NCBI GenBank assembly: GCA_024641245.1
Contig: JAHEDK010000002.1
Coordinates: 167,136 to 231,135 of the forward strand
Source of the DNA: Actinomycetes bacterium
Lineage (GTDB): Bacteria > Actinomycetota > Acidimicrobiia > Spongiisociales > JAHEDJ01
DNA length: 64,000 nt
Direction of reading: 5' to 3'
The notes beneath the pieces were generated by a model. The model had not been told where the DNA came from, did no database searches, and worked only from the letters and a program-made list of their open reading frames with translations. Made by a program: the position numbers and the translations under genes. How positions within the stretch are numbered: position 1 is the first letter of the stretch; each line of letters starts with the position of its first letter. Below are positions 1 to 64,000 of this stretch, piece by piece.

Positions 1-816
1 GACGCCACACAGGTCGACATCGCTTTCATGGCGGAGTTGCAGCGCGACAACCGCAACCTCGGTGCGGAAGAGGTAACCCCGGCACTGCTGGCAATCCCCA
101 CCGACAAGCCACTCGTTGGAGATGCACAACACATCCTCAACGATTGGGCAACCATCGACGCCTACCAGCAGAGCGCTGATCTCCCGGGCGCCGCCTTGTA
201 TGCCGCGATATGGAGGAACGTGCTCCGGCTCACCTTCCACGACGAGATGCCGGAACGGTTCTGGCCAGACGGAGGCAGTCGCTGGTTCGAAGTGGTCAAC
301 AGCTTGCTCCGGCAACCGGCCAATGCCTGGTGGGACATAGCCTCCACCTCAGATGTGGAGGGTCGAGATGAGATCCTCGAGTTCGCCATCATCGCCGCGA
401 TGAACGAGTTGCGCGACGAACTCGGTGACGACCCGACTGAATGGCGATGGGGCGACCTGCACGAAGCGACCTTCCGGAATGCGACGTTCGGAGAGTCTGG
501 GATCCCTCCCCTGGAGTGGTTGTTCAATCGTGGCCCGTACGCAGTGGGCGGCGGCGGATCGATCGTTAACGCCACGAGTTGGAACGCCGCCGACGGCTAT
601 GAGGTCGTAGCACTGCCTTCGATGCGGATGATCGTCGATCTGTCCAACTTCGAGCGGTCGCGAACAGTCCACCCGACCGGTCAATCCGGGCACATCTACC
701 ACCCCCACTACATCGATATGGCAGAGTCATGGGTGCTCAACGACCTGCACCCGATGCATTGGGATCGCGGCTCGGTCGAAGCCGATGCGGAGGGAACGCT
801 GACGCTGAAGCCTTGA
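1..816 (+). CDS. penicillin acylase/amidase (peptidase S45) family protein, C-terminal part; 5' end lies outside the window
   Basis: Frame 1 is open from base 1, with no stop before the ORF-track ATG at 28. The C-terminal region resembles penicillin amidase family proteins (e.g. HPTGQSGHIYHPHYIDMAESW). Confidence 0.75.
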   Translation, partial: DATQVDIAFMAELQRDNRNLGAEEVTPALLAIPTDKPLVGDAQHILNDWATIDAYQQSADLPGAALYAAIWRNVLRLTFHDEMPERFWPDGGSRWFEVVNSLLRQPANAWWDIASTSDVEGRDEILEFAIIAAMNELRDELGDDPTEWRWGDLHEATFRNATFGESGIPPLEWLFNRGPYAVGGGGSIVNATSWNAADGYEVVALPSMRMIVDLSNFERSRTVHPTGQSGHIYHPHYIDMAESWVLNDLHPMHWDRGSVEADAEGTLTLKP

Positions 817-875
817 GAGCAGTAGGCAGTAGGCAATAGGCAACGGGTGTCTGGTGGATACGCGATACTGGGTGC

Positions 876-1748
876 GTGCGCGAGTACGAATCACCGAAGC
901 CGGCGGAACAGGAATACGGCACCTCGGACCTAGCCGACCGCCTCGACGCGATGAACATGGAGTCGGTCGAGCGGGTATTGCGGCGCGCGATACAGCTTCA
1001 GTTCGACGACGAGCACGGCCCGGACACGCTCAGTCCAGAACACATCGAGCGCATCGCCGGGGAGATCGGCATCGACCCTGCCCACGTCCGCCGGGCTCTC
1101 TTCGAAGAGGCCACCGCCTCCGAGCAAGTCGAAATGACACCTCTCGATCGGTTCCTGGCCCCGGTGCGCATGAAGGAACGCACCATGGTCGTGGGCGACC
1201 TCGCTGAGGTCACCAACACGGTCGACACCTGGCTCGAGAAGCACGAGGGGCTCCAGAAGCGGCGCCTGCACGGACGCGGGATCGTCTGGGAGAAGGATCC
1301 GTCGCCGGTCGCCTCGATTCGCATGGGACTCCACCTCGGCAAGGGCAGCGGAGCCTTGCGGGCGGTCGGACCGGTGACCCATCACGTTCACAGCGTCGAG
1401 CCCGGGAAGCATCTCGTCACGCTCGAAGCCGACACGAGCATCATCGGGAAGACTGCCAAAGGCCTCCTGGCGGCCGGCGCCGGATTGTCGGTTGTGCTGG
1501 CACTGGTGCTCGGCATCATGGGTGCCGGATGGGCCGCGCTTGGCGGCGCGGCGGTGGCGCTCGCCGTGTTCGGTGGCATAGCGGTCACCACGGCCAGACT
1601 GTGGTCCGGTCGCGTTCGCAACGGGCTCAAGCGTGCCCTCGACGCGATTCGCCTGCCGGACGTCAATCGTGTTCACGAATCGATCCTCGATCGGATCGAA
1701 CGGGCGCTCTCCACCGTTCGAGGGCGCGACACTCGCTCCAGGTATTGA
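876..1748 (+). CDS. hypothetical membrane protein (two C-terminal hydrophobic segments)
   Basis: 290-aa ORF with coding-like composition. It has a Gly/Ala/Leu-rich TM pair (LLAAGAGLSVVLALVLGIMGAGWAALGGAAVALAVFGGIAV). The start is uncertain (GTG 876 or ATG 951). No family recognised. Confidence 0.5.
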   Translation: MREYESPKPAEQEYGTSDLADRLDAMNMESVERVLRRAIQLQFDDEHGPDTLSPEHIERIAGEIGIDPAHVRRALFEEATASEQVEMTPLDRFLAPVRMKERTMVVGDLAEVTNTVDTWLEKHEGLQKRRLHGRGIVWEKDPSPVASIRMGLHLGKGSGALRAVGPVTHHVHSVEPGKHLVTLEADTSIIGKTAKGLLAAGAGLSVVLALVLGIMGAGWAALGGAAVALAVFGGIAVTTARLWSGRVRNGLKRALDAIRLPDVNRVHESILDRIERALSTVRGRDTRSRY

Positions 1749-2032
1749 GACCGAATCAGGCGGCGTACCATGGTGATAACAGAAAGGTCGTCGCCGTGAA
1801 GAAGCTACTCATCATCCTCGTCATAGGCGCCATCATTGCCCTCGTCATCAAGAAGGGCTGCGCCGACTCCACCTAGCAGGGCTGCGAGGGAGACGCACGA
1901 GGTAACCGGCTCGAGTTCAGGAGACCGAGCATCGGGTTCTCACTGAGGTTCCGTGGAAGCCTGTTCACCACAACGTTGCCGGTCGAAGCACCGACCGGAA
2001 TCTCTCGAGACAGATGTGGGTTGACTCCCGAC

Positions 2033-2545
2033 ATGGACGAAAAGACACTTGCGGACTTCCGCCGCTCAAGAGACGAGTTCCTCGGCTCGAGCCGTCGGTC
2101 ACCCCTCCCTCGCCACCTGCGTCGTGACTTTGGCGGCCTGGACTACTTCGAGGGCAACGGTGCACTCGACCTCCATCTCGACTACCACCCGGTGGAGCCG
2201 ACTCCGGTCGAGATAGGAACATCGGACGGACACGTTCGTACGTACTATCGAGCTGCCAAGCTCAGCTTCAACATCGAAGGTGAGCCGGTCGAATTGACTG
2301 CGCTGCGCTCGCCCGGCCATCCCGGCCTATTCCTACCCTTCAGGGACGCTACCTCGGGTAGCGAGAGCTACGGGGCCGGACGCTACCTGGACCTCGAAGA
2401 CCCTGTCGACGGAAAGCTCCACGTCGACTTCAACCTGGCATACAACCCCTACTGCGCCTACTCAGATGACTACTCCTGCGCACTTCCACCCCATGAGAAC
2501 TGGCTGACGGTGCCCATCCGAGCCGGGGAGAGAAGCTTCAAGTAG
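2033..2545 (+). CDS. DUF1684 domain protein
   Basis: Motifs GRYLDLE...DFNLAYNPYCAYSDDYSCALPPHENWL are typical of DUF1684. I prefer ATG 2033 (MDEKTLADF) to the track start at 1976. Confidence 0.75.
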   Translation: MDEKTLADFRRSRDEFLGSSRRSPLPRHLRRDFGGLDYFEGNGALDLHLDYHPVEPTPVEIGTSDGHVRTYYRAAKLSFNIEGEPVELTALRSPGHPGLFLPFRDATSGSESYGAGRYLDLEDPVDGKLHVDFNLAYNPYCAYSDDYSCALPPHENWLTVPIRAGERSFK

Positions 2546-2718
2546 TGAAGCCACCTGCCATGTAGAGGGATATGAAGCAGAACAACGGCCGCGCCATACG
2601 TGACACGTGAGGGAATTCAACCGCATCACAACGCTGTCCGCGAAGTGATGGTGCTGGCGTGACCAACCCCCGCCGGAAAGCGTAGGGTGAATCGCGTCAC
2701 ACCTTGAGGAGGTAGACC

Positions 2719-3357
2719 ATGGTCACGTCTTCCGAGCCCTTCGCTGCTCGCCTGGACATCGACTACCCCGAAACGCTCGACAGGTTCACGACGTTCTTCC
2801 GGCTGATCTGGATCATCCCGATCGGTATCATCCTTTCCCTGCTCACCGCAACCGGCAACGAAACCGTGGCCGAGACCGGCGAACACATCGAACGGACGGG
2901 CCTCGGTATCACCGGAGGGCTCGCTCTCGCAACGATGCTGATGATCGTGTTTCGGATGCGGTACCCACGCTGGTGGTTTGACTTCGCTCGCGAGCTGACC
3001 CGCTTCGGAGCGCGGGTCGCTGCCTATTTCTTCTTGCTCACCGATCAGTACCCCTCGACCGTTGACGAGCAAGCGGTGCACCTCGAGATCGATTACCCCG
3101 ACGCGGAGCGAGACCTCAATCGCTGGCTGCCACTGGTGAAGTGGCTGCTGGCCATCCCCCACTACATCGTGCTCGCCGTACTGGCAGCCATCGGGATGGT
3201 CGTCTGGGTCATTGCCTGGTTCGCCATCCTCTTCACGGGACGCTATCCCCGCCCGCTCTTCGACTATCTGGTGGGCGTCGGCCGATGGGGACTGCGAGTG
3301 GAGGCGTACGCGTTCCTGCTGGTTACCGACGAATATCCGCCGTTCAGCCTCAAATAG
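2719..3357 (+). CDS. DUF4389 domain membrane protein
   Basis: GAGGAGG lies upstream of the ATG. The repeated pattern RLIWIIP...YPRWWFDF...FLLTDQYP / LLAIPHYIVL...GRYPRPLFDY...FLLVTDEYPPF is typical of DUF4389. Confidence 0.7.
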   Translation: MVTSSEPFAARLDIDYPETLDRFTTFFRLIWIIPIGIILSLLTATGNETVAETGEHIERTGLGITGGLALATMLMIVFRMRYPRWWFDFARELTRFGARVAAYFFLLTDQYPSTVDEQAVHLEIDYPDAERDLNRWLPLVKWLLAIPHYIVLAVLAAIGMVVWVIAWFAILFTGRYPRPLFDYLVGVGRWGLRVEAYAFLLVTDEYPPFSLK

Positions 3358-4285
3358 GCCGTATCTCGCCCCTGTCGCGCCCGAGGAAGGCCTCAATGGC
3401 TCTGATCATGTGACCGGCATGCGTGAGGGGAGCTTCATGGCGAGCTCCGACCAGTTCCACCACCTCTGGATCGCGCAGCAGCGAGGCCAGTTCGTACTGG
3501 ATTTCGGGAAACATCAATTGATCCTCGGTGTTGATTATCACCAGGGCGGGTTGTTCCAGTTTGCCGATCCATGGGCGTGCATCGAAGCGGTTGACGGCTG
3601 CGCCTGCCAGCCAGTAGAGGTCGGGGTCCCGGTTCTGAAACTGCCAGTAGGCCCAGCGCAAGTGCCTGGGAAGCACCGCCCCGACGTTCGCAAGGTAGGC
3701 GGTTCTCGCCCGGGTGCCTTCGGACCTGCTGAGGCGATCGAAGGCCCTGGCCAGCACGATGACTCCCCCTCCCACGAATCGCTCGGCCGCCGAACGAGCA
3801 GGCCCGGCAGACGTGCCGGCCAGGATCAGCTTGTCGACTCGCTGTGGATGCCGGTGGGCCAGTTCGAGGGCGGCCAGTCCGCCCATCGAGTACCCGGCAA
3901 CGGAGGCCTGGTCGATTCCCAGCGCGGTCATGATGCCGGCCAGATCGTCGGCGAGGTCGGCGATCTCATAACGGGCTCGCAACAGATCCGACTTCCCGGT
4001 GTTCCGGCCGTCCGGCACGATCACCCGGTAGTTCTTGGCGAGCCTGCCGATCAACTTCCACCACACGACGAGACCATGATCCCCCCAGCCGTGGACGAGC
4101 ACCAGCGGCGGAGCTACCGGGTTGCCGGCCTCCCGAACGAAGAACTCATTGTCGCCGACGAACACAGACCGCCCGGGCAGGCGGAGCGGGTGTTCTTGCG
4201 CTTCGGCCGGTTTGAGTTGTGGCTCGGGGCCCAGAAGTCTCCAACCGGCCCACAACAAGATGAGCCGCTTCATCCAGCGCATCAT
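3350..4285 (-). CDS. alpha/beta hydrolase
   Basis: HGWGDH oxyanion region and nucleophile elbow GYSMGG. It is translationally coupled to the upstream ferredoxin-like gene (overlap 4282-4285). Confidence 0.85.
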
Positions 4286-4731
4286 CGTGGCCCGCCCAGC
4301 GCGTCGCGGGCAAACACGTACTCATCCACAGGCCGGCCTTCAATCAGGTGCTCCTGGATGATCCGTTCCATGACCTCGGTCGTGACCGACCGGTACCAGA
4401 CGCCATCCGGATAGACGACGGCGATGGGTCCTTGCTCACAGATGCGGAAGCAGTCGGCCTTGGTCCTCAGCGCCACGGCCCCCCCGTCGATTCTTCCGAC
4501 CGGGGGCGGTTCGCCCATCGACCCCCGCCACGGGGGAGGCGCACTCGCCAACTCCAGGTCCTTCATGCGCCGCTTCACGTACTCCCATACCCTCGATGAC
4601 TCCTCATACGTCGAGCAGCGCGGCGTCGTCTGTTCTGCGCACAGGAACAAGTGGCGGCGCAAACCGCCGATGGATAGTGCCGAGGCGATCTTCTGCAGCC
4701 GTTCGTCGAGATGAAGCGGTCGGTCACTCAT
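4282..4731 (-). CDS. thioredoxin-like [2Fe-2S] ferredoxin family protein
   Basis: Pattern HLFLCAEQ...PRC...[20 protein letters not shown] matches thioredoxin-like 2Fe-2S ferredoxin domains. Confidence 0.6.
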
Positions 4732-4859
4732 GAGCCGTTCACGATACCGGGTTGACGGCGGGGCCTCGCCGGGTCTTGATGAAAAGCCGAGCGACTGACG
4801 GAGACGGTCGCGATCCGACCCGGCCGACTGCGCGGCCGATCGGTCTGATCGCAGCCCCT

Positions 4860-5906
4860 TCAGCTCAGGAGGCGGATGCCCGCTCCGGCCACGATTGACC
4901 CGATCACGGCCGCCGCTTCGGTCCGTTCGGCCTCGAGGGCAGCGAGAAGGAAGTCCAGACGATCGGGGTGGACCGAGATCAGCAGACCTCCCGACGTCTG
5001 TGCGTCGGCGAGTACATCTCTGAGTGGTGACCCGACGTCGCCGAAATCCACGTGATCGATCACGGCGGACATATTCCGTATGGACCCACCCGGCAGGATG
5101 CCCTGGGTGGCGAGGTCGAGCACCCCTTCGATCAGTGGAACCGAGGCGGCGTGGACCTCGGCGCCCACTTCCGCCGCCGATACCATCTCATGCAGATGGC
5201 CGAGCAGTCCGAAGCCGGTGACGTCCGTAGCCGCGTTGACCCCGACCGACGTCATGGCTCGGGCGGCCCCTTCATTGAGGGCGGCCATCACTTCGATGGC
5301 CCGCCTCTCCACCCCGGGATCCACACGGCCGTTCTTGATCGCTGTGGCGATGATGCCGGTACCCAGCGGTTTGGTCAGGACGAGTACATCGCCGGGTTGG
5401 GAGCCGGAGTTGGTGACGAGGCGGTCGGGCTCCACGATCCCGGTGATGGCAAAGCCGTACTTCGGTTCCGGATCGTCGATCGAGTGACCACCGACGAGCG
5501 TGCACCCCGCCAGTTCGAGCACAGCCGCGCCGCCGGCGATCACCTCTTCGAGCAAGTCGAAAGGCAGCGTGTCACGGGGCCATCCGACCAGCTGCAGGGC
5601 GGTGAGCGGAGTCCCTCCCATCGCGTACACGTCGGATAGGGCGTTGGCAGCCGCAATACGGCCCCAATCGTAAGGATCATCGACAACCGGGGTGAAGAAG
5701 TCGACCGTCTGGACGAGAGCCGTACCGCCGGGCTCGACGAACACGGCCGCATCGTCACTGGTCTCGAAGCCGACCAGGAGGTCCGGATGACGGGTGACCG
5801 GTGAGTTGCGCAAACGGCGCAGGACCTGCGCCAGCTCGTCAGAACCGAGCTTGCACGCTCAGCCGCTTCCGTGTGAGTACTGGGTCAGACGCGGTTTCAA
5901 GTCCAT
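4860..5906 (-). CDS. selD: selenide, water dikinase (selenophosphate synthetase), selenocysteine-containing form; in-frame TGA at 5861-5859
   Basis: The track ORF 4860..5813 has a SelD/AIR-synthase-like body ([12 protein letters not shown]..., GGHSIDD). The same frame continues upstream through one TGA to ATG 5906, which is preceded by AGGAGG. The N-terminus reads [21 protein letters not shown]. This matches the SelD catalytic loop, with TGA at the Cys/Sec position. Confidence 0.85.
5816..5832 (-). promoter_or_regulatory. SECIS-like hairpin downstream of the selD TGA
   Basis: The mRNA forms GGCGCAG-GUC-CUGCGCC starting 24 nt after the UGA. Its apex resembles the E. coli fdhF SECIS apex GCAGGUCUGC. 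Confidence 0.5.
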
Positions 5907-6034
5907 CTTGGGCACCTCCTTCCTGGTCGCGAGCTGCTGGTCGCTCGTCAAGATGCCAGTTTGGCACGGCCCGGGAATACGGATGCCGTTTGCCTCTGGT
6001 CCCACTCGCTCGGTCTTGAGAAGCTGATCAGGTC

Positions 6035-6553
6035 ATGTCGCCTTTTTCACGCGCTCGAGGCTCTCTCATGGTGAAGGGAGAGTTGCAGGTGCAGGCAGAT
6101 GACGAGCAAGCCTTCACTCGTTTCGTCAAAGAGACGGAACCGCGGCTCTCCTATGCGCTGGCCGCCGCCTACGGGCCGGAGGTCGGCGCGGATGCAACCG
6201 CGGACGCCCTCACCTATGCGTGGGAGAACTGGGACAAGGTTCGGGTCATGAACAATCCAGCCGGCTATCTCTACCGGGTCGGCCAGAGCCGCTCTCGAAT
6301 CTACAGACGGCCACACCTGCTGTTTCCGGGCGTGGCGCCGTTGGAAATTCACGATGTGGAACCCGGACTACCCGGCGCACTCGAGTCCCTCACCCGCAAC
6401 CAGCGGGTGGCGGTAGTACTACTCAACGCACTCGAATGGACCGAGAACGAGGCCGCCGAGTTCCTCGGGGTCTCCCGTTCGACCGTTCGCACCCATGCAG
6501 AACGTGGAATGAACCGGCTGCGTGCCGCCCTGGAGGTGACCGTCGATGCCTGA
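6035..6553 (+). CDS. ECF-type RNA polymerase sigma-70 family factor
   Basis: Region 2 (ADALTYAWENWDKV...NPAGYLYRVGQSR) and region 4 HTH (LTRNQRVAVVLLNALEWTENEAAEFLGVSRSTVRTHAERGMNRL). The start could instead be ATG 6068. Confidence 0.85.
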   Translation: MSPFSRARGSLMVKGELQVQADDEQAFTRFVKETEPRLSYALAAAYGPEVGADATADALTYAWENWDKVRVMNNPAGYLYRVGQSRSRIYRRPHLLFPGVAPLEIHDVEPGLPGALESLTRNQRVAVVLLNALEWTENEAAEFLGVSRSTVRTHAERGMNRLRAALEVTVDA

Positions 6554-7433
6554 CGTCGAAGTTCAACTGCGCACGTACTTCGATTCGAACGTCGAACGAA
6601 TCGACGCCGAAGATGTGGTAGCCGGAACTCGAGTCACCAGTCAGCTGAAGCGCTGGGACGTCCGGGCACGACACCCAATCCGGGTCGCTTCCGCATCTGC
6701 CGTGTTGATGACGGCCGCTATCGGCGCAGTCGCCGTCGGAGCCTGGGCGCTCGGGCGAGGGGGAAGCCGGATTGGAGAGGCCGTTACCACCCCCACTGCT
6801 GCACAACCGTTCGACACCATCGTCTGGCCCATATCGCTGATTGCCGCAGGCGTGGCGATTGCCGCGGCCGTTGTACTGATGACGAAGATGAGAAAGGGAA
6901 ACTCCATGGATACTCTGGAACGCCAAACACCCGAGGTGCGCATCGAGCACCTCCGCAAATCGAATCGCGGCCTGATAATCGCGCTGGTCGTGACAGTGCT
7001 GGCCCTGGCCGGCCTGGGCGGCTGGGTATTGTTCGACAAGGTGCTCGACACCGGCATCGAAGCCGACGTCCAGGCGCTGCTGGACGAGTTCCTCGCCAAC
7101 GCCAACGCGGGCGATCTCGAGGCGAACACCGATCTGTTCACATCCAGGGCGGCCTACATCGAGGGAGACGGCACCGTCTACCCGGCGCAGGACATCCCCG
7201 CGCACTGGGCAGACCTCGAAAGCCGCCTCGGGCAGTTCACCGGTGAGCAACTCGGTGATCCGCTGATCATCGAGGATCCCGATGCCAATCGCTACTTCGT
7301 TTCCATGCCGGGACAAGTCGGCTGGGGACGGGATCCCTACTTCAAGCACTTCCTGACGTTCGTCCTCACCGAGGTCGATGGGGAACTGAAGATCATCAGC
7401 CAGATGGTCAGTCCCCTCGACAACTGGCGCTAA
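6546..7433 (+). CDS. putative anti-sigma factor / membrane protein with NTF2(SnoaL)-like C-terminal domain
   Basis: 8-bp overlap with the sigma factor gene (start ATG 6546-6548; sigma stop TGA 6551-6553). It has two TM segments followed by an extracytoplasmic domain. The functional call rests on position only. Confidence 0.45.
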   Translation: MPDVEVQLRTYFDSNVERIDAEDVVAGTRVTSQLKRWDVRARHPIRVASASAVLMTAAIGAVAVGAWALGRGGSRIGEAVTTPTAAQPFDTIVWPISLIAAGVAIAAAVVLMTKMRKGNSMDTLERQTPEVRIEHLRKSNRGLIIALVVTVLALAGLGGWVLFDKVLDTGIEADVQALLDEFLANANAGDLEANTDLFTSRAAYIEGDGTVYPAQDIPAHWADLESRLGQFTGEQLGDPLIIEDPDANRYFVSMPGQVGWGRDPYFKHFLTFVLTEVDGELKIISQMVSPLDNWR

Positions 7434-7442
7434 TCCGTCCAG

Positions 7443-7470
7443 AGCCCGGTGGAAGGGGGTCCACCGGGCT
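7443..7470 (+). terminator. stem-loop terminator after the anti-sigma gene
   Basis: AGCCCGGTGGA-aggggg-TCCACCGGGCT (11-bp perfect stem) followed by CTTCTCGTTCTT. Confidence 0.5.
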
Positions 7471-7477
7471 CTTCTCG

Positions 7478-7524
7478 TTCTTGCGTCAGAGCCAGGCGCC
7501 ACGCGCCCAGAATTGACGCAAGAA
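7478..7524. repeat. REP-like palindromic element, copy A (TTCTTGCGTCA-N25-TGACGCAAGAA)
   Basis: Perfect 11-bp inverted arms. The spacer has its own GGCGC-cac-GCGCC stem. Same family as the copies at 51747, 52756 and 52825. Confidence 0.85.
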
Positions 7525-7538
7525 CGGTTAGGCGAGAG

Positions 7539-8456
7539 TCACCGGCCGGCGTCGAGCGGCACCTCCACCTCCGCTACCCCCCTCAGCTGAACCGACGCCA
7601 CCGCTCCCACGATCAGGACCATGCCGGCAATCTGAACAGAGGCCATCTTCTGGGCAAACATCATCCAGGCGGCGACGGCACCGATGACGGGTTCGGCCGT
7701 TGCGATGACGCCGACGAAGCCGGCGGAAGCTCGCCGCAATGCCTGGAGTTCGAGCATGAAGGGAATCGCCGTTCCGATGATGCCCAACCACGCCAACTCG
7801 ACCCAGACCCTCGGCGACAGGTCGGTCGGAAAGGACCACACCGGCTGAATTCCGGCCCACATCAGCGCCGAAATGGCGAACCCGTAGGCCATGATGCCTG
7901 ACGGCGGCATCGTTTGGCCGAGCCTCTCACCGATAATCAGATACGCGGCGAACGTCAGCGCTGCTGCCAACCCGGCCCCGACGCCGATGAGGTCGATGTC
8001 GGACACCCGCCACACCTCGGCAATGAGACCGGTCCCGATCAGCGCCACGTATGCCGCCCACCAGGTCGACCGACGAATGACTCTTCGTTCAACCCATCTC
8101 ATCCACAACAACACAACGATCGGCGCCAGGAACTGAAGTGTCATACCGGGCCCCACGCCGATGCGGTCGACCGCCTCGTAGTAAGCCGCGTTCACCGCCG
8201 TGAGACTCGCCCCGAACAGAAGCAACAGGGTCCACGAGGCTCGTGCATCCAGCTTTCCCCGAAACCACGCGTACGGCAGCAGTACGACAACGGCCACCAT
8301 CGCCCTCGACTGGGCTGCCCTCGCCGCGCTGATTTCGACGAGGGCGTCGCTGGCGATCGCACCGCTCACGCCGAAGAGCAGCGCGGCGGTAAACGCGTAC
8401 GCAAAGGCCGAACCTCGGATGTTTGTCTCGTGCACAGGGCTATCCTGCCCCGCCAT
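7539..8456 (-). CDS. EamA/DMT family transporter
   Basis: Ten predicted hydrophobic helices in the two-EamA-domain pattern. The track start (8456) overlaps the greA ATG, so GTG 8435 is an alternative start. Confidence 0.8.
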   Translation of the reverse strand: MAGQDSPVHETNIRGSAFAYAFTAALLFGVSGAIASDALVEISAARAAQSRAMVAVVVLLPYAWFRGKLDARASWTLLLLFGASLTAVNAAYYEAVDRIGVGPGMTLQFLAPIVVLLWMRWVERRVIRRSTWWAAYVALIGTGLIAEVWRVSDIDLIGVGAGLAAALTFAAYLIIGERLGQTMPPSGIMAYGFAISALMWAGIQPVWSFPTDLSPRVWVELAWLGIIGTAIPFMLELQALRRASAGFVGVIATAEPVIGAVAAWMMFAQKMASVQIAGMVLIVGAVASVQLRGVAEVEVPLDAGR

Positions 8457-8931
8457 GACCGATCAGACCACTTGGCTCACTCCTGCTGCACACAAGAAAC
8501 TCCAGGAGGAGTTCGAATCCCTCACCACCGAGGGCCGCATACACATCGAAGAACGCATCGCGGAAGCCCGCTCGCACGGCGACATCCGAGAGAATGCCGA
8601 CTACGACGCGGCGAAGAACGAACAGGGGATGATGGAAGCGCGGATTCGGCAACTGCGCCACCTGCTCGACACGGCCGAGATCCGTGAAGCCGAGGACAGT
8701 GGCGTTGTGCAGGTCGGCACGATCGTCACGGTCGTCGATTCAGATGGCAGTTCGACGGAGTATTTCGTCGCGCCGACCGAGAATCGAATCCCCGGGTTTC
8801 TGCTCGCCTCACCAACCGGACCGCTCGGAAGCGCTCTACTCGGTGCCGCGATCGGCGACCAGGTCAGCTATAAGGCCCCCGGCGGAACCTTCACCGTCAC
8901 AGTGGAAGCCGTTCGACCGTTCGAAAATTGA
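8455..8931 (+). CDS. greA: transcription elongation factor GreA
   Basis: MTDQTTWLTPAAHKKLQEEFESL...HGDIRENADYDAAKNEQGMMEARIRQL is the classic GreA N-terminal coiled coil. The ATG at 8455 lies inside the longer track ORF 8200..8931. Confidence 0.9.
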   Translation: MTDQTTWLTPAAHKKLQEEFESLTTEGRIHIEERIAEARSHGDIRENADYDAAKNEQGMMEARIRQLRHLLDTAEIREAEDSGVVQVGTIVTVVDSDGSSTEYFVAPTENRIPGFLLASPTGPLGSALLGAAIGDQVSYKAPGGTFTVTVEAVRPFEN

Positions 8932-9054
8932 ATTACCGAGCGGTTCTAGGTTCCAACACTGCACGGAGAGATCCCCCGCCCAGGGTCAATTGCCAAGGGC
9001 CTCCTGCTGCCCGGTTAGCCTGAACCCGATCGACCCCGGCTTTGAGGCCCGCGT

Positions 9055-10461
9055 ATGAAACTTCGTCTCCACAGTCCCCGCGAGCTCGCCACCAGGCTCA
9101 GATTGACCGCGCGCCGCAACCCCGAAGAGGTAGAGGAATACCTCGATACCCACCATGAGGAATGGGAAGCGCTGGCGGAGGCGGACCCGCACGATGCCGC
9201 CGACATCCTCGAGGAACTAGGCGAACAAGCGGCCACCGACCTCATCGCCGATCTCGATCCGGACGACGCCGCCGACGTCCTCGAGGAAATGCGGGACGAC
9301 CTAGCTGCCGACATCCTCGAGGAGATGGACCCGGAGGATGCAGCTGATGTCCTCGAGGAGATGCCCGCCGACGAGGCAGTCGACATCATTCATCGCCTCG
9401 ATCCGGAAGCGCGGATGGAGCTCATCGCCAAGCTCGAGCCGTACTTCACCGACGAAGTCAGACAGTTGCTCGAGTACCCGACGGACACCGTCGGGGGCCA
9501 TATGACTTCATCGTTCGCCTCGCTGCCGCTCGGCATGACCGCAGGTGAGGCGATCGAGCGCATCCGGCAGCTGAACGAAGAGCTCGAAGATCTCTCCTAC
9601 GTCTACATCGTCGATGACGACCGCAAGCTCGTTGGTGTCTTGTCGTTCCGGGAACTGGTGTTCAATCGGCCGGGTGCCGGCCTCGCCGACGTGATGATCC
9701 CGAATCCCATTGGCGTCACTCCCCTCACCGATCGCGAAGAGGCCGCAGAGCTGGCCCAGCGCTACCACCTCTTCAGCCTCCCCGTCGTCGACGACAGTGG
9801 ACGGCTGATCGGCCGGCTCCCCAATGAGGAAATCATGGAGGCGATCCAACTGGAGGCCTCCGAGGACTTCGCGCTGGCGACCGGTGCCGGTGCCCACGAG
9901 ACGGTCTTCACGCCCGTGTTGGGCTCGGTCCGGATGCGGCTCCCCTGGCTCAGTCTCAACCTACTCTTCGCCCTGGTGGTCACATTCGTGATCGAACACC
10001 AAACAGGGATCATCAGTGAGGAGCCCATCCTGGCGGCGTTGATGCCCGTGATCGCCGGGCTCGGCGGCAACAGTGGGTTCCAGAGCCTGGCCGTGGTGAT
10101 CAGGGCCCTCGCCACCGATGACGTCCCGGGTGCTCAGATCTTTTCGGTGATGGGTAGACAACTCGCCATTGGTGTCCTGAACGGAGTGAACCTGGCGGTA
10201 ATCGCCGGGGCCCTCGCCATGTTCCTGATCAACACCGGCGTCTTCAACTCCAACTCGTCGCCCATCACGATGGGGCTTGCGGTGGGCATCGCCGCCTTCG
10301 GAAACGTGACTGTTGCCGGCTTCGCAGGGTCCGGCATACCACTTCTGCTGAGGAAACTTGGACTCGATCCTGCCCAGGCCTCGAGCATCTTCCTGACGTT
10401 GATCACCGACGTCGTCGGCTTCGGTGGGTTCCTGGCCATATCGGCCGCGATCTTGAGCTGA
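9055..10461 (+). CDS. mgtE: magnesium transporter MgtE
   Basis: Acidic MgtE N-domain repeats (DAADILEE/DAADVLEEM), a CBS pair, and a C-terminal five-TM MgtE domain (GLGGNSGFQS...DVVGFGGFL). Confidence 0.9.
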   Translation: MKLRLHSPRELATRLRLTARRNPEEVEEYLDTHHEEWEALAEADPHDAADILEELGEQAATDLIADLDPDDAADVLEEMRDDLAADILEEMDPEDAADVLEEMPADEAVDIIHRLDPEARMELIAKLEPYFTDEVRQLLEYPTDTVGGHMTSSFASLPLGMTAGEAIERIRQLNEELEDLSYVYIVDDDRKLVGVLSFRELVFNRPGAGLADVMIPNPIGVTPLTDREEAAELAQRYHLFSLPVVDDSGRLIGRLPNEEIMEAIQLEASEDFALATGAGAHETVFTPVLGSVRMRLPWLSLNLLFALVVTFVIEHQTGIISEEPILAALMPVIAGLGGNSGFQSLAVVIRALATDDVPGAQIFSVMGRQLAIGVLNGVNLAVIAGALAMFLINTGVFNSNSSPITMGLAVGIAAFGNVTVAGFAGSGIPLLLRKLGLDPAQASSIFLTLITDVVGFGGFLAISAAILS

Positions 10462-10602
10462 ACGCGGAAATCCGGGTCTCGGGGACCCGTTCATAGTTCT
10501 GGTTACAGAACCCGAGTTGATTGCTTCGACGTGAAGAGGTGTTTTCAGCGTGCCGGCACTCGCAAGCCTGAGCCGTTGCCCTCCGAATCGGCGTTATCCC
10601 TT

Positions 10603-12186
10603 CTAGCCCGTACGGCCCGGGAATTCCACAATGTCGGCGGTTCGGCTCATCAATCGATCGACCTCGATCATGGCTCGCACGACATTGGCATCGAACCGGC
10701 TGCCGGCGTGGGCACGCAACTCGGCAAATGCCTGCTCCGGCACCATCCGCGGCCGGTGTGGGCGGTCGGAGGTCATCGCGTCGTACGCGTCCGCCACCAA
10801 AACGATTCTGGCGAACAGCGGAATGTCCGCTTCCTTCAACCGGCGTGGATACCCCTCGCCGTCAAGTTGTTCGTGATGACATAACACGGCATTGGCAACG
10901 TCTTCGTGCACAGCTTCGGCTATCAAATCGAACCCGCTGGCCGCATGCGCGCGGATAGCCGCCCAATCCTCATCATTGAGTGATTCGGTCTTGAGTAACA
11001 CCGAATCGGGAACGGCTAGCATCCCGACATCGTGAAGTAGCCCCGTCAATCTGAGCCGTTCGAGCTCGAAAACCTTCAGTTCCAGAACCGTTCCAATCTG
11101 TGTCGACAGCTCCGCAACCCGCACCGAGTGATCGGCCAGCCACGGCGCCCGCATGCGCAAGGCGGCGAGCAACGTTCCAACAACGGGCGTCATCGAGGTG
11201 AGCGACCGGCCCGAGCCGGCAAACGCCGGGGCGCCACCACTCAGCTTCGTGCAATTCTTGCCCGCCCGCTTGGCCGAGTACAGCGCCCGGTCGGCGGCTT
11301 CGACGATGTCCTTGGCCGACTGTGCATCATGTGGGAAGACCGAAACACCGAGGCTGACCGTCACCTGCCCGACACCAGACATGGGCTGGTCGGCAACTGC
11401 CAGACGGATACGCTCTGCCGCCTGGATCGCCCCTTCGGCATCCGTTTCCGGCATGATGATCCCGAATTCTTCACCTCCAACACGGCAGGCGATGTCGACC
11501 TCCCGGATCTGCCTCCGAAACGCTTCACCCATTCCCCGCAGCACAGCATCGCCGGTGCTGTGACCGTAGTTGTCGTTGACCGCCTTGAAATCATCGATGT
11601 CTGCCATGACTACGGCCAGCGGACGGTCGTAGCGACGGGCGCGCTCGAGTTCCTCACTCAGTCGATCAAAGAAGTATCCATGATTCTTGAGGCCGGTTAG
11701 CCAATCGGTGACTGAGAGCGCCTGCAACTGCGTTACCGATTGTTCGAGTTCCTCGTTCCGCTCCCGCTCACGCTCATAGAGCCGGCTGATCTCCTCGAGC
11801 ACCGGTCTACTGGCCTCGGCCGAGAGAAGGCCGGAACCACTGGAAACAGCCCGGATCGCGCCGATCAGATCTGCAGGCTTGCCTTTCACGACATAGGCGG
11901 CAGTGCCGGTGGATACCATTTCGCCGAGATGGGCTACATCACCGAACGAGGCGATCGCGACAATCTCGAGGCGTTGAGCTGAGAGGTCGCGCAACCGCCT
12001 GGCTGCCGTAACAGCCCCCATACCGGGGAGCGCGACGTCGATGACGGCCACCGTCGGGGACATGACGCGAGCGCGCTGGATGGCTTCCTCACCGGTGGAG
12101 GCTTCCCCAACGACTTCGAAACCGGCTCCTGCCAGCACACTTGCCGTGGCGGCACGAGCAGTTGCATCGTCGTCGACGAGCATCAC
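10603..12186 (-). CDS. response regulator receiver - GGDEF - HD-GYP domain protein (c-di-GMP turnover)
   Basis: REC domain (LVDDD...VAVIDVALPGM), GGDEF domain (RVGGEEFGIIM), and HD-GYP domain (HDVGMLAVP...HHEQLDGEGYPRRL). Confidence 0.9.
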   Translation of the reverse strand: MMLVDDDATARAATASVLAGAGFEVVGEASTGEEAIQRARVMSPTVAVIDVALPGMGAVTAARRLRDLSAQRLEIVAIASFGDVAHLGEMVSTGTAAYVVKGKPADLIGAIRAVSSGSGLLSAEASRPVLEEISRLYERERERNEELEQSVTQLQALSVTDWLTGLKNHGYFFDRLSEELERARRYDRPLAVVMADIDDFKAVNDNYGHSTGDAVLRGMGEAFRRQIREVDIACRVGGEEFGIIMPETDAEGAIQAAERIRLAVADQPMSGVGQVTVSLGVSVFPHDAQSAKDIVEAADRALYSAKRAGKNCTKLSGGAPAFAGSGRSLTSMTPVVGTLLAALRMRAPWLADHSVRVAELSTQIGTVLELKVFELERLRLTGLLHDVGMLAVPDSVLLKTESLNDEDWAAIRAHAASGFDLIAEAVHEDVANAVLCHHEQLDGEGYPRRLKEADIPLFARIVLVADAYDAMTSDRPHRPRMVPEQAFAELRAHAGSRFDANVVRAMIEVDRLMSRTADIVEFPGRTG

Positions 12187-12264
12187 TCGAATGTCCAGTG
12201 CAGTCCTCCGCGTCGATAGCTTCTGTGTTCCTATCGGCGCGAAACCGGCGATCGTTGAGGAACT

Positions 12265-12801
12265 CTATGAACCGATCTCGTAGCCTGGCACATCCTGGAA
12301 TGGGCCTTCGAAAGAGACCGACGTCCCGTCGACGAGCTTCAGCAGATAGTGGGCCTCGAGATCGGCCTTCTGGTCGTCGGTGAGATCGGCCGGGTCGGCG
12401 AGTACTAGTTCGAGCACCGAAGCGTCGTCGATCACGTGTGCCTCGGCGACGGGGCCGAACGTGTCAACGACATCGAGGATGAGCTGTTCTAGGTCGTGGT
12501 CCGTCACACCACTGCTGACGTCATCCAGGACGATCACGAGAAGATCACCGTTGTCACCGGGACTCCGATGGACGATCTCGTAAGTCGGCAGCGCGGCGAC
12601 CTCGAGCGTAGTAGTGGTCGAGTCACCTTCGTCTCCCTGTGTGTCGACTCCGTCCGCGTCGCCGGAGGTGTCGCCGCTCAGGATGCTCGTAGACGTCGCA
12701 GACGCCTCATCCGTGAGGGTCGTCGTGCTCTCGTCGTCTCCGCTGCACGCGGCTGCTGCCAGGAGAGCGATCAGAAATGGGATCAGAATTCGTATGCGCA
12801 T
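12265..12801 (-). CDS. hypothetical lipoprotein, acidic
   Basis: Signal peptide with lipobox MRIRILIPFLIALLAAAACSG when started at ATG 12801. No family recognised. Confidence 0.5.
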   Translation of the reverse strand: MRIRILIPFLIALLAAAACSGDDESTTTLTDEASATSTSILSGDTSGDADGVDTQGDEGDSTTTTLEVAALPTYEIVHRSPGDNGDLLVIVLDDVSSGVTDHDLEQLILDVVDTFGPVAEAHVIDDASVLELVLADPADLTDDQKADLEAHYLLKLVDGTSVSFEGPFQDVPGYEIGS

Positions 12802-12873
12802 GACCCTCCAACGTACACGACCATCGCCAAAGTTCCCTATCAACCTGCGTGCGGGAGGGGTAGGATCTGACAG

Positions 12874-14187
12874 GTGAGGCGGATTTGCTGGGAATTCGTG
12901 CTGGTTTTACTCGTGTTTGTTGCGTCGACGGGTCCTGTTGTCGCGCAAGAAACGACAGATCTGCCGACCTGCGCCCCGATCACGCTTGAGGACCTGTTTC
13001 CCGAGTTGTATGCACCGGAGGAACCGGCGGCGGATGACTCGGCTGCCGAAGCCCCGGTGGCGGCGGAAGAACCGCCCGCTGATGCACCGCCGGTAGAGGA
13101 GCCACCCGCGGATATACCGCCGGCAGGCGAGCCTCCTGCCGAAGCTCCACCCCCCGTCGAGGAACCGGCTGAACCCGCCTGCACGCCATTCGTCTACAAC
13201 CTCGACTACCCGGTGGCCGGCAAGTCGGTGGCGGTGTCCTCGTTCGGCGCAGATCGCTCCGACCACCAGCACGCCGGCAACGATATCGCGGCGGCGTCTC
13301 TCACCCCGGTAGTGGCTGCGGCAAGCGGACGGGTTTCCTGGGTCGCTCCGGAGTGCTGCGCGCTGGCCATCCGCCATGACGACGGCTGGACGACCTGGTA
13401 CATCCACCTCAACAACGATACGTTCGGCACAGATGACGGCCTCGGGTGGGGGATCGCGCCGGGGCTGGCGGTGGACACACCGGTTGTGGCCGGACAAATC
13501 ATCGGCTGGGTCGGCGATTCCGGCAATGCCGAAGACTCGCAGCCGCATCTCCATTTCGAGTTGCGGGATCCGTCGGGAACTGCAGTCGACCCGGCGTCCA
13601 GCCTCTCGGCAGGCCGGCAGCGAACGGAGACCCAGGACTTCCGGGGACCATTCGCCGACGACGATGGAAGCCCGTTCGCAGAGGCGATCTCGACACTGAC
13701 ATCGGTGGGGCTTCTAGCGGGATGTGGCGACGATCCGGCCGCCTTCTGCCCCGATACACCGATGACCGGCCTCGAGATTGCCACTCTGGTAGAGCGCATC
13801 ACCGACCTCGACATCACCAACGTACGCCTGGCGAGAAGTCCGGAAGGTCCCTGGCAAGACAGGATGAGGGCGCGAACCGGTTTCGTCCGGCCACCCCGCG
13901 CGTTGTCATCGTGCGCCCTCAGGGCGTTCTGCACCGACGCTCTCATCACCTTTGAAGATCTGAGAGAGCTTGCGGCCCTCCTACAGGAAATGACCTCAAC
14001 CGACCTCGACACGCTCATGACCGTCGAGGATCTGGCGGGTTCGCTGTTGGAGCAGAGCGATGGCAGCACACCGCTCGCCTACTGCAACGCCTCTCTCACC
14101 CGCTACGTTACGAATGGAGAAATGGCAGAGATGATCGCCAGGGCGCTGGGACTGGTCGGCCCACCGCCGTGTGATCAGATCGAGTGA
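12874..14187 (+). CDS. M23 family metallopeptidase with Pro/Glu/Ala-rich linker
   Basis: Signal peptide, PEPA-rich low-complexity linker, and M23 motifs HAGNDIAA and SQPHLHFELRD. Confidence 0.8.
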   Translation: MRRICWEFVLVLLVFVASTGPVVAQETTDLPTCAPITLEDLFPELYAPEEPAADDSAAEAPVAAEEPPADAPPVEEPPADIPPAGEPPAEAPPPVEEPAEPACTPFVYNLDYPVAGKSVAVSSFGADRSDHQHAGNDIAAASLTPVVAAASGRVSWVAPECCALAIRHDDGWTTWYIHLNNDTFGTDDGLGWGIAPGLAVDTPVVAGQIIGWVGDSGNAEDSQPHLHFELRDPSGTAVDPASSLSAGRQRTETQDFRGPFADDDGSPFAEAISTLTSVGLLAGCGDDPAAFCPDTPMTGLEIATLVERITDLDITNVRLARSPEGPWQDRMRARTGFVRPPRALSSCALRAFCTDALITFEDLRELAALLQEMTSTDLDTLMTVEDLAGSLLEQSDGSTPLAYCNASLTRYVTNGEMAEMIARALGLVGPPPCDQIE

Positions 14188-15008
14188 GCAGCTGCCAGAA
14201 CGCGCTCCCTGAACGCTGCTCCCAATGCAGGCGTCACCGATCCGCCGGCGAACCTACGCTCCCCCACCCGGCTGACCGGCATCACCTCTTTCACGGTCGA
14301 CAGGACGAAGAACTCTTGCGCACGCTCGAGTCGTACGATCGGGAACCGGCCCTCCCGCACTTCGATACCGAGATCGGCAGCCACCTCCATGGTCACCGTT
14401 CGAGTGATCGAGCTGAGAATGCCGAGATCGAGTGAAGGGGTCTCAACCACTCCGTCGACGACCCAGCCGACCGAATTCGTCGGACCCTCGAGCATGATCC
14501 CTTCCCGACTGATCAGCAATGCGTCGTCGAATCCTGCGGATTTCGCCATGCGCACGGACGCCATGTTTGGTCCGTATGACAGGCCCTTCACTCCTGCCAG
14601 CTCCCATGGAAACCCACCAGAGTGCCATGGGGCTGATATCTCAATCAGCGCCATGGACGGCGGAAGGATCGGCAGTTCCTCCCAAAAGACGATCAGCCTC
14701 GGTGGGGCGTCGATGTGGGCATCGGTACCGCCCCTGGTGGCGATCACGCGCACCACACAGTCCCCACCGTCGGCGGCGGCAGTCGCTACCCAATCGGTGA
14801 TCAAGCTTCGATCCGGCAGCATCGCCTCCATACCGAGAACAGCCGCGCTGTTCATGAGCCGATCGAGGTGAGCGTCGACGGCGAAGGCGACACCATCGTA
14901 TGACCGGAGAGCCTCAAAGCAGCCATCACCTCGTACGACTCCCCAGTCGAACACGGAGATGGAGGCAGTAACGGGGTCGACCTCTTTGCCATCGATCAGG
15001 ACTCGCAT
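14175..15008 (-). CDS. aminotransferase class IV (branched-chain amino acid aminotransferase / aminodeoxychorismate lyase family)
   Basis: Class IV fold motifs (FDWGVVRGDGCFE, EGPTNSV, SSITR). I prefer ATG 15008 (MRVLIDGKEV). Confidence 0.8.
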   Translation of the reverse strand: MRVLIDGKEVDPVTASISVFDWGVVRGDGCFEALRSYDGVAFAVDAHLDRLMNSAAVLGMEAMLPDRSLITDWVATAAADGGDCVVRVIATRGGTDAHIDAPPRLIVFWEELPILPPSMALIEISAPWHSGGFPWELAGVKGLSYGPNMASVRMAKSAGFDDALLISREGIMLEGPTNSVGWVVDGVVETPSLDLGILSSITRTVTMEVAADLGIEVREGRFPIVRLERAQEFFVLSTVKEVMPVSRVGERRFAGGSVTPALGAAFRERVLAAAHSI

Positions 15009-15111
15009 GCGTGAGAGGCTAGCGCTGGTGGGGAAGAGGCAGAAGGCCATCAGCCCCACGGAGGTGGCGGAGGAACTCGGTACTGCGGCGATCTCCGTGT
15101 GTTCGGAATCA

Positions 15112-16821
15112 CTAGCGGCCCTGATACCCGTTCGTGATCGGGAGCCTGCGGTCCTTTCCGAACGCTTTCGTCGTGATCTTCACGCCCGGGGCAGCCTGCC
15201 GCCGTTTGTACTCGTTCTGGTCGACCAAGCGCGCCACGCGGGCAACGACGTCCGGGGCGAAGCCACGAGCAACTACACCGGCTACCGACAGGTCATCCTC
15301 GACGTATGCTCTCAGAATCCCATCGAGCTCGTCGTAATCGGGAAGGCTGTCGCTATCCAGTTGGTCGGGACGCAACTCAGCCGACGGAGGTTTCTCGATG
15401 ATGGAAGGAGGGATCACCTCGCGCTCAGTGTTACGCCATAAGGCCAGGCGGTAGACAAGGGTCTTGAGGACGTCTTTCAGGACCGCGTATCCGCCTGCCA
15501 TGTCCCCGTAGAGAGTGGCATAGCCGACCGCCATCTCAGACTTGTTTCCGGTCGCCACGACCATCCCTCCGAATTTGTTGGAGACCGCCATGAGGATGGC
15601 GCCCCGGATCCGGGCCTGCAGGTTTTCCTCGGCCACTCCAAACGGCTCTCCTGCAAACACGGGCATCAGCGTGCGGAGATAGGCCTCGAACACGTCGTCC
15701 ATCGGCACGACCTCAAAGCGAATCCCCAATCGTTCGGCGAGGTCACGTGAGTCGGTAACCGAACCATCGGAACTGAAGCGAGAAGGCATTGAGATCCCCA
15801 GCACATGCTCTGGCCCCAGGGCATCGGCGGCGATGACTGCAGTCAGTGCGGAATCGATGCCCCCGGAGAGCCCGATTACTACATGGTGGAAGCCGTTCTT
15901 GCGTACATAATCACGCAGTCCAACCACAAGCGCCCCGTAGACCTCCGCCTCGGGTGGTTCGAGTAGCGGGACCGGCGCAACCGGTTCGAGTGGGCGACGT
16001 TCGGCCCGGTCGGATGAGATCGAGTCGATGACGCGATTCGATCGCCTGTCGGAGATCGGCACGTCAACGACAAAGAAGTGCTCGACGAACTGGGGTGCCC
16101 TGTAGAGAAGAGTCCCGTCGGCTGTCAGCACGAGACTGGCACCATCGAAGACCAACTCGTCCTGCCCCCCGACCTGATTGACGTATACCAGAGGAACGCC
16201 TGCCTCGAGGGCGCGCTGCCGCAACATCTCTTCGCGCTCGGTGGCCTTGCCGTAATGGAACGGCGAGGCGTTGATGTTCAGCAAAACCTGTGCCCCACCG
16301 GCTGCTTGTTGCGCTGGAGGCCCGTCGGCAACCCAGATGTCCTCGCAGACGGAGACGCCCGCGGCAACTCCGTCCAATCCCCACAGGGCAGCTTCGTTGC
16401 CGCCGCGGATGAAGTAGCGGGTCTCGTCGAATACGCCGTAATCGGGCAGCAGGACCTTGTGATACACCCCCCGCACCGCGCCGTCGTACAGAAGTCCTGC
16501 TGCATTGGCCAGCGTTCGCTCCATTGCATCGCCGGTGGGAACGCGTCCGCCCCCTGCCCTATCGACGAATCCGACCACCGTCACTGCTCGGCGGGAAGCC
16601 GAAGCCAGACGGTGGAGCACCTCGAGGTTGGCGTCGATGAACCCCTGCCGCAGCAACAGGTCCTCGGGCGGGTAGCCGGTGATGGCCAGCTCAGGCAGGA
16701 CCAGCACATCTGCCTGCTGTTCCTCGGCCCTGGACATTGCTTCGAGGATCTTCACTTCATTGCCCGGGAGGTCGCCGACAACCAGATCGAGTTGCGCACC
16801 CGCTACGCGAAGGTTTTGCAT
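15112..16821 (-). CDS. nadE: glutamine-dependent NAD+ synthetase
   Basis: N-terminal CN-hydrolase domain (LPELAITGYPPEDL...CEDIW) plus a C-terminal NAD synthetase domain with P-loop GLSGGIDS. Confidence 0.9.
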   Translation of the reverse strand: MQNLRVAGAQLDLVVGDLPGNEVKILEAMSRAEEQQADVLVLPELAITGYPPEDLLLRQGFIDANLEVLHRLASASRRAVTVVGFVDRAGGGRVPTGDAMERTLANAAGLLYDGAVRGVYHKVLLPDYGVFDETRYFIRGGNEAALWGLDGVAAGVSVCEDIWVADGPPAQQAAGGAQVLLNINASPFHYGKATEREEMLRQRALEAGVPLVYVNQVGGQDELVFDGASLVLTADGTLLYRAPQFVEHFFVVDVPISDRRSNRVIDSISSDRAERRPLEPVAPVPLLEPPEAEVYGALVVGLRDYVRKNGFHHVVIGLSGGIDSALTAVIAADALGPEHVLGISMPSRFSSDGSVTDSRDLAERLGIRFEVVPMDDVFEAYLRTLMPVFAGEPFGVAEENLQARIRGAILMAVSNKFGGMVVATGNKSEMAVGYATLYGDMAGGYAVLKDVLKTLVYRLALWRNTEREVIPPSIIEKPPSAELRPDQLDSDSLPDYDELDGILRAYVEDDLSVAGVVARGFAPDVVARVARLVDQNEYKRRQAAPGVKITTKAFGKDRRLPITNGYQGR

Positions 16822-16862
16822 AGGCGTAGCTTAGGAACGCGTCAACCAACGCAAGGGCGGGA

Positions 16863-19790
16863 ATGAACGGCAATCGGTCACCATCGCGATACGGCATCTG
16901 GCCTGAACTCGCCCTGCGCCTTGCGCGGGCCGGGTGGCTCACCAACGGTGTGGTCGACGAACCGGCCGTTCCCCTCTTGCGCGCCGTCCGTTCTGGGCCC
17001 GATCCGGAGGGTGCACTCGAGCGGATCGCCGCCATCCTCGAGCGAGATCCGGGGGTCGCCGCCCGGACCCTGGAGGATCTCCAGTTCGGTCTCGCACTGG
17101 TGGCTGTGGCAGGAGCCAGCCGGGTTCTCTCTCAACGAGTGCTGCTCGAGCCGGCCATGCTGCCGGGACCGCACGATTCCTCTCCCCGGCCGCCCGATTT
17201 GCATGACATGCATCCCGAAGCCCTGAGAGCCGTCCGGCGCTTTGTTCAGACCTCGATGCTCGGAATCGCCGTGCGCGACCTCATGGGCTACGACGACCTG
17301 CCCGCCGTCGGTAGAGCACTGGCGGTGCTGGCAGACTCGGCGGCGACGTTCGCACTCGAATCCGCCCATAACCAGGTGCGCACAGCGCCGCGCTACGCAG
17401 ATATGCCACCCGTCCCTATCGCGGTCATAGCTATGGGGAAATGGGGTGGCCTGGAACTCAACTACTCCTCGGATATCGACGTTCTGTTCGTTCACGGCAA
17501 CCCCTCGTCCCTGGATGCCGGGCGCGCAACTGAGTACGCCGGAAGAGTCAGCGCGACCTTCATGGCCACACTCTCCCAGGTCACCGCCGATGGTTCCGCC
17601 TATCGAGTCGACGCCGATCTTCGACCGGAAGGGAAGAACGGTCCGCTGGTGCGCACCGTGGAGTCGTACCGCGCCTATTACGAGCGCTGGGCCAGCACCT
17701 GGGAGTTCCAGGCCCTCATCAAAGCCCGCCCGGCGGCCGGTGATGTGGCGCTCGGTGCTTCCTTCCTGGCCGCCATCGAACCGTTTGTCTATCCGGAGAC
17801 ACTCGACCCATCGGCCGTGCGAGAGGTCCGGGAGATGAAGGGACGCATCGAGGGACGAGCCGCCGAACAGGGAATCGACGAGGCCGAGATCAAGCGTGGA
17901 ATCGGGGGAATCCGGGACGTCGAATTCGCGGTGCAACTGCTGCAGTTGGTGCACGGGAGATTCGATCCCCACTTGCGTTCGCCCAACACGCTGAGGACCC
18001 TTCGCACACTCGCCGATGAAGGGTATGTCGGCCGGCCAGACGCAGAGGCAATGGCAACCGCCTACGTGTGGTTGCGCACCCTCGAACACCGGATCCAGCT
18101 GGTGGACCTTCGCCAAACCCACATGCTCCCCATACCCGCCTCTGAGCGCGAACGTCTCGCCAAGGCGATGACCTACCGGGACGGCGCCGCGGGATCCGCC
18201 CTAGCCTCATTCGAGCGTGATCTCGTCACGCACCGGAGCGTGGTGCGAACCATTCACGAGCGCCTGTTCTACCGCCCGCTGCTCGAGGCCTTTGCCGCCT
18301 CCCCGACCATCGCACTCACACCAGAAGGTGTGGCGCGCCAACTCTCGGCCCTCGGGTTCCGGGACGTTTCCGGGGCGCGTCGGGCGGTGGTGGATCTAAC
18401 CGCAGGTCTGTCGAGGCGTTCGAAGCTCATGCAGCAAACGCTCCCTCTGTTGCTCGAGTGGCTGTCACGGTCGCCGGATCCCGATCTGGGTCTCGAGCAA
18501 CTTCGCGTTCTAGTCACGACCACGAAGGACAACGCACCGCTGGTCGCGATACTTCGTGACAATCCGGTGGCGGCGGAGCGACTGTGCTATCTGCTCGGGG
18601 CCAGCCGCGTTGCCGGTAGGTTCATCGACCGCATCCCGCGCTTCCTCCCGGAACTCGGTGACGACAGTCGCATTCGCCGACCTATGAACCCGGCTGAGGT
18701 GAGAACGGACGCAGTCGAGTACGTCATGTTGCGTCCGACACATGAACGCCGATTGAACGCATTACGGAGATACGTCCGCAGCGCAACGCTGCGCATTGTG
18801 GCCAGGGATCTGCTCGACCTGGGCGGGGAACTACCGCCGGCCAGGGAGCTCTCGGACCTGGCGGACGGAGCCGTCGGCGCTGCCTTGCAGATTGCAGGGG
18901 ATGAATTCAGAGGTACGCCAAGTGCCGGGCTTCCATTCTCAGTCATTGCCATGGGCAAATGGGGAGGTCGGTTTCTCGACTACCCATCTGATCTCGATGT
19001 TCTCTTCGTCTACGAGGCCGCCGAAAACCTCCACGGGGAGCCTGCTCGCAGAGCTGCCGACGAACTCGCCCGCCGGTTCAGCGCCGCGCTGGGAAAGGTG
19101 ACCCCGGAAGGCATTGCCTTTAGAGTCGATCCCGGGCTGCGGCCCGAGGGCAAGGACGGCCCCCTCGCCCGCACACTGGACGGATACCGACAGTATTACG
19201 AGCGCTGGTCGGCGGTGTGGGAACACCAGGCGCTCATCAGGGCCCGCTGTGTGGGCGGCGATGCGGAACTTGGCGAACGATTCGTTGCCATGGCAGGGGA
19301 ATTCGCATTTCCGGATCGACTCTCATCGGAGGCCGTCCGCGAGATCCGCACGATGAAGGCTCGTATCGAGGCCGAGCGGATACCTCCCGGCGAGGATCCC
19401 GACTTCCATTTCAAACTGGGCAGAGGAGGTCTGGTCGATGTCGAATTCCTCGTGCAACTACTGCAGATGCGCCGCGGAGCGGTGGTGCCGGCCTTGCGCG
19501 CTCCGGCGACGCTCGAGGCTATAGCCGGAGCCGTCGACGCGGATCAGCTGACTGCCCAGGAAGGCGACAGCCTCACGGCGGCCTACCAGTTCTGCACGAA
19601 GATCCGCAACCGCCTCTACATCCAGACGGGCAGGGACATCGGCTCGCTGCCGACCGATCCGACCGAGCTCGCCCGCCTCGCCTTGTCACTCGGCTATCGA
19701 GGAGGCTCGGTCGGCAAGCTGCGTGAGGACTACCGCAGGGTGACGCGCCGGGCCCGTCGAGTCTTCGAACGACGATTCTATGAGGATTGA
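16863..19790 (+). CDS. glnE: bifunctional glutamine synthetase adenylyltransferase/adenylyl-removing enzyme
   Basis: Two repeated nucleotidyltransferase halves (AMGKWGGLELNYSSDIDVLFV / AMGKWGGRFLDYPSDLDVLFV, each followed by DADLRPEG / DPGLRPEG). Confidence 0.9.
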   Translation: MNGNRSPSRYGIWPELALRLARAGWLTNGVVDEPAVPLLRAVRSGPDPEGALERIAAILERDPGVAARTLEDLQFGLALVAVAGASRVLSQRVLLEPAMLPGPHDSSPRPPDLHDMHPEALRAVRRFVQTSMLGIAVRDLMGYDDLPAVGRALAVLADSAATFALESAHNQVRTAPRYADMPPVPIAVIAMGKWGGLELNYSSDIDVLFVHGNPSSLDAGRATEYAGRVSATFMATLSQVTADGSAYRVDADLRPEGKNGPLVRTVESYRAYYERWASTWEFQALIKARPAAGDVALGASFLAAIEPFVYPETLDPSAVREVREMKGRIEGRAAEQGIDEAEIKRGIGGIRDVEFAVQLLQLVHGRFDPHLRSPNTLRTLRTLADEGYVGRPDAEAMATAYVWLRTLEHRIQLVDLRQTHMLPIPASERERLAKAMTYRDGAAGSALASFERDLVTHRSVVRTIHERLFYRPLLEAFAASPTIALTPEGVARQLSALGFRDVSGARRAVVDLTAGLSRRSKLMQQTLPLLLEWLSRSPDPDLGLEQLRVLVTTTKDNAPLVAILRDNPVAAERLCYLLGASRVAGRFIDRIPRFLPELGDDSRIRRPMNPAEVRTDAVEYVMLRPTHERRLNALRRYVRSATLRIVARDLLDLGGELPPARELSDLADGAVGAALQIAGDEFRGTPSAGLPFSVIAMGKWGGRFLDYPSDLDVLFVYEAAENLHGEPARRAADELARRFSAALGKVTPEGIAFRVDPGLRPEGKDGPLARTLDGYRQYYERWSAVWEHQALIRARCVGGDAELGERFVAMAGEFAFPDRLSSEAVREIRTMKARIEAERIPPGEDPDFHFKLGRGGLVDVEFLVQLLQMRRGAVVPALRAPATLEAIAGAVDADQLTAQEGDSLTAAYQFCTKIRNRLYIQTGRDIGSLPTDPTELARLALSLGYRGGSVGKLREDYRRVTRRARRVFERRFYED

Positions 19791-19877
19791 TCCCGGCGAC
19801 GCGGGCCGACCCTGAAGCCGATACCATTGCGTCCCCGCCGGTTTTGTCACTCCGTCGGCGCGGTCAGGAAGGCAGCG

Positions 19878-21053
19878 ATGAATACCGATGTGAAGCGACT
19901 ACAGAAGATCGTCCGCGAGATCGCTCCGACCGCCATTGATCTCCGCAGGAAGATCCACGCCAATCCCGAACTGGGAAATGCAGAGCACGAAACGACGGCG
20001 CTGGTTGATGCGACACTGCGCGACGTCGGTATCCGGCCACGAGTCCGACTCGGGCACACCGGACTGACGGCTGATCTCGGAGAAGGAGGCACCCTGGTCG
20101 GGTTCCGTGCAGATCTCGACGCGTTGCCGATCACCGAGGCAACCGGCCTTTCGTTTGCCTCGACCAACCCCGGCGTGATGCACGCATGCGGACACGACGG
20201 CCACACCGCCATCGGCCTCGGCATTGCCCTCGCCTTGTCGGAGTACGGGAAGTTGCCGGGGCGAGTCCGATTCATATTCCAGCCTGCTGAGGAGATCTTC
20301 CCGGGTGGTGCCTTCGACATGGTGCGCGAGGGCGTGGTCGAAGATGTCTCTGCGCTGATTGCCTTTCACATGGATCCGACGCTGGCTGCCGGAAAGGTGG
20401 GCCTCAAGATTGGAGCCATCACGAGCTCGTCTGATCGCTTCGAGATCACGATCAGCGGACCGGGAGGTCACACAGCACGACCTCATGAAACGGTCGACGC
20501 CGTATATGCCGCCGGACGGGTGGTGACCGAACTGCCAACGCTCCTCAACCGGACGCTCGATGCCAGGACGCCGATGTCGCTCGTTTTCGGGACAATCCAC
20601 GGAGGCAAGGCCGACAACGTCATACCGACCAGCGTGACAATGACGGGAACGGTTCGCATCCTGGACAAGGGCACGTGGGATTCAATGCCGGATCGCGTGC
20701 AGACGCTTGTTCGGGAGATCGTGGCACCGGTCCACGCCACCGCAGATGTGCACTACCAACGGGGAATACCCCCGGTGATCAACGATGCCGGCGTGCTGTC
20801 CGAGGTCGAGTTCGCCATTCACGAGGTACTCGGGACCCAGGCTGTAGCGGCGACGCATGCCAGCCTCGGGGCGGAGGATTTCGCTCGCTTCCTCGACCTC
20901 GTGCCCGGAGCGTTGCTTCGCCTCGGTTCTGCGGGATACGACGGGAAGGTCGACCTGCACTCCGCCGCATTCGACATCAACGAAGACGCAATCGAGCACG
21001 GAATCCTGGTCGGCGCGGCGAGCCTGCTGCGATTGATGCAGTGCAAGTGGTAG
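19878..21053 (+). CDS. M20 family amidohydrolase (N-acyl-amino acid amidohydrolase/hippuricase type)
   Basis: HACGHDGH and FQPAEE motifs. ATG 19878 has a GGAAGG RBS. Confidence 0.85.
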   Translation: MNTDVKRLQKIVREIAPTAIDLRRKIHANPELGNAEHETTALVDATLRDVGIRPRVRLGHTGLTADLGEGGTLVGFRADLDALPITEATGLSFASTNPGVMHACGHDGHTAIGLGIALALSEYGKLPGRVRFIFQPAEEIFPGGAFDMVREGVVEDVSALIAFHMDPTLAAGKVGLKIGAITSSSDRFEITISGPGGHTARPHETVDAVYAAGRVVTELPTLLNRTLDARTPMSLVFGTIHGGKADNVIPTSVTMTGTVRILDKGTWDSMPDRVQTLVREIVAPVHATADVHYQRGIPPVINDAGVLSEVEFAIHEVLGTQAVAATHASLGAEDFARFLDLVPGALLRLGSAGYDGKVDLHSAAFDINEDAIEHGILVGAASLLRLMQCKW

Positions 21054-21170
21054 GGAATCGCGTCACCACTCGTTCATCGATTGCCATTGTCGTTTGGCGA
21101 CTGGGCCTGCCAAACCCCAGAACCCAGAACCTAGAACTCAGAACGGGCTCCAGGTACCAGGTACCAGATG

Positions 21171-22193
21171 TCAATCCGCCAGCTTGAACCCCTCCGCGGA
21201 TAGGGCATGGCTCAGAGCTTCCGCCTCGCCGGGGCGAACAGAAAGCGTCAAGACACCTCCGCCACCCTGCGGACCGTGGCGAAGTTGGAGGTCACGCACA
21301 TCAACGGAGCTGAGGGCAAGTGCGCGGCCGACCGCCGCCAGTTCACCGGGATGGTCTTCGAGAATCACCCGTACTGCCATGACCGGCGGGGCGAGTGTCC
21401 GGCGCAAATCCCTCGCTCGCTCCAGGAACTGCATCACGCTCGACTCCGACTCCACATCGTCTGCGATTTCGCCGAGGCGGAGCGCGAAACTCCGGAGTTC
21501 GGAAACAACCGCCGCTCGGTTCTCCCCCAACAACTCCGACCACAGCGCCGGATCTGACAACGCCACCCGCGTCAAGTCGCGGAAGCTACCGGCCGCTAGG
21601 GGAAGAGCCTCGGTATGGCGCTCGGCCTCACCGAGCAGGGTGGCGGCGAGGACCTGCGGGAGGTGACTGACGATCGCCACGGCTAGATCGTGATCGGCAG
21701 CAGACATGCGAACCGGGTTTGCACCCAGCGACACAACGAGGTTCTCCACCCGACTCAGATCGTCGGGGTCGGCGCCATCCTCGACAACGACCCAGCTCGC
21801 CCCACGAAACAAGGCACCCGAGGCGGCACCGGGACCCGATTGTTCGCGCCCGGCCATCGGGTGGGTGCCGACGAAATGATCGAGATGGTTCGCCGCCCGG
21901 CAGATCGGATCCTTCACACCGGCAACGTCGATCACCAGCCCATCCGTGGAGAGGTCGCCGATAGTGGCGATGACGGCGCGGGGTGGACCGGCCAGCACGA
22001 TCAAGGCCGCGCCCTGGATCGCGGCAACCGTCGATGGGGCGGAGGCATCGAGCGCGCCCGCCTCGAGGGCGGTGATGAGCGCTGAGTCGTCCGGGTCCCA
22101 GCCCGTCACATTCCATCCGGTCTGCCGCAGCGCCAGGCCGATTGATGCGCCGATCAAACCCGTTCCGACCACGGCTGCCGATCGAGCCGTCAC
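21171..22193 (-). CDS. tyrA: prephenate dehydrogenase with C-terminal ACT-like domain
   Basis: N-terminal GTGLIG Rossmann fold, HPMAG motif, and a C-terminal ACT-like segment. Coupled to the upstream DAHP synthase (overlap 22190-22193). Confidence 0.85.
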   Translation of the reverse strand: MTARSAAVVGTGLIGASIGLALRQTGWNVTGWDPDDSALITALEAGALDASAPSTVAAIQGAALIVLAGPPRAVIATIGDLSTDGLVIDVAGVKDPICRAANHLDHFVGTHPMAGREQSGPGAASGALFRGASWVVVEDGADPDDLSRVENLVVSLGANPVRMSAADHDLAVAIVSHLPQVLAATLLGEAERHTEALPLAAGSFRDLTRVALSDPALWSELLGENRAAVVSELRSFALRLGEIADDVESESSVMQFLERARDLRRTLAPPVMAVRVILEDHPGELAAVGRALALSSVDVRDLQLRHGPQGGGGVLTLSVRPGEAEALSHALSAEGFKLAD

Positions 22194-23212
22194 CCCTGGA
22201 GACCGACCGCCGCAACAAGCTTGCGGATCGACACCATCAACTCGGCGAACTCCTCGGGCAGCAAGGCCTGGGCTCCATCGACTTTGGCGAGTTCCGGATC
22301 GGGATGAACATCCACCATGAACCCGTCGGCGCCGGCCGCCACCGCCACCCTCGAAAGTGGAGCGACGAGATAGCGATGACCGGCTGCGTGGGACGGATCG
22401 ACGATCACAGGGAGATGCGAAAGGCTCTTCAATATCGGCACCGCCGTGATGTCCAGCGTGTTGCGCGCCGCAGTCTCGAAGGTTCTGATTCCGCGCTCGA
22501 CCATGATGATCTCGTGATTGCCCTCTTTATAGATGTATTCGGCGGCGTTCAACCACTCCTCGATCGTGGCGGTGAACCCTCGCTTGAGCATCACCGGTCT
22601 GGCTTGCCGCCCTACCTCGGTGAGCAGCGTGTAATTGGCCATATTGCGGGTCCCAACCCGCAGAATGTCGGCATACGAGGACACCAGCTCGATGTCGCGC
22701 GGATCGAGTATCTCGGCGACGAACGGCATGTCGAATTCCTCGCGAGCTTCGGCCAGCATCTCGAGCCCGGCCTCGCCGAGACCCTGAAACGAGTACGGCG
22801 AAGTGCGGGGTTTGAACGCATCTCCGCGCAGGACCGTCGCCCCCGCCTTCTTCACGGCCTCGGCGGCCCTGAACAGGAGGTCGCGGCTCTCAACCGCACA
22901 CGGGCCCGCAATCGCCGTGAAGGTACCGCCCCCGATCGCAACGCCGCGCGTATCGATCACCGTGTCTTCCTCCTGGAAGTCACGGCTCACGAATTTGAAG
23001 GGTTTGAGAACGGGCACGGCTCGCTCGACACCCGGCATCGCCTCCCAGGGGAGCTGCTGGATGAGGACGCGATCACCGAGTGCTCCGATGACGGTCCTCA
23101 GTCGACCCTCAGAAATATGCGCCTGTGAGTCGATACTCTCCAAACGCTCCACTACGTGGGCGATGTCGGCAGGGGTCGCGTCTTTCTTCATGACGATGAT
23201 CATGGCGCTCAT
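22190..23212 (-). CDS. 3-deoxy-7-phosphoheptulonate (DAHP) synthase, type I-beta with N-terminal ferredoxin-like regulatory domain
   Basis: [18 protein letters not shown] and VDPSH motifs. The N-terminal ~70 aa resemble the ACT/FL regulatory domain of Thermotoga-type enzymes. Confidence 0.9.
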
Positions 23213-23493
23213 TGTCGCAGCGTTTCATCACCTGCGGGATCGCCGAACCCGCTGTCGGCCAGTGCAAGTGCGCGTATAGTCGCTCCGTGCGGCATCGCGG
23301 CCCGGAGCCCCTCGGCCACTTCATCGACAACGCGTGGATCCCACAGGCTGAACAACACAGCTCCGGTTTCATCACCACCAAACAATGCCAGCCTGCATTG
23401 CGGATCTTCGACGAACTCGTCGGTCAACTCCTGCAGCCAATCGGCCGGCAGATCGGGAGGTGACTCGAGAAGGAGCGCTCGCATCTGCGGCAT
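23209..23493 (-). CDS. hypothetical protein coupled to the DAHP synthase
   Basis: Coding-like ORF that overlaps the downstream gene start by 4 bp. No family recognised. Confidence 0.4.
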   Translation of the reverse strand: MPQMRALLLESPPDLPADWLQELTDEFVEDPQCRLALFGGDETGAVLFSLWDPRVVDEVAEGLRAAMPHGATIRALALADSGFGDPAGDETLRQ

Positions 23494-23540
23494 GGTAACG
23501 ACCGAATGAACCCGTCGTCCGGACACGTACACTTGAGCGC

Positions 23541-24488
23541 ATGAGGCGGATCATGGTGACGGGAGCGGCGACGTGGACGGGCGGCCGCCTCATTCAGAGA
23601 CTCGAGGGTCAACCCGACGTCGAGGTCATCGCAGTCGACGAGTTGCGCCCGAGCGTCGAGTTCAGCTCGCCGATGCACGAACTGGCCATCGACGAACTCG
23701 AGTTCGCTCACTTCTTCCTGGACGCCCGGCCACATGCGTTGGTCCATCTGCAAGCCGTCGATCGGGCGGCGATCCTCGGGCGAGAGAAATCGCACAGCCG
23801 CGTCGTGATGGGTGCACATGGATTGTTCGGCGCCCTGCAGCGATGCACAACGGTCGAGACGGTAGTCATGAAGTCTGATTCCGCGTTCTACGGATCGGGA
23901 CCACGGCAACCCTCCATCCTGACCGAATCAACCGAACCGAGGCGCACAGCCAGCGCCCACACCAGAAGTATCCGCGACATCGAGGAGCTCCTCGCCGAGG
24001 TAGCCGGCGACCTTCCCGCGGTGACCTTCACGACTCTGCGCATCGCCCCCATCATCGGAGCGGAGATCGGGAACCCGATCAGCCGATACCTCCAACTGCC
24101 CGTCGTTCCAACCCTCCTGGGATACGACCCGCGGATGCAGGTCATCTTCGAAGAGGACGCAGTCTCAGCCCTCTTGCATGCTGTGGCCCGGCCGGTTTCC
24201 GGGACCTTCAATATCGCCGCCGATGGTCAGCTGTACCTCAGCCGGATCCTCAGATTGGGCCGCCGCCTCGCCCAACCGCTTCCCGCCCCGCAGCATCGGG
24301 CAACCATGCGGGCACTGCGAGCACTCGGCAACCCATTCCCCGGCAATCTCGAGGACTACCTTCGAAACGGCCGCGTCATGGACACGACGCTGATGAAAGA
24401 ATCGTTCGGGTGGAAACCAAAGCTCACCGCCCGTCAAGCCGTCCTGGCCTCCTATGGGCGCGTCCGCAGTCCCGGGACATCGTCGTGA
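23541..24488 (+). CDS. NAD-dependent epimerase/dehydratase (SDR) family protein
   Basis: N-terminal VTGAATWTGGRL Rossmann motif. Length and layout are those of extended SDRs. Confidence 0.75.
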   Translation: MRRIMVTGAATWTGGRLIQRLEGQPDVEVIAVDELRPSVEFSSPMHELAIDELEFAHFFLDARPHALVHLQAVDRAAILGREKSHSRVVMGAHGLFGALQRCTTVETVVMKSDSAFYGSGPRQPSILTESTEPRRTASAHTRSIRDIEELLAEVAGDLPAVTFTTLRIAPIIGAEIGNPISRYLQLPVVPTLLGYDPRMQVIFEEDAVSALLHAVARPVSGTFNIAADGQLYLSRILRLGRRLAQPLPAPQHRATMRALRALGNPFPGNLEDYLRNGRVMDTTLMKESFGWKPKLTARQAVLASYGRVRSPGTSS

Positions 24489-25684
24489 GCGACTCAATCT
24501 CCGGTCTGCTAGGACGTTTGAGCCGGGACGAACTCAGGGCATTCGCTCGCGCCGCCGATATTCGCGGGCGCTCAACGATGACGAAGGAACAGCTCATTGC
24601 TGCACTGCAACTGGCCCTGCAGCCCCCACCCGAGGAATCCGAGAGAGTGCGAGCTTCGATGCCGTCACTGCCGGATCTGTCCGAAGCGCGCCGCCGCCGG
24701 ATTTCCGCCGGCCGTCGGTTCGAGTGGATGGTTGACAGGCGCAGATCGTGCACGCTGCGGACTATCGAGGGCTTCTCCTGCGGCCTTCCTGCCATTGCCG
24801 AACACGAGCGCTGCGCACTCCATGGGGGGATCGACATCTCCGACCTGGCGGTGCCGGCCGCCGGCCATCTCGGGGCAGACACCTGGCCCGCCCTAATCCG
24901 CCATCTCCTGCTTGCTTCGTACGACAACGATGCCCTCGGGCTCGACCCCGTCGTATCGGAGATGATCTGGCACATTGCCAACTTCCTCTACTTCGAGTAC
25001 TTCAGGGTGGAGGTCGAGGGAATCGAGAACGTGCCGGCAAAGGGGGCAGGCGTCCTGGTGAGCAACCATGCCGGCGCCTTCATCCCCTACGACGGGATGA
25101 TGCTGCAACTCGCCGTCGTCAACGAGGCCGAACTCCCCAGGCGGGTCCGCGTGGTCGGGACCGAGATCCTCAACCTCGTTCCCTTCCTCTCGCACCTCTA
25201 CCGGAAGGCCGGGGCGGCCTTTGCCAGCAAAGAGGACGCTCGCTGGGTACTCAATCACGGCTACCTGCTCGGTGCCTTTCCTGAGGGCGTTCCGGCCTTC
25301 CAGAAACCGCACGCCGAGGCATACCAACTCCGCAGGTTCGGCCGGGGAGGGTTCGCCGCGCTCGCTATCGAGGCCGGAGCTCCGATCATCCCGGTCGCCA
25401 TCGTCGGATCTGAAGACGTCCATCCGGCGCTCTTCAGCTCTCGTCGCCTGGCTCAGTTGTTCAAGCTGTTCTTCCCGCAGCAGCGGGTCGAGGAGATCGG
25501 TGTATTCCTCAACCCGATTCCTCTGCCCGTCAAGTGGCGAATCAGATTTCTCGAGCCCATCGAGATGCCAGGACCCGGCGTCCCGACCGATCGGCTCACA
25601 GTCCTCGAAATCGCCGAGCAGACTCGCGAGGTCATTCAGCTTGCCCTCGACGACATGCTGGAAGACCGCGGTTCGGTCTTCTGA
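24485..25684 (+). CDS. lysophospholipid (1-acyl-sn-glycerol-3-phosphate) acyltransferase with N-terminal Rho_N-like domain
   Basis: GTGA overlap with the epimerase stop. The N-terminus LSRDELRAFARAADIRGRSTMTKEQLIAAL is Rho-N/SAP-like. The acyltransferase H-box is VSNHAGAFIPYD and there is an FPEG motif. Confidence 0.75.
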   Translation: MSDSISGLLGRLSRDELRAFARAADIRGRSTMTKEQLIAALQLALQPPPEESERVRASMPSLPDLSEARRRRISAGRRFEWMVDRRRSCTLRTIEGFSCGLPAIAEHERCALHGGIDISDLAVPAAGHLGADTWPALIRHLLLASYDNDALGLDPVVSEMIWHIANFLYFEYFRVEVEGIENVPAKGAGVLVSNHAGAFIPYDGMMLQLAVVNEAELPRRVRVVGTEILNLVPFLSHLYRKAGAAFASKEDARWVLNHGYLLGAFPEGVPAFQKPHAEAYQLRRFGRGGFAALAIEAGAPIIPVAIVGSEDVHPALFSSRRLAQLFKLFFPQQRVEEIGVFLNPIPLPVKWRIRFLEPIEMPGPGVPTDRLTVLEIAEQTREVIQLALDDMLEDRGSVF

Positions 25685-25736
25685 ACCGGTTCGGGAGCAG
25701 CTCACGGCCTTAGTCGGGTCGCTGTACGGGCGCCGC

Positions 25737-25765
25737 TTGCAATAGTTAGCAGCCTGCGTTATATT
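25737..25765 (+). promoter_or_regulatory. sigma-70-type promoter TTGCAA-17 nt-TATATT that places the predicted TSS on the GTG start (leaderless mRNA)
   Basis: -35 TTGCAA (25737-25742) and -10 TATATT (25760-25765), separated by a 17-nt spacer. GTG 25772 lies 7 nt after the -10 and there is no RBS. Confidence 0.45.
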
Positions 25766-25771
25766 GCTAAT

Positions 25772-26155
25772 GTGAGTGATAAACAGGAAGAGAGCTCGGG
25801 AATAGCCGAACTCGGGACGTTCATCCGCCAGCAACGCGAACGTTCCAAGATGTCACTTCGAAGACTGGCCGACCGGGCGGGGATTTCGAATCCTTACCTC
25901 AGCCAGATCGAACGAGGGTTACGGAAACCATCGGCCGAAATCCTGAAATCACTCGCACGGGAGTTGTCGATACAGGCGGAATCGATGTACGTGAGGGCAG
26001 GATTGCTCGACGAAGGCTTCTCACCCCCGACGGTTGTCGAGGCGGTCGAGGCAGACCCGACATTGAGCACCCGTCACAAACAAGTATTGCTCGAGCTCTA
26101 CCGGACTCTCATCGAGGTCGGTGGGGTCGAGCCGGACAATAAGGAGACACCATGA
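25772..26155 (+). CDS. XRE-family helix-turn-helix transcriptional regulator
   Basis: HTH_3 motif LGTFIRQQRERSKMSLRRLADRAGISNPYLSQIERGLRKPS. Confidence 0.85.
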   Translation: MSDKQEESSGIAELGTFIRQQRERSKMSLRRLADRAGISNPYLSQIERGLRKPSAEILKSLARELSIQAESMYVRAGLLDEGFSPPTVVEAVEADPTLSTRHKQVLLELYRTLIEVGGVEPDNKETP

Positions 26156-26712
26156 TCGAAACGAAGAAGGCGTTCTACGCCGCCGTCGGCGCCCCGCTGG
26201 TCGGTTTGAAGCGGACCGGTGATGCACTGAAGGAACTCTCAGACAAGCTGACCGAGCGGTTTGGTGACGTGAGCGAGAAGCTCACCGACGATGCTCGCAA
26301 GGAGTTCGACCTCTGGGCCGACGAAGGCGAGAAACTCATCGGCAAGATCTCCGAGCAGAAGGTCGTTGAAGACCTGAGTGCCCGGGTCGATCTCGACGAG
26401 ATCCAGGAACGCGTCGGAAAGCTGCGGGACCAACTCGAGGACATCCTCACCTCGTGGCGCGAATCGTTCTCACCGAGCGAGACGATCGAGAAGCCGGTGG
26501 TCGAGGTCGAGAAGAAGCCGGTTGCCAAGAAGCCGGCGGCCAAGACCGCGGCGGCGAGAAAGCCGGCCGCCAAGACGGCTCCGACCAGGAAACCTGCTGC
26601 CAAGAAGGCTCCCGCGTCGAAACCCGCCGCCAAAAAGCCCGTAGCCAAGGCAACCACAGCCAAGAAGCCCGTAGCCAAGAAGCCGGCCGCCAAGGCAACC
26701 GCAGCCAAGTAG
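26152..26712 (+). CDS. HbhA-like (heparin-binding haemagglutinin-like) protein with Lys/Ala/Pro-rich C-terminal tail
   Basis: ATGA overlap with the XRE gene. The protein has a coiled-coil N-domain (YAAVGAPLVGL...) and a tail of KKPVAKKPAAK-type repeats. An XRE regulator followed by hbhA is the arrangement I recall in mycobacteria. Confidence 0.55.
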   Translation: MIETKKAFYAAVGAPLVGLKRTGDALKELSDKLTERFGDVSEKLTDDARKEFDLWADEGEKLIGKISEQKVVEDLSARVDLDEIQERVGKLRDQLEDILTSWRESFSPSETIEKPVVEVEKKPVAKKPAAKTAAARKPAAKTAPTRKPAAKKAPASKPAAKKPVAKATTAKKPVAKKPAAKATAAK

Positions 26713-26735
26713 CGGATCGTCCCGGCATGAACGTT

Positions 26736-26761
26736 GTTGAGGGCCCCTCGGGGCCCTCAAC
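26736..26761. terminator. bidirectional stem-loop between convergent genes
   Basis: GTTGAGGGCCC-ctcg-GGGCCCTCAAC (11-bp perfect stem). A second hairpin, CCGGTGCC-agac-GGGCACCGG, lies at 26790-26810. Confidence 0.5.
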
Positions 26762-26817
26762 TCGAAGAGAGTGTGCCGTCGATGCACGGCCGGTGCCAGA
26801 CGGGCACCGGCCCGTTT

Positions 26818-27222
26818 CTAATGCTTGACCAGAGGATCGAGGTCTTTGGCGAACTCGATCCAGCGTGAGACCATCGATTCGGTGGGAAGCCGCCGGACGA
26901 GCTTCTTCTTCTCGTTGATCTCGACCATCTTGTTCGTGAGAGAGGTCGCATTCCGGCGGCGGAGTTCCTTGATCGTGTCGACACCAGCAGCCTCGAGCAG
27001 ATCGGAGTACTCGCCGCCGATTCCTTTGCATCTCATCAAGTCGGCGCGGTTGACCCATTCGAGGATCTGCTTCTCGGTGAATCCGGTGGCGGCGGCCAAC
27101 GCTTTGCGACCATTGCGATCGGCGGCTCGCTTCATGAGCGCTTCGGTCGTTCGTATCCCGTTCTTCCTCAGCTTCGTAGCAGTGCGTTGCGCGATCCCCT
27201 CAACGGCGTCGATTGACGGCAC
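26818..27222 (-). CDS. DUF4332 domain protein
   Basis: Helix-hairpin-helix-like repeats (IEGIAQRTATKLRKNGIRT / CKGIGGEYSDLLEAAGVDT) are typical of DUF4332. Confidence 0.7.
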   Translation of the reverse strand: MPSIDAVEGIAQRTATKLRKNGIRTTEALMKRAADRNGRKALAAATGFTEKQILEWVNRADLMRCKGIGGEYSDLLEAAGVDTIKELRRRNATSLTNKMVEINEKKKLVRRLPTESMVSRWIEFAKDLDPLVKH

Positions 27223-27315
27223 TCCCGCTCCTTTCCCGGTGACTCATCGAGATAGCTCCTCGCCTCGCCGAGGCCTCTTCTCGCCGGCCAGCCTACCGAA
27301 TTCGCCAACCACCCG

Positions 27316-27906
27316 TCAGCTGCGTGGTTGGAGTTCGGCGACGTCGTCCGGCGTGTCGACGTCGCGTGGTGGCATGTGCTCGACCCATACCTCACGTACC
27401 CATTCCGGGTGGGCCTGCAAGAGCCGCTGCGCTCCGGTGTCGCCTTCGAGGCTCATCAGCCGGGTCCAAAGTGAGCGGTCGACGATGACCGGGTTCGACC
27501 ACGTGTACCGGTACCTGGGGACAACGGCCGGCCGTTTCTCTCGTTTGACCACGGTGAGCATCTCAGCGACAACGTCTGCACGAATATCGGGCTGGTCGCC
27601 CATCACGAGCAAGACCTTGTCGGCTCGCGAATCCCTCGTCAGGGAGTCCAGACCCACTCGAAGCGACGAGGCGATGCCTTCCTCGTACTCATCGTTGATC
27701 ACCACGGAAGAATCGCCGAAGGCTACACCATCGAGCACAGCCTCAGCTTCGTGACCGATCACAACCCAGATCTCATCGATTCCAAACGATCGCGTACGCT
27801 CTATAACATGCCCGAGCAACGTTCCCTCTCCCCATGGAAGCAGTTGCTTGGGCGACCCCAGACGGGTGGAGGAGCCTGCGGCGAGAATGAGCGCGGCGAC
27901 CGACAT
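27316..27906 (-). CDS. MobA/MocA-like nucleotidyltransferase (molybdenum cofactor cytidylyl/guanylyltransferase family)
   Basis: N-terminus MSVAALILAAGSSTRLGSPKQLLPW when started at ATG 27906. The track's longer N-terminal extension looks non-coding. Confidence 0.75.
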   Translation of the reverse strand: MSVAALILAAGSSTRLGSPKQLLPWGEGTLLGHVIERTRSFGIDEIWVVIGHEAEAVLDGVAFGDSSVVINDEYEEGIASSLRVGLDSLTRDSRADKVLLVMGDQPDIRADVVAEMLTVVKREKRPAVVPRYRYTWSNPVIVDRSLWTRLMSLEGDTGAQRLLQAHPEWVREVWVEHMPPRDVDTPDDVAELQPRS

Positions 27907-27961
27907 CGAATCCCTTCGGTGTGACGAGGCACCACTATACGGCCGGCGCAACCACCCGGAA

Positions 27962-29014
27962 TCAGTCGGCGGATGGCAGGCTCGACGACCTGCCCGTGCC
28001 GGTGGCGTGCCGGACGAGGACCATCTCCGCCAGAATCTCCACCGCCGTTTCGCGGGCACCATTGGCTCCGAGGTCGAGTCCGATCGGCCCGTGAATCCTT
28101 TCCAGCGCAGATGGTGGTACTCCAGCCCCGGCTAAACGTTCCAGTCGCTTGGCGTGCGTTTTGCGGCTGCCCATCGCGCCCAGATATCGAACATCTCTGG
28201 CAAGCGCAGCCTGGACCACCGGATCTTCGTACCGGGGATCGTGCGACAGTACAACCACGAAGGTGCGCTCATCAAGGGCCAGCCGGTCCACGACTTCCTC
28301 GGGCCAGGCGGTGATGACTTCCCGAGCATCAGGAAACCGATCTGGAGTTGTGAACGCCGACCGCGGATCGCACACGGTCACGGAGAAACCGGCGCAAGCC
28401 GCCAGCGCACTCAGAGTCTGGCCGATTTCAACGGCACCGAAGATCACCAACCTCGGCGGCGGAGCAACGGGTTCGACGAACACTTCACTTCCGGCCACCG
28501 AGGTGATCGTGGGATGCTCGGTGTCCATCACGAGCCGGACCAAGGGCAGGATCGCCTCCACCACCTCCTCGGAGAGGTCCGTCGCGATCAGACCGAGTTC
28601 GTGATCGAAAATACCCCGCGTTCCTGCGCTCGGCCCGTCGACGACGGAGGCGAGCGACCCGGACCGCTGAGAAGCAACGTATTTCCCGACCTCGTCGATC
28701 CGAAACCGATCTATGAACACATCGATGACGCCGCCACAGGACAACCCGACCTCGAATGCAGCCTCATCCGATATGCCGTAGCCGACGAGCTTGCTTTGGC
28801 CGCTCTCGAGCACCTGCTGAGCATGTAGGAACACGTCGTTCTCGACGCATCCGCCCGAGACGGAGCCCTCCATGTCACCGGCCGACGACACCAGGAATCT
28901 GCTGCCGAGCGGTCGGGGCGCCGGACCCTGAACGCGAACGAGGGTGGCGGCCGCGACGGCCTTCCCTTCGGCCTCCCACCGCCGGGCCACCTCGACGCTC
29001 CGTACGAGGTCCAC
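27962..29014 (-). CDS. XdhC/CoxI family molybdoenzyme maturation protein
   Basis: XdhC_CoxI N-domain (ATLVRVQGPAPRPLGSRFLV...GSVSGGCVE) and a C-terminal Rossmann-like domain (LVIFGAVEIGQ). GTG 29014 avoids overlap with the upstream M15 gene. Confidence 0.8.
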   Translation of the reverse strand: MDLVRSVEVARRWEAEGKAVAAATLVRVQGPAPRPLGSRFLVSSAGDMEGSVSGGCVENDVFLHAQQVLESGQSKLVGYGISDEAAFEVGLSCGGVIDVFIDRFRIDEVGKYVASQRSGSLASVVDGPSAGTRGIFDHELGLIATDLSEEVVEAILPLVRLVMDTEHPTITSVAGSEVFVEPVAPPPRLVIFGAVEIGQTLSALAACAGFSVTVCDPRSAFTTPDRFPDAREVITAWPEEVVDRLALDERTFVVVLSHDPRYEDPVVQAALARDVRYLGAMGSRKTHAKRLERLAGAGVPPSALERIHGPIGLDLGANGARETAVEILAEMVLVRHATGTGRSSSLPSAD

Positions 29015-29019
29015 CCGGA

Positions 29020-30225
29020 TCAGCCCTCGAGGAGATGATCGGGGACGTGGTTCCACTCGAAATGACCGCCGTCCGTGTAGGTCCAACCGCCACCCCAGGC
29101 AAAACCCCATTTCTGAAAGATGGCGGCGATATCAGGATCCATACCGATCCGGCCCCCATATGGGTTGTCACTCGGATTGATGTCGATGGCTATGCCCCAC
29201 GTGTGGCGGGAGACGGCGCCCCCTTTGTCCCCCCCACGGATCAGGCGCGGGTTGAAGCAACCGCCGGCGATCTGGAAATCCTGCCGATCGATGTGCGCCC
29301 ACAGGCCTTCATTGATGAGCTCATCGATAGCGGAGCGCAGATAGGGGACGACGACACGATGGCAGCGGAACGGCCCGAGTAGCGGGAGGGTGACGTTGAC
29401 GATGTTCTCGTCTTTCCATGTCTGGTCAATCACGACCCGATCGCCGTCGCCGGTGGGTCGGTAGGAGAACTCACCGAACTTCTCTTTGACGAGCACCGTC
29501 GGCATGACCCCGTCTGGGTCGGCCGGATCATCGCGACTTGAAATCCTCAGCCTGATGTCGGGAAGGCGTGTCCAGAGATCGATCACGATTTCGTCCTGAG
29601 CGCGAAATCCCCATACCGCCATCGACGACTTGCGCTCGAATCCAAAGGACGCCGCAACGGCCTCTGAGAAGACGAGTTCGCTCCACCAGACGGCCTCGTC
29701 CGGGGCGATGGCGCCTACGACCAATCGCTGCCTCGAGCCGTCCCATCCGACGAACTCGACATCGTCGCCGACCTGTGCACCGCGCAGATTCGCCGACGTC
29801 TCCCCGAATACGAGGGTGCCCGCGCGCAGCGCGGCGGCGACGTCACCTCCGATCAGCGGCGCAGCACGGCCCGGGTCGACCGCCAGCGAGGACATGGGGA
29901 TGAAGTAGCCGGGATCGGGCTCCTGTACGACAACTCCGGCGCGATAGACGCCGGTGAGCTGAATCGTCCCACGATGGAGCGCAACAGATCGAGCACCGTG
30001 CTCCGCTGCCACGCCGACGACAGCCAGTTCGGCTTCTGTTGACAGTCCCCCCGGCTCAGTTACACCGATCACCGCGGATCCCAGGGTCCCGCTGGCGGCG
30101 ACCGCGGGAGCCAGCGGTAGACCGAGAACCATCGCCAGCACCATGGCCACGGAAATCGTCGCACGTAAGTGGATGCCCACCGGACGGGCGAAAGCAGCCG
30201 CCCCGGCTGAAGTCCCGAGTTTCAC
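29020..30225 (-). CDS. secreted M15 family (D-Ala-D-Ala carboxypeptidase/VanY-like) peptidase
   Basis: N-terminal signal/TM segment. The C-terminal motif is SRHTWGIAIDIN...FQKWGFAWGGGWTYTDGGHFEW. Confidence 0.75.
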   Translation of the reverse strand: MKLGTSAGAAAFARPVGIHLRATISVAMVLAMVLGLPLAPAVAASGTLGSAVIGVTEPGGLSTEAELAVVGVAAEHGARSVALHRGTIQLTGVYRAGVVVQEPDPGYFIPMSSLAVDPGRAAPLIGGDVAAALRAGTLVFGETSANLRGAQVGDDVEFVGWDGSRQRLVVGAIAPDEAVWWSELVFSEAVAASFGFERKSSMAVWGFRAQDEIVIDLWTRLPDIRLRISSRDDPADPDGVMPTVLVKEKFGEFSYRPTGDGDRVVIDQTWKDENIVNVTLPLLGPFRCHRVVVPYLRSAIDELINEGLWAHIDRQDFQIAGGCFNPRLIRGGDKGGAVSRHTWGIAIDINPSDNPYGGRIGMDPDIAAIFQKWGFAWGGGWTYTDGGHFEWNHVPDHLLEG

Positions 30226-30264
30226 AAGGCCAGCGTACCCTCCACCAAGTCGACAAGAACTGTT

Positions 30265-30375
30265 TTCTCAGCAATACAAGAGCGCGAAAACGCGCCACAG
30301 CATTGCGGAGAAAGCGTGTAGGAGATTCTCAGCAATACAAGAGCGCGAAAACGCGCCACAGCATTGCGGAGAAAG
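30265..30375. repeat. two perfect 50-bp direct repeats (30265-30314 and 30326-30375) separated by 11 bp
   Basis: Both copies read TTCTCAGCAATACAAGAGCGCGAAAACGCGCCACAGCATTGCGGAGAAAG. Each contains the hairpin GCGCG-aaaa-CGCGC. Confidence 0.95.
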
Positions 30376-30378
30376 TGT

Positions 30379-31620
30379 CTATCTCAGGCGGAATCGGGCG
30401 ACCGTCTCAACATGGAATGATTGCGGGAACATGTCGACCGGAACCGCGTAATCGAGGTTGTAACCCATCTCCCCGAGCAGCCGGGCATCACGGGCCAGGC
30501 TGGCAGGATCACAGGCAACGTACGCGATCGTCCGCGGCGTCGATCTGGTGATCGAAGCAACGCCGTCGGCGCCCAGACCCGACCTAGGTGGATCACAGAC
30601 GACCACCGTCCACTCGCCCCGGGTGAATCCATCAACCGTCGAAGCCACGACCTCCACCTCGATGCCTGCCGTTGCGCGGTTGTGAACAAGGTCGTCGACA
30701 GCCATTCCTGCGGACTCGACCGCCAGCACGCGTCCTGCGCTCCGCCCCACCGTCAAGCTGAAGAGGCCTCCGCCGGCATACGCATCGAGCAATGTGTCAG
30801 CAGGCGTGACCCCGAGGGCAGCACGTACGAGGTCCACCAGAACTTCCGCGCCCGCAGTGTTGTTCTGAAAGAAAGCCGAAGCCGTCACCCGGAACGCCGT
30901 GTCACCAATCGTCTCTCTGAGAAAGGGATCACCGCTGATCGCTTCGGGGCGCCCCCGCCTGACCCTGCACACCGGGAACGACCAATCGTGTGCGGCCTCA
31001 GGAACGGGGCCCGACACGACCGCCAACCGATCACCGGTATTGATCCCCGCCCGAAGAGTGACGCGATGCATCGGACTGAGGTCGCCCATCTCATCGAGCA
31101 TGGCGCGGAGGGGCTCCGCCAGCAGCGGGCATTCATCCAGCATCTCGAGCTCGCGCGTGCGCCGAAGGTGCAGGGCGGGTCGACCTTGTTGAACGCGGAA
31201 GTCCATTCGATTTCGATAGCCGAACGCAGGGCCGGGCGTCACCGTCTGGCGAACATCGGGATCGTCGATCTTCCCGAGGTGGCGCAGTTGGCCGATCACA
31301 ACGCCGCGTTTCCACACCGCCTGGATCTCACGGGCGGCGAACTGCCACTGGCACCCACCGCAGCGACCGAAGTGCCGACAGGCCGGGGCTATTCGATCTT
31401 CGGAAGGTTCCACGATCGACAGGAGCGCAGCTCGCGACCAGGAACCGCGCTCTTCGAGGACCTCGACATCAACGACTTCCTCGGGAAGCGCGCCGTCCAC
31501 AAACACGGCTTTTCCGTCGAGGCGGCCGACGGCCTCACCTCCGTGCGCCATGTCGTGAATGCGGATCGTGGTCAGGGCAACACCTCGTCGAGGATCTCCA
31601 CCAGCGAACCCTGCAGCCAC
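30379..31620 (-). CDS. TRAM-domain class I SAM-dependent RNA (uracil-5-)-methyltransferase (RlmD/RumA family)
   Basis: N-terminal TRAM domain, Fe-S Cys cluster (CRHFGRCGGCQWQ), SAM motif (LDAYAGGGLF), and C-terminal catalytic YVACDP. Confidence 0.85.
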   Translation of the reverse strand: MAAGFAGGDPRRGVALTTIRIHDMAHGGEAVGRLDGKAVFVDGALPEEVVDVEVLEERGSWSRAALLSIVEPSEDRIAPACRHFGRCGGCQWQFAAREIQAVWKRGVVIGQLRHLGKIDDPDVRQTVTPGPAFGYRNRMDFRVQQGRPALHLRRTRELEMLDECPLLAEPLRAMLDEMGDLSPMHRVTLRAGINTGDRLAVVSGPVPEAAHDWSFPVCRVRRGRPEAISGDPFLRETIGDTAFRVTASAFFQNNTAGAEVLVDLVRAALGVTPADTLLDAYAGGGLFSLTVGRSAGRVLAVESAGMAVDDLVHNRATAGIEVEVVASTVDGFTRGEWTVVVCDPPRSGLGADGVASITRSTPRTIAYVACDPASLARDARLLGEMGYNLDYAVPVDMFPQSFHVETVARFRLR

Positions 31621-32024
31621 GACAAGTAGTCGAAGAGCGCCTGATCCGATTCCCGCTCAGCGCCGCCGGGTAGCTCTGCGCGCGCCGATTGCACGAGACG
31701 CGCTTCGGTCAATACCCGAAGCCACGCCTCCGCCTCCGCGGTGGAAAGCACAACACCCTCGACGCCTCCTTCCACGGTCAGCGCGAAGGCGGATCGATCG
31801 GCCGCCCGACCGTGCTGCAGTTCGCTCTCCAACAGCCGGCAGAACTCGGCGTCGGCTTCGTCATCAAGGGGATACGCCCGCAACGCCAGGCGCTCGGCCG
31901 CCGGATCCGGGTCGAACCTGCCAACAGAATCGAGCAAGGTCGGGACGAGTGATAGCAACTCGACTTCCCAGGGAGCCAGCGTCATTCGGACCCCACCCGC
32001 GCACGGCGCAAAAGGTTCACTCAT
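31572..32024 (-). CDS. DUF2017 domain protein
   Basis: Acidic ~150-aa protein directly downstream of and overlapping clpS. This is the usual actinobacterial clpS-DUF2017 pairing, as far as I recall. Confidence 0.65.
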   Translation of the reverse strand: MSEPFAPCAGGVRMTLAPWEVELLSLVPTLLDSVGRFDPDPAAERLALRAYPLDDEADAEFCRLLESELQHGRAADRSAFALTVEGGVEGVVLSTAEAEAWLRVLTEARLVQSARAELPGGAERESDQALFDYLSWLQGSLVEILDEVLP

Positions 32025-32251
32025 GCCCGCTCCAGCGTTGCGTCTAGGCCATGGACTCTTAGCCGGAAGCAGGTCAGTTCAACGTGTTCGCGGGCACCGG
32101 CGGCCACGGCGGCGCTCCCGCGGCGGTGAATGTCGAGCATCAGAGAAGTGGCATCGCTCCTGGTCAGATTGAGAAGGCGCCGGAAAACATAGGCAACGTA
32201 GGCGGCCAGATTGACCTCGTCGTTCCACACGATCACATTCCACGTTTCCAT
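32021..32251 (-). CDS. clpS: ATP-dependent Clp protease adaptor ClpS
   Basis: WNVIVWNDEVNLAAYVAYVFRRLLNL...A..LMLDIHRRGSAAV matches the ClpS core. Confidence 0.9.
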   Translation of the reverse strand: METWNVIVWNDEVNLAAYVAYVFRRLLNLTRSDATSLMLDIHRRGSAAVAAGAREHVELTCFRLRVHGLDATLERA

Positions 32252-32260
32252 ACCGCGACG

Positions 32261-32515
32261 CTAGTGGACTGGTGGGCGGCGGGTCGCCGGCTGCGCCGGC
32301 GGCTGTAGGCATCTCGCCACCGCCCGCACCCGCGACTCTTCGATCGACATCTCGAAATCGACGCGCGCCACCCGCCATTCCCGGCCGAACTTGACGGCAG
32401 GCAGACGACCGGAACGCAGCACACCGGACACGACGAAGGTCGACACATCCATGCAGTAACAGATATCGGCAACCGACAACCATTCTCTGGCAATAGCAAC
32501 CTCGATGTGATTCAT
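32261..32515 (-). CDS. excisionase/MerR-type helix-turn-helix DNA-binding protein
   Basis: LSVADICYCMDVSTFVVSGVLRSGRLPAVKFGREWRV is an HTH_17-like motif. I prefer ATG 32515. Confidence 0.65.
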   Translation of the reverse strand: MNHIEVAIAREWLSVADICYCMDVSTFVVSGVLRSGRLPAVKFGREWRVARVDFEMSIEESRVRAVARCLQPPAQPATRRPPVH

Positions 32516-32639
32516 AGCGCCAGGCGCAGTCCCGCCGGCGGCTCTACGGCAAGCGCCGCTCACCTCGCGAAAACCCACCTTCACTCATTCCTCATCGACA
32601 CTGTTGTATATCGTATTCTATCGCTATCTGCCCTCAAGG

Positions 32640-32957
32640 ATGCACAGCATGGATCCACTAAGACATCCGGACCTCATCGAAGTATCTCGCCACCTTCGCC
32701 GGCAATGGGAACGAGTAGTCGAAGCAGAGCAGGCGGCCGCCCGGGCAACGTGGTTACGCCGGCGCACGCTGAGAGATCGCCTGATCGACGCCGAGGACCG
32801 TGGAGAGCAAGCAACCCTTTGGTGCATTGACGGCCGGGCCTCCACCGGCCTCGTGGGTGCGGTCGGTTCGGATCATGTCGTGTTACTCACAGGCGATCGG
32901 AGCCGTTTCGTCCTCCTGCACCAGATCGTCGCGGCCGGATTCGAAGCCGCCGAATGA
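32640..32957 (+). CDS. hypothetical protein
   Basis: ORF coupled by ATGA overlap to the following ParA-like gene. No family recognised. Confidence 0.35.
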   Translation: MHSMDPLRHPDLIEVSRHLRRQWERVVEAEQAAARATWLRRRTLRDRLIDAEDRGEQATLWCIDGRASTGLVGAVGSDHVVLLTGDRSRFVLLHQIVAAGFEAAE

Positions 32958-33988
32958 ACCGCCCACGCATGGCCACGGTCCTGTCGGCGCGGGAATGGGA
33001 GCCGAGGCTGGTAGATGCAGCCCGGCGCGATCCGATCGTGAGGATCGTGCGTCGGGCGTATGAACCACAAGACCTGGAGCGCGCCGCACCACTCGACATC
33101 GTGGTGGTTGGATCCGAAACCTCATGGATAACATCCAATCGGATCCGGTTGATACGCCGGAGCGGAACGCACGTCATCGGCGTCTATCCAACAGGCGACG
33201 GACCTGGGCACGAACTCCTTCGTCGAGGCGGCGTCGACGTCGCATTGCCGGACACAACCACCCCGGAAGACCTGTTGAGTGCAGCGTCGGTGGTCGCGGC
33301 GCAGTCCCTAGCTCCGGTAGGCCGGGGCCGGCTCATCTCAGTCACGGGCCCGAGGGGGGCTCCGGGTCGAACAGAAATCGCCGTCTCCGTCGCGTACGCC
33401 ATCGCCGAACGCATCTCGACCGCGATCGTCGACCTCGACACCGAAGCCCCCGGGGTCACCTTCCGGATGGGGTTCGAACCCGGCGCCAACCTCATTGATA
33501 TCGCCGACGCCATCCGCACGACAGATCGACTCGTGGCACGGGATATCCGCCCGAACCTGACGGCGATCGGTGGGCCCGTCCCGCTCCGGACCGACCCCTC
33601 AAACAGGCTCGGAATCGCCGCACTCCTCGACGCCGTCCTGGCAGCATTCCCAGTCACCGTTGCGGATATCGGGCCGTGGAGGCCGGATCACTCGATCCTG
33701 GCCACCAGCGACGCGGCCGTCGTTGTATGTGACGCCTCCCCCATGAGTCTCATCAGAGCAGTGCAGTTCGTTCGCGACTGGGAGGGGCCAATTCCATACG
33801 TTGTCATCAATCGCGTCGGATCTGCGCAGGAGGAGGACATTCTTCGTTCTGCAAGAAGAGCAATGGGATTGGAGCCCCACACCCTCATTCCTGAGCTCTC
33901 GATTATCGATGGACGGGAAGGGCCGGCGCTCCGGCATCTCCTCGAATCCCTCGCAATCGACCTCCTGGCCGGCCCGCTCGATCTATGA
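32954..33988 (+). CDS. ParA/MinD-like (Ssd/CpaE/TadZ-like) protein with degenerate Walker A
   Basis: N-terminal receiver-like domain followed by a ParA-like domain. The segment ISVTGPRGAPGRTEIAVSVAYAIA occupies the P-loop position but lacks the signature lysines. Confidence 0.55.
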   Translation: MNRPRMATVLSAREWEPRLVDAARRDPIVRIVRRAYEPQDLERAAPLDIVVVGSETSWITSNRIRLIRRSGTHVIGVYPTGDGPGHELLRRGGVDVALPDTTTPEDLLSAASVVAAQSLAPVGRGRLISVTGPRGAPGRTEIAVSVAYAIAERISTAIVDLDTEAPGVTFRMGFEPGANLIDIADAIRTTDRLVARDIRPNLTAIGGPVPLRTDPSNRLGIAALLDAVLAAFPVTVADIGPWRPDHSILATSDAAVVVCDASPMSLIRAVQFVRDWEGPIPYVVINRVGSAQEEDILRSARRAMGLEPHTLIPELSIIDGREGPALRHLLESLAIDLLAGPLDL

Positions 33989-34101
33989 TCGGCGACGGCC
34001 CGGAGTCACAACTTCAAGGGCCGTTGGACCCTGTGCCGCGTTGACCTTTGGCAATACGGTGAAGGGCGGAGAGGAACAACTCAACTACATCGGGAGCCGC
34101 T

Positions 34102-34584
34102 GTGGCAGGAATGAGCCGTCGGACTTTCTTGAGTCGCGCCACCGCGTCGATTGTCGGCGGGATCGGCGCGCTGATGGGCATCCCCACGGTTGCCTATCTC
34201 ATTTCTCCTGCCAAGGCTCGCGGTGGTCTTGGAGTCGAGGCGATCCCGCTCGGGCCTACCAACAAAGTGCCAATCGGGGAACCCACCCTCTTCAAAGCAA
34301 CCATCGAGCGCAAGACCGGATGGGTCACGCAGGCCGAAGAGCTCGCCTTCTACGTCTTCACAGAAGACGGGCGCAACTTCACGGCACTGTCCAACGTTTG
34401 CACGCACCTTGGCTGCCGGGTGCGGTGGGTCGGCAACGAGAAACAGTTCTTCTGCCCTTGCCACAATGCCGTCTTCACCGAAACCGGGAAAGTGGTTTCG
34501 GGCCCACCGCCCAGAGCCCTAGACCAGTACGAGCTGTCGGTTGAAGGTGACCAGTTGTTCGTCGTCGGGAAGGTCGAAGCATGA
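34102..34584 (+). CDS. qcrA: Rieske [2Fe-2S] subunit, complex 1 (Tat signal)
   Basis: Twin-arginine signal MSRRTFLSRA. The Rieske boxes are CTHLGC and CPCHNAVF. Confidence 0.9.
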   Translation: MAGMSRRTFLSRATASIVGGIGALMGIPTVAYLISPAKARGGLGVEAIPLGPTNKVPIGEPTLFKATIERKTGWVTQAEELAFYVFTEDGRNFTALSNVCTHLGCRVRWVGNEKQFFCPCHNAVFTETGKVVSGPPPRALDQYELSVEGDQLFVVGKVEA

Positions 34585-35270
34585 TCCAGAAGCTCAGTGC
34601 TTGGTTCGAAGAGCGGATGGGATGGAAGCCGATCTGGACGGCACTGGCGCTCCGCAACATCCCCAAGGTCAACTGGCTGTACACGCTGGGCAGCGCCACG
34701 CTCCTCGTCACAGTGAACCAGATTCTGACCGGCATCCTCCTCACCATCTACTACGTCCCCAGCCCTCAGGATGCCTACAACAGCGTTGCCTTCATAACGA
34801 ACGAGATCACTGCCGGCTGGCTCATCAGAGGGCTGCATCATTGGGGTGCCAGTGCGATGGTCGTCCTGGCCGGACTCCACATGCTGCGGGTGGTCTTCCA
34901 CGGCGCCTATAAGTTCCCCCGCGAAATCACCTGGTTCACCGGACTCGGCCTCCTGGCCGTGACGATGGCCTTCGGATTCACCGGGTACTTGCTGCCGTGG
35001 GATCAGAAGGCTTACTGGGCTACCACGGTGGGTACCCGAATGCTGGAGGTGACACCCGTCATCGGTGATTGGCTGCTCCGGATCGCCCGCGGTGGGGAAG
35101 AGCTGTCGGCCGTGACGCTCACCCGGTTCTACGGAACCCATGTATGGGTGCTCCCGTCGGTGCTCCTGCTACTCCTGGGTATCCACCTCTTTCTGGTCGT
35201 CCGCGTCGGCATCAGCGCACCTCCGACACCCAAGGAGACAGACGAGAAGCCCAAAGTGTGGTTCGAATAA
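34581..35270 (+). CDS. qcrB: cytochrome b6-type subunit, complex 1 (four-helix, split cytochrome b)
   Basis: The haem ligand pairs are LHHWGASAMVVLAGLH (i/i+14) and THVWVLPSVLLLLLGIH (i/i+15), as in b6/Bacillus QcrB. Overlaps the Rieske gene by 4 bp. Confidence 0.9.
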   Translation: MIQKLSAWFEERMGWKPIWTALALRNIPKVNWLYTLGSATLLVTVNQILTGILLTIYYVPSPQDAYNSVAFITNEITAGWLIRGLHHWGASAMVVLAGLHMLRVVFHGAYKFPREITWFTGLGLLAVTMAFGFTGYLLPWDQKAYWATTVGTRMLEVTPVIGDWLLRIARGGEELSAVTLTRFYGTHVWVLPSVLLLLLGIHLFLVVRVGISAPPTPKETDEKPKVWFE

Positions 35271-37669
35271 TGAAACGCGAAGAACGCTCCAAATACCTCG
35301 AGGAGTACGCAGAGGACAAGAAGAAGGGCATCCCGTTCTTCCCGGACGCCGTGTTCAAGGACGTCCTGGTTGCATTGATCGTGTTGATCATTCTCATCGG
35401 CCTCGCCTACTTCGCAGGCGCCCCGCTCGAAGAACGTGCGAATCCATCCGACAGCGACTACACACCTCGACCGGAGTGGTACTTCCTCTGGCTCTTCCAA
35501 CTGCTCAAGTACTTTCCGGGCAACCTCGAGTTCGTCGGCGTCATCCTCCTGCCTGCCCTCGGATTCGCCATCCTCTTCGCCATGCCGTACCTGGACAGGA
35601 CCAAGCTCCGTCACTTCCGCAACCGCAGTTGGGTGATGGCATCAACCGGCGTCGCCGTGGTAGCCATGGGGTTTCTCACAGTCCAATCCATCAGGGAGAC
35701 CCCGGCGCCGGCCGACGTGAGCGGCACCATCAACGCCGCCGTTCTCTTCACCGAGAATTGCTCCGTATGCCACGGCACATCGATCGATGTCCCGACCGGG
35801 ATAAACCTGCATGAGACGATTGCCGGGGGTCACGAGGGGATGCCGGCCTTCGCAGCCACTCTGTCGACCGATGAAATCGATGCCCTCGCAGGATTCCTGG
35901 TCTCTCCGCAGGGAGGGGCGATATTCACCGCCAACTGCGCGGCATGCCACGATTCGAGTGACCTCGCCGCCGCCACCCCGTTCCAGCTCCAGGACGCCCT
36001 GAATCAAGGCACCGCCTACGCGCCGCATGATGGACTCGACATACCCGACTGGTCCGAGGTCCTCTTCGGCCAGGATCGAACCGCGCTCCTCAACTTCTTG
36101 CTTGCTCCGGACGGCCAGCGCCTCTACACGCTCTACTGCTCCGAATGTCACGGAACCTCGATCAGCTGGGAAGGGGAACGAGACGAACTCGAAGCGCTCA
36201 TCCGCCAGGGCGGCAACCACCTCGAGATGACCCAGTGGAGGGACGTGCTGCCGGAGGACCAGATCACCGAACTCGCTCTGTTCGTCGTCGAACCATCCAC
36301 GGCTCCCGGGGGCGAGCAACTGTTTGCACAGCACTGCTCGAGTTGTCACGGCGTGCGGGTGCCGAGCGCTCCCGACATAGAAACCGCCTACAACATCATC
36401 GCCGACGGTGCAGAGCACCGATCGATGCCTGTCTGGGGCGACGTTCTCACCGAGGAGCAGCTAACCGCACTCACAACCTACACGCTCGAAGCCAGTCGCG
36501 GCACACCGGTCATCGTCGGCCAGCAACTGTTCGGTCAATTGTGCTCGTCGTGCCACGGTGACTTCGGTGAAGGCGGCCCGAACCCCGCCGACCCCATCAG
36601 AATCATCCCTCCGATCAGTACGGCGAGCTATTTGGAGACCCGGGACGACGCCACGTTGCGCGCCATCATCTCAAAGGGTCAGTCGGACCAGGGCATGTCG
36701 CCTTTCCTGGAGAGCGAAGGTGGACCGCTGACCGAGGACGAGGTGAATGCCGTGGTTGCGTTCCTCCGTTCGTGGGAATCGGATCCGCCGGTCGATTTGC
36801 CGCCCGATCTTGCCCGTGGACCCGTCGCGGGTGGAAGCGTGCAGGTGTATGCGGCGTTCTGCGCCCAATGCCACGGAGCAGATGGGGCAGGCGGCCCCGA
36901 TTTGGTCGGTCCTTCCTTGACCTCGGCAGAATTCCAGGATTCCTTCACCGATGAGCAACTGCACGAGGCCATCGACCTCGGCCATGCTGCTACTTCGATG
37001 ATCGCCTGGGGCGAGGTCCTCACCGCCGATCAGATCCAGGGACTCGTCGACCACATCCGCTCGCTGGGCGGACGCGGTACCCTGCAGACGATCGTCTACG
37101 AACGCGACATTGCTCCGATCTTCCAGGCGTCTTGCGCCGGTTGCCACGGGTCGTCGGGGGGTTGGGATGCATCCACCATGGAGTCCGTGATCGGCAGCGG
37201 AAGCAGCGGGCCGGCCGTCGTCGCCGGCGATCCCGACGGGAGTCATCTCGTGCAGCGCCTTCGTGGCGAGGGCAACTTGATGCCCCCGGCCGGAGCGCTG
37301 CCGGACAACCAACTCGATCTGATCGTGCAATGGATTGCCGGGGGAGCAACCGCCGAAGTGACAACAGGCGACGCGCAATCCGGCGGCGGCGACATCGGTG
37401 ATTACACGTGGACGAAGGATGTCCAGCCGATCCTGCAGGCCAGTTGCGCGGCCTGCCACGGATCGTCCGGGGGTTGGTACGCGGGGACGTACAGCTCCAC
37501 GATCAACAGCGGCGACAGCGGTCCGGCCGTCGTCCCTGGGAATGCCGACGACAGTTCGATGATCCAACGACTGCTCGGCAACGGCAACCTGATGCCGCCG
37601 GGAGCTCCGCTTTCGGAAGAACAGATCGCCGTCCTGATCTACTGGGTCAACAGCGGCGCCAAGGAATAG
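35270..37669 (+). CDS. qcrC: subunit IV (cytochrome b C-terminal, PEWY) fused to eight cytochrome c domains (six class-I-like plus two PSCyt1-like)
   Basis: ATG 35270 overlaps the cytochrome b TAA stop. The N-terminus has three TM helices with RPEWYFLWLFQLLKYF. Eight CXXCH motifs follow: CSVCH, CAACH, CSECH, CSSCH, CSSCH, CAQCH, CAGCH, CAACH. The last two domains have the 'planctomycete cytochrome c' pattern (CxxCHG...GPAVV.G.....S.L.QRL......MPP...L....I..WI..GA). Confidence 0.85.
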   Translation: MKREERSKYLEEYAEDKKKGIPFFPDAVFKDVLVALIVLIILIGLAYFAGAPLEERANPSDSDYTPRPEWYFLWLFQLLKYFPGNLEFVGVILLPALGFAILFAMPYLDRTKLRHFRNRSWVMASTGVAVVAMGFLTVQSIRETPAPADVSGTINAAVLFTENCSVCHGTSIDVPTGINLHETIAGGHEGMPAFAATLSTDEIDALAGFLVSPQGGAIFTANCAACHDSSDLAAATPFQLQDALNQGTAYAPHDGLDIPDWSEVLFGQDRTALLNFLLAPDGQRLYTLYCSECHGTSISWEGERDELEALIRQGGNHLEMTQWRDVLPEDQITELALFVVEPSTAPGGEQLFAQHCSSCHGVRVPSAPDIETAYNIIADGAEHRSMPVWGDVLTEEQLTALTTYTLEASRGTPVIVGQQLFGQLCSSCHGDFGEGGPNPADPIRIIPPISTASYLETRDDATLRAIISKGQSDQGMSPFLESEGGPLTEDEVNAVVAFLRSWESDPPVDLPPDLARGPVAGGSVQVYAAFCAQCHGADGAGGPDLVGPSLTSAEFQDSFTDEQLHEAIDLGHAATSMIAWGEVLTADQIQGLVDHIRSLGGRGTLQTIVYERDIAPIFQASCAGCHGSSGGWDASTMESVIGSGSSGPAVVAGDPDGSHLVQRLRGEGNLMPPAGALPDNQLDLIVQWIAGGATAEVTTGDAQSGGGDIGDYTWTKDVQPILQASCAACHGSSGGWYAGTYSSTINSGDSGPAVVPGNADDSSMIQRLLGNGNLMPPGAPLSEEQIAVLIYWVNSGAKE

Positions 37670-37811
37670 TCAATACGAAGCACTCAACACGAGGTGCGGC
37701 GTTCGGCCCGTCGCGATTCGACACTCCGTCGGGTCGGGTTGCTACTCTCCACCGCACCCCGGCGCCGAGCCGGGAGTCGTACAGTAGGGTGTCGACGACG
37801 GAGCATCTGGT

Positions 37812-39608
37812 ATGGAGAAACTTCACTTCTTCGACGAGAACATCCCCTGTCTCGCCGCCTGTCCGGTCAACACGAATGCCGGCATGTACGTTGCCGCCAT
37901 CGCAGACGGACAGGATGAACTGGCCTATCTAACCGCTCGCCTCCCCAACCCGTTCGCCTCCGTCTGCGGTCGGGTTTGTGCGGCGCCATGCGAGGACGCC
38001 TGTCGGCGCGGCGAAATCGACAAGCCCATCGCCATCCGGGCGCTCAAGCGATTCGTCACCGATCAATTCGGCGTCGAATCCGGCATGGATACCTACCGGC
38101 AGGTCGCCGCCCCTGCTCTCGAGTCGCGATCACAAAGCGTCGGGATTGTCGGAGGGGGCCCGGCCGGCCTGGCCGCCGCCCACGACCTCCGCCGCCTCGG
38201 CTACGGCGTCACGCTGTACGAAGCCACCGGTCAGCTCGGCGGCATGATGCTGCTGGGGATCCCCGAGTACCGCCTTGATCGATCCCTCCTGGCGGCGGAG
38301 ATCAAGGCCATCACCGACCTGGGCGTCGAGGTTCGGTTGAACACGAAACTCGGCGATGGCATCACGCTCGATGACCTCCGCCGGCAGCACGATGCCCTAT
38401 TCGTGGCCATCGGGGCGACCCTCGGACGCGGACTCGACCTCGAAGGCCACGACGCAGACGGGGTGTTGAAGGCGATCGAGTACCTGATCAACGCCAACCA
38501 GGGGTTCGCAACCGACGTCGGTCAGAAGGTGGTCGTAATCGGTGGCGGCGACGTGGCGATGGATGCAGCAAGGACCGCGCTACGAGCTGCAACCTACGAT
38601 GAGATCGCCCGCCGCCATGCCGAATACGACGAAGAGGACGGGCGCTCATCCATGACGGAAGCCCTCGACGTGGCTCGCACGGCTGCCCGGACTGGTGCTC
38701 AGGACATAACCATCATGTCACTCGAGGCCAAACACGAGATGCCGGCGTCGGAGTTCGAGGTCGAAGAGGCCGAGCACGAGGACATCAAGTTTGTCAACCG
38801 GCGCGGTCCCGCCCGGATACTCACCGCCGATGGCAAGGTCACCGGCATCGAGACGATCGGGGTCACGCGCGTTTTCGACGAGAACGGCCGGTTCTCCCCT
38901 GAATTCGACGATGCAGATCGGCTGACGCTGGAGGCAGACACCATCATCATGGCTATCGGCCAGGCGATCGATGTTGAGGCACTGGGAGCGAACGGCCCTG
39001 AGTTGAGTCCTCGCAAGACAATCCAAGTGGGTGAGGACAGCCTGGCGACTTCGCTTCCGATGGTATGGGCCGGCGGCGATGCAGCCAGGGGCCCGCGCAC
39101 TCTCATCGATGCGATCGCAGACGGCCGGATTGCGGCCCGTGAGATCCACGAGGCGTTTGGCGGCAGCTTCGCCGAGCAGGATACCGGAACCATGGTGCAA
39201 CTGGACCAGTTCCACCGTCTCGACGACATCTACGACCGGGTCCCCCGGGTCGCCGTGCCCACGCTGCCGACGGACCGGCGCATCGGTCTGGCAGAAGTCG
39301 AAACAGGGTTCACCGTCGAAGAGGCCAGGTGTGAGGCACAGAGGTGTCTGCGCTGCTTCGCCAACATCCTGCTCGATACCGACATTTGTGTTTTATGCGC
39401 GCTGTGCGCCGACGTCTGCCCGCTCGACCTGATTTCGCTGGTTCCCTCGGAGGACATTCACCCAGACGAGCCGGGTGGCACGGCGTTAATGTTGAACGAG
39501 CAAAGCTGCATCCGTTGCGCGCTGTGTATTGAGCGATGCCCGACAGATGCACTGTCGATGGGACTGTGGACCGGAGTGGGAGTGCCGAAATTGGGAGCAC
39601 CGGTATGA
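37812..39608 (+). CDS. GltD-like FAD/NAD(P)-binding Fe-S oxidoreductase with C-terminal 2x[4Fe-4S] ferredoxin domain
   Basis: N-terminal GltD-type cluster region (CLAACPVNTN...FASVCGRVCAAPCEDACRR). Dinucleotide folds VGIVGGGPAGLAAA and VVVIGGGDVAMDAA. C-terminal CLRC...CVLCALCADVCP...CIRCALCIERCP. Confidence 0.85.
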   Translation: MEKLHFFDENIPCLAACPVNTNAGMYVAAIADGQDELAYLTARLPNPFASVCGRVCAAPCEDACRRGEIDKPIAIRALKRFVTDQFGVESGMDTYRQVAAPALESRSQSVGIVGGGPAGLAAAHDLRRLGYGVTLYEATGQLGGMMLLGIPEYRLDRSLLAAEIKAITDLGVEVRLNTKLGDGITLDDLRRQHDALFVAIGATLGRGLDLEGHDADGVLKAIEYLINANQGFATDVGQKVVVIGGGDVAMDAARTALRAATYDEIARRHAEYDEEDGRSSMTEALDVARTAARTGAQDITIMSLEAKHEMPASEFEVEEAEHEDIKFVNRRGPARILTADGKVTGIETIGVTRVFDENGRFSPEFDDADRLTLEADTIIMAIGQAIDVEALGANGPELSPRKTIQVGEDSLATSLPMVWAGGDAARGPRTLIDAIADGRIAAREIHEAFGGSFAEQDTGTMVQLDQFHRLDDIYDRVPRVAVPTLPTDRRIGLAEVETGFTVEEARCEAQRCLRCFANILLDTDICVLCALCADVCPLDLISLVPSEDIHPDEPGGTALMLNEQSCIRCALCIERCPTDALSMGLWTGVGVPKLGAPV

Positions 39609-40342
39609 CATTGGGCCAACGAATCCGCGAAAGCACGATAGGTCGTTCGATCTGGCGCGCCACCGACCGAACCACCGAACGCGACCAGGCGGCCGGTCAC
39701 TGGGCGAACTTCTTTCTGCACATCTACCCGGTGAAAGTGCGCAAGAAGGAGATCACGTTCCGCTATTCCTGGTATCTAGGTGTGGCGTCGGTGGTCCTGT
39801 TCGGATCGCTGATCGTTTCGGGCATCTACCTGATGTTCTTCTACGTCCCGTCGCCTGCCCAGGCCTACGGCGACATCCTCAACCTGCAAACGCGGGTCGC
39901 GTTCGGACAGTACATCCGCAACGTGCACCGCTGGTCGGCTCACCTCATGGTGCTGGTGGTGGCCGCGCACATGGCCCGGGTGTTTTATCGAGGGGCATAC
40001 AAGAAACCCCGCGAATTCAACTGGGGTATCGGCGTGATCCTCCTCGTGCTCACGCTGCTCCTTTCGTTCACCGGCTACCTGCTCCCCTGGGACCAGCTCG
40101 CCTACTGGGCGGTCACGGTCGGCACCGAGATGGCCGCCTTCGTCCCGCTGATCGGGGACACCGTCAAGGAAATGATGCTGGGTGGGCCGGTGGTTGCTTC
40201 GTCGACGCTGCTGCGGTTCTACGTTCTGCATGTCGCCGTTCTGCCCACGGCTGTCGTTCTCCTCATCACAATCCATATGTGGAGATGGCGCAAAGACAGC
40301 ATGCTCGACGCGGCGAAGGAGGGTGTTGATGTCGACGCCTAG
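39605..40342 (+). CDS. cytochrome b6-type subunit, complex 2
   Basis: ATGA overlap with the oxidoreductase gene. The His pairs are VHRWSAHLMVLVVAAH (i/i+14) and LHVAVLPTAVVLLITIH (i/i+15). Confidence 0.9.
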   Translation: MTLGQRIRESTIGRSIWRATDRTTERDQAAGHWANFFLHIYPVKVRKKEITFRYSWYLGVASVVLFGSLIVSGIYLMFFYVPSPAQAYGDILNLQTRVAFGQYIRNVHRWSAHLMVLVVAAHMARVFYRGAYKKPREFNWGIGVILLVLTLLLSFTGYLLPWDQLAYWAVTVGTEMAAFVPLIGDTVKEMMLGGPVVASSTLLRFYVLHVAVLPTAVVLLITIHMWRWRKDSMLDAAKEGVDVDA

Positions 40343-40865
40343 ACCAGATCAGGAAAATCCTGAGATCGTCGCCGGACAACGGGTGCTCGGGGTTGTTCCA
40401 GGCAAGCCGCCGGGCGGCGACCGCAAGGTTCTGAGCGAGCAGGAACCGGTCATGGTCTGGCCGCACCTACTCGTCCGCCACGGGGTGGCGGCGCTGGTGG
40501 TCATCGCCGTCGTTCTGGTGCTTGCCATATTCTTCGATGCCCCGCTGCGTGAGATCGCCAACCCCACGCTGACGCCCAACCCGGAAAAGGCCCCCTGGTA
40601 TTTCGCGGCGCTCCAGGAGCTGCTCTCGATGTTCCATCCGCTGGTGGCCGGTGTGCTGGTCCCGGGCGCCATCGTCCTCGGGCTCTTCGCGCTTCCGTAT
40701 GTGGATCGGACTTCGACGATCGAGCCGCGGTTCCGCAAGGTGGCGGTGGCGACGTTCACGATCTTCATGGTCGTGTGGATAGTCCTGACGGTTATCGGAT
40801 TCGCCTTCCGCGGCCCCAACTGGGGTTGGGTGTGGCCATGGCAAGAGTGGTACGGAGAGCTATGA
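40329..40865 (+). CDS. subunit IV-like (cytochrome b C-terminal) protein, complex 2
   Basis: Three TM helices. EKAPWYFAALQELLSMF aligns with the PEWY region, so the motif reads APWY here. I prefer ATG 40329 inside the track ORF. Confidence 0.8.
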   Translation: MSTPRPDQENPEIVAGQRVLGVVPGKPPGGDRKVLSEQEPVMVWPHLLVRHGVAALVVIAVVLVLAIFFDAPLREIANPTLTPNPEKAPWYFAALQELLSMFHPLVAGVLVPGAIVLGLFALPYVDRTSTIEPRFRKVAVATFTIFMVVWIVLTVIGFAFRGPNWGWVWPWQEWYGEL

Positions 40866-41368
40866 GCAACGGAATCGGTCGGAGAGAATTCCTATCCCGG
40901 GCCTGGAAGTGGGGTGCCGCCCTCATCGGTGTCGCCGGCGGTTGGACCACGTGGGATATCCTGCAGCCCCGGGTCACCGGAGGCTTTGGTGGCGTCATCA
41001 AGACCAAGGCAGCCGACACAGTGCCGGACACCAACGTCGAATCCATCCGGGCCGCCAGAACCTACCTGACGAAGATCGACGGGCAGGTTGTAGCCCTCTC
41101 CGAGAAATGCCCGCACCTCGGTTGCCGGGTGCCGTGGTGTGATTCGTCCGGACAGTTCGAGTGCCCGTGCCACGGCTCGGTCTTCAACCGGGCGGGCGAG
41201 TACCGCGCAGGGCCCGCTCCCCGCGGAATGGACCGCTACGAGTTCGAGACGATCGACGGCATCGTCTACGTAGACACCGGAGCACCGGTATCCGGGCCGG
41301 CAATCGGTGTGGAGACCCTCAACGAACCCGTACGAGGGCCATCGTGTGAGGACAGCTCCCATGGGTGA
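40862..41368 (+). CDS. Rieske [2Fe-2S] subunit, complex 2 (Tat signal)
   Basis: GRREFLSRAWKWG Tat-like signal. The Rieske boxes are CPHLGCRV and CPCHGSVF. ATGA overlap with the preceding gene. Confidence 0.9.
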   Translation: MSNGIGRREFLSRAWKWGAALIGVAGGWTTWDILQPRVTGGFGGVIKTKAADTVPDTNVESIRAARTYLTKIDGQVVALSEKCPHLGCRVPWCDSSGQFECPCHGSVFNRAGEYRAGPAPRGMDRYEFETIDGIVYVDTGAPVSGPAIGVETLNEPVRGPSCEDSSHG

Positions 41369-41825
41369 GCGTCCGGTTGACCAGGAACTCGAACAGTCGA
41401 CCGTCAGATGGATGCAGGCCGGACTGGCCCTGATGGTCGTCCTGGTGCTGGCGTTTCCCGCCTACCGGCTCCTCGAACCTACCAACCGCGAAGAAGCACG
41501 CGACCTCTTGACGGAAGAACTCGCCGTCCAGGGCGAAGAGCTATTCGCGGGGCAGTGCGCCTCCTGTCACGGCGAAAAGGGGCTGAATGGACCGATCGGT
41601 CCGTCGCTCAACTCGAAGCAGTTCCTGGAGGCGGCCACCGACAGCCAGATCATCAGCCTCGTCTCGGTCGGCGTCCCGGGCTCTCAGATGGGCGCCTACT
41701 CGATCGACTTCGGAGGCCCACTGACACTCGAGCAAATCACCGGCATCGCAACCTATCTGCGCTCGCTGGAGAAAGACGCCCCGGACAATCCTGACTGGCG
41801 AGCAGTAGTAACGCCGGGGAGCTAG
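41361..41825 (+). CDS. membrane-anchored monohaem class I cytochrome c, complex 2
   Basis: N-terminal TM anchor, CASCHG, and the distal Met region GVPGSQMGAY. Confidence 0.85.
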   Translation: MGERPVDQELEQSTVRWMQAGLALMVVLVLAFPAYRLLEPTNREEARDLLTEELAVQGEELFAGQCASCHGEKGLNGPIGPSLNSKQFLEAATDSQIISLVSVGVPGSQMGAYSIDFGGPLTLEQITGIATYLRSLEKDAPDNPDWRAVVTPGS

Positions 41826-41852
41826 TCGCGGGTTGCTAGTCGCGGGTTGCTA
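41821..41852. repeat. tandem 14-mer GCTAGTCGCGGGTT x2.3 spanning the cytochrome c stop codon
   Basis: GCTAGTCGCGGGTT GCTAGTCGCGGGTT GCTAG. The first TAG (41823-41825) is the stop codon. Confidence 0.9.
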
Positions 41853-41948
41853 GCTCACAGGCGACCCTCTCGCGCGTTTCTCCCCCGCACCGGCGGGGGA
41901 GATGCCGAGGTCCACGAGGCAGAGGGGGTTACTCGCGACCGCGACCCG

Positions 41949-42371
41949 CTACGCGTCCGTCGGGACCTCGTAGGGGTGCCCTTCGTCCTCGGGCGCTTGG
42001 TACTGCTCGTCGTGTTTGACGACCAGCTGGTCGCTGCGGAAGACGTCACCGTCCCAGGCGCCTTCGACGATCGCACCGACGCCTTCGCGGAACAGTTCCG
42101 GTGGGGCTCCCTGGTGCACGATGTGCACTTCATGGGCACCGTCGGACACGGTGAACTCGACTCCATCCGAGGTGGCAACCAGTGTCCCGACTTCGACCTG
42201 ACCGCCGAGCCGGAACCGCTCACCATCGGGGAACTGAGCCCTCTGCTCGATAGCTTCGTTGGGGGTCAAGTAGTAGACGAGGTTCTCGCCGAGGCTGAGA
42301 AACACCATCCATCCGATGATCACAACGATCGCTCCGATGGCGGGAAGTACGAACCAGCGATATCGAGTCAT
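41949..42371 (-). CDS. ccmE: cytochrome c maturation haem chaperone CcmE
   Basis: N-terminal anchor, OB-fold, and the haem-binding motif LVVKHDEQY (compare E. coli VLAKHDENY). Confidence 0.9.
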   Translation of the reverse strand: MTRYRWFVLPAIGAIVVIIGWMVFLSLGENLVYYLTPNEAIEQRAQFPDGERFRLGGQVEVGTLVATSDGVEFTVSDGAHEVHIVHQGAPPELFREGVGAIVEGAWDGDVFRSDQLVVKHDEQYQAPEDEGHPYEVPTDA

Positions 42372-42372
42372 G

Positions 42373-42486
42373 TCAGCCCTCCACCCGGCGGCGGACGCTG
42401 CGCAGGCGCACAGTCAAGAACACCGCATATCCGATCATGAAGCCGTACACCACCGTGTAGGCAAAAACGACCCATCCGTTAGACAT
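42373..42486 (-). CDS. ccmD: CcmD-like small membrane protein (37 aa), not in the ORF track
   Basis: The minus-strand ORF reads MSNGWVVFAYTVVYGFMIGYAVFLTVRLRSVRRRVEG. It sits between ccmC and ccmE, overlapping the ccmC stop by 8 nt and ending 1 nt before the ccmE ATG. One TM helix plus a basic tail is the CcmD layout. Confidence 0.55.
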   Translation of the reverse strand: MSNGWVVFAYTVVYGFMIGYAVFLTVRLRSVRRRVEG

Positions 42487-43204
42487 CTCGCACCTTCTCG
42501 AGGTTGGGAGCCGTGATGGCGGCACCGGCGGGCGTGGCATCAGCGGCGGCGGATTGTTCTTCGAGTTGTTCCTCGCCCCTGGCGATGGCCGTCTTGACGC
42601 TCATGAAGGCGAGATAGACCACGGTGAACGCTCCAACGTTGCTGAGCAACGCCAGCAGGATCTCTCCATCGATCGGAGAATCCGGTCGCACCACCGTGAT
42701 CCCCTGGTGCAACGTGCGAACGATGATCACCGAAACGTAGGACAGCGGCACGAGGAAGAAGGCCACGATGCCCAGCACCGCGGATCTCGTCGCCCGCATG
42801 GCCGGGTCGGGAATGCTGCGGCGCAAAGCCAGGTAACCGAGGTAGACGAAGAACATGAGGGCCGTCGTCATCATGCGGGCATCGCCCCAGTCCCAGAACG
42901 TCCCCCACACCGGGTAACCCCAGATCATGCCGGTCATGAGCGCCAGCGCGGTGAAGAACACGCCGACCGAGACGCTGGACTCGGCGATTCGATCGTAAAC
43001 GGGCTTGCGTCTCGCCAGCCACAGGATCGAGGCGGCGAACGTCACAAGAAACGAGAGGTAGGCAAGCCACGCCGAAGGTACGTGCACGTACATGATGCGG
43101 GTGTAGTCGCCCTGCAACTGATCGAGCGGCGCCTGGCCACCGAAGTAGAAGCCGACCAGCACCGCTGCCAGTGCGATCAACCCGAGTATTCGATGTCTAT
43201 TCAA
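42479..43204 (-). CDS. ccmC: haem exporter/haem handling protein CcmC
   Basis: WWD motif WGYPVWGTFWDWGDARM with flanking His residues, and six TM helices. Confidence 0.9.
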   Translation of the reverse strand: MNRHRILGLIALAAVLVGFYFGGQAPLDQLQGDYTRIMYVHVPSAWLAYLSFLVTFAASILWLARRKPVYDRIAESSVSVGVFFTALALMTGMIWGYPVWGTFWDWGDARMMTTALMFFVYLGYLALRRSIPDPAMRATRSAVLGIVAFFLVPLSYVSVIIVRTLHQGITVVRPDSPIDGEILLALLSNVGAFTVVYLAFMSVKTAIARGEEQLEEQSAAADATPAGAAITAPNLEKVRDV

Positions 43205-43881
43205 CGTGAGGCCTCCTCGAGGAATCGGGCGGTCAGCACACCTACCACTGCCAGCCCGAGTACCACGGCAAGTAGCAGAAGGATGGGAGTGAGGATACTT
43301 GACTTCTGAGCCAACGCTTCATACGTCTGTGATGCTCCGACGAGCAGCGGCAACGCCAGCGGTGCCACCAGCAGCGGTGCCAGCGTGTTACGAGAGCGCA
43401 GACCGGCCGTGATACCGGAGGCGAGCGTACCGATGAGCGCCAGGCCGACGGCCATCAGCAGAAGGACCAAAATCAGGATCGCCCACCCCTCTACCGGGTC
43501 CGGGTTGTAGAGGATGATCGTGGCGGGCGCAAGCACTCCTTCGAACACGAGCAACAGGAGGACGCTCGCCACAACCCTGCCCGCGAACTGCGCGGCCGGG
43601 TCCACGCCGAGCAACACCATCATCTCGCGATTGGCCGAACTCTCTGTGGCCGACTGGCGGAACGTGACCAGCATCCCGAACAGCAGGGTCACGACCCAGA
43701 ACATGCCCGGTCCGATCGAGGCGATGAGTGGACGGTCGGTCCCGATCGCCAGCGGGATGAGCAGCAGCGCAACCGCTCCAAACGGGATCGTGATGTTCAG
43801 GACCTCGCCGGTCCGTCCTTCGACCCGCAGATCCTTCAACCCGATCTCATATGCCTGGCCCCAGAACGACGGACCGCTCAT
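43201..43881 (-). CDS. ccmB: haem exporter membrane protein CcmB
   Basis: Six-TM CcmB-like protein lying between ccmA and ccmC, with 4-bp overlaps on both sides. Confidence 0.85.
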   Translation of the reverse strand: MSGPSFWGQAYEIGLKDLRVEGRTGEVLNITIPFGAVALLLIPLAIGTDRPLIASIGPGMFWVVTLLFGMLVTFRQSATESSANREMMVLLGVDPAAQFAGRVVASVLLLLVFEGVLAPATIILYNPDPVEGWAILILVLLLMAVGLALIGTLASGITAGLRSRNTLAPLLVAPLALPLLVGASQTYEALAQKSSILTPILLLLAVVLGLAVVGVLTARFLEEASR

Positions 43882-44534
43882 GATGAGCTCCCCGCGATCA
43901 CGATCCCACCCGTCAGCTCATAGGTCGATTGCACCAGCGGCAGCATGCGATCGAGTTCGTGGGACACGAAGACGGCGGCGCCACCACGGGAACGGACGTT
44001 CTCGACAACTGCGTCGACGAGTTGTCCGGCCTCTCGATCTAGTCCGGCGTGGGCCTCATCGAGCAGCAGTAGGTCGGGCCTGGTGAGAATCACCCTGGCG
44101 AACTCAACTCGCCGCTGCATACCATGCGACGACTGCTCCGCCCGCCGGTGCTTCGCCCCACCCAGCCCGACCACGTCGAGCATCTCATCTACCCGCTCGT
44201 CAGTGTGGCCCGACAACCGGGCGACGAAGGCGAGATTCTCACGCAGCGTCAACTGCGGGTAGAGCGCCGGTTGATGGCCGATCAGCGCGATCCGGCGCCG
44301 GATCGCAAACGCCGTCGCTTCGCCCATCTCGGTGCCGAACACCGCCACCGAGCCCTCCGTCGGTCGCAGCAACGTGGCCAGCACCCGGAGCAGCGTCGAC
44401 TTTCCCGAACCATTCGGCCCAACGATCCCGGCTGCCTCCCCGGACGGTACCGCCAGCTCCACGCCCTTCAATACCGGCACCCGGCCGTATCGAACGGCGA
44501 CGCCGTGCAGCTGCACTGTGGGAGGTGTGGACAT
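43878..44534 (-). CDS. ccmA: haem exporter ATP-binding protein CcmA
   Basis: Walker A GPNGSGKST, ABC signature SHGMQRR, and Walker B LLLLDEA. I prefer ATG 44534. Confidence 0.9.
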   Translation of the reverse strand: MSTPPTVQLHGVAVRYGRVPVLKGVELAVPSGEAAGIVGPNGSGKSTLLRVLATLLRPTEGSVAVFGTEMGEATAFAIRRRIALIGHQPALYPQLTLRENLAFVARLSGHTDERVDEMLDVVGLGGAKHRRAEQSSHGMQRRVEFARVILTRPDLLLLDEAHAGLDREAGQLVDAVVENVRSRGGAAVFVSHELDRMLPLVQSTYELTGGIVIAGSSS

Positions 44535-44804
44535 GACAGACGAGTGTACGCACGCAGCTTCGGGCGCCGAAACGCGACCCCGGATAAACACCACCCGTTC
44601 TCTCCCTTTCGCCACCTTTTCAGGGTTTTATGGCGGGTTTCAACCCAGGCAGGGCCCAAGTGCCCCAGGGCGCGAGGACTTTGCGCTGTTGGTGTGTTTC
44701 CGATATACCCGTATCCTCTGCAATGAGAAACGGGGGACCGACCCTGAATCGCCGCCGGAACGGCTCATTCACACGGTGATCCCCATGGAGGAAGGCACAG
44801 CAAA

Positions 44805-46844
44805 ATGAACGCGACCCTCGGGTATCTCTCGATCCTGGCCGCAGTGGTGGGAGCGCTCGGTATCACCGTGCGGGGTTTCATCGCGATGCGTGATCCGGAG
44901 CGGGCGAACAAAGGGTATCTGGGGTTGCCCGTCATACTGTTCGTGTCCGGAGCCGTCGGCGCAATGTTCTTCCTGGAACTCGGGCTTCTCACCGACGACT
45001 TCTCGATCAAGTACATCGCCAACAACTCCTCGACCACCACCCCGTTTCTCTTCAAGGTCGCCTCTGGATGGGCATCGCTGGAGGGATCGATCGTTTTGTG
45101 GGGTCTGGTCCTGGCCGGCTTCACATTCGCCGTATACGCACGGTTCTTCAGAAGCGAAAGCGGCGACCGGCTCGCAGCAGGGGCTCTGGCGATCATGGGG
45201 CTCATCTCTCTTTACTTCTTCGGGCTAATGGCCACAATCTCCGACCCATTCGCTCGCTGCGTGCAAACGTTCAGCGACGGTGTCGGTTGTGTGACCGGCG
45301 AGAACGCGATCCTCGCCAACGTGATCTCCTCCCCGATCGAAGGGCGCGGCGCCAACGCACTGCTCCAGAACCATTGGCTCATGGCCCTGCATCCACCAAC
45401 GCTCTACGTCGGCTATGTCGGGCTCAGCGTCCCCTTTGCGTTTGCCATCTCGGCGCTCCTCCTCAAAACCACCGGGGCGGCCTGGCTGACCCGGACCCGC
45501 AACTGGACGGTGTTCGCCTGGATGTTCCTCACTGCCGGCATTGTTCTCGGTGGGCTCTGGTCGTATGAGGTGCTCGGCTGGGGCGGCTACTGGGCATGGG
45601 ACCCGGTTGAGAACGCCTCCTTCATGCCGTGGCTGGTCGCGACTGCCTTCTTGCACTCGTCTGTCGTGCAGGCGAGGCGCGGGATGCTGCAGTCGTGGAA
45701 CTTCGTCCTCGTCATCACGACCTTCGCGCTCACGATTCTCGGCACCTTCTTGACCCGCTCCGGCGTAATCGTTTCGGTTCACAGCTTCTCGCAGTCCGCC
45801 ATCGGGCCTGCCCTGTTGATCTTCCTGGTGGTCGTGCTGCTGGGATCGCTCGGGCTCTTCGCGTCAAGGGCTCACACCATCGCCTCTTCTCCCCGGCTCG
45901 ATTCACTCAGCAGCCGGGAAGGGGTGTTCTTGTTCAACAACCTTCTGCTCACCGTGTTCGCGTTCATGGTGCTGACAGGGACGCTCTACCCGCTCTTCGT
46001 TGAGGCGTTCTCCGACTCGACGGTGGGCGTCGGTCGTCCGTTCTTCGATCGCATGGCGATCCCGTTGTCCTTCCTGTTGCTGCTGGCGATGGGCATCGGA
46101 CCGGTCTCGCCCTACCGGGCGGCGAGCGCCCGCGTCGTGTGGGAGCGGATTCGCTGGCCCGTCCGGGTTGCCCTCGGCGCCGCCGCGCTGGCCGTCGTGT
46201 TCGGCTATCGGAACTCGTTCCTGCTGCTCGGTGTTCTGGCCGCCGTGTTCGTCATGGGCGTGATCATCCGCAACCTCTACGACGCCGCCCGGACCAGGGC
46301 AGACAAACTCGGTATCGGACGGAGACAGGCCGCCGCCCGGATCATGCGCGGCGACCCGCACTATTGGGGTGGCCAGATCTCCCACCTGGGCGTTGCGATA
46401 CTGGCACTGGGCATCGCCTTCTCAGCCAACCTGTCGGAGACCGCCACGGTGACCATCGACGCCGGAGATACGGTCAACTTCGCCGGCTTCGAGGTGACCT
46501 ACGAACAGGAGTTCAGCCGCCAGGAACCGGGCCGGTTCGTCACCGGAGCAGACATCACGGTGACCCGGGACGGGTCGGTCGTCGGTACGTACCAGCCACG
46601 GCTGAATCAGTACGGCAACACGCGGGAATCGATCGCCACCCCAGAGGTCGACACCATGTTCTCAGGCGACCTGTACCTCTCGCTCCGCAGCATCGATCCT
46701 TCATCCGTGACCCTCGAGGTCTATTGGTTCCCGTTCATCTGGCTCATCTGGGTTGGAGGCTTCCTGGCGGCCGCCGCCGGGGTCTGGGGATTCGCGGTCA
46801 AGAAGCCCGAACGTTCGGTTGCACGGGACGACACGCGTGTCTGA
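44805..46844 (+). CDS. ccmF: cytochrome c haem lyase subunit CcmF
   Basis: Large polytopic protein with the WWD motif WGGYWAWDPVENAS. GGAGGAAGG RBS. Confidence 0.9.
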   Translation: MNATLGYLSILAAVVGALGITVRGFIAMRDPERANKGYLGLPVILFVSGAVGAMFFLELGLLTDDFSIKYIANNSSTTTPFLFKVASGWASLEGSIVLWGLVLAGFTFAVYARFFRSESGDRLAAGALAIMGLISLYFFGLMATISDPFARCVQTFSDGVGCVTGENAILANVISSPIEGRGANALLQNHWLMALHPPTLYVGYVGLSVPFAFAISALLLKTTGAAWLTRTRNWTVFAWMFLTAGIVLGGLWSYEVLGWGGYWAWDPVENASFMPWLVATAFLHSSVVQARRGMLQSWNFVLVITTFALTILGTFLTRSGVIVSVHSFSQSAIGPALLIFLVVVLLGSLGLFASRAHTIASSPRLDSLSSREGVFLFNNLLLTVFAFMVLTGTLYPLFVEAFSDSTVGVGRPFFDRMAIPLSFLLLLAMGIGPVSPYRAASARVVWERIRWPVRVALGAAALAVVFGYRNSFLLLGVLAAVFVMGVIIRNLYDAARTRADKLGIGRRQAAARIMRGDPHYWGGQISHLGVAILALGIAFSANLSETATVTIDAGDTVNFAGFEVTYEQEFSRQEPGRFVTGADITVTRDGSVVGTYQPRLNQYGNTRESIATPEVDTMFSGDLYLSLRSIDPSSVTLEVYWFPFIWLIWVGGFLAAAAGVWGFAVKKPERSVARDDTRV

Positions 46845-47250
46845 TTCGATTCGCAAGATCGCGGCGGCGGTGGTGACTATCGGCCTGGCGGTTGTCGTCG
46901 TAATCGGCCTCATCCAGGGCGACCGAACCGATGAAGATCGCGCCCGGTCCATCGGCTCCAGAGTGAAGTGTCCCGTTTGCCAGGGCGTAGCCATTGCCGA
47001 TTCTCCTTCGGAAACTGCCAGAGCGATGATGGACGTCGTCGAAGAGCGAATCGCAGACGGGTGGTCGGACAGACAGATCATCGACTACTTCGCGGAGCGC
47101 TACACCGACAGCATCGTCATCGACCCGCCCTTCAGCGGGAATACGCTGCTCGTCTGGCTGCTGCCGATCCTGGCAGTAGTCGCAGGCTTCTTCATGATCT
47201 TCTCCCGGCGCAAGACGCCGGTGCCAAAACCCGATGAGGTGAAACAGTGA
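46837..47250 (+). CDS. ccmH: cytochrome c biogenesis protein CcmH
   Basis: The CXXC motif is KCPVCQG, followed by the conserved SDS..A..M segment and a C-terminal TM helix. GTG 46837 overlaps the ccmF stop. Confidence 0.85.
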   Translation: MSDSIRKIAAAVVTIGLAVVVVIGLIQGDRTDEDRARSIGSRVKCPVCQGVAIADSPSETARAMMDVVEERIADGWSDRQIIDYFAERYTDSIVIDPPFSGNTLLVWLLPILAVVAGFFMIFSRRKTPVPKPDEVKQ

Positions 47251-48080
47251 GCAACTTCAACCAGGAGTCATACGATCGGGCGGTCGCCCGCAAGGAACTG
47301 GCCTTGACCGATCTCGAAGAGCTGGCCCAGCAGGTGGACGACGGTGAGATCGACGCGCCCACCGCGGCAGGACTCCGGAGCGGCTACGAGGCTGAACTCG
47401 GCGCGGCCGAAGCCGAACTGGCCAGACTCGGTCCACCGCCCACTCCCAAGAAGTCGCCCGGTCAAGCGTCGACCAAACGTGCGCCGAGCGAGAACGGACG
47501 GCCGGCCCGGAAGTCGAGCGACTTGAATACTCGTCTGCTGGTCGGCGCCGGCATTCTCATCGTCGCCCTCGTCGTGATTCTCATCTCGGTCCAGAATTCG
47601 GCGCAGCCGGATCCGGCCGCGATGGGCACCCAGGTGACGACGGCAAGCGGCGAGGACCCCTGCGCGGAGCTGGCCGACGCGTTGACCAGTCACTCCGACA
47701 ACGGCTTTCGTCTCGCACTGGCCGACTGCTACGCAGACGTCGGAAACGCCATGTCGGCGATCGAGCACTACCGGGCCGTCGCCGATGCCGAAGGTGCCGC
47801 CGACGGCGAGGTCGCACGGGCAAACGTGGGACTCGGCTTCCTCAACCTTCAAATCGGTGAGCTCGCCAAGGCCGCCGACTACATGCGCGTGGCGCTCGAG
47901 CGCGACGCCGCCAACGTCGAAGCTCAATACTTCCTGGGCATGATGCTCGTCTACGACCTCGGCGATCCGGCCGCAGGAGCCCCATATCTCGAGTCGGTAC
48001 TCGCAACTCCCGACCTGCCGGAGACGGTGATCCTCGAAATCCAGGCAGCGCTCGATGTCGCGGCGGGCGAGGGCTCATGA
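47247..48080 (+). CDS. CcmI/NrfG-like TPR protein (single TM, extracytoplasmic TPR domain)
   Basis: Coupled to ccmH and to the thioredoxin gene. The C-terminal TPR-like repeats are ADCYADVGNAMSAIEHYRAV and GFLNLQIGELAKAADYMRVAL. Confidence 0.55.
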   Translation: MSNFNQESYDRAVARKELALTDLEELAQQVDDGEIDAPTAAGLRSGYEAELGAAEAELARLGPPPTPKKSPGQASTKRAPSENGRPARKSSDLNTRLLVGAGILIVALVVILISVQNSAQPDPAAMGTQVTTASGEDPCAELADALTSHSDNGFRLALADCYADVGNAMSAIEHYRAVADAEGAADGEVARANVGLGFLNLQIGELAKAADYMRVALERDAANVEAQYFLGMMLVYDLGDPAAGAPYLESVLATPDLPETVILEIQAALDVAAGEGS

Positions 48081-48685
48081 CCAACACGGACCTCGCCGTC
48101 GAGCCGACCCCGGAAGCACCGCAACGCAACCTCAAACTGTGGATAACGACCGGCCTGGCGGCGGTGGCCTTCATCGCGCTCGCCCTCGTGTTCAACAGCC
48201 GGTTTGGCGTTGACCCCCGGGTCGTCGAATCCCCGCTCATCGGGCAACCCGCCCCGAACCTCGAACTCGAGGTTCTCGAGCAGGACGCCATCTCTGGCCC
48301 CATGGCAATGTCGGAATTTCGCGGCAGCGTGGTCGTGGTCAACTTCTTCGCCTCTTGGTGCATCCCCTCCTGTCGCGATGAGCACCCCCATCTCACCGCG
48401 GCCGCCGCCGACTACGCCGACCGCGGCGTCCGGTTCGTTGGAATAGCCACCAGCGACACACCCGAAGACACACGCGGGTTCCTCGACGCGCTCGGGTGGG
48501 GAACCAACTACACCTACCTCAACGATCCCGATGCCAGGGCAGGAGTCGAGTTCGGCACATTCGGAGTTCCCGAAACGTTCGTGATCGACCGGGAGGGGCT
48601 CGTCACGCACAAGTTCACGGGGCCGGTCACATACGATGAACTGGTCGTCGAGTTGGAGAAGGCGTTGACCGAGACGGGTTCATGA
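48077..48685 (+). CDS. ccmG: TlpA/CcmG(DsbE)-like thiol:disulfide oxidoreductase with atypical WCIPSC active site
   Basis: N-terminal anchor and thioredoxin fold. VVVNFFASWCIPSCRDEHPHL aligns with CcmG WC(A/P/V)PCR.EHP but carries one extra residue. The GVPETFVIDREG cis-Pro loop is present. Confidence 0.8.
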   Translation: MTNTDLAVEPTPEAPQRNLKLWITTGLAAVAFIALALVFNSRFGVDPRVVESPLIGQPAPNLELEVLEQDAISGPMAMSEFRGSVVVVNFFASWCIPSCRDEHPHLTAAAADYADRGVRFVGIATSDTPEDTRGFLDALGWGTNYTYLNDPDARAGVEFGTFGVPETFVIDREGLVTHKFTGPVTYDELVVELEKALTETGS

Positions 48686-48794
48686 CGGCGTGCCCGGGAC
48701 AAATGGCCCCACCGTCGAGGCACTAGGCTCCTATGCGCCGCCGGAAGGTCGGGCGAACATTGGTCCGGCGTAGGATCCTGCAGGGGAGACAGGG

Positions 48795-49484
48795 ATGCAG
48801 AGAACAAACGAGCTGACACAAGGCGCGCGGCGGCTGGCCTGGTTGACACTTTTGACGCTCGCATGGTTGTTGTGGATGAGTCAGGCGGCCGCCCACGCCC
48901 AGGAACTCCCGGTACGGGATGATCCGTTCTGGAAGACGGACACCTGCCTCGGCTGCCATCAGCAGTCGGACCTGTCGGTGACGCTGCCATCCAACGAGAC
49001 GCTGCGCCTCGCCGTGTATAGAGGCGCGTACGAAGATTCGGTGCATGGTCGAACAGGAGTGGCCTGCCGCAATTGCCATCTCGACATCACGGGGTATCCG
49101 CACCCTGATCTCACCGCCGGAAGCCTGGCCGAGTTCTCAGAACAGCAGGCCAGTTCTTGCGAGATGTGTCACCGTGACCACTACGGCAAAGTGGCGGATG
49201 AGCTGCATGAGGAGTCCGGTGGGTTGCTGTGCTTCGAGTGTCATGATCCGCACACCACCGGCACCGGCTCCGTCTCGGCAGAAGTGCAAGCCTCCTGCAA
49301 CGCCTGCCACTCCGAGGGTATCGCCATTCCTGTCGAGGGGATTCATGCCGCGCCCGAGGTACCTGTCGCGGAGACCACAAGCGGCGTTACAATCCTGCTC
49401 ATCCTCGGCGGAATCTTCGTCGGTTTCGTCGTCCTCGTCTGGCTGGCGACGGTGGCTTGGCGTGTCGTGCGCGACCGAAGCTGA
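48795..49484 (+). CDS. pentahaem cytochrome c with signal peptide and C-terminal TM anchor
   Basis: Five CXXCH motifs: CLGCH, CRNCH, CEMCH, CFECH, CNACH. The C-terminal helix is ILLILGGIFVGFVVLVWLATVAW. The N-terminal half is paralogous to the 61800 gene. Confidence 0.85.
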   Translation: MQRTNELTQGARRLAWLTLLTLAWLLWMSQAAAHAQELPVRDDPFWKTDTCLGCHQQSDLSVTLPSNETLRLAVYRGAYEDSVHGRTGVACRNCHLDITGYPHPDLTAGSLAEFSEQQASSCEMCHRDHYGKVADELHEESGGLLCFECHDPHTTGTGSVSAEVQASCNACHSEGIAIPVEGIHAAPEVPVAETTSGVTILLILGGIFVGFVVLVWLATVAWRVVRDRS

Positions 49485-49625
49485 TCGGGCCCGTTTCCGC
49501 AGGTTAGCTTGTAGCAATTCCCAATCTTGTGCGCCCTTTCACATGGGTCGAATGACCCTACGCGATCTGCGCGCGGATCCGTCATCATGTCGGTACACGA
49601 GTCGAGTAGCTCCCGGGGAGGAAGC

Positions 49626-51698
49626 ATGAGTCGATTTCGACACACACGCTTGGTTGTGCTTGTCGCCCTGCTGATGGTCTTAGCGGCCTGCACGAGCAGC
49701 GCCGACGACACCACCACTACGGGAGCGGAAGGGTCAACGCCCACGACAGCTCCACCGGTCGTCGAGCCGGCGGAATCCGAGCTCGTGGTTCCGTTCCTAG
49801 CGGCCTGGGTCGGTTCTGGACACAACGACGCGACTGCTGAAGCCTTCGTGCACTGGAATGAGGACGACCCCCAGGTCATTCCGACCAGTTGCGCGAAGTG
49901 CCACAGCACCCCCGGTCACCTCGATTTCCTCGGAGCCGACGGCAGCCCGTTCGGCAGCGTTGAAGCCGACGCCCCCATCGGGACCACGATCCAATGCGAA
50001 GCGTGCCACAACGATGTCACGATCTCCCTGGACAGCGTCGTGATGCCATCGGGTCTCGAACTCACCGGCCTCGGCGACGAATCCCGTTGCATGAACTGCC
50101 ACCAGGGCAGGGAGTCCAAGATCAGCGTGGACGCATCGATTACCGAAGCGGGCGTCGAAGAGGACACCGTCTCCGAGGATCTGGGTTTCCGGAACATCCA
50201 CTACTTCGCGGCTGCCGCCACCAAATACGGTACCGAAGCCAAGGGTGGCTATGAGTACGAGGGCAAGACGTACGATGCGTTCTTCGTCCACGTCGAGGGA
50301 TACTCGACCTGTATTCAGTGCCATGATCCGCACACGCTGGAACTGAAGATCGCCGAATGCTCGACATGCCACACCGGTGTCGCCACGGTTGAGGATCTCC
50401 GAGATGTCCGTATGCCGGGATCACTCGTCGACTTCGACGGAGACGGGAATCTCGAAGAGGGCATCTACTACGAACTCGAGGGCGTGCGGGGACTCTTGCT
50501 CCAGGCCATTCAGGCGTATGCCTCCGAGGTGGCGGGAACCGGCATCACCTACGATGCCAACGCCTACCCGTACTTCTTCGATGAGGCCGGCAAGGGCTTT
50601 GGCGCGTGGACCCCGCGTCTGCTCAAAGCGGCGTACAACTATCAGGTGTCCCTCAAGGACCCGGGAGCATTCGCGCACGGTGGCAAGTACATCCTCGAGT
50701 TGATGTACGACTCGATCGAGAACCTCAACGAAGCCATCTCGTCGCCCATCGACATGACGGCGATGCACCGAATCGACCACGGGCACTTCGCCGGGTCCGA
50801 GGAAGCCTTCCGGCACTGGGACGAGGATGGCGCCGTGCCGGCTTCGTGCTCACGGTGCCACTCGGCTGGAGGCGTGCCGCTGTATCTGCAGGAAGGCGTG
50901 ACGATAACCCAGCCAACTTCCAACGGGTTCAACTGCTCGACGTGCCACAACAGCACGAGCGAGTGGACCCGGTATGAGGTCCTCGATGTGACCTTCCCGA
51001 GCGGTGCGACTATCGACAGCGGCGACCAGAACGCCAACCTTTGCATGACCTGTCACCAGGGCCGTGAATCCGGCGCAAGCGTCGACCGGCGGATCGGAGA
51101 CACCGGGGCGGATACCGTCAGCGACACACTTGGCTTCATCAACGTGCACTACCTGCCGGCGGGCGCCACGCTCTTCGGCAGCGAGGCAGCGGGTGGCTAC
51201 CAGTACGCCGGGCAGACCTATGCCGGAGCCAACGATCACCCCATCGCCACGTGCACGGGTTGCCACAGCGCCCACACACTACAGGTTGAGGTTGAGGCCT
51301 GCGGGGGTTGCCATCAGGGGACGAACTCTGAAGAAGACCTGCAGGACATCCGCATCACCGCCGGCGACTTCGATGGTGACGGCGACGAGGCCGAGGGCAT
51401 CGCCGGAGAGGTCGAGACCATGCGCGAAGCCCTGCTGGCGGCGATGCAGGCGTATGCGGACGCCACGGACGGCGTGAGCCCGATCGTGTACGACGCCCAC
51501 GCCTATCCGTACTTCTTCAACGACGCCGGTGAGAGCTATTCGACCTGGACGCCGCGTCTGCTGAGGGCCGCCTACAACTACCAGTACGCAACGAAGGACC
51601 CTGGTGCGTTCGCCCACAACCCGGCCTACGTGCTCGAGTTGTTGTATGACTCGCTGGCGGACATCGGCGCCGACGTGACGGGGCTGATCAGGCCGTAG
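49626..51698 (+). CDS. decahaem cytochrome c lipoprotein, internally duplicated (2 x 5 haems)
   Basis: Lipobox LLMVLAAC after ATG 49626 (RBS GGGGAGGAAG). Ten CXXCH motifs. The two halves align (e.g. YPYFFDEAGKGFGAWTPRLLKAAYNYQVSLKDPGAFAH versus YPYFFNDAGESYSTWTPRLLRAAYNYQYATKDPGAFAH). Confidence 0.85.
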   Translation: MSRFRHTRLVVLVALLMVLAACTSSADDTTTTGAEGSTPTTAPPVVEPAESELVVPFLAAWVGSGHNDATAEAFVHWNEDDPQVIPTSCAKCHSTPGHLDFLGADGSPFGSVEADAPIGTTIQCEACHNDVTISLDSVVMPSGLELTGLGDESRCMNCHQGRESKISVDASITEAGVEEDTVSEDLGFRNIHYFAAAATKYGTEAKGGYEYEGKTYDAFFVHVEGYSTCIQCHDPHTLELKIAECSTCHTGVATVEDLRDVRMPGSLVDFDGDGNLEEGIYYELEGVRGLLLQAIQAYASEVAGTGITYDANAYPYFFDEAGKGFGAWTPRLLKAAYNYQVSLKDPGAFAHGGKYILELMYDSIENLNEAISSPIDMTAMHRIDHGHFAGSEEAFRHWDEDGAVPASCSRCHSAGGVPLYLQEGVTITQPTSNGFNCSTCHNSTSEWTRYEVLDVTFPSGATIDSGDQNANLCMTCHQGRESGASVDRRIGDTGADTVSDTLGFINVHYLPAGATLFGSEAAGGYQYAGQTYAGANDHPIATCTGCHSAHTLQVEVEACGGCHQGTNSEEDLQDIRITAGDFDGDGDEAEGIAGEVETMREALLAAMQAYADATDGVSPIVYDAHAYPYFFNDAGESYSTWTPRLLRAAYNYQYATKDPGAFAHNPAYVLELLYDSLADIGADVTGLIRP

Positions 51699-51707
51699 CG
51701 TGACAGA

Positions 51708-51733
51708 GGGGGCCGGGCACACACCCGGCCCCC
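51708..51733 (+). terminator. stem-loop terminator after the decahaem gene
   Basis: GGGGGCCGGG-cacaca-CCCGGCCCCC followed by TCGTTGTT. Confidence 0.55.
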
Positions 51734-51746
51734 TCGTTGTTCCCCC

Positions 51747-51794
51747 TTCTTGCGTCACTTTGGGGCTCGATGTGCCCGGAAGTGACGCAAGAAG
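51747..51794. repeat. REP-like palindromic element, copy B (TTCTTGCGTCAC-N23-GTGACGCAAGAA)
   Basis: 12-bp perfect inverted arms. It abuts the stop codon of the DUF559 gene. Confidence 0.85.
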
Positions 51795-51796
51795 TC

Positions 51797-52708
51797 TCAA
51801 GCAGCCTGGTGGATCGCGGCCAGGACTTCCGCAACAACGGAATCCGGCCGGCCAATCAGGTCCCACCAGGTGTATCGAAGCGTTCTCCAGCCGAGTAGCT
51901 CTGTCTGGTTCTGGATCACGCGGTCTCTGCGAAACGTGGGGCGATCCATGTGAAACGCTTCGGAGTCGAGTTCGATCCGCAGGCGGTGCTCGATGAAGGC
52001 GAAGTCGGCCCGGCATACGAACGTCCCGTCAGGGTTTCTGATCTCCACCTGTGGCGTCGGTTGCGGCGTACGGAGCCCCCACGACCGGCGAAACAGATCT
52101 TCCAGTTCGCTCTCGGTGACGCCATCCCAGTGGAGCCGCTGCTCGACGAACGGCCGTATGACCCCGACTCCCCTGCGGCCGCGCCTGGCGACCCGGCCGA
52201 CCAGCGCGGCAACACCTTCGAGCGTAAAGCTCCGAGTTCTCAGACCTCTATCGAGAGCCGACTCGACCAGCCACGGCGCGCTGGCGCCCAGATCGACGAC
52301 CGTTCGGACCGGAGTGGTCACCGGGATACCCGAGACCTCCGCCGAGTCCTCGGGAGCGAGATCGGTCGACTCGTGAACGACGAACTCCTGATGCGCCCGA
52401 TTCCAGCGGGGCATCACTACCTCGATGCGCGGAGGCTTGCGATCAACCAGGCCGTGCAGGAATGCAGCGGTCTGGTGGGAGGCCAGCGCCAGATCGCCTG
52501 CGGTCGTGGTCGCGATGAGCACGGCCTGATGCCAGTCGCGCGGCACGGCGGGGAAAACGTACGTGCGGTAGGCCACCCGCTCGAGCACTCCGCGGGACGT
52601 CAAACCTTTCAACTGATCTGAGCTGAGCCCTGCCTCAATGACAGCAGCACGATCGACTACGCCGTGTCGCAAGGCGGCCCTCTGAGTGAGAATCTGCAAC
52701 GGTGTCAT
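51797..52708 (-). CDS. AbiEi_4-like N-terminal domain plus DUF559 (Vsr-like endonuclease fold) protein
   Basis: N-terminal HTH-like segment (RHGVVDRAAVIEAGLSSDQLKGLTSRGVLERV). The C-terminal segment ADFAFIEHRLRIELDSEAFH...LGWRTLRYTWWDL is typical of DUF559. The start is ATG 52708 or 52720. The longer track extension runs over the palindromic repeats. Confidence 0.75.
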   Translation of the reverse strand: MTPLQILTQRAALRHGVVDRAAVIEAGLSSDQLKGLTSRGVLERVAYRTYVFPAVPRDWHQAVLIATTTAGDLALASHQTAAFLHGLVDRKPPRIEVVMPRWNRAHQEFVVHESTDLAPEDSAEVSGIPVTTPVRTVVDLGASAPWLVESALDRGLRTRSFTLEGVAALVGRVARRGRRGVGVIRPFVEQRLHWDGVTESELEDLFRRSWGLRTPQPTPQVEIRNPDGTFVCRADFAFIEHRLRIELDSEAFHMDRPTFRRDRVIQNQTELLGWRTLRYTWWDLIGRPDSVVAEVLAAIHQAA

Positions 52709-52755
52709 GCCCAACACCATCAAGGTTGGGTGTGACAAATCCCGAACCCAGTGAA

Positions 52756-52800
52756 CTTGCGTCAGAAACGGGCGCCGGCCGCCCCAAACTGACGCAAGAA
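52756..52800. repeat. REP-like palindromic element, copy C1 (CTTGCGTCAG-N23-CTGACGCAAG)
   Basis: 10-bp perfect arms. The spacer contains GGGCG-ccggc-CGCCC. Confidence 0.8.
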
Positions 52801-52824
52801 AGGGATAGGGGCGCCACCTTCTCG

Positions 52825-52871
52825 TTCTTGCGTCAGTGTTCCGAGCAACGGGCCCAGAAGTGACGCAAGAA
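52825..52871. repeat. REP-like palindromic element, copy C2 (TTCTTGCGTCA-N25-TGACGCAAGAA)
   Basis: 11-bp perfect arms. The left flank CTTCTCGTTCTTGCGTCAG is identical to copy A. Confidence 0.85.
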
Positions 52872-52939
52872 TGAGGAGAGACAGAGAAGTGGGGAGCCTT
52901 TCGGCTCCCCACTTCGGGTGTTCGTTAAGCGACTCTTGT

Positions 52940-53935
52940 CTACGGCAGGCGGCCTGCTCCGTGGCAACTCACGCAGAGGGCATCCGGGATGTTCTTCAGC
53001 AAGTACGCCTTGGTAGACGTATGCGGATAGTCGAAGGATGTCCCATCATCGGGATTGCCGTGGCAGCGCGTGCAGCGCGGATGGTTGTTGTGCGTTTCCG
53101 AGTCCACTCTTGGCTCGTGGCACGATCCGCACCACGCATCCGACCCATCCCGTCCGTCCCACACCAGTGGTGCGTTGGCGAACTGGAAGTTCGGGTTGCG
53201 CGACAACAGCTTGTACCCGTAGGCGTACGAAGTGAAGGCATCACCGTCGGAGTCCTCGAGCGTCGCGTAAGCACAGGCAGCGTTGAATCCGTCTCCAAGC
53301 ACCACCGCGCCATCAGCGGCTGCGCACCAATGCCAGACACCTTCGGCCCCGTCGAAATCGAGGGCCAAAGGAGCACCCCTGCTACCAGCGGCAACAGTTG
53401 TGCCCTCATCGGCAGGGTATACCCACTTGTTGATCAATTGGCCGAAGTCACCGTGTGGCGTGTGGCAGGTGCCGCACGACAACGAGCCTTCGACGGCCGA
53501 GTTCGTAGTACGGCCGTCATACCCGAAAATGAACGCACCATCAGGGCTCACCGAAGCCCCCGGCGTGTGTCCGTTCCCCAGGTTGGAGCTGTACACAGCC
53601 CGATCCGAGGCGGTACCCGACGGCGCTGCCGCCGACCAACCAGGTCGCGGACCTGTGGGATCGGCGCCCATATAGCTATGGCAGGTCGCACAGACGGCCT
53701 CGATGCTGGACAACGCCATCAACGCGTAGGCGCCGGCGGCGTCGTGCACGTCGTGACACTGCAGGCAGAAGTCCGTCGAGGCGCTGTAGCCACCGTGGGG
53801 CGACACGTTGCCGTCATAGGGATCTCCTAGTGCTGGTGGCTCCGTCGGCGTCTGCGCGACGGCAGCCGTCATCGGCACCAACAACGCAGCCACCATGCAG
53901 ACAACGAGACCGACGGTTCGTATTCGTCGTCTCAA
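52940..53935 (-). CDS. secreted hexahaem cytochrome c
   Basis: Six CXXCH motifs: CLQCH, CATCH, CGTCH, CGSCH, CTRCH, CVSCH. I prefer TTG 53935, which follows GGAGGAGGG and gives the signal peptide (M)RRRIRTVGLVVCMVAALLVPMTAAVAQ. Confidence 0.8.
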   Translation of the reverse strand: MRRRIRTVGLVVCMVAALLVPMTAAVAQTPTEPPALGDPYDGNVSPHGGYSASTDFCLQCHDVHDAAGAYALMALSSIEAVCATCHSYMGADPTGPRPGWSAAAPSGTASDRAVYSSNLGNGHTPGASVSPDGAFIFGYDGRTTNSAVEGSLSCGTCHTPHGDFGQLINKWVYPADEGTTVAAGSRGAPLALDFDGAEGVWHWCAAADGAVVLGDGFNAACAYATLEDSDGDAFTSYAYGYKLLSRNPNFQFANAPLVWDGRDGSDAWCGSCHEPRVDSETHNNHPRCTRCHGNPDDGTSFDYPHTSTKAYLLKNIPDALCVSCHGAGRLP

Positions 53936-54249
53936 TTCACCCTCCTCCCGATCGGGCGCTAGCCCGACGTCATGGGAGCCGACCGCTCCCTCCAGTCCCT
54001 TTCCAAACCGTTCCCCGTGCCGCCCTGCGACTCGGGGTGCCCAATCAACGATCAGGATAATCAGACCTTTTAGGTCAAAATATGCCGATAGCACTTGGCG
54101 TATTCATCACTCTATGTGTTTGTCGACACGGCGTCAAGTTGGAGAAGGGCCCCATAACGACAGGGCCGTTCGGCCCTATCAACGAGGCACACCGCACTAC
54201 CGAAATCGGCCGGAACAGGTATTATTTATCTCAGGGTGGCGGAGGATAA

Positions 54250-55752
54250 TTGACCAAACTCGTCAAGTTTCGAGTAATGGGTGTATTTCGTCAGCGGATC
54301 GTGCTTGCGACCACGCTGAGCGTTTTCTTCGGCGTTCTCACGTTCCTGCCGGCTGCAGCCGGGCCCGGCCAACCCGCGGACGCAGCAGCAAGTTCGATGC
54401 CCCTCACAATCCTTGCGATGGCGCAGGCAGCTGAGTTCCCGGATCCCCACGGCCTCCTCAACGCCAACAGCAACGGGTGTCTCTCCTGCCACGACACACA
54501 CGACGCGCCCGGGCCGGCGTTGCTGGCAACTGCCACCGAAAAGGAAGCCTGCTACCGGTGTCACGATGGGAGCGGTGCCACGGCCAACATCCGGGCAGCA
54601 TTCGGTGAGTCGATACTCGGGGAGAGTACCCAACGTTCATACCATCCCCTCCCCCACGCGCTCGACGGATACTCGGTAACTTGTGGCGACTGCCACACGC
54701 CGCATCAGGCTCGATCCGAGTTCACGAAGCTCCTGCGTATCAACGACGGTTCCGGCGGCTGGGTCTACTCGCCGACCGACACACCGATTGGCAACACCTA
54801 CTGCTACCGGTGCCACGGCACCGATTCTCCATTCCCCGCACCATTCGGCGATCAGACCACGTTCGAGGGAGGCGTACACCAGGTGCTCGGTGGCGATCCT
54901 CCCTCGGGATCGGGCATCCAGTGCGTGAACTGTCACGACGGCCACGGTTCGGCCTACCCGGGCCTCTCGCAACAAGAGGCCACCTGCTTCACCTGCCACA
55001 ACACGGCAACGCCCAACACCAACCCCGATCTGCCCTTCGACACCACCGAACTCGAGTACGCCTTCACGGCCGTAGCCAACGACTACGACGCCACCGACGC
55101 CGACGGCTTGATTCGCATCTACCACCACCCCATCGGCGACGATGAACAAGACGGCGGGAGCCGTCGGGTCGAGTGCGCCTCATGCCACAACGCTCATCGA
55201 GTTGACCGCGACTACTCAGGAACTGGGAGCAAGATTTCGAATCCGGGAGACACCCGGGGGGACGTCGCCATTACGTGGACGGACGGCACGTTCACCCGGG
55301 GCACCATCTCACAGTTTTGCGTTGCGTGTCACCAGGACCCGGCCACGACCGCTCCAATCAACGCCGGCACCTGGGTCCCCTACGACATACGGCTCACCGA
55401 CGACTCAGCCGTCCTCAACGGGAGCGGCGGACCCCACGACACTTTCGACGCAACGTACTATTTCACCAACGAACGGTCTGACCACGGTGCGGGCGCCCAA
55501 CTCGCCTGCACCGCCTGCCACGACCCGCATGGCTCATCGAACGCCTACATGTTGCGCGAGAATGTGATCAGCCCTGGCGGAGCGGGTGTGCCCGCCGGCA
55601 CCGTCGGCCCTCGGGTGACCGGATTCGTCGATGAGGACACCCCAGAACAACAGACAATCCTCTCGGGCTTCTGTGGCAGCTGCCACGGCGATCACCACAC
55701 CCCCAACAGGCTCTGCACACAGTGCCACAATCACGGATCGCCGCGGTTCTGA
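54250..55752 (+). CDS. secreted undecahaem cytochrome c
   Basis: Eleven CXXCH motifs. The signal peptide is FRQRIVLATTLSVFFGVLTFLPAAA. The TTG start is preceded by GGCGGAGGA. Confidence 0.85.
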   Translation: MTKLVKFRVMGVFRQRIVLATTLSVFFGVLTFLPAAAGPGQPADAAASSMPLTILAMAQAAEFPDPHGLLNANSNGCLSCHDTHDAPGPALLATATEKEACYRCHDGSGATANIRAAFGESILGESTQRSYHPLPHALDGYSVTCGDCHTPHQARSEFTKLLRINDGSGGWVYSPTDTPIGNTYCYRCHGTDSPFPAPFGDQTTFEGGVHQVLGGDPPSGSGIQCVNCHDGHGSAYPGLSQQEATCFTCHNTATPNTNPDLPFDTTELEYAFTAVANDYDATDADGLIRIYHHPIGDDEQDGGSRRVECASCHNAHRVDRDYSGTGSKISNPGDTRGDVAITWTDGTFTRGTISQFCVACHQDPATTAPINAGTWVPYDIRLTDDSAVLNGSGGPHDTFDATYYFTNERSDHGAGAQLACTACHDPHGSSNAYMLRENVISPGGAGVPAGTVGPRVTGFVDEDTPEQQTILSGFCGSCHGDHHTPNRLCTQCHNHGSPRF

Positions 55753-55936
55753 TGACAGACCCGACCTCCATCACCCGGCGAATGCCATTGGGCCCTACAG
55801 GACACAATTCGACCGCGGGTACCGTCGCGTTAGGACCCGCGGGTGCTGTCAGGAACCGCGGATTGGGCCACATGGGAGAGAGGCGAGGGCCCGCAATGGT
55901 TTGTGAATGCCGTGAGTGGTCGAGAGGGGGCCCACG

Positions 55937-56362
55937 GTGTTGATCACCCGCGAGGTCGACTACGCCGTGCGCTGTGTTCTCGACGTAGCCCGCACCGGGC
56001 ACACCTCCACCGGAGCAGTCGCCGAACGGGCCGGGATACCCCCATCGATCCTCGGGCGCATCGTGGCGGCTGTATCGAAAGCCGGCATACTCACTACCAG
56101 ACGAGGAGTCAAAGGCGGCATCGATCTTGCGCGCGATCCAAGCGAGATCAGCCTGCTTGACGTCATAGAGGCGGTGCAAGGTCCGCTCTTCGTCAACATC
56201 TGCTGCGAGCATCCCGAAACCTGTGACGCCGCTACCAACTGTCCGATCCGACCCGTCTGCGAGGACGCCTTCGACGAGCTGAGACGGGTCTTCTCGGTGA
56301 CCTACGACACATTGCTCAACGGCGGCCACGTTCCTCTCCGCCCGTTCGTCCAAGAGGAGTAG
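55937..56362 (+). CDS. Rrf2 family transcriptional regulator with CX5CX5C(X5C) Fe-S-type cysteine cluster
   Basis: VLITREVDYAVRCVLDVA...winged HTH, then CCEHPETCDAATNCPIRPVC, spaced as in IscR/NsrR-type cluster ligands. Confidence 0.85.
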   Translation: MLITREVDYAVRCVLDVARTGHTSTGAVAERAGIPPSILGRIVAAVSKAGILTTRRGVKGGIDLARDPSEISLLDVIEAVQGPLFVNICCEHPETCDAATNCPIRPVCEDAFDELRRVFSVTYDTLLNGGHVPLRPFVQEE

Positions 56363-56423
56363 GCGTGTATTACCTGGGGACCATTGCGGCCTATAGCGCA
56401 CCCCATCTCGTCGGGTTTTCGCG

Positions 56424-57296
56424 ATGAAGCGACGAACCCAGCTTTACGCGCTCGGCGGACTCCTCATTGTTGTTTCGTTTGCCGCCTGGCGGTTGACGGA
56501 CGATCCGGCAATCGAACCACCGCTGATCCCGATCGCAGCAACCGCCGTGGTCGCAGACTCCGACTTCGACGCGTGCCTCGAGTGCCACGACGACATCGAG
56601 CAATCCCTCCAAGCCGGACTGGTGCAACTCATCGGATTTCGACACGAAGAGCACTTCTCGAATTCCGGCGACGTCGGTTGCGGCAACTGCCACGGTCTCG
56701 ACACGCACGATCGCACCCCGCCGCAGGCACCGACCATGGAGGATTGTTTTTCGTGCCACCTCGACGCCGGGCCGGCTGCCGAGTTGCCGTGTCTCCGCTG
56801 TCACGACAACGCCACTGTGCCACCGCCGCAGAGCCACTTCACCTCAGAGTGGCGCGACGTTCACGGCTCCGGCGCCCTGCTCAGCCAGTCGCTGTGCGAG
56901 ACCTGCCACTCGCGACAAGATTTCTGCACGGCGTGCCACGGTGTCGATATTCCGCATCCAGACGGATGGACCGGCTATCCACACGCACGTGCGACGTTCG
57001 ATTCGGGCATCGAGTCGTGTGCACGCTGCCACGAGCGCGGTCCGGAACTGACGGCTCGCGACGAATGTGACGGCTGCCACCATCCGCAGAACCCCGCAGA
57101 ACCCATCTGGAAGGATGCTCACCCAGAGGTGGTCCGAAGCCAGGGTGGCTCGACGTGCTTCGAGTGCCACGACCCCAACACATGCGCCACATGTCACACA
57201 TCGGGAGTTGAAGACTTCTCCGCCGATCTCAACCGGCTCGAAGTGCCCGGCCCACCAAAGGTCACGGAGTCACCGCCCGAGGACGGTGACTCGTGA
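56424..57296 (+). CDS. membrane-anchored decahaem cytochrome c
   Basis: N-terminal TM helix (LYALGGLLIVVSFAAW) and ten CXXCH motifs in 290 aa. Contains the repeated module CxxCH-x3-4-CxxCHG.DIPHPD.W. Confidence 0.85.
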   Translation: MKRRTQLYALGGLLIVVSFAAWRLTDDPAIEPPLIPIAATAVVADSDFDACLECHDDIEQSLQAGLVQLIGFRHEEHFSNSGDVGCGNCHGLDTHDRTPPQAPTMEDCFSCHLDAGPAAELPCLRCHDNATVPPPQSHFTSEWRDVHGSGALLSQSLCETCHSRQDFCTACHGVDIPHPDGWTGYPHARATFDSGIESCARCHERGPELTARDECDGCHHPQNPAEPIWKDAHPEVVRSQGGSTCFECHDPNTCATCHTSGVEDFSADLNRLEVPGPPKVTESPPEDGDS

Positions 57297-58309
57297 GTCT
57301 GTCCCCGGTACCCATCGGACCGGCGGGACGCTCGCCCGGAATCCCATTCCCGGCACCACCGACCGCCCTCCGGCGATTCTCAACGCAACCACCGCCACCT
57401 CCCGACGGCGAGCCATCTCGCCGTCCCGAGCTTCGTGCCCTCGGTGACGGGGCGGGCTCGGGAAGGGACAACAGGGCATCGGAGCCACGCGGGTCTCGCT
57501 GGCTTCGGCGCCTCGTCATCATCGTCGCGACCGTCGGCGCCCTCGTATTCGTCGCCTCCTGGAGCTACGCCTCGTCATCGCGCAACATGTGCGGAAGCTG
57601 TCATAGCGTCTCGGCGGCTGCAGAATCCGCCGGTGATTCGGTGCACGCAGATATCCCGTGCCTCGCCTGCCACAGGCAAGCGGGCATCGTCGGAGCGTTC
57701 ACCTACCTCCCTGTGCTGCTGCGCGAGTCTGTTCACGAGCTGACTGGACTCTCTATCGCCGAAGGAGTGCTCGACCCCGTCGGATGTGGTTCTTGTCACT
57801 CTTTCCTATCCGACGCGGCGGCGCGAGGCGATCATCCGGACGAGACAGCAGAATGCTCGTCCTGCCACGGCAACGTAGCCCACCCGGGAGCCGGGACGGC
57901 TCCGGAAGGGGACGGCCATCCGTCCGGGTTCTTCGCTTTCCACGGCCGGGATTCCGTCGCTTCGCCCGGATCATGCGCAGAATGCCATAAGAACGACTTC
58001 TGCTCGGCCTGCCACTTCCGCACGGAGTATCCGCATCCGGAAACCTGGACGTCGCTCCATGGTCCGGCGTCAATCGAAGGCGGCCCCGCTGCTTGTGTGA
58101 TGTGCCACGAGCCCACGTACTGTTCGAGCTGTCACGGCGCCGACATCCCCCATCCGGACAACTGGTTCGAGATCCATCATCGGGCAACCGACCCGGCAGT
58201 CGGGTCGGCCTGCCTATCGTGCCATGCAGCCTCCGAGTGCTCCTCCTGCCACGTCCGGCACTCAGTTCACAACGAGCAAGGGCTCTACCAGTGGGACCTC
58301 AAGCCATGA
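57293..58309 (+). CDS. membrane-anchored decahaem cytochrome c with Pro/Arg-rich cytoplasmic N-terminus (NapC/NirT-like layout)
   Basis: 4-bp overlap with the upstream gene. The TM helix LVIIVATVGALVFVASW is followed almost immediately by the first haem motif (SSSRNMCGSCHS). Ten CXXCH motifs in total. Confidence 0.85.
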   Translation: MSLSPVPIGPAGRSPGIPFPAPPTALRRFSTQPPPPPDGEPSRRPELRALGDGAGSGRDNRASEPRGSRWLRRLVIIVATVGALVFVASWSYASSSRNMCGSCHSVSAAAESAGDSVHADIPCLACHRQAGIVGAFTYLPVLLRESVHELTGLSIAEGVLDPVGCGSCHSFLSDAAARGDHPDETAECSSCHGNVAHPGAGTAPEGDGHPSGFFAFHGRDSVASPGSCAECHKNDFCSACHFRTEYPHPETWTSLHGPASIEGGPAACVMCHEPTYCSSCHGADIPHPDNWFEIHHRATDPAVGSACLSCHAASECSSCHVRHSVHNEQGLYQWDLKP

Positions 58310-59157
58310 AAGGCATCCGGGTGCTCATGACTGTGGTCCTCACTCTCGTACTCGCTGAGGTGACGCTCGTGGCCTTCGTGACCTTCTCCGAGGATGCCCG
58401 GGGCGCGGTCACCGACGCGTGGGCCAAGACCGTGAACGCGTGGGCCGGCTCGGAGGAGCGGGCAGGCAATTTCGAGCTGCTCCTGTCGTCTGCAGACGAG
58501 TTCGCTGCTGAATGGGTCCAGCCATTGTGGAGCGCGCCGGAGGCGGCTCCGGCCGGCACCGGATTCTCCGAATGCGTGACCTGCCACACGGATTACGCCG
58601 AACGTCGCCTGTTCACCGGCGTCTTCATGAATCATCCACTGCATTCGGAGTTGGGAATCGCGTGCGCCGAATGCCACACCGACGTTGCGCATCCCCTCCC
58701 TCTCCCTCCGGCCGAAGAGACTTGTGCAGGGTGCCACAATCAAGTCGAACGAGACGGCCCGGCCTCCGACTGTAGCTATTGCCACAAACCTGGCTCGCTG
58801 GCGCACTATCAGTCACTTGGCGTTCCCGACGGAGCCGCCAACTGCAGCACCTGCCACCTTCCGGATTCGTTCGGGCACACCGATCAGCACGCCTTGACGG
58901 TTACTCCAAGCTTCGATGGAACCGATTCCGCCGTCTGCCTCAACTGCCATCAGGCGGCCGCCTGCGCTCGATGCCATGATTCCTCCCACCCGGCCGACTG
59001 GGTATCCCTTCACGGCGCAGAGGTCCAGGACGCCGGTACCGGCGCCGGCTCCTGCGCGGCGTGTCATTCGACAAACTGGTGCGCTGGAGCCTGCCACCTG
59101 AGTGGAACTCTCCAGGGCGGCAGGCTGCTCCCCCTACCGATCGGAGACGATGACTGA
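58306..59157 (+). CDS. membrane-anchored octahaem cytochrome c (plus one CX3CH motif)
   Basis: ATGA overlap, with ATG 58306 inside the longer track ORF. N-terminal TM helix. Eight CXXCH motifs and a C-terminal CAGACH. Confidence 0.85.
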   Translation: MKGIRVLMTVVLTLVLAEVTLVAFVTFSEDARGAVTDAWAKTVNAWAGSEERAGNFELLLSSADEFAAEWVQPLWSAPEAAPAGTGFSECVTCHTDYAERRLFTGVFMNHPLHSELGIACAECHTDVAHPLPLPPAEETCAGCHNQVERDGPASDCSYCHKPGSLAHYQSLGVPDGAANCSTCHLPDSFGHTDQHALTVTPSFDGTDSAVCLNCHQAAACARCHDSSHPADWVSLHGAEVQDAGTGAGSCAACHSTNWCAGACHLSGTLQGGRLLPLPIGDDD

Positions 59158-59819
59158 TGGCGAATCGACGAACCTTGCTCGTGCTCGTGGGCACGATCGG
59201 TGCGGTGGCAGCTGCTGCGGCCATCTGGATCGTAGGCGGCGCCGATCCGGATCCACTCATCGCCGAGGTGGATGGGATTCCGATCCGGCAATCACAAGCG
59301 GACTCGCGGATTGAAGGCATCGCCTCGATTCACGGCGACATCACGACGACGCTCGGTAGCGAGTGGAGAGCCACCGTGCTGCAGTCCCTCGTCGATGACG
59401 TGATCGTTCAGATCGAAGCCGACCGGAGATCCCTCGAACCGACCGATGCCGATCTCGAACAAGCAGTCGCCGATACCAAGGCAATGGTGGGTACCGATGC
59501 GGACTGGGAGATCTGGCTTACGGACCAGGGGCTCGACGACGAGGAAGTTGAGCGGCGCCTGACCACCCAGATCAGGACCAACCGTGTGTACGACGCGGTC
59601 ACCGCCGATGTGACTATCGCGCGCACCGACCTCGAGGCCTACTACGAGGCGAACCTCGACCAGTTCACCGTCGACGGCGCCGTCAGAGAACTCTCCGAGG
59701 TCGAAGAGCAAATCAAGGTGGCCGTTGAAAGCATGATGCGAGATCGCGTCTACGCCGAGTGGATCGACGCCCGCCGGGCCGAAGTCATCCTGGAGGTGGT
59801 GCACGATGACTGGCGATAG
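59157..59819 (+). CDS. membrane-anchored SurA-N-terminal-like chaperone domain protein (no PPIase domain seen)
   Basis: TGATG overlap with the octahaem gene. A TM anchor is followed by IAEVDGIPIRQSQADSRIEGI..., resembling SurA_N/PrsA N-domains. The call is tentative. Confidence 0.5.
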   Translation: MANRRTLLVLVGTIGAVAAAAAIWIVGGADPDPLIAEVDGIPIRQSQADSRIEGIASIHGDITTTLGSEWRATVLQSLVDDVIVQIEADRRSLEPTDADLEQAVADTKAMVGTDADWEIWLTDQGLDDEEVERRLTTQIRTNRVYDAVTADVTIARTDLEAYYEANLDQFTVDGAVRELSEVEEQIKVAVESMMRDRVYAEWIDARRAEVILEVVHDDWR

Positions 59820-60480
59820 GCAACCCGCCGACAGGGAGCAGAATGTCAACGTCCTCCTGGTCATTGTCGGCTTGTTGACGCTCCTCGTGGTCGGGCTCGG
59901 TGCAGCCGTTGTCTTCATCCAACTCAACTCCGATCCGGTCCCCCAGACGGTTGCCGAACGGGACCTCAATCTCTGGCTGCGCCTCGCCGACGACAATCCT
60001 GATGCCGTATGGGCACAGGTCGGCCTGGGGCAAGCACACCTGGCAGGCCAGGATATGGAGGCCGCCCGGGCTGCCTTCGCAGCGGCCCTGGCCATCGATC
60101 CGGCTTCGCCGGAAGCACTGTTCCAGATGGGGCTCCTCGTCCGAGCAGAGGATCCGAATCTGGCCGTCGATTACCTTCGGCGAGCCGTCGAAGCCGCAAC
60201 GGGAGCAGACAAGGCGCGCCCGAACCTGGCGCTCGGAGATCTTCTGATGGAGCGAGGCGACTGGGAAGCGGCGCGGCTGGCCTATGAGTCGTCCATAGCC
60301 AATCTCCCCTTCCTATTGCCCGCGCACCTGGGACTTGCCCGGTCCCTCGAAGCGCTCGGTGACTCCGACGGTGCCCTTGCCGCCTACCTCCAGGCCTCGG
60401 CCTTCGATCCGACGGATCCCGAGATCAAGGAGGCGATCACTCGCCTCGGAGGCACCCAACCCGAGACAACGAACCCGTAG
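59806..60480 (+). CDS. membrane-anchored TPR repeat protein
   Basis: TM helix followed by TPR-like repeats (AQVGLGQAHLAGQDMEAARAAFAAALAIDP..., LALGDLLMERGDWEAARLAYESSI..., HLGLARSLEALGDSDGALAAYLQASAFDP). Confidence 0.7.
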   Translation: MTGDRQPADREQNVNVLLVIVGLLTLLVVGLGAAVVFIQLNSDPVPQTVAERDLNLWLRLADDNPDAVWAQVGLGQAHLAGQDMEAARAAFAAALAIDPASPEALFQMGLLVRAEDPNLAVDYLRRAVEAATGADKARPNLALGDLLMERGDWEAARLAYESSIANLPFLLPAHLGLARSLEALGDSDGALAAYLQASAFDPTDPEIKEAITRLGGTQPETTNP

Positions 60481-60488
60481 GAGCACCG

Positions 60489-61655
60489 ATGGACAGACCA
60501 CCACCAGGACCGATTGCGCACCAGCCACCGCCGTCTCCAGCGCCGGAATCGGGCAATGCCACCCAGACCACTCGCCGCCTAATGATCGGCATGATCATCG
60601 TGCTGTCACTCGCTGCCATCGGCCTGCTCATCCTCCTCCTGTTGCTCCTTCGATCCGGGGAGGAGCCCCAGTCGCTGGCGATGCCCGACGATTGCCCGCT
60701 CGACATCTCCCGCTCGGTATACGGATACGGAGCGGAGTTGGATCAGTTGCTCAACAAGCCGCTGGCCGTCACATTCGACGGCAGTGAGAACCTCTGGGTC
60801 TCCGATACCGGGAACGGGCGGGTCCTGGCACTCGACACCGATGGGAACCTTCTCAGAATCATCGGCACCGAGGAGGGGGCCGGCCGAATGTTCAGCCCGT
60901 ATGGCCTCGCCTTCGATGAGACCTACCAACGGCTCTACGTTGCCGACTGGACAGCCCGATTCGTGTTCATCTATTCGCCGGACGGGCGGTACATCGAGCG
61001 CATACCCGCAGATGACCAGGATTTGACGATCTTCGGCGAAGCCGGGTTCACGCCGTTCCATGTCGAGGTATGGGGGGCGCAGATAATCGTCTCCAGCAAC
61101 GATGGGCTGTATTTCTTCGACCGGGCGGGGCATGTCACCGACCACTGGGGCCAACGTGGGGCTGAGGCCGGGGAGTTTGCGTTCCCCGATGCCTTCGACA
61201 TCGACCGCACCGCCGGAACGTTCTACGTCGCGGACACTCTCAATCGTCGGGTCGTCGCACTCGATTCCGCAGGCGAAGTCCTGTGGATCTCCGGCCGGCC
61301 AGACCAGGCAGGGGCAATCACCGGGTTCTGGCAGCTCCCGCGGTCTATCACCGTCGGGCAGGACGGAAATGTGTACGTCGTCGACACATTCAGGGCGCAG
61401 GAGAAGTGCTCCGGGATGGGACACGTTGTGGTGCTCGATCCCGGCGGCGAACTCGTCTCCGAATTTGGAGCGGCCGGCAGCCAGGAATGGGCGTTCAGTT
61501 TCCCGGAGAAGCTCGCAATCGGTCCAAACGGTACATTCGGGCTCGCTGACCGAGAAAAGGGTCGCGTGGTGGTGTTCGACGTTGGACAGCTTCCACCGGC
61601 CGACGAGTCCGAGGCGGACAAGTACCTGCAATCGTTCACCCGCTTCGATGATTGA
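60489..61655 (+). CDS. membrane-anchored NHL-repeat beta-propeller protein
   Basis: TM helix followed by about six NHL-like repeats (PLAVTFDGSENLWVSDTGNGRVLALD, PYGLAFDETYQRLYVADW, PDAFDIDRTAGTFYVADTLNRRVVALD, PRSITVGQDGNVYVVDT, PEKLAIGPNGTFGLADREKGRVVVFD). Confidence 0.8.
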   Translation: MDRPPPGPIAHQPPPSPAPESGNATQTTRRLMIGMIIVLSLAAIGLLILLLLLLRSGEEPQSLAMPDDCPLDISRSVYGYGAELDQLLNKPLAVTFDGSENLWVSDTGNGRVLALDTDGNLLRIIGTEEGAGRMFSPYGLAFDETYQRLYVADWTARFVFIYSPDGRYIERIPADDQDLTIFGEAGFTPFHVEVWGAQIIVSSNDGLYFFDRAGHVTDHWGQRGAEAGEFAFPDAFDIDRTAGTFYVADTLNRRVVALDSAGEVLWISGRPDQAGAITGFWQLPRSITVGQDGNVYVVDTFRAQEKCSGMGHVVVLDPGGELVSEFGAAGSQEWAFSFPEKLAIGPNGTFGLADREKGRVVVFDVGQLPPADESEADKYLQSFTRFDD

Positions 61656-61799
61656 GGGTGACGGACCCGGGCCGAAGGCCCAATCATCAAAGGTGTTCCT
61701 GACCCTTTAGTAAGTGACTCAGGTCCCTGGAGCGGCCGGCAGGTCATGCGATAGCTTGACGAGGAGAGATCGGACCAACAACCGATCCCGGAGAGATCG

Positions 61800-62909
61800 A
61801 TGCGCACCAAGCTGCAAGGGTTCGCTCTGTGGGGGATGCTGTTCTTTGCCGTCGTCGGACTCACGGCCCTGTCGGCCGACCCGGCCTCAGCGCAGGATTC
61901 CGCCGACTCGGAAGTCAACAACTACTGCCTGGGATGCCACGAATCCGGGAACATCATTCTCACGTTCCCGTCGGGGGAGATGCTTCCCGCCGTGGTGCCG
62001 CGTACCGTTTTCGACGCCTCTATCCACGGTCAGGTCGGCCTCACCTGCATCGCCTGTCATACCGATATCGGGCAGTACCCACACGACCCCATGTCGGCCG
62101 TCACCCGGCGAGACCTGGCGATCGAGTTGTACACCACGTGCTTCAACTGCCACGAGAGCGAATACACCGACACGCTCGACAACATGCACACCGAAGCTCT
62201 CGCCGGCGGCAACCGGGAAGCCGCCGTCTGCACCGACTGCCACGGCGCTCACAACGTCACCCACCCCAGCGTCGACACAACGGCCATCCCGCGCACCTGC
62301 CGGAACTGCCACTCCGAGATCTACGACCTGTACGCCGGCAGCATCCACGGTGCCGCCCTACTCGAACACGACAATCAGGACGTTCCAAGCTGCACGAGTT
62401 GTCACGGCGTCCACAGTGTTGAAGGACCCTCGCACTCGCAATTCCACCTGTTCTCACCGAAAATCTGCGAGGACTGCCACGCCGATGAAGCTCTCATGGG
62501 CAAGTACGGGATCAGCACGGCGGTCTTCGACACCTACGTAGCCGATTTCCACGGCACGACGGTCATGCTCTTCGAGGAACTGGCGCCCGACCAGAAGACC
62601 AACTCGCCGGTCTGTATCGACTGCCACGGCGTGCACAACATCCTGGCCGCCAACGAGGTCGACTCGACCGTCTACAAGGAGAACCTGCTCCTCACCTGTC
62701 AGCGGTGCCACCCAGACGCCACCGCCAACTTCCCCGACTCGTGGATGAAGCACTACCAACCGACCTCCGACCAGGCGGTCCTTGTCTGGCTGGTCAATTG
62801 GTTCTACCGACTCGTCATCCCCGGCGTCGTGGGGGGCATGCTCGTCTGGGTGACGATCGACGGCATTCGCCACTTGCAGCATCGACGGAAGGCGGCCGAG
62901 AGTGTCTGA
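61800..62909 (+). CDS. nonahaem cytochrome c with signal peptide and C-terminal TM anchor
   Basis: Nine CXXCH motifs: CLGCH, CIACH, CFNCH, CTDCH, CRNCH, CTSCH, CEDCH, CIDCH, CQRCH. The C-terminal helix is LVIPGVVGGMLVWVTIDGI. Confidence 0.85.
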   Translation: MRTKLQGFALWGMLFFAVVGLTALSADPASAQDSADSEVNNYCLGCHESGNIILTFPSGEMLPAVVPRTVFDASIHGQVGLTCIACHTDIGQYPHDPMSAVTRRDLAIELYTTCFNCHESEYTDTLDNMHTEALAGGNREAAVCTDCHGAHNVTHPSVDTTAIPRTCRNCHSEIYDLYAGSIHGAALLEHDNQDVPSCTSCHGVHSVEGPSHSQFHLFSPKICEDCHADEALMGKYGISTAVFDTYVADFHGTTVMLFEELAPDQKTNSPVCIDCHGVHNILAANEVDSTVYKENLLLTCQRCHPDATANFPDSWMKHYQPTSDQAVLVWLVNWFYRLVIPGVVGGMLVWVTIDGIRHLQHRRKAAESV

Positions 62910-64000
62910 CGTCCTTGAGCGCGCAGCAGTCGACGTCGAACTGGACGATCGGATACTGCGTTTTGGAAAGGCGGATCGCATCGAGCATGCGGTCCAGGTA
63001 ATCAGCTTCGCCGGCCTCGGCCTCACTGGGCTGATCCAGAAGTTCTTCGAGTCGGCGATTTCTCAGTGGTGGATTGAGTTCCTTGGTGGGTTGCCACAGG
63101 TGCGCGTCATTCATCGCTGGCTGGCGACCATCCTCATGCTCGCCGTCATCTGGCACTTCGGTAAAGCCGGATATCGCACGTACGTCGAACGGCGACCGCG
63201 AGCCATGGTCCCGAGCAAGCGCGACTGGATTGCCATCAAGGAATCGATCGCGGTGCTGGCGGGACGGCGTCACGAACCTGTGAAACAAGGTCGATTCACG
63301 TTCGCGGAGAAGGTCGAGTACTGGTCGTTCGTCTGGGGCACCGTCTTGATGATCGCCACCGGCTATATGCTGTGGAACCCGATTTCCACCGCCAAGTTCC
63401 TCCCCGGTGATTTCATCCCGGCCGCCAAAGCGGCACACGGTGGAGAAGCGATCCTGGCTGTGCTGGCCATCCTCGTCTGGCACATCTACCACGTGCACAT
63501 CAAGCATTTCAACAAGAGCATCTTCACCGGCTACATCAGCCGGGCAGAGATGATCGAAGAACATGGCCTCGAACTCGAGGCGATGGAGGCGGGCAAGACC
63601 GGTCCGCAGGCGACACAAGCCGAGATTGTGGAGCGGCGGCGCAAGTTCCTTCCCGCCTTCGGTGTTGTGGCGGTCCTCATGATGGCCGGCATCTACTGGT
63701 TCGTGAGCTTCGAGGATACGTCGATCGCCACCATCGAGCCCATCGAAAACGTGGTGGCATACAAGCCACTGCCTCCTGAACAGCAGAGCGGCCCGGCGCT
63801 TTCTGGTGACAATCCGCTCCCGACCATCGTCATCCCCGACACCACCCTCCCCACCGAGACGACGGTGCCGCAGGGTGAAGTCACATGGGCCACGGTTGGG
63901 CCCGTTCTGGCCGATAGCTGCGGTACGTGCCATTCGGCCTCGAACTCCATGGGCGGGCTCGACCTTTCGTCGTACGAGGGGGCGCTGGGTTCCGAGGGAG
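62902..64000 (+). CDS. FdnI/HydC-type dihaem cytochrome b fused to a C-terminal PSCyt1-like cytochrome c domain; 3' end outside the window; absent from the ORF track
   Basis: My own translation of frame 1 from GTG 62902, which overlaps the nonahaem stop by 8 nt: VSDVLERAAVDVELDDRILRFGKADRIEHAVQVISFAGLGLTGLIQKF...IHRWLATILMLAVIWHF...FTFAEKVEYWSFVWGTVLMIATGYMLW...AAHGGEAILAVLAILVWHIYHVHI...VGPVLADSCGTCHSASNSMGGLDLSSYEGAL. There is no stop up to base 64000. Confidence 0.8.
   Translation, partial: MSDVLERAAVDVELDDRILRFGKADRIEHAVQVISFAGLGLTGLIQKFFESAISQWWIEFLGGLPQVRVIHRWLATILMLAVIWHFGKAGYRTYVERRPRAMVPSKRDWIAIKESIAVLAGRRHEPVKQGRFTFAEKVEYWSFVWGTVLMIATGYMLWNPISTAKFLPGDFIPAAKAAHGGEAILAVLAILVWHIYHVHIKHFNKSIFTGYISRAEMIEEHGLELEAMEAGKTGPQATQAEIVERRRKFLPAFGVVAVLMMAGIYWFVSFEDTSIATIEPIENVVAYKPLPPEQQSGPALSGDNPLPTIVIPDTTLPTETTVPQGEVTWATVGPVLADSCGTCHSASNSMGGLDLSSYEGALGSEG

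What the first reader, a model, noticed from the sequence alone, without database searches (positions are those of the whole stretch)
41949..48685. Complete System I (Ccm) cytochrome c maturation in a probably actinobacterial genome, sitting between the bc operon and the multihaem genes
Seen directly: ccmE-ccmD-ccmC-ccmB-ccmA lie on the minus strand. They are divergent from ccmF, ccmH, a ccmI-like TPR gene and a ccmG-like gene on the plus strand, across a 270-bp shared control region (44535-44804). The diagnostic motifs are present:
- CcmE: KHDEQY
- CcmC: WGxxWxWD
- CcmF: WGGYWAWDPVEN
- CcmH: CPVCQ

Established knowledge: the well-studied Actinomycetota (Mycobacterium, Streptomyces, Corynebacterium) mature c-type cytochromes with System II (CcsA/CcsB(ResBC), CcdA, ResA).

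The inference is that System I, which handles haem at low concentration and is typical of multihaem-rich bacteria, was co-acquired or co-retained with the cytochrome island.
Basis: partly seen in the sequence, partly recalled or inferred. Interest (0 to 1): 0.5.

Follow-up and report, generated by a model that had tools for sequence, protein, structure and literature searches.

The report
Actinobacterial System I cytochrome c maturation cluster
The window carries a complete, intact-looking Ccm (System I) haem-attachment gene cluster in an Acidimicrobiia genome; this machinery is normal for that actinobacterial class rather than a recent import, though one redox component (CcmG) has an unusual active site.

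Summary
ccmE-D-C-B-A lie on the minus strand and ccmF-H-(TPR)-G on the plus strand, at the stated coordinates. Family matches and catalytic residues are intact. The cluster sits between a b6/Rieske/cyt c operon and nine multihaem genes.

The organism is most likely an Acidimicrobiia (Actinomycetota).

- 47 of the 80 closest CcmF loci in species-representative genomes are labelled Actinomycetota, and some are closed chromosomes. So System I is lineage-typical.
- A concatenated CcmB+C+E+F tree groups all actinobacterial clusters together (94.5% bootstrap).
- GC, codon usage and tetranucleotides are uniform across the window.
- 36 of 36 loci from the second Acidimicrobiia clade have ccm but no multihaem neighbour.

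Recent co-acquisition with the cytochrome island is therefore not supported. Co-retention is partly supported: in the window's own clade, ccmF-H-TPR-G sits next to multihaem genes in 11 of 14 loci.

The same A-B-C-D-E-F-H-TPR-G cluster is on a mobilizable Pseudonocardia plasmid.

New details:
- CcmG has a conserved C-x3-C site (WCIPSC) instead of CxxC.
- CcmC has a one-residue insertion in its WWD motif.
- The TPR gene is CcmI-like; it is fused to CcmH in one relative.

System II cannot be excluded beyond the window.

The parts
41949..42371 (-). ccmE, the membrane-anchored haem chaperone (140 aa). Haem-binding motif KHDEQY (His/Tyr).
   Evidence: PF03100 at E 2.6e-25. NF009727 at E 1.2e-32, below its equivalog cut-off. 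The HxxxY motif aligns with E. coli H130/Y134.
42373..42486 (-). Probable ccmD (37 aa, one TM helix, basic C-terminus). The ORF is listed up to 42540.
   Evidence: It has a conserved position between ccmC and ccmE. It is 55-82% identical in L001-L005. A 40-aa ORF sits at the same place on the Pseudonocardia plasmid. The ATG is preceded by GAGAAGG. PF04995 is not detected, whereas E. coli CcmD, used as a control, is.
42479..43204 (-). ccmC (241 aa). WWD domain WGTFWDWGDARM with a one-residue insertion; both flanking haem-ligand histidines are present.
   Evidence: PF01578 at E 8.8e-26. TIGR01191 at E 1e-42, 146 bits, below its cut-off of 186. H41 and H166 align to E. coli H60 and H184. The insertion is shared only with other Acidimicrobiia.
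43201..43881 (-). ccmB, the ABC permease (226 aa).
   Evidence: PF03379 at E 3.7e-26. TIGR01190 at E 9e-15, below cut-off.
43878..44534 (-). ccmA, the ABC ATPase (218 aa from ATG 44534). An alternative GTG start lies at 44615.
   Evidence: TIGR01189 at 143 bits, above its cut-off of 131.6. PF00005. For the start: family alignments begin after residue 33 of the long ORF, and the extension lacks codon-position conservation.
44535..44804 (.). 270-bp divergent intergenic region between ccmA and ccmF. It has conserved blocks, including 44646-44667 CAGGCAGGGCCCAAGTGCCCCA.
   Evidence: In an alignment with L001, L002 and L023, the 22-nt block is identical in all four, although the proteins are about 80% identical. 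There is no sigma-70 consensus and no terminator. There is no Rfam match. A consensus fold from 4 sequences is not convincing.
44805..46844 (+). ccmF, the haem lyase/haem-handling subunit (679 aa). WWD motif WGGYWAWDPVEN and four conserved histidines.
   Evidence: PF16327 at E 1.4e-66 plus PF01578. TIGR00353 at E 1e-124, below cut-off. H196, H284, H326 and H527 align to E. coli H173, H261, H303 and H491 and are invariant in 63 sequences.
46837..47250 (+). ccmH (137 aa from a GTG that overlaps the ccmF stop). Motif KCPVCQ; C-terminal TM helix.
   Evidence: PF03918 at E 4.7e-28. A 137-aa gene is called on identical Logan contigs. Aligned with E. coli, Cupriavidus and Pseudonocardia CcmH.
47247..48080 (+). 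CcmI-like protein (277 aa). It has an N-terminal cytoplasmic coiled-coil-like segment, one TM helix and periplasmic TPR repeats.
   Evidence: Weak TPR_16 hit. The gene sits between ccmH and ccmG in L001-L012 and on the Pseudonocardia plasmid, where it is annotated as a TPR protein. hhalign against CcmI gives 75% probability, E 2.5e-5, over the first periplasmic TPRs. In L015 the homologous domain is fused to CcmH. No NCBIfam CcmI model was among the hits.
48077..48685 (+). CcmG ortholog (202 aa, N-terminal TM anchor, thioredoxin fold). The active site is non-canonical: W-C-I-P-S-C (C-x3-C, residues 95-99, nt 48359-48373).
   Evidence: Redoxin/AhpC-TSA and TIGR00385 at E 1e-26. The best PDB sequence hits are CycY/CcmG 1KNG, E. 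coli CcmG and P. aeruginosa CcmG, each with a one-residue gap at the motif. The AF2 model has pLDDT 90.9, and the Foldseek top hits are CcmG structures. C-x3-C is conserved in 23 protein clusters at 68-100% identity and in L001, L002, L008 and L010.

Best explanation
This is a functional System I (Ccm) cytochrome c maturation cluster of an Acidimicrobiia bacterium. It was inherited within an old, actinobacteria-specific Ccm lineage and was not imported together with the cytochrome island.

Inferred mechanism, by homology with E. coli and Rhodobacter:
- CcmAB (ABC ATPase and permease) work with CcmC and CcmD to load haem, through the CcmC WWD domain and its two histidines, onto His of the HxxxY motif of membrane-anchored CcmE.
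- Holo-CcmE delivers haem to CcmF (WWD domain plus four His).
- CcmF, with CcmH (CPVC) and the TPR protein acting as a CcmI-like apocytochrome chaperone, ligates haem to the CxxCH motifs of Sec-exported apocytochromes.
- CcmG keeps or returns the CxxCH thiols in the reduced state. It probably receives electrons from a CcdA encoded elsewhere. CcdA lies next to the cluster in L006 and on the Pseudonocardia plasmid.

Likely clients are the roughly 80 haem sites encoded around the cluster (the bc-type complex cytochrome c and nine multihaem proteins), plus any other c-type cytochromes of the cell.

The divergent ccmEDCBA / ccmFH-TPR-G layout is a local inversion of the collinear ccmABCDE-F-H-TPR-G order seen in sister genomes.

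Shown: gene content, motifs, conservation, phylogeny, composition. Inferred: activity, electron donor, substrate range.
For: - Gene content: family matches for 7 of the 9 proteins.
- Catalytic residues: all are conserved.
- Translational coupling: genes overlap by 4 or 8 nt and Shine-Dalgarno sequences are present.
- Synteny: the cluster is conserved at 58-92% amino-acid identity in L001 (MAG Ww198) from the cyt b/c fusion through MHC2.
- Gene order: collinear ABCDE-F-H-TPR-G in L003-L005 and on Pseudonocardia plasmid pFRP1-1.
- Taxonomy: 47 of 80 nearest CcmF loci are labelled Actinomycetota, including closed chromosomes. NCBI names of 73-76% identical CcmG homologues are '[Acidimicrobiia bacterium]'. 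The housekeeping gene GlnE has syntenic relatives, one of them labelled '[Actinomycetota bacterium]'.
- Phylogeny: in the concatenated CcmB+C+E+F NJ tree, the window clade has 100% bootstrap, the second Acidimicrobiia clade 100%, and the two together 94.5%. They are sister to Gemmatimonadota plus delta/Myxococcota and far from alpha, beta and gamma outgroups.
- Shared rare change: the CcmC WWD one-residue insertion is found in both Acidimicrobiia clades and nowhere else.
- Composition: GC is flat at about 0.63. GC3 is 0.74-0.80. RSCU correlations are 0.95-0.97. Tetranucleotide correlations are 0.91-0.97.
- No ResB or CcdA homologue in the 64 kb.
- All neighbouring cytochromes use canonical CxxCH.
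Against: - No functional data exist.
- CcmG lacks the canonical CxxC (it is C-x3-C), so the thio-reduction branch may work differently.
- CcmD is not detectable by profile, and CcmI is only weakly detectable.
- The electron donor (CcdA or DsbD) is not in the window.
- Whether the genome also has System II, or a second ccmF, could not be tested.
- Trees are neighbour-joining on 25-63 sequences. With CcmF alone, the relation of the two actinobacterial clades is unresolved (42%).
- Taxonomy rests on submitters' MAG labels. Some labels in the same hit list are plainly wrong: L020 'Bifidobacterium breve' and L057 'Klebsiella pneumoniae'.
Confidence: 0.8

Rival explanations
1. One reading: System I was acquired horizontally together with the bc/multihaem island, from a Gram-negative donor, into an actinobacterium that would otherwise use System II.
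For: - Model Actinomycetes use System II. The Rhodococcus plasmid locus L088 shows TlpA-CcdA-ResB-CcsB.
- The nearest non-actinobacterial Ccm proteins are from Gemmatimonadota and delta/Myxococcota, at about 40% identity.
- The same cluster type sits on a mobilizable MOBF plasmid in Pseudonocardia, so it can move.
- In the window's clade, ccmF-H-TPR-G is usually next to multihaem genes.
Against: - There is no compositional break between housekeeping, ccm and cytochrome genes.
- Actinobacterial clusters are monophyletic in the concatenated tree (94.5%).
- ccm is present in dozens of Acidimicrobiia species. This includes 36 loci with no multihaem neighbour and several closed chromosomes.
- The Acidimicrobiia-specific CcmC insertion is shared by both clades.
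- Any transfer would have to be ancient, at or near the base of the class, and not tied to this island.
Confidence: 0.1
2. The ccmF-H-TPR-G module of this clade is a dedicated, NrfEFG-like haem lyase and thio-reduction set. It is specialised for the adjacent multihaem cytochromes and works alongside a second, general maturation system (System II or a second ccmF) elsewhere in the genome.
For: - The module is linked to multihaem genes in 11 of 14 clade loci.
- In L006-L013 the module stands without ccmABCDE nearby, as nrfEFG does in E. coli.
- Dedicated CcmF/H/I paralogues are a known principle (review PMC3601427).
- CcmG has a derived C-x3-C site exactly in the lineages that carry the pentahaem gene MHC1 immediately downstream.
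Against: - In the window, L001-L005 and L023 the module is adjacent to ccmABCDE of the same clade.
- No two of the 80 CcmF loci come from the same assembly. That scan is not exhaustive.
- No CxxCK or Cx4CH motifs were found; the only non-canonical match is one Cx3CH in an ORF of doubtful frame.
- No ResB or CcsA is in the window.
Confidence: 0.1

Closest known systems
Canonical System I, CcmABCDEFGH(I), of E. coli, Rhodobacter capsulatus and Cupriavidus (loci L081, L085)
   Same: - The same nine functions are present.
- CcmC and CcmF have WWD domains with all haem-ligand histidines.
- CcmE has HxxxY and CcmH has CxxC.
- CcmG has a thioredoxin fold; the best PDB matches are 1KNG, 2B1K and 3KH7.
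- Genes are translationally coupled.
   Different: - Gene order is F-H-I-G instead of F-G-H-(I).
- The ABCDE half is inverted.
- The CcmC WWD motif has one extra residue (W-D-W-G-D).
- CcmG has C-x3-C instead of CxxC.
- The CcmI-like protein has one TM helix and an N-terminal cytoplasmic segment, not the two-TM CcmI, and it does not hit CcmI profiles.
- CcmD is not recognised by PF04995.
- Proteins are only about 35-40% identical.
- The host is an actinobacterium, whereas the review states System I occurs in Gram-negatives, archaea and plant mitochondria.
ccm cluster on Pseudonocardia sp. EC080625-04 plasmid pFRP1-1 (NZ_CP010990.1, locus L082)
   Same: - It has the same A-B-C-(40-aa ORF)-E-F-H-TPR-redoxin composition and F-H-TPR-G order.
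- CcmF is 47.6% identical.
- It falls in the same well-supported clade.
   Different: - The genes are collinear, not divergent.
- CcdA is adjacent.
- CcmG is canonical (WCVAC) and the CcmC WWD motif is canonical.
- There is no multihaem neighbour (ctaD is nearby).
- It is plasmid-borne in the class Actinomycetes.
- PGAP labels its CcmC 'CcsA'.
ccmABC(D)EFGH clusters of other Acidimicrobiia (Ca. Poriferisocius, Microthrixaceae, Baikal MAGs; L017-L073)
   Same: - They are from the same class.
- They are sister clade in the concatenated tree (94.5%).
- Many share the CcmC W-E/D-W-G-D insertion.
   Different: - CcmF is about 42% identical.
- Gene order is the canonical F-G-H.
- No TPR gene was detected.
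- CcmG has CxxC.
- No multihaem ORFs lie within about 10 kb.
System II (ResB/CcsB + CcsA/ResC + CcdA + ResA) of Actinomycetes, e.g. the Rhodococcus pyridinivorans plasmid locus L088
   Same: - It has the same end product (holocytochrome c).
- CcsB shares the WWD haem-handling domain with CcmC and CcmF.
- It includes a TlpA/ResA-type thioredoxin.
   Different: The window has no ResB and no CcdA. It has CcmE and CcmAB, which System II lacks.
Sco/SenC copper chaperones (C-x3-C in a thioredoxin fold; recalled from my own knowledge)
   Same: They have a C-x3-C motif at the position of the thioredoxin CxxC.
   Different: The window protein matches CcmG, DsbE and ResA by sequence and by fold, not Sco. 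The resemblance is limited to the cysteine spacing.

Membership tests
System I (Ccm) cytochrome c maturation | CcmA ABC ATPase and CcmB permease | tested here: met
   CcmA hits TIGR01189 at 143 bits, above its cut-off of 131.6. CcmB hits PF03379 at 92 bits, above its cut-off of 24.9.
System I (Ccm) cytochrome c maturation | CcmC with a WWD domain and two flanking His haem ligands | tested here: met
   PF01578 and TIGR01191 at E 1e-42. H41 and H166 align to E. coli H60 and H184. The WWD motif is present but has a one-residue insertion, WGTFWDWGD.
System I (Ccm) cytochrome c maturation | CcmD small membrane protein | tested here: inconclusive
   A 37-aa single-TM ORF lies in the right place and is conserved in relatives. 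PF04995 is not detected, while E. coli CcmD scores E 8e-17.
System I (Ccm) cytochrome c maturation | CcmE with the covalent haem-binding His of HxxxY (not the CxxxY of System I*) | tested here: met
   PF03100 at E 2.6e-25. KHDEQY aligns with E. coli KHDENY.
System I (Ccm) cytochrome c maturation | CcmF with a WWD domain and four conserved His | tested here: met
   PF16327 plus PF01578. WGGYWAWDPVEN is present. H196, H284, H326 and H527 are invariant in 63 aligned sequences.
System I (Ccm) cytochrome c maturation | CcmH with a CxxC motif | tested here: met
   PF03918 at E 4.7e-28. KCPVCQ is present.
CcmG/DsbE thiol:disulfide oxidoreductase | Membrane-anchored thioredoxin fold with a W-C-x-x-C active site | tested here: not met
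   The fold and overall sequence are met: TIGR00385 at E 1e-26, below its cut-off of 123; PDB 1KNG at E 1e-25; AF2 pLDDT 90.9; Foldseek top hits are CcmG. The motif, however, is W-C-I-P-S-C (C-x3-C). This is conserved in 23 protein clusters and 4 relative loci. I therefore treat it as a CcmG ortholog with a variant active site.
CcmI (apocytochrome chaperone) | Membrane protein with a cytoplasmic segment and periplasmic TPR repeats, genetically linked or fused to CcmH | tested here: inconclusive
   TPR hits are weak. hhalign against CcmI gives 75% probability, E 2.5e-5. No NCBIfam CcmI hit. Its position after ccmH is conserved in more than 12 loci, and the domain is fused to CcmH in L015.
System I (Ccm) cytochrome c maturation | Covalent haem attachment to CxxCH of exported apocytochromes | not testable with these tools
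   This needs expression or complementation and haem staining.
System II (CcsBA/ResBC) | ResB/CcsB and CcsA/ResC, with CcdA and ResA | tested here: not met
   tblastn with the Rhodococcus ResB, CcsB, CcdA and TlpA proteins found no ResB and no CcdA in the window. The CcsB query hit only the WWD regions of CcmF and CcmC. The rest of the genome was not available.
NrfEFG-type dedicated haem lyase | A paralogous CcmF/H/I set next to a client with a non-canonical motif (CxxCK) | tested here: not met
   No CxxCK or Cx4CH motif occurs in the ten cytochrome ORFs; the one Cx3CH match lies in an ORF of doubtful frame (58093-59157). ccmABCDE is adjacent.

The most novel reading that the evidence does not exclude
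A sub-lineage of Acidimicrobiia, comprising the window, L001, L002, L008, L010 and at least 23 metagenomic protein clusters, may have remodelled the thio-reduction branch of System I. Its CcmG carries a conserved C-x3-C active site and is always followed by a membrane-anchored pentahaem cytochrome gene. This may reflect co-evolution of the maturation machinery with cell-surface multihaem (extracellular electron transfer) cytochromes in an actinobacterium. If so, it would be a functionally distinct System I variant, not neutral drift.
Probability: 0.2. Interest if true: 0.55.

Novelty: new variant of a known kind. Interest (0 to 1): 0.35.

Why it matters
Reviews describe System I as a feature of Gram-negative bacteria, archaea and plant mitochondria (PMC3601427). 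Actinobacteria are usually treated as System II organisms.

The data here show that a whole actinobacterial class, Acidimicrobiia, carries its own monophyletic System I lineage. A plasmid-borne offshoot occurs in Pseudonocardia. My literature searches found no discussion of this.

This matters in three ways:
- It corrects annotation and metabolic inference for abundant marine, soil and sponge Acidimicrobiia.
- It removes the need to invoke island-linked gene transfer for this locus.
- It offers natural variants for probing how the Ccm machinery tolerates change: the CcmG C-x3-C site, the CcmC WWD insertion, a single-TM CcmI-like protein, and a CcmH-TPR fusion.

None of this is a new kind of system.

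Tried and rejected
- Exact look-up of the window's CcmF in the assembly index found nothing. CcmG did find identical Logan contigs, but the NCBI record name was not returned.
- No tRNA, rRNA or Rfam family is in the window to use for direct placement.
- Six literature searches for System I or Ccm in Acidimicrobiia or Actinomycetota returned nothing relevant. The Kranz 2009 review is not held. The Feammox Acidimicrobiaceae A6 paper has no genome or cytochrome content.
- The CcmF-only tree could not resolve whether the two actinobacterial clades are sisters (42%). Concatenation was needed.
- The conserved intergenic blocks could not be assigned to anything. There is no sigma-70-like promoter or terminator and no Rfam hit. 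The four-sequence consensus fold has too little covariation to be believed.
- An N-terminal extension of CcmA to the GTG at 44615 was considered and rejected, because it shows no codon-position conservation pattern.
- A single origin of the C-x3-C CcmG could not be shown (12-15% bootstrap).
- A Sco-like (copper) reading of the C-x3-C protein was considered. It was set aside because sequence and fold match CcmG/ResA, not Sco.
- MAG contamination as the explanation for 'ccm in Actinobacteria' was rejected, because closed Acidimicrobiales chromosomes carry the cluster.

Full report
**1. Observation**

The ORF list shows nine tightly packed ORFs at 41949-48685. Five are on the minus strand (ccmE, a small ORF, ccmC, ccmB, ccmA). 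Four are on the plus strand (ccmF, ccmH, a TPR gene, a thioredoxin-like gene).

Pfam and NCBIfam recognise CcmE, CcmC, CcmB, CcmA, CcmF, CcmH and a DsbE/CcmG-type redoxin. The TPR gene gives only a weak TPR_16 hit. The small ORF gives no CcmD hit, even though E. coli CcmD scores well as a control.

The exception is CcmC, which reads WGTFWDWGD: one extra Gly relative to the canonical WGxxWxWD.

Aligned to E. coli, the four CcmF histidines, the two CcmC histidines and the CcmE HxxxY motif are all conserved.

Reading the DNA fixes the starts:
- ccmA: ATG 44534
- ccmD: ATG 42486
- ccmH: GTG 46837
- ccmF: ATG 44805

This leaves exactly the 270-bp divergent gap that was described.

Upstream lie a cytochrome b6/subunit IV/Rieske/cytochrome c operon and a cytochrome b(C)-octahaem fusion. 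Downstream lie most of the multihaem genes. The window holds nine ORFs with at least 3 CxxCH motifs and 79 CxxCH motifs in all.

**2. Whose genome**

The window has no tRNA, rRNA or Rfam hit. Placement therefore rests on the labels of the nearest protein relatives.

- A scan of one genome per GTDB species with CcmF returned 80 loci. The two closest (83% and 78%) are unclassified MAGs. The next dozen (59-64%) are nearly all labelled Acidimicrobiia or Acidimicrobiaceae.
- In all, 47 of the 80 loci are labelled Actinomycetota. These include closed chromosomes of Ca. Poriferisocius and Acidimicrobiales.
- The housekeeping gene GlnE has relatives at 94%, 70-77% and about 56% identity. They share the aminotransferase-NadE-GlnE-M20-prephenate dehydrogenase synteny. 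A member of a 52% cluster is labelled '[Actinomycetota bacterium]'.
- NCBI names of the 73-76% identical CcmG homologues read '[Acidimicrobiia bacterium]'.

I conclude that the source is an Acidimicrobiia. The caveat is that these are submitters' labels, and a few labels in the same list are obviously wrong (L020, L057, L071, L077).

**3. Is System I unusual here, and was it co-acquired with the cytochromes?**

*Distribution and layout.* tblastn of the window proteins against all 80 loci shows two patterns.
- Thirty-six loci from other Acidimicrobiia (Poriferisocius, Microthrixaceae, Baikal MAGs and others) have the canonical collinear ccmABC(D)EFGH order.
- The window's own clade (L001-L013, L023), the Actinomycetes/Actinomycetota MAGs L015 and L016, and a cultured Pseudonocardia plasmid have the order F-H-TPR-G.
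- Within the window's clade, ccmABCDE is inverted (window, L001, L002, L023), collinear (L003-L005), or absent from the fetched flanks (L006-L013).

*Phylogeny.* With E. coli, Cupriavidus and Celeribacter as outgroups, the CcmF tree gives three strongly supported ingroup clades:
- clade I: the window clade, plus Actinomycetes MAGs and the Pseudonocardia plasmid;
- clade II: the other Acidimicrobiia;
- clade III: Gemmatimonadota plus delta/Myxococcota.

The order of these three is unresolved with CcmF alone. The concatenated CcmB+C+E+F alignment (1205 columns) joins clades I and II with 94.5% bootstrap.

A rare change supports this grouping. The one-residue insertion in the CcmC WWD motif occurs in both actinobacterial clades and in no other sequence.

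*Composition.* The window is homogeneous.
- GC is about 0.63 throughout.
- GC3 is 0.74 for housekeeping genes, 0.80 for ccm and 0.75 for the multihaem genes.
- RSCU correlations are 0.95-0.97.

*Neighbourhood.* Counting CxxCH motifs in all loci shows that 36 of 36 clade II loci have no multihaem ORF within about 10 kb of ccm.

*Conclusion.* System I is an old, lineage-typical trait of Acidimicrobiia. Recent co-acquisition with the island is not supported.

In the window's own clade the ccmF-H-TPR-G module lies beside multihaem genes in 11 of 14 loci, so the linkage is conserved there.

The cluster type is also mobile within the phylum. Pseudonocardia sp. EC080625-04 carries ccdA / ccmA-B-C-(40 aa)-E-F-H-TPR-redoxin on a mobilizable MOBF plasmid. 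Its CcmF is 47.6% identical to the window's.

**4. System II**

A Rhodococcus plasmid provided a reference TlpA-CcdA-ResB-CcsB set. Used as tblastn queries, these proteins found no ResB and no CcdA in the window. The CcsB query hit only the WWD regions of CcmF and CcmC, and the TlpA query hit CcmG.

CcdA sits next to ccmF in L006 and on the Pseudonocardia plasmid. It is therefore the likely electron donor, encoded elsewhere in this genome.

**5. Lineage-specific details**

*CcmG.*
- The active site is W-C-I-P-S-C, that is C-x3-C.
- The same spacing (WC[IV]P[ASN]C) occurs in L001, L002, L008 and L010, and in 23 of the 120 best protein clusters, all of them at least 68% identical.
- Every other homologue examined has CxxC, including Pseudonocardia and all PDB CcmG structures.
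- The AF2 model is confident (pLDDT 90.9). It places C95 just before helix alpha-1 and C99 in its first turn. The best Foldseek matches are CcmG structures (1KNG, 2B1K, 3KH7), not Sco.
- The lineages with C-x3-C are also the ones with a homologue of the pentahaem, C-terminally anchored MHC1 directly downstream of ccmG.
- Whether C-x3-C arose once or twice is unresolved.

*The TPR protein.*
- Its architecture is conserved: an N-terminal cytoplasmic segment, one TM helix and periplasmic TPRs.
- It aligns to the first TPRs of proteobacterial CcmI at 75% hhalign probability.
- In L015 its homologous TM+TPR part is fused to CcmH. This is the same fusion logic as E. coli CcmH, which equals CcmH plus CcmI (PMC3601427).
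- It does not hit CcmI profiles. I call it CcmI-like.

*Client motifs.* Across the ten cytochrome ORFs no CxxCK or Cx4CH motif occurs. The only non-canonical match is a single Cx3CH (CAGACH) in the ORF 58093-59157, whose reading frame is doubtful. This argues against a dedicated NrfEFG-type lyase.

**6. Mechanism**

By homology, the steps are:
- CcmAB, CcmC and CcmD load haem onto CcmE.
- CcmE passes haem to CcmF.
- CcmF, CcmH and the CcmI-like protein attach haem to CxxCH sites of exported apocytochromes.
- CcmG, reduced by CcdA, keeps the cysteines reduced.

Gene content, motifs, conservation and ancestry are shown. Activity, electron donor and client range are inferred.

**7. Novelty and verdict**

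The kind of system is known, and its genes are already annotated in public records. One example is mislabelled: PGAP calls the Pseudonocardia CcmC 'CcsA'.

What appears not to be in the literature I could search is the following:
- a whole actinobacterial class carries its own System I lineage, contrary to the usual summary of its distribution;
- the C-x3-C CcmG variant.

My rating is 'new variant of a known kind', with modest interest (0.35). The co-acquisition inference is not supported. The looser 'co-retained with the cytochromes' holds only for the window's own clade.

Noticed in passing
window 48359-48373 (CcmG residues 95-99); also L001, L002, L008, L010: The CcmG active site is C-I-P-S-C (C-x3-C) instead of CxxC. 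This is conserved in 23 of the 120 best homologue clusters (all at least 68% identical) and in four relative loci. It is absent from all other CcmG, DsbE and ResA sequences examined. It coincides with a pentahaem gene directly downstream.
   Followed up: yes
window 42479-43204 (CcmC), motif WGTFWDWGDARM: There is a one-residue (Gly) insertion in the WWD haem-handling motif. It is shared by the window clade and by the Poriferisocius, Microthrixaceae and L017 CcmC proteins. It is absent from Gemmatimonadota, delta/Myxococcota, E. coli, Cupriavidus and Pseudonocardia. It may serve as an Acidimicrobiia signature.
   Followed up: partly
window 44646-44667 and neighbouring blocks within 44535-44804: A 22-nt block, CAGGCAGGGCCCAAGTGCCCCA, contains a short GGGC/GCCC palindrome. 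It is identical in the window, L001, L002 and L023, although the flanking proteins are only about 80% identical. Further conserved blocks follow, up to the ccmF Shine-Dalgarno. No promoter consensus and no Rfam family match. It may be a regulator site or a leader element.
   Followed up: partly
L082 (Pseudonocardia sp. EC080625-04 plasmid pFRP1-1, NZ_CP010990.1 268272-275627): A cultured Actinomycetes strain carries a complete ccdA / ccmABC-(D)-EFH-TPR-G cluster on a mobilizable MOBF plasmid, next to ctaD. PGAP names its CcmC 'CcsA' and leaves CcmA, CcmH, CcmI and CcmG with generic names.
   Followed up: partly
L015 12067-13104 (Actinomycetes MAG JANXUF010000044.1); L016 likewise: CcmH is fused to a TM+TPR domain homologous to the window's TPR protein, giving a 345-aa CcmH-CcmI-type fusion. 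A 962-aa pentahaem ORF lies directly upstream of ccmF.
   Followed up: partly
window 35069-37669: An 866-aa ORF combines a cytochrome b C-terminal/PetD-like membrane domain with several mono- and multihaem cytochrome c domains (8 CxxCH). It lies upstream of a GltD-like FeS flavoprotein gene (37812-39608) and a split b6/subunit IV/Rieske/cyt c operon. The ORF is conserved in L001 (80%) and, at about 50%, in L003, L012 and L013.
   Followed up: no
window 51797-52912 (-) and 52001-56000: An AbiEi-antitoxin-like gene sits inside the multihaem gene array. The 52-56 kb segment has the lowest tetranucleotide correlation with the rest of the window (0.91, against 0.94-0.97 elsewhere).
   Followed up: no
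window 49527-51698 (MHC2) and 48795-49484 (MHC1): The decahaem MHC2 has a lipoprotein-type signal (LAAC lipobox). The pentahaem MHC1 has a C-terminal TM anchor. This suggests that these cytochromes are tethered to the outer face of the membrane.
   Followed up: no
window 57293-58309 and 58093-59157: Two overlapping plus-strand ORFs in different frames both carry many CxxCH motifs (10 and 8). The gene boundaries or frames here are uncertain; there may be a frameshift or a wrong start.
   Followed up: no
L020, L057, L071, L077 (titles): Public MAGs titled Bifidobacterium breve, Klebsiella pneumoniae and Enterobacteriaceae carry ccm clusters that group with Acidimicrobiia or with delta/Myxococcota sequences. 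These taxonomic labels are almost certainly wrong.
   Followed up: no

What the first reader, a model, noticed from the sequence alone, without database searches (positions are those of the whole stretch)
49626..51698. Internally duplicated decahaem lipoprotein, a candidate cell-surface terminal cytochrome
Seen directly: the lipobox is LLMVLAAC followed by a Thr/Pro-rich linker (SSADDTTTTGAEGSTPTTAPPVVEP). Two homologous ~320-aa halves follow, each with five CXXCH motifs in the same order: CxKCHS/CSRCHS, CEACHN/CSTCHN, CMNCHQGRES/CMTCHQGRES, CIQCHDPH/CTGCHSAH, CSTCHTG/CGGCHQG. Each half also has a long conserved non-haem segment, YPYFF..AG....(W)TPRLL(K/R)AAYNYQ...KDPGAFAH.

The 2 x 5 haem organisation is formally reminiscent of the decahaem outer-surface cytochromes of Shewanella (MtrC/OmcA), which is established knowledge. 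I see no sequence evidence of homology to them.

The inference is that the lipid anchor and long linker could let the haem domains reach through or onto the cell wall.
Basis: partly seen in the sequence, partly recalled or inferred. Interest (0 to 1): 0.55.

Follow-up and report, generated by a model that had tools for sequence, protein, structure and literature searches.

The report
Tandem NrfA-like decahaem lipoprotein cytochrome
This gene encodes a membrane-tethered protein carrying ten haem groups, built from two copies of a nitrite-reductase-like module; it belongs to a very large, unstudied family that probably carries respiratory electrons outward through the cell envelope in Chloroflexota and Acidimicrobiia.

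Summary
ORF 49626-51698 (+) encodes a 690-aa protein with a lipoprotein signal peptide (Cys22), a disordered Thr/Pro linker and two ~320-aa halves (44% identical, E=2e-89). Each half has five CXXCH motifs. All 21 cysteines are accounted for: 20 bind haem and 1 is the lipidation site.

The protein belongs to a large family annotated only as hypothetical or generic cytochrome: 2,382 50%-identity clusters and 576 confirmed stretches in species-representative genomes, mostly Chloroflexota and Acidimicrobiia. Family genes sit beside quinol-dehydrogenase modules (FdnI-type cytochrome b plus multihaem, QrcCD-like, NapC-like) and Ccm genes. Three-module, 15-haem relatives are the last gene of porin / 14-haem / 15-haem operons.

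A 'terminal' role, the direction of electron flow and a possible catalytic haem remain untested. I rate it a new variant of a known kind, of moderate-to-good interest.

The parts
49617..49622 (+). Shine-Dalgarno-like GGAGGA just upstream of the ATG at 49626
   Evidence: Read directly from the sequence. It supports the 690-aa start over the upstream TTG at 49527.
49626..49691 (+). Sec-type lipoprotein signal peptide ending in the lipobox L-A-A-C (Cys22)
   Evidence: Sequence. Lipobox-like N-termini were found in 94 of 120 close relatives by a strict pattern, with variants in most of the others. Cys22 is the only Cys outside a CXXCH motif.
49692..49778 (+). Thr/Pro/Ala-rich disordered linker (aa 23-51)
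   Evidence: pLDDT is below 50 for aa 19-51. Relatives have linkers of median ~55 aa, rich in E/V/P/T, or Ig-like spacer domains.
49779..50750 (+). Module 1 (aa 52-375). Five CXXCH at aa 89, 124, 155, 229 and 245 (nt 49890-50372), then three helices at aa 280-301, 330-344 and 354-368.
   Evidence: Modelled alone, this module hits only NrfA structures, weakly (Foldseek TMq 0.40-0.47, all E > 0.2).
50751..51695 (+). Module 2 (aa 376-690). Five CXXCH at aa 408, 437, 473, 543 and 559 (nt 50847-51314), then three helices at aa 592-613, 643-657 and 666-680.
   Evidence: It is 44% identical to module 1.
50430..50471 (+). DFDGDGNLEEG loop (DxDxDG, probable Ca2+ site) just before helix 1 of module 1
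   Evidence: D218, E227, G228 and E232 (module numbering) are invariant in both modules across the family; D220, G221 and G223 are invariant or >=90% conserved depending on the alignment. Ca2+ binding is an inference from the motif.
51366..51407 (+). DFDGDGDEAEG loop (DxDxDG), the equivalent site in module 2
51702..51738 (+). GC-rich hairpin followed by UCGUUGUU, immediately after the stop codon; a likely transcription terminator
   Evidence: Minimum free energy -31.5 kcal/mol, z = -4.56 against shuffles, 0 of 200 shuffles as stable. The consensus terminator scan did not list it.
48795..49484 (+). Upstream pentahaem cytochrome (229 aa) with a signal peptide and a C-terminal membrane helix; a likely membrane-side partner
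   Evidence: Five CXXCH motifs, with only generic multihaem Pfam/NCBIfam hits. A separate orthologue was found only in the close relative L015.
42479..44615 (-). ccmC, ccmB, ccmA (System I cytochrome c maturation)
   Evidence: Pfam Cytochrom_C_asm, CcmB and ABC_tran.
44805..48685 (+). ccmF, ccmH, a TPR (CcmI-like) gene and a CcmG/TlpA-like thioredoxin, co-directional with and directly upstream of the cytochrome genes
   Evidence: Pfam CcmF_C, CcmH, TPR_16 and AhpC-TSA/Redoxin. The same order is seen in Acidimicrobiia-type loci L015, L016, L021 and L037.
61800..64000 (+). Nine-haem membrane-anchored cytochrome (61800-62909) plus an FdnI/HydC-type cytochrome b (62902 onward, running off the window): a CbcL-like quinol dehydrogenase pair. 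In relatives this pair lies directly after the decahaem gene.
   Evidence: In L015, L016, L021 and L037 the pair follows the decahaem gene within ~200 bp.

Best explanation
The gene encodes an extracytoplasmic decahaem c-type cytochrome.

Shown:
- It has a lipoprotein signal peptide and a disordered linker.
- It has two tandem modules, each with five CXXCH haem sites followed by a three-helix bundle.
- The predicted fold of each module is that of the NrfA-type 'C-terminal module' shared by NrfA, ONR, OcwA and OmhA.
- It lies downstream of, and co-directional with, a complete System I (Ccm) haem-attachment gene set.
- Its relatives are encoded next to quinol-oxidising membrane modules.

Inferred mechanism:
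1. The apoprotein is exported by Sec.
2. Cys22 is lipidated, which holds it on the outer face of the cytoplasmic membrane.
3. The Ccm proteins attach ten haems.
4. Electrons taken from menaquinol by the neighbouring cytochrome b / multihaem or NapC-like modules, possibly via the upstream membrane-anchored pentahaem, enter the membrane-proximal module.
5. They hop along a ten-haem chain held away from the membrane by the linker, into or through the cell wall.
6. There they are passed to further cytochromes or to extracellular or soluble acceptors.

Functionally it would work like OcwA/OmhA of Gram-positive metal reducers. It is a separate, much larger family built by duplicating the whole NrfA-like module.
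For: Anatomy:
- Ten CXXCH motifs, halves 44% identical at E=2e-89, and every Cys accounted for.
- Lipobox and disordered linker.

Fold:
- AF2 model with pLDDT 81 and pTM 0.69.
- Foldseek top hits are OcwA, then NrfA. The single-module model hits only NrfA, at TMq 0.40-0.47.
- OcwA is described as a haem domain plus a C-terminal three-helix bundle and is a surface terminal reductase (PMC6703420). The superfamily is defined in PMC9250108.

Context in the window:
- ccmCBA and ccmFHIG, then the pentahaem, then this gene, then a terminator hairpin.
- A nine-haem protein plus FdnI-type cytochrome b lies downstream.

Context elsewhere, from my blastp labelling of ORFs in 85 loci:
- About 35 loci have 8-haem / 14-haem / cytochrome b / family gene.
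- Others have multihaem / QrcC-like FeS / QrcD-like NrfD / family gene, or a NapC/NrfH-like gene next door.

Extracellular position in diderms:
- Three independent loci carry a ~470-aa signal-peptide protein ending in ...SIEF/SIGF (weak OMP_b-brl hit), then a 13-14-haem lipoprotein, then a 15-haem three-module lipoprotein of this family.
- A fourth, truncated locus repeats the first two genes.

Tether logic: across the 150 listed representatives, in the many proteins with long N-terminal extensions the best-matching module lies well downstream of the N-terminus and in several reaches the last residue. Some relatives carry Ig-like spacer domains between anchor and modules.
Against: - There is no experimental localisation, redox or activity data for any family member. 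None was found in six literature searches.
- The fold assignment rests on haem-free AF2 models. Only one of five models was confident, and the other four had pLDDT 65-69. Foldseek E-values are all above 1e-3.
- Sequence profiles do not connect the module to NrfA or OcwA.
- Each module has six conserved non-motif His for five haems, so a five-coordinate catalytic haem with distal His residues, as in OcwA, is possible.
- Core conservation is unusually high for a surface cytochrome: 57-66% identity between phyla whose CcmF proteins are only 35% identical.
- Matching genomes include MAGs assigned to Litorilinea aerophila and Candidatus Caldilinea saccharophila. From memory, cultured relatives of these are aerobic or facultative heterotrophs not known to reduce metals.
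- The window holds at least six other multihaem genes that could be the true terminal components.
Confidence: 0.55

Rival explanations
1. It is chiefly an enzyme. Each NrfA-like module would keep a five-coordinate haem, and the protein would reduce (or oxidise) a soluble N- or S-oxyanion or similar small molecule on the outer face of the membrane, for example nitrite, hydroxylamine, NO, sulfite or tetrathionate. The other haems would feed the active sites.
For: - The closest folds are enzymes or enzyme-like: NrfA, octahaem nitrite reductase, HAO and MccA. OcwA itself has two open haems and reduces nitrite and hydroxylamine (PMC6703420; PMC9250108).
- Each module has one more conserved His than bis-His ligation needs.
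- CH-Q-G-R after haem 3, N-x-H-Y and several Tyr are invariant in both modules of the two-module subfamily.
- Cross-phylum conservation is very high.
- Rhodanese-domain genes lie near the cluster in two loci.
Against: - There is no CXXCK and no HH motif.
- The Pfam cytochrome c552 score is 10.7 bits against a cut-off of 24.1, and no NCBIfam NrfA, ONR or Otr model comes near its cut-off.
- The Arg of CHQGR is replaced in single-module relatives (CHYGT, CHQGL).
- The porin / 14-haem / 15-haem operons place the family outside the outer membrane, an odd site for a small-anion reductase.
- No accessory subunits typical of the Nrf, Mcc or Otr systems recur.
Confidence: 0.2
2. It works in the opposite direction. 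It would be an electron-uptake cytochrome that oxidises extracellular Fe(II), Mn(II), reduced humics or a cathode, and passes electrons inward to the bc-type complexes and terminal oxidases or reductases.
For: - The window also encodes two Rieske / cytochrome b complexes and a cytochrome b subunit fused to about seven monohaem c domains (34102-41825).
- Matching genomes include MAGs of lineages whose cultured members are, from memory, aerobic or facultative.
- Multihaem conduits of the Mtr/Mto type are known to run either way (established knowledge).
Against: - No Cyc2, MtoAB or other known Fe-oxidation marker was seen in the loci examined.
- The recurrent partners (FdnI-type cytochrome b, QrcCD-like, NapC-like) are best known as quinol or quinone couplers in anaerobic respiration.
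- Sequence alone says nothing about haem potentials.
Confidence: 0.12
3. It is only a membrane-side relay or electron store in the space between membrane and wall. In this role it would resemble NrfB, cytochrome c554 or the Thermincola periplasmic decahaems, serving other enzymes or outer cytochromes and never reaching the surface.
For: - The lipid anchor fixes it to the cytoplasmic membrane, and the linker here is only about 30 residues.
- Several further multihaem genes, an NHL beta-propeller and a SurA-like foldase lie downstream and could form the outer part of the pathway.
- Some relatives have a cleavable, non-lipoprotein signal peptide.
Against: - The three-module relatives sit in the extracellular position of porin-cytochrome operons.
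- In most loci the family gene is the last and largest cytochrome of its operon.
- The best structural matches, OcwA and OmhA, are surface proteins.
Confidence: 0.13

Closest known systems
OcwA (TherJR_2595) of Thermincola potens, PDB 6I5B
   Same: - It is a haem-rich core followed by a short C-terminal three-helix bundle with NrfA-type haem packing (PMC6703420).
- It is an extracytoplasmic multihaem of a monoderm bacterium proposed to pass electrons beyond the wall.
   Different: - OcwA has nine haems, arranged as one c554-like module plus one NrfA-like module. This protein has ten, arranged as two complete NrfA-like modules, each with its own helix bundle.
- There is no detectable sequence homology (19% identity in the structural alignment; profile searches miss it).
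- OcwA's His-His motifs over its two open haems are absent here.
- This protein is a lipoprotein with a linker.
- The family is found in Chloroflexota and Acidimicrobiia rather than Firmicutes.
OmhA of Carboxydothermus ferrireducens, PDB 6QVM
   Different: OmhA has eleven haems and an OcwA-like architecture with an N-terminal two-haem extension. It has no internal duplication of the NrfA-like module. It is known from a single genus (bioRxiv 10.1101/2025.05.29.656830), whereas this family has thousands of members.
NrfA, pentahaem cytochrome c nitrite reductase (e.g. PDB 6V0A, 1QDB, 3UBR)
   Same: - One module is about the same as one NrfA: five haems in the same order, followed by three helices.
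- The order of conserved non-motif His along the module parallels the order of NrfA's distal ligands. This comparison is from memory and is a lead only.
   Different: - There is no CXXCK active-site motif.
- Pfam PF02335 scores 10.7 bits against a cut-off of 24.1, and the NCBIfam NrfA models are far below cut-off.
- The helices are much shorter.
- The module is duplicated in tandem and lipid-anchored.
- No nrfH or nrfBCD partners of the canonical kind are present.
- A DxDxDG loop is present, whereas NrfA's Ca2+ site is built differently (the NrfA detail is from memory).
MtrC/OmcA decahaem outer-surface cytochromes of Shewanella
   Same: Both are lipoproteins with ten haems in a 2 x 5 arrangement and a similar haem density (~69 residues per haem). 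Three-module relatives of this family occupy the same operon position as MtrC, after a porin and a densely packed periplasmic multihaem.
Geobacter porin-cytochrome (Pcc/Ext) conduits and the CbcL/ImcH quinol dehydrogenases
   Same: The gene-neighbourhood logic is the same: FdnI-type cytochrome b plus multihaem (CbcL-like), NapC/NrfH-like multihaem (ImcH/CymA-like) and QrcCD-like modules lie next to a large lipoprotein cytochrome. In diderm relatives there is a ~470-aa porin plus a periplasmic multihaem.
   Different: None of the partners reaches an NCBIfam equivalog cut-off. The host here is a monoderm-type Acidimicrobiia with no porin. The outer cytochrome belongs to a different fold family from OmcB/OmcC (the Geobacter comparison is from general knowledge and was not tested here).

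Membership tests
MtrC/OmcA family decahaem cytochromes | Sequence match to the family models (Pfam PF22113 MtrC-MtrF domains II/IV; NCBIfam TIGR03507) | tested here: not met
   PF22113 scores 22.3 bits against a cut-off of 30. TIGR03507 is not among the hits at E<=1.
MtrC/OmcA family decahaem cytochromes | Four-domain fold: two pentahaem domains alternating with two beta-barrel domains | tested here: not met
   [not shown]
MtrC/OmcA family decahaem cytochromes | Lipoprotein with ten CXXCH motifs | tested here: met
   This feature is shared by analogy only.
NrfA (cytochrome c nitrite reductase) | Sequence match to Pfam PF02335 or the NCBIfam NrfA equivalogs | tested here: not met
   PF02335 scores 10.7 bits against a cut-off of 24.1. 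There is no NrfA (catalytic subunit) model among the NCBIfam hits for this protein; the only Nrf models hit are the NrfB pentahaem-subunit models NF008659 (23.6 bits vs 184) and TIGR03146 (17.0 bits vs 166.6).
NrfA (cytochrome c nitrite reductase) | Active-site haem bound by CXXCK (Lys proximal ligand) in most members | tested here: not met
   No CXXCK motif; all ten motifs are CXXCH.
NrfA (cytochrome c nitrite reductase) | Five haems followed by a C-terminal helical bundle (fold) | tested here: met
   [not shown]
NrfA (cytochrome c nitrite reductase) | Five-coordinate catalytic haem with a Tyr/His/Arg pocket | not testable with these tools
The only data are the residue counts: six conserved non-motif His per five haems, plus the conserved CHQGR and N-x-H-Y.
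OcwA/OmhA surface cytochromes (clade 3 of the NrfA/HAO superfamily, PMC9250108) | An N-terminal c554-like tetrahaem module joined to a C-terminal NrfA-like module (9 or 11 haems) | tested here: not met
   This protein has two NrfA-like modules of five haems each, and both halves align to each other end to end.
OcwA/OmhA surface cytochromes (clade 3 of the NrfA/HAO superfamily, PMC9250108) | Conserved non-bonding His-His pairs over two five-coordinate haems | tested here: not met
   There is no HH dipeptide anywhere in the protein. Whether other His residues play this role could not be tested.
OcwA/OmhA surface cytochromes (clade 3 of the NrfA/HAO superfamily, PMC9250108) | Overall fold similarity | tested here: met
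   [not shown]
OcwA/OmhA surface cytochromes (clade 3 of the NrfA/HAO superfamily, PMC9250108) | Location on the cell surface or S-layer and reduction of insoluble Fe(III) | not testable with these tools
   This needs experiments.
Bacterial lipoproteins (Lgt/Lsp substrates) | Signal peptide with a positive n-region, a hydrophobic h-region and a lipobox [LVI][ASTVI][GAS]C | tested here: met
   MSRFRHTR-LVVLVALLMV-LAAC with Cys22. The feature is conserved in most relatives. It was checked by pattern only, not by a trained predictor.
Porin-cytochrome (Pcc/Mtr-type) trans-outer-membrane conduits | Adjacent genes for an outer-membrane beta-barrel, a periplasmic multihaem and an extracellular lipoprotein multihaem | tested here: not met
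   This is not met for this window: there is no porin gene, and the host is Acidimicrobiia-type. It is met for the three-module relatives in L004, L089 and L090/L091. There the barrel assignment rests on a signal peptide, a C-terminal Phe and a weak PF13505 hit.

The most novel reading that the evidence does not exclude
This family, rather than any Mtr-, OmcS- or OcwA-type protein, could be the main and so far unrecognised extracellular electron-exchange cytochrome of Chloroflexota (Anaerolineae, Caldilineae, Ardenticatenia) and Acidimicrobiia. It would be a distinct structural solution made by tandem duplication (x1, x2, x3) of a complete NrfA-like pentahaem/helix-bundle module. In monoderms it would be tethered by lipid and a spacer. 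In diderms it would be recruited as the outer component of a new porin-cytochrome complex. Each module may also retain an open haem, which would make it a multi-site extracellular reductase.
Probability: 0.3. Interest if true: 0.75.

Novelty: new variant of a known kind. Interest (0 to 1): 0.55.

Why it matters
How monoderm, often filamentous Chloroflexota and Actinomycetota exchange electrons with minerals, electrodes or humic matter is largely unknown. Only two Firmicutes proteins, OcwA and OmhA, have been characterised.

This window gives a clean example of a family with several useful properties:
- It is very large: 2,382 50%-identity clusters, and 576 confirmed stretches in species-representative genomes from sludge, sediment, groundwater and hot-spring MAGs.
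- Its predicted fold is related to those two proteins.
- It is wired to quinol dehydrogenases.
- Its diderm relatives occupy the extracellular slot of porin-cytochrome operons.

If the function is confirmed, the family would be a practical genomic marker for extracellular electron transfer in two abundant, poorly understood phyla. It would also be a new case of multihaem evolution by whole-module duplication within the NrfA/HAO superfamily.

Tried and rejected
- **Sequence searches against characterised families gave only generic multihaem hits.** These were Pfam and NCBIfam, phmmer against PDB and a module profile against PDB. The best profile hit (6r2q chain A, E 4.5e-5) covers only the spacing of haem motifs 1-3, so I did not treat it as homology.
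- **MtrC/OmcA homology was rejected** (see the membership rows).
- **The Ardenticatena maritima surface cytochrome was checked as a possible known member.** ARMA_0580 has seven haems and is a different protein (PMC5808234).
- **Seven literature searches found no description of this family**. The library is open-access only, so a description elsewhere cannot be excluded.
- **An exact-sequence look-up of the window protein's own contig failed**. The taxon was instead inferred from a >90%-identical cluster member annotated Acidimicrobiia.
- **A metagenome scan with the porin found only one extra, truncated locus**. The porin-cytochrome association therefore rests on n = 3 complete loci.
- **No clean junction was found for the ~10-kb extra segment downstream.** There is no tRNA in the window, and the DNA alignment of the junctions with L015 was uninformative.
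- **PDB sequence searches with the neighbouring 11-haem and 6-haem proteins found nothing**, so I cannot say whether they are nanowire-type cytochromes.
- **Haem ligation (bis-His versus open) could not be resolved**, because model coordinates are not exposed and the models lack haem.
Full report
**1. Observation**

The ORF list gives 49527..51698 on the + strand.

There are ten CXXCH motifs, at residues 89, 124, 155, 229, 245 and 408, 437, 473, 543, 559. There are no CXXCK or longer-spaced variants. From the protein's own composition, 0.025 CXXCH motifs would be expected.

The protein has 21 cysteines. Twenty are in haem motifs and the remaining one is Cys22 of the lipobox L-A-A-C. BLASTP of residues 51-375 against 376-690 gives 44% identity over 320 columns, E=2e-89.

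**2. Anatomy**

- The N-terminus MSRFRHTRLVVLVALLMVLAAC has the charge, hydrophobic stretch and lipobox of a Sec-type lipoprotein signal. This is a pattern check only.
- Residues 19-51 are predicted disordered.
- An AlphaFold2 model built on 35 family members has mean pLDDT 81 and pTM 0.69. Only one of the five models was that good; the other four had pLDDT 65-69.
- Each half is a loop- and short-helix-rich region carrying the five haem motifs, followed by three longer helices: 280-301, 330-344, 354-368 in the first half and 592-613, 643-657, 666-680 in the second. There is almost no beta structure.

- the five CXXCH motifs;
- six further conserved histidines (H15, H25, H141, H171, H185, H300 in module numbering; H171 at >=90%, the rest invariant);
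- Q-G-R directly after the third haem motif;
- P-S-G after the second haem motif;
- N-x-H-Y;
- a D-x-D-G-D-G...E-G loop (a DxDxDG calcium-type motif) just before the first long helix;
- the YPYFF / WTPRLL.AAYNYQ / KDPG.F.H block inside the helical part.

Five haems need five distal ligands, so one conserved histidine per module is surplus. That is compatible with all-bis-His haems plus one structural His. It is equally compatible with one open haem and two distal His residues, as in OcwA. I could not resolve this because the models have no haem and coordinates are not exposed.

The mature apoprotein is 71 kDa (about 78 kDa with haem) and very acidic, with pI 4.3. A strong hairpin at 51702-51738 (-31.5 kcal/mol, z -4.6) followed by a U-containing tail sits right after the stop codon. 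The gene probably ends its transcription unit.

**3.

| Search | Result |
|---|---|
| Foldseek vs PDB, whole model | OcwA (6I5B) first (E 6e-3, prob 1.0), then NrfA structures |
| Foldseek vs PDB, module 1 alone (pLDDT 78, pTM 0.79) | Only NrfA among meaningful hits; TMq 0.40-0.47; all E > 0.2 |

OcwA is described by its authors as a globular haem domain plus a C-terminal three-helix bundle reminiscent of NrfA. [quoted passage not shown] Soares et al. define a homologous group comprising c554, NrfA, ONR, HAO, HDH, IhOCC, OTR, MccA, OcwA and OmhA. The group is built from an 'N-terminal' and a 'C-terminal' (NrfA-like, helix-bearing) module (PMC9250108).

The protein here is best described as two complete copies of that C-terminal module in tandem. 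I found no description of this architecture in that paper, in its 2025 follow-up or elsewhere.

At the sequence level nothing links it to these families:
- Pfam and NCBIfam give only generic multihaem domains.
- phmmer against PDB gives NrfA at E=0.05.
- The module profile does not find NrfA or OcwA at all.

**4. The family**

A search of the 5.8-billion-protein set returned more than 5,500 proteins at E<=1e-3. The 120 listed relatives carry no functional annotation: sources call them 'hypothetical protein', generic cytochrome c family names, or in a few cases evidently spurious names.

- The top 120 are 49-81% identical to the window protein.
- 108 of them have ten haems. Eleven have 14-15 haems in about 1,030-1,200 residues, most with a third copy of the module motifs.
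- The module profile finds 2,382 clusters at 50% identity (505 at E<=1e-30).
- Members have one, two or three modules, or long N-terminal extensions. In several of the extended proteins the best-matching module reaches the last residue.
- Examples include ~360-aa single-module proteins and a 1,284-aa protein with three Ig-like repeats ahead of three modules.
- Most close relatives are lipoproteins. Some have a cleavable signal peptide instead.
- The spacer between the lipidated Cys and the first module has a median of about 55 residues and is E/V/P/T-rich.

The best 79 loci are from Chloroflexota (Anaerolineae, Caldilineae, Promineifilaceae, Ardenticatenia) and Acidimicrobiia/Actinomycetota MAGs. 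A >90%-identical cluster member of the window protein is annotated 'cytochrome c3 family protein [Acidimicrobiia bacterium]'. The window is therefore most likely from an Acidimicrobiia MAG, a monoderm lineage by general knowledge.

**5. Context in the window**

Upstream and co-directional lie ccmF, ccmH, a TPR (CcmI-like) gene and a CcmG/TlpA-like thioredoxin. ccmCBA is divergent from these. Next comes a 229-aa pentahaem with a signal peptide and a C-terminal membrane helix (48795-49484), and then the decahaem gene.

Further upstream are two Rieske / cytochrome b sets and a cytochrome b subunit fused to about seven monohaem c domains.

Downstream are, in order:
- an AbiEi/DUF559-like gene on the opposite strand;
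- five more multihaem genes (6, 11, 10 and 10 CXXCH in the first four; the fifth, at 58306-59157, was not counted);
- an Rrf2 regulator;
- a SurA-like protein, a TPR protein and an NHL beta-propeller;
- a nine-haem membrane-anchored cytochrome, followed by an FdnI/HydC-type cytochrome b that runs off the window.

**6. Context elsewhere**

I labelled the ORFs of 85 related loci by blastp against reference neighbours.

- The commonest arrangement (about 35 loci, Chloroflexota) is 8-haem / 14-haem / FdnI-type cytochrome b / family gene, all on one strand.
- Another frequent arrangement is multihaem / QrcC-like FeS protein / QrcD-like NrfD membrane protein / family gene.
- NapC/NrfH-like multihaems and NarL-type two-component pairs are frequent neighbours.
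- In Acidimicrobiia-type loci the order is ccm genes / family gene / nine-haem / cytochrome b / NapC-like.

All of these partners are quinol- or quinone-coupled membrane modules of the kind that feed extracellular electron-transfer chains, such as CbcL, ImcH and CymA (general knowledge). None reaches an equivalog cut-off.

The three-module (15-haem) lipoproteins with poly-Gly linkers are informative about location. In three independent loci (L004 from a Candidatus Abyssubacteria MAG, L089, and L090/L091) they are the last gene of a triplet:

1. a ~470-aa protein with a signal peptide, a C-terminal ...SIEF/SIGF and a weak OMP beta-barrel hit;
2. a ~325-aa lipoprotein with 13-14 haems;
3. the family member.

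A fourth, truncated contig repeats the first two genes. This is the gene order of porin-cytochrome conduits, in which the last, lipoprotein cytochrome lies outside the outer membrane.

**7. Mechanism**

Shown:
- export and lipidation signals;
- ten haem sites in two NrfA-like modules;
- a position downstream of, and co-directional with, the Ccm genes;
- a persistent association of the family with quinol-dehydrogenase modules.

Inferred: the protein is tethered to the outer face of the cytoplasmic membrane. It receives electrons from the adjacent quinol-oxidising modules, possibly through the upstream pentahaem. It conducts them along a ten-haem chain into or through the wall, to further cytochromes or to external acceptors.

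I put 0.55 on this conduit reading. Within it, whether the protein is the last component is open.

Rivals:
- A catalytic, OcwA/NrfA-like reductase of small soluble substrates (0.2). This is favoured by the fold, the surplus conserved His and the strong conservation. It is disfavoured by the missing CXXCK and HH motifs, by variation of the CHQGR Arg in single-module relatives and by the porin-linked relatives.
- Inward electron uptake (0.12).
- A purely membrane-side relay (0.13).

These readings are not mutually exclusive. OcwA itself does both jobs in vitro.

**8. An unexpected pattern**

Locus L015 is a close relative of the window. Its Ccm proteins are 73-89% identical (CcmI-like 58%), and its nine-haem protein is 90% identical, in the same gene order. 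Its decahaem, however, is only 64% identical.

The divergence is uneven along the gene: 66-88% across module 1, but 46-60% across module 2. In L015 the nine-haem gene follows within 200 bp, whereas the window has about 10 kb of extra genes at exactly that point.

Conversely, Chloroflexota decahaems are 55-64% identical to the window's, although their CcmF proteins are only 34-37% identical. The family therefore combines a rigid core with fast-changing or exchanged parts. It has probably moved between phyla, and the window copy looks mosaic. I did not resolve whether this reflects recombination or diversifying selection.

**9. Comparison, novelty and scores**

The protein works most like OcwA and OmhA. 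Structurally it belongs with the NrfA/HAO superfamily. It is only analogous to MtrC/OmcA.

It fails the defining tests for membership of NrfA (family models, CXXCK), OcwA/OmhA (c554-like module, HH motifs) and MtrC/OmcA (models, beta-barrel domains). I therefore rate it a new variant of a known kind: an uncharacterised, very widespread family with a new module arrangement.

Interest is 0.55. The result is not a surprise in kind. It does make an open question directly testable, namely how monoderm Chloroflexota and Actinomycetota move electrons across their envelope. It also points to a previously unremarked porin-cytochrome type.

Noticed in passing
window 51700-61800, compared with L015 9980-10180: The window carries about 10 kb that is absent from the closely related locus L015, where the nine-haem gene follows the decahaem gene within 200 bp. 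The extra segment holds an AbiEi/DUF559-like gene (51797-52912, -), five multihaem genes (52940-54094, 54250-55752, 56424-57296, 57293-58309, 58306-59157), an Rrf2 regulator (55916-56362), a SurA-like protein, a TPR protein and an NHL beta-propeller (60489-61655). No tRNA or clear junction repeat was found.
   Followed up: partly
window 49626-51698 vs L015 7857-9980: Divergence is mosaic. The flanking Ccm and nine-haem proteins are 73-90% identical to L015 (CcmI-like 58%), but the decahaem is only 64% identical. Module 1 is 66-88% identical and module 2 only 46-60%. This suggests recombination or replacement of the 3' half next to the insertion, or diversifying selection.
   Followed up: partly
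L004 7358-13084; L089 3891-9522; L090 1803-7660; L092 1554-3938: A conserved operon encodes a ~470-aa putative outer-membrane barrel (signal peptide, C-terminal Phe, 58-66% identical between loci), then a 13-14-haem lipoprotein, then a 15-haem three-module relative. It appears to be an undescribed type of porin-cytochrome gene cluster.
   Followed up: partly
window 34102-41825: The window has two Rieske proteins (34102-34584, 40775-41368), a PetB-like cytochrome b (39536-40342) and an 866-aa protein that fuses a cytochrome b C-terminal (PetD-like) domain to about seven monohaem cytochrome c domains (35069-37669). A GltD-like FAD/FeS oxidoreductase (37812-39608) and a monohaem cytochrome c (41307-41825) lie alongside. 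This is an unusual bc-type complex.
   Followed up: no
window 41949-48685: A full System I (Ccm) cytochrome c maturation set sits in what appears to be an Acidimicrobiia genome. From memory, Actinomycetota usually rely on System II (ResBC/CcsBA). The set may have travelled with the multihaem genes. The 140-aa ORF at 41949-42371 (-) looks like CcmE but was not scanned.
   Followed up: no
L014, L039, L063: Some Chloroflexota loci carry two or three family genes in tandem on the same strand, which indicates recent paralogous expansion.
   Followed up: no
protein P0077; proteins P0129 and P0110: The anchor-to-module spacers vary. P0077 has a Cys-rich CPECPECP... repeat linker. P0129 has three Ig-like repeats (~300 aa) and P0110 has Big_2-type domains before the modules. 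Chloroflexota members commonly use (V/E)-rich 'VEVTREV' repeats, and the three-module forms use poly-Gly.
   Followed up: no
L001 1675-3504; L086 16414-17547: Rhodanese-domain proteins are encoded near the family gene cluster in two Chloroflexota loci. This is a faint hint of a link to sulfur compounds.
   Followed up: no
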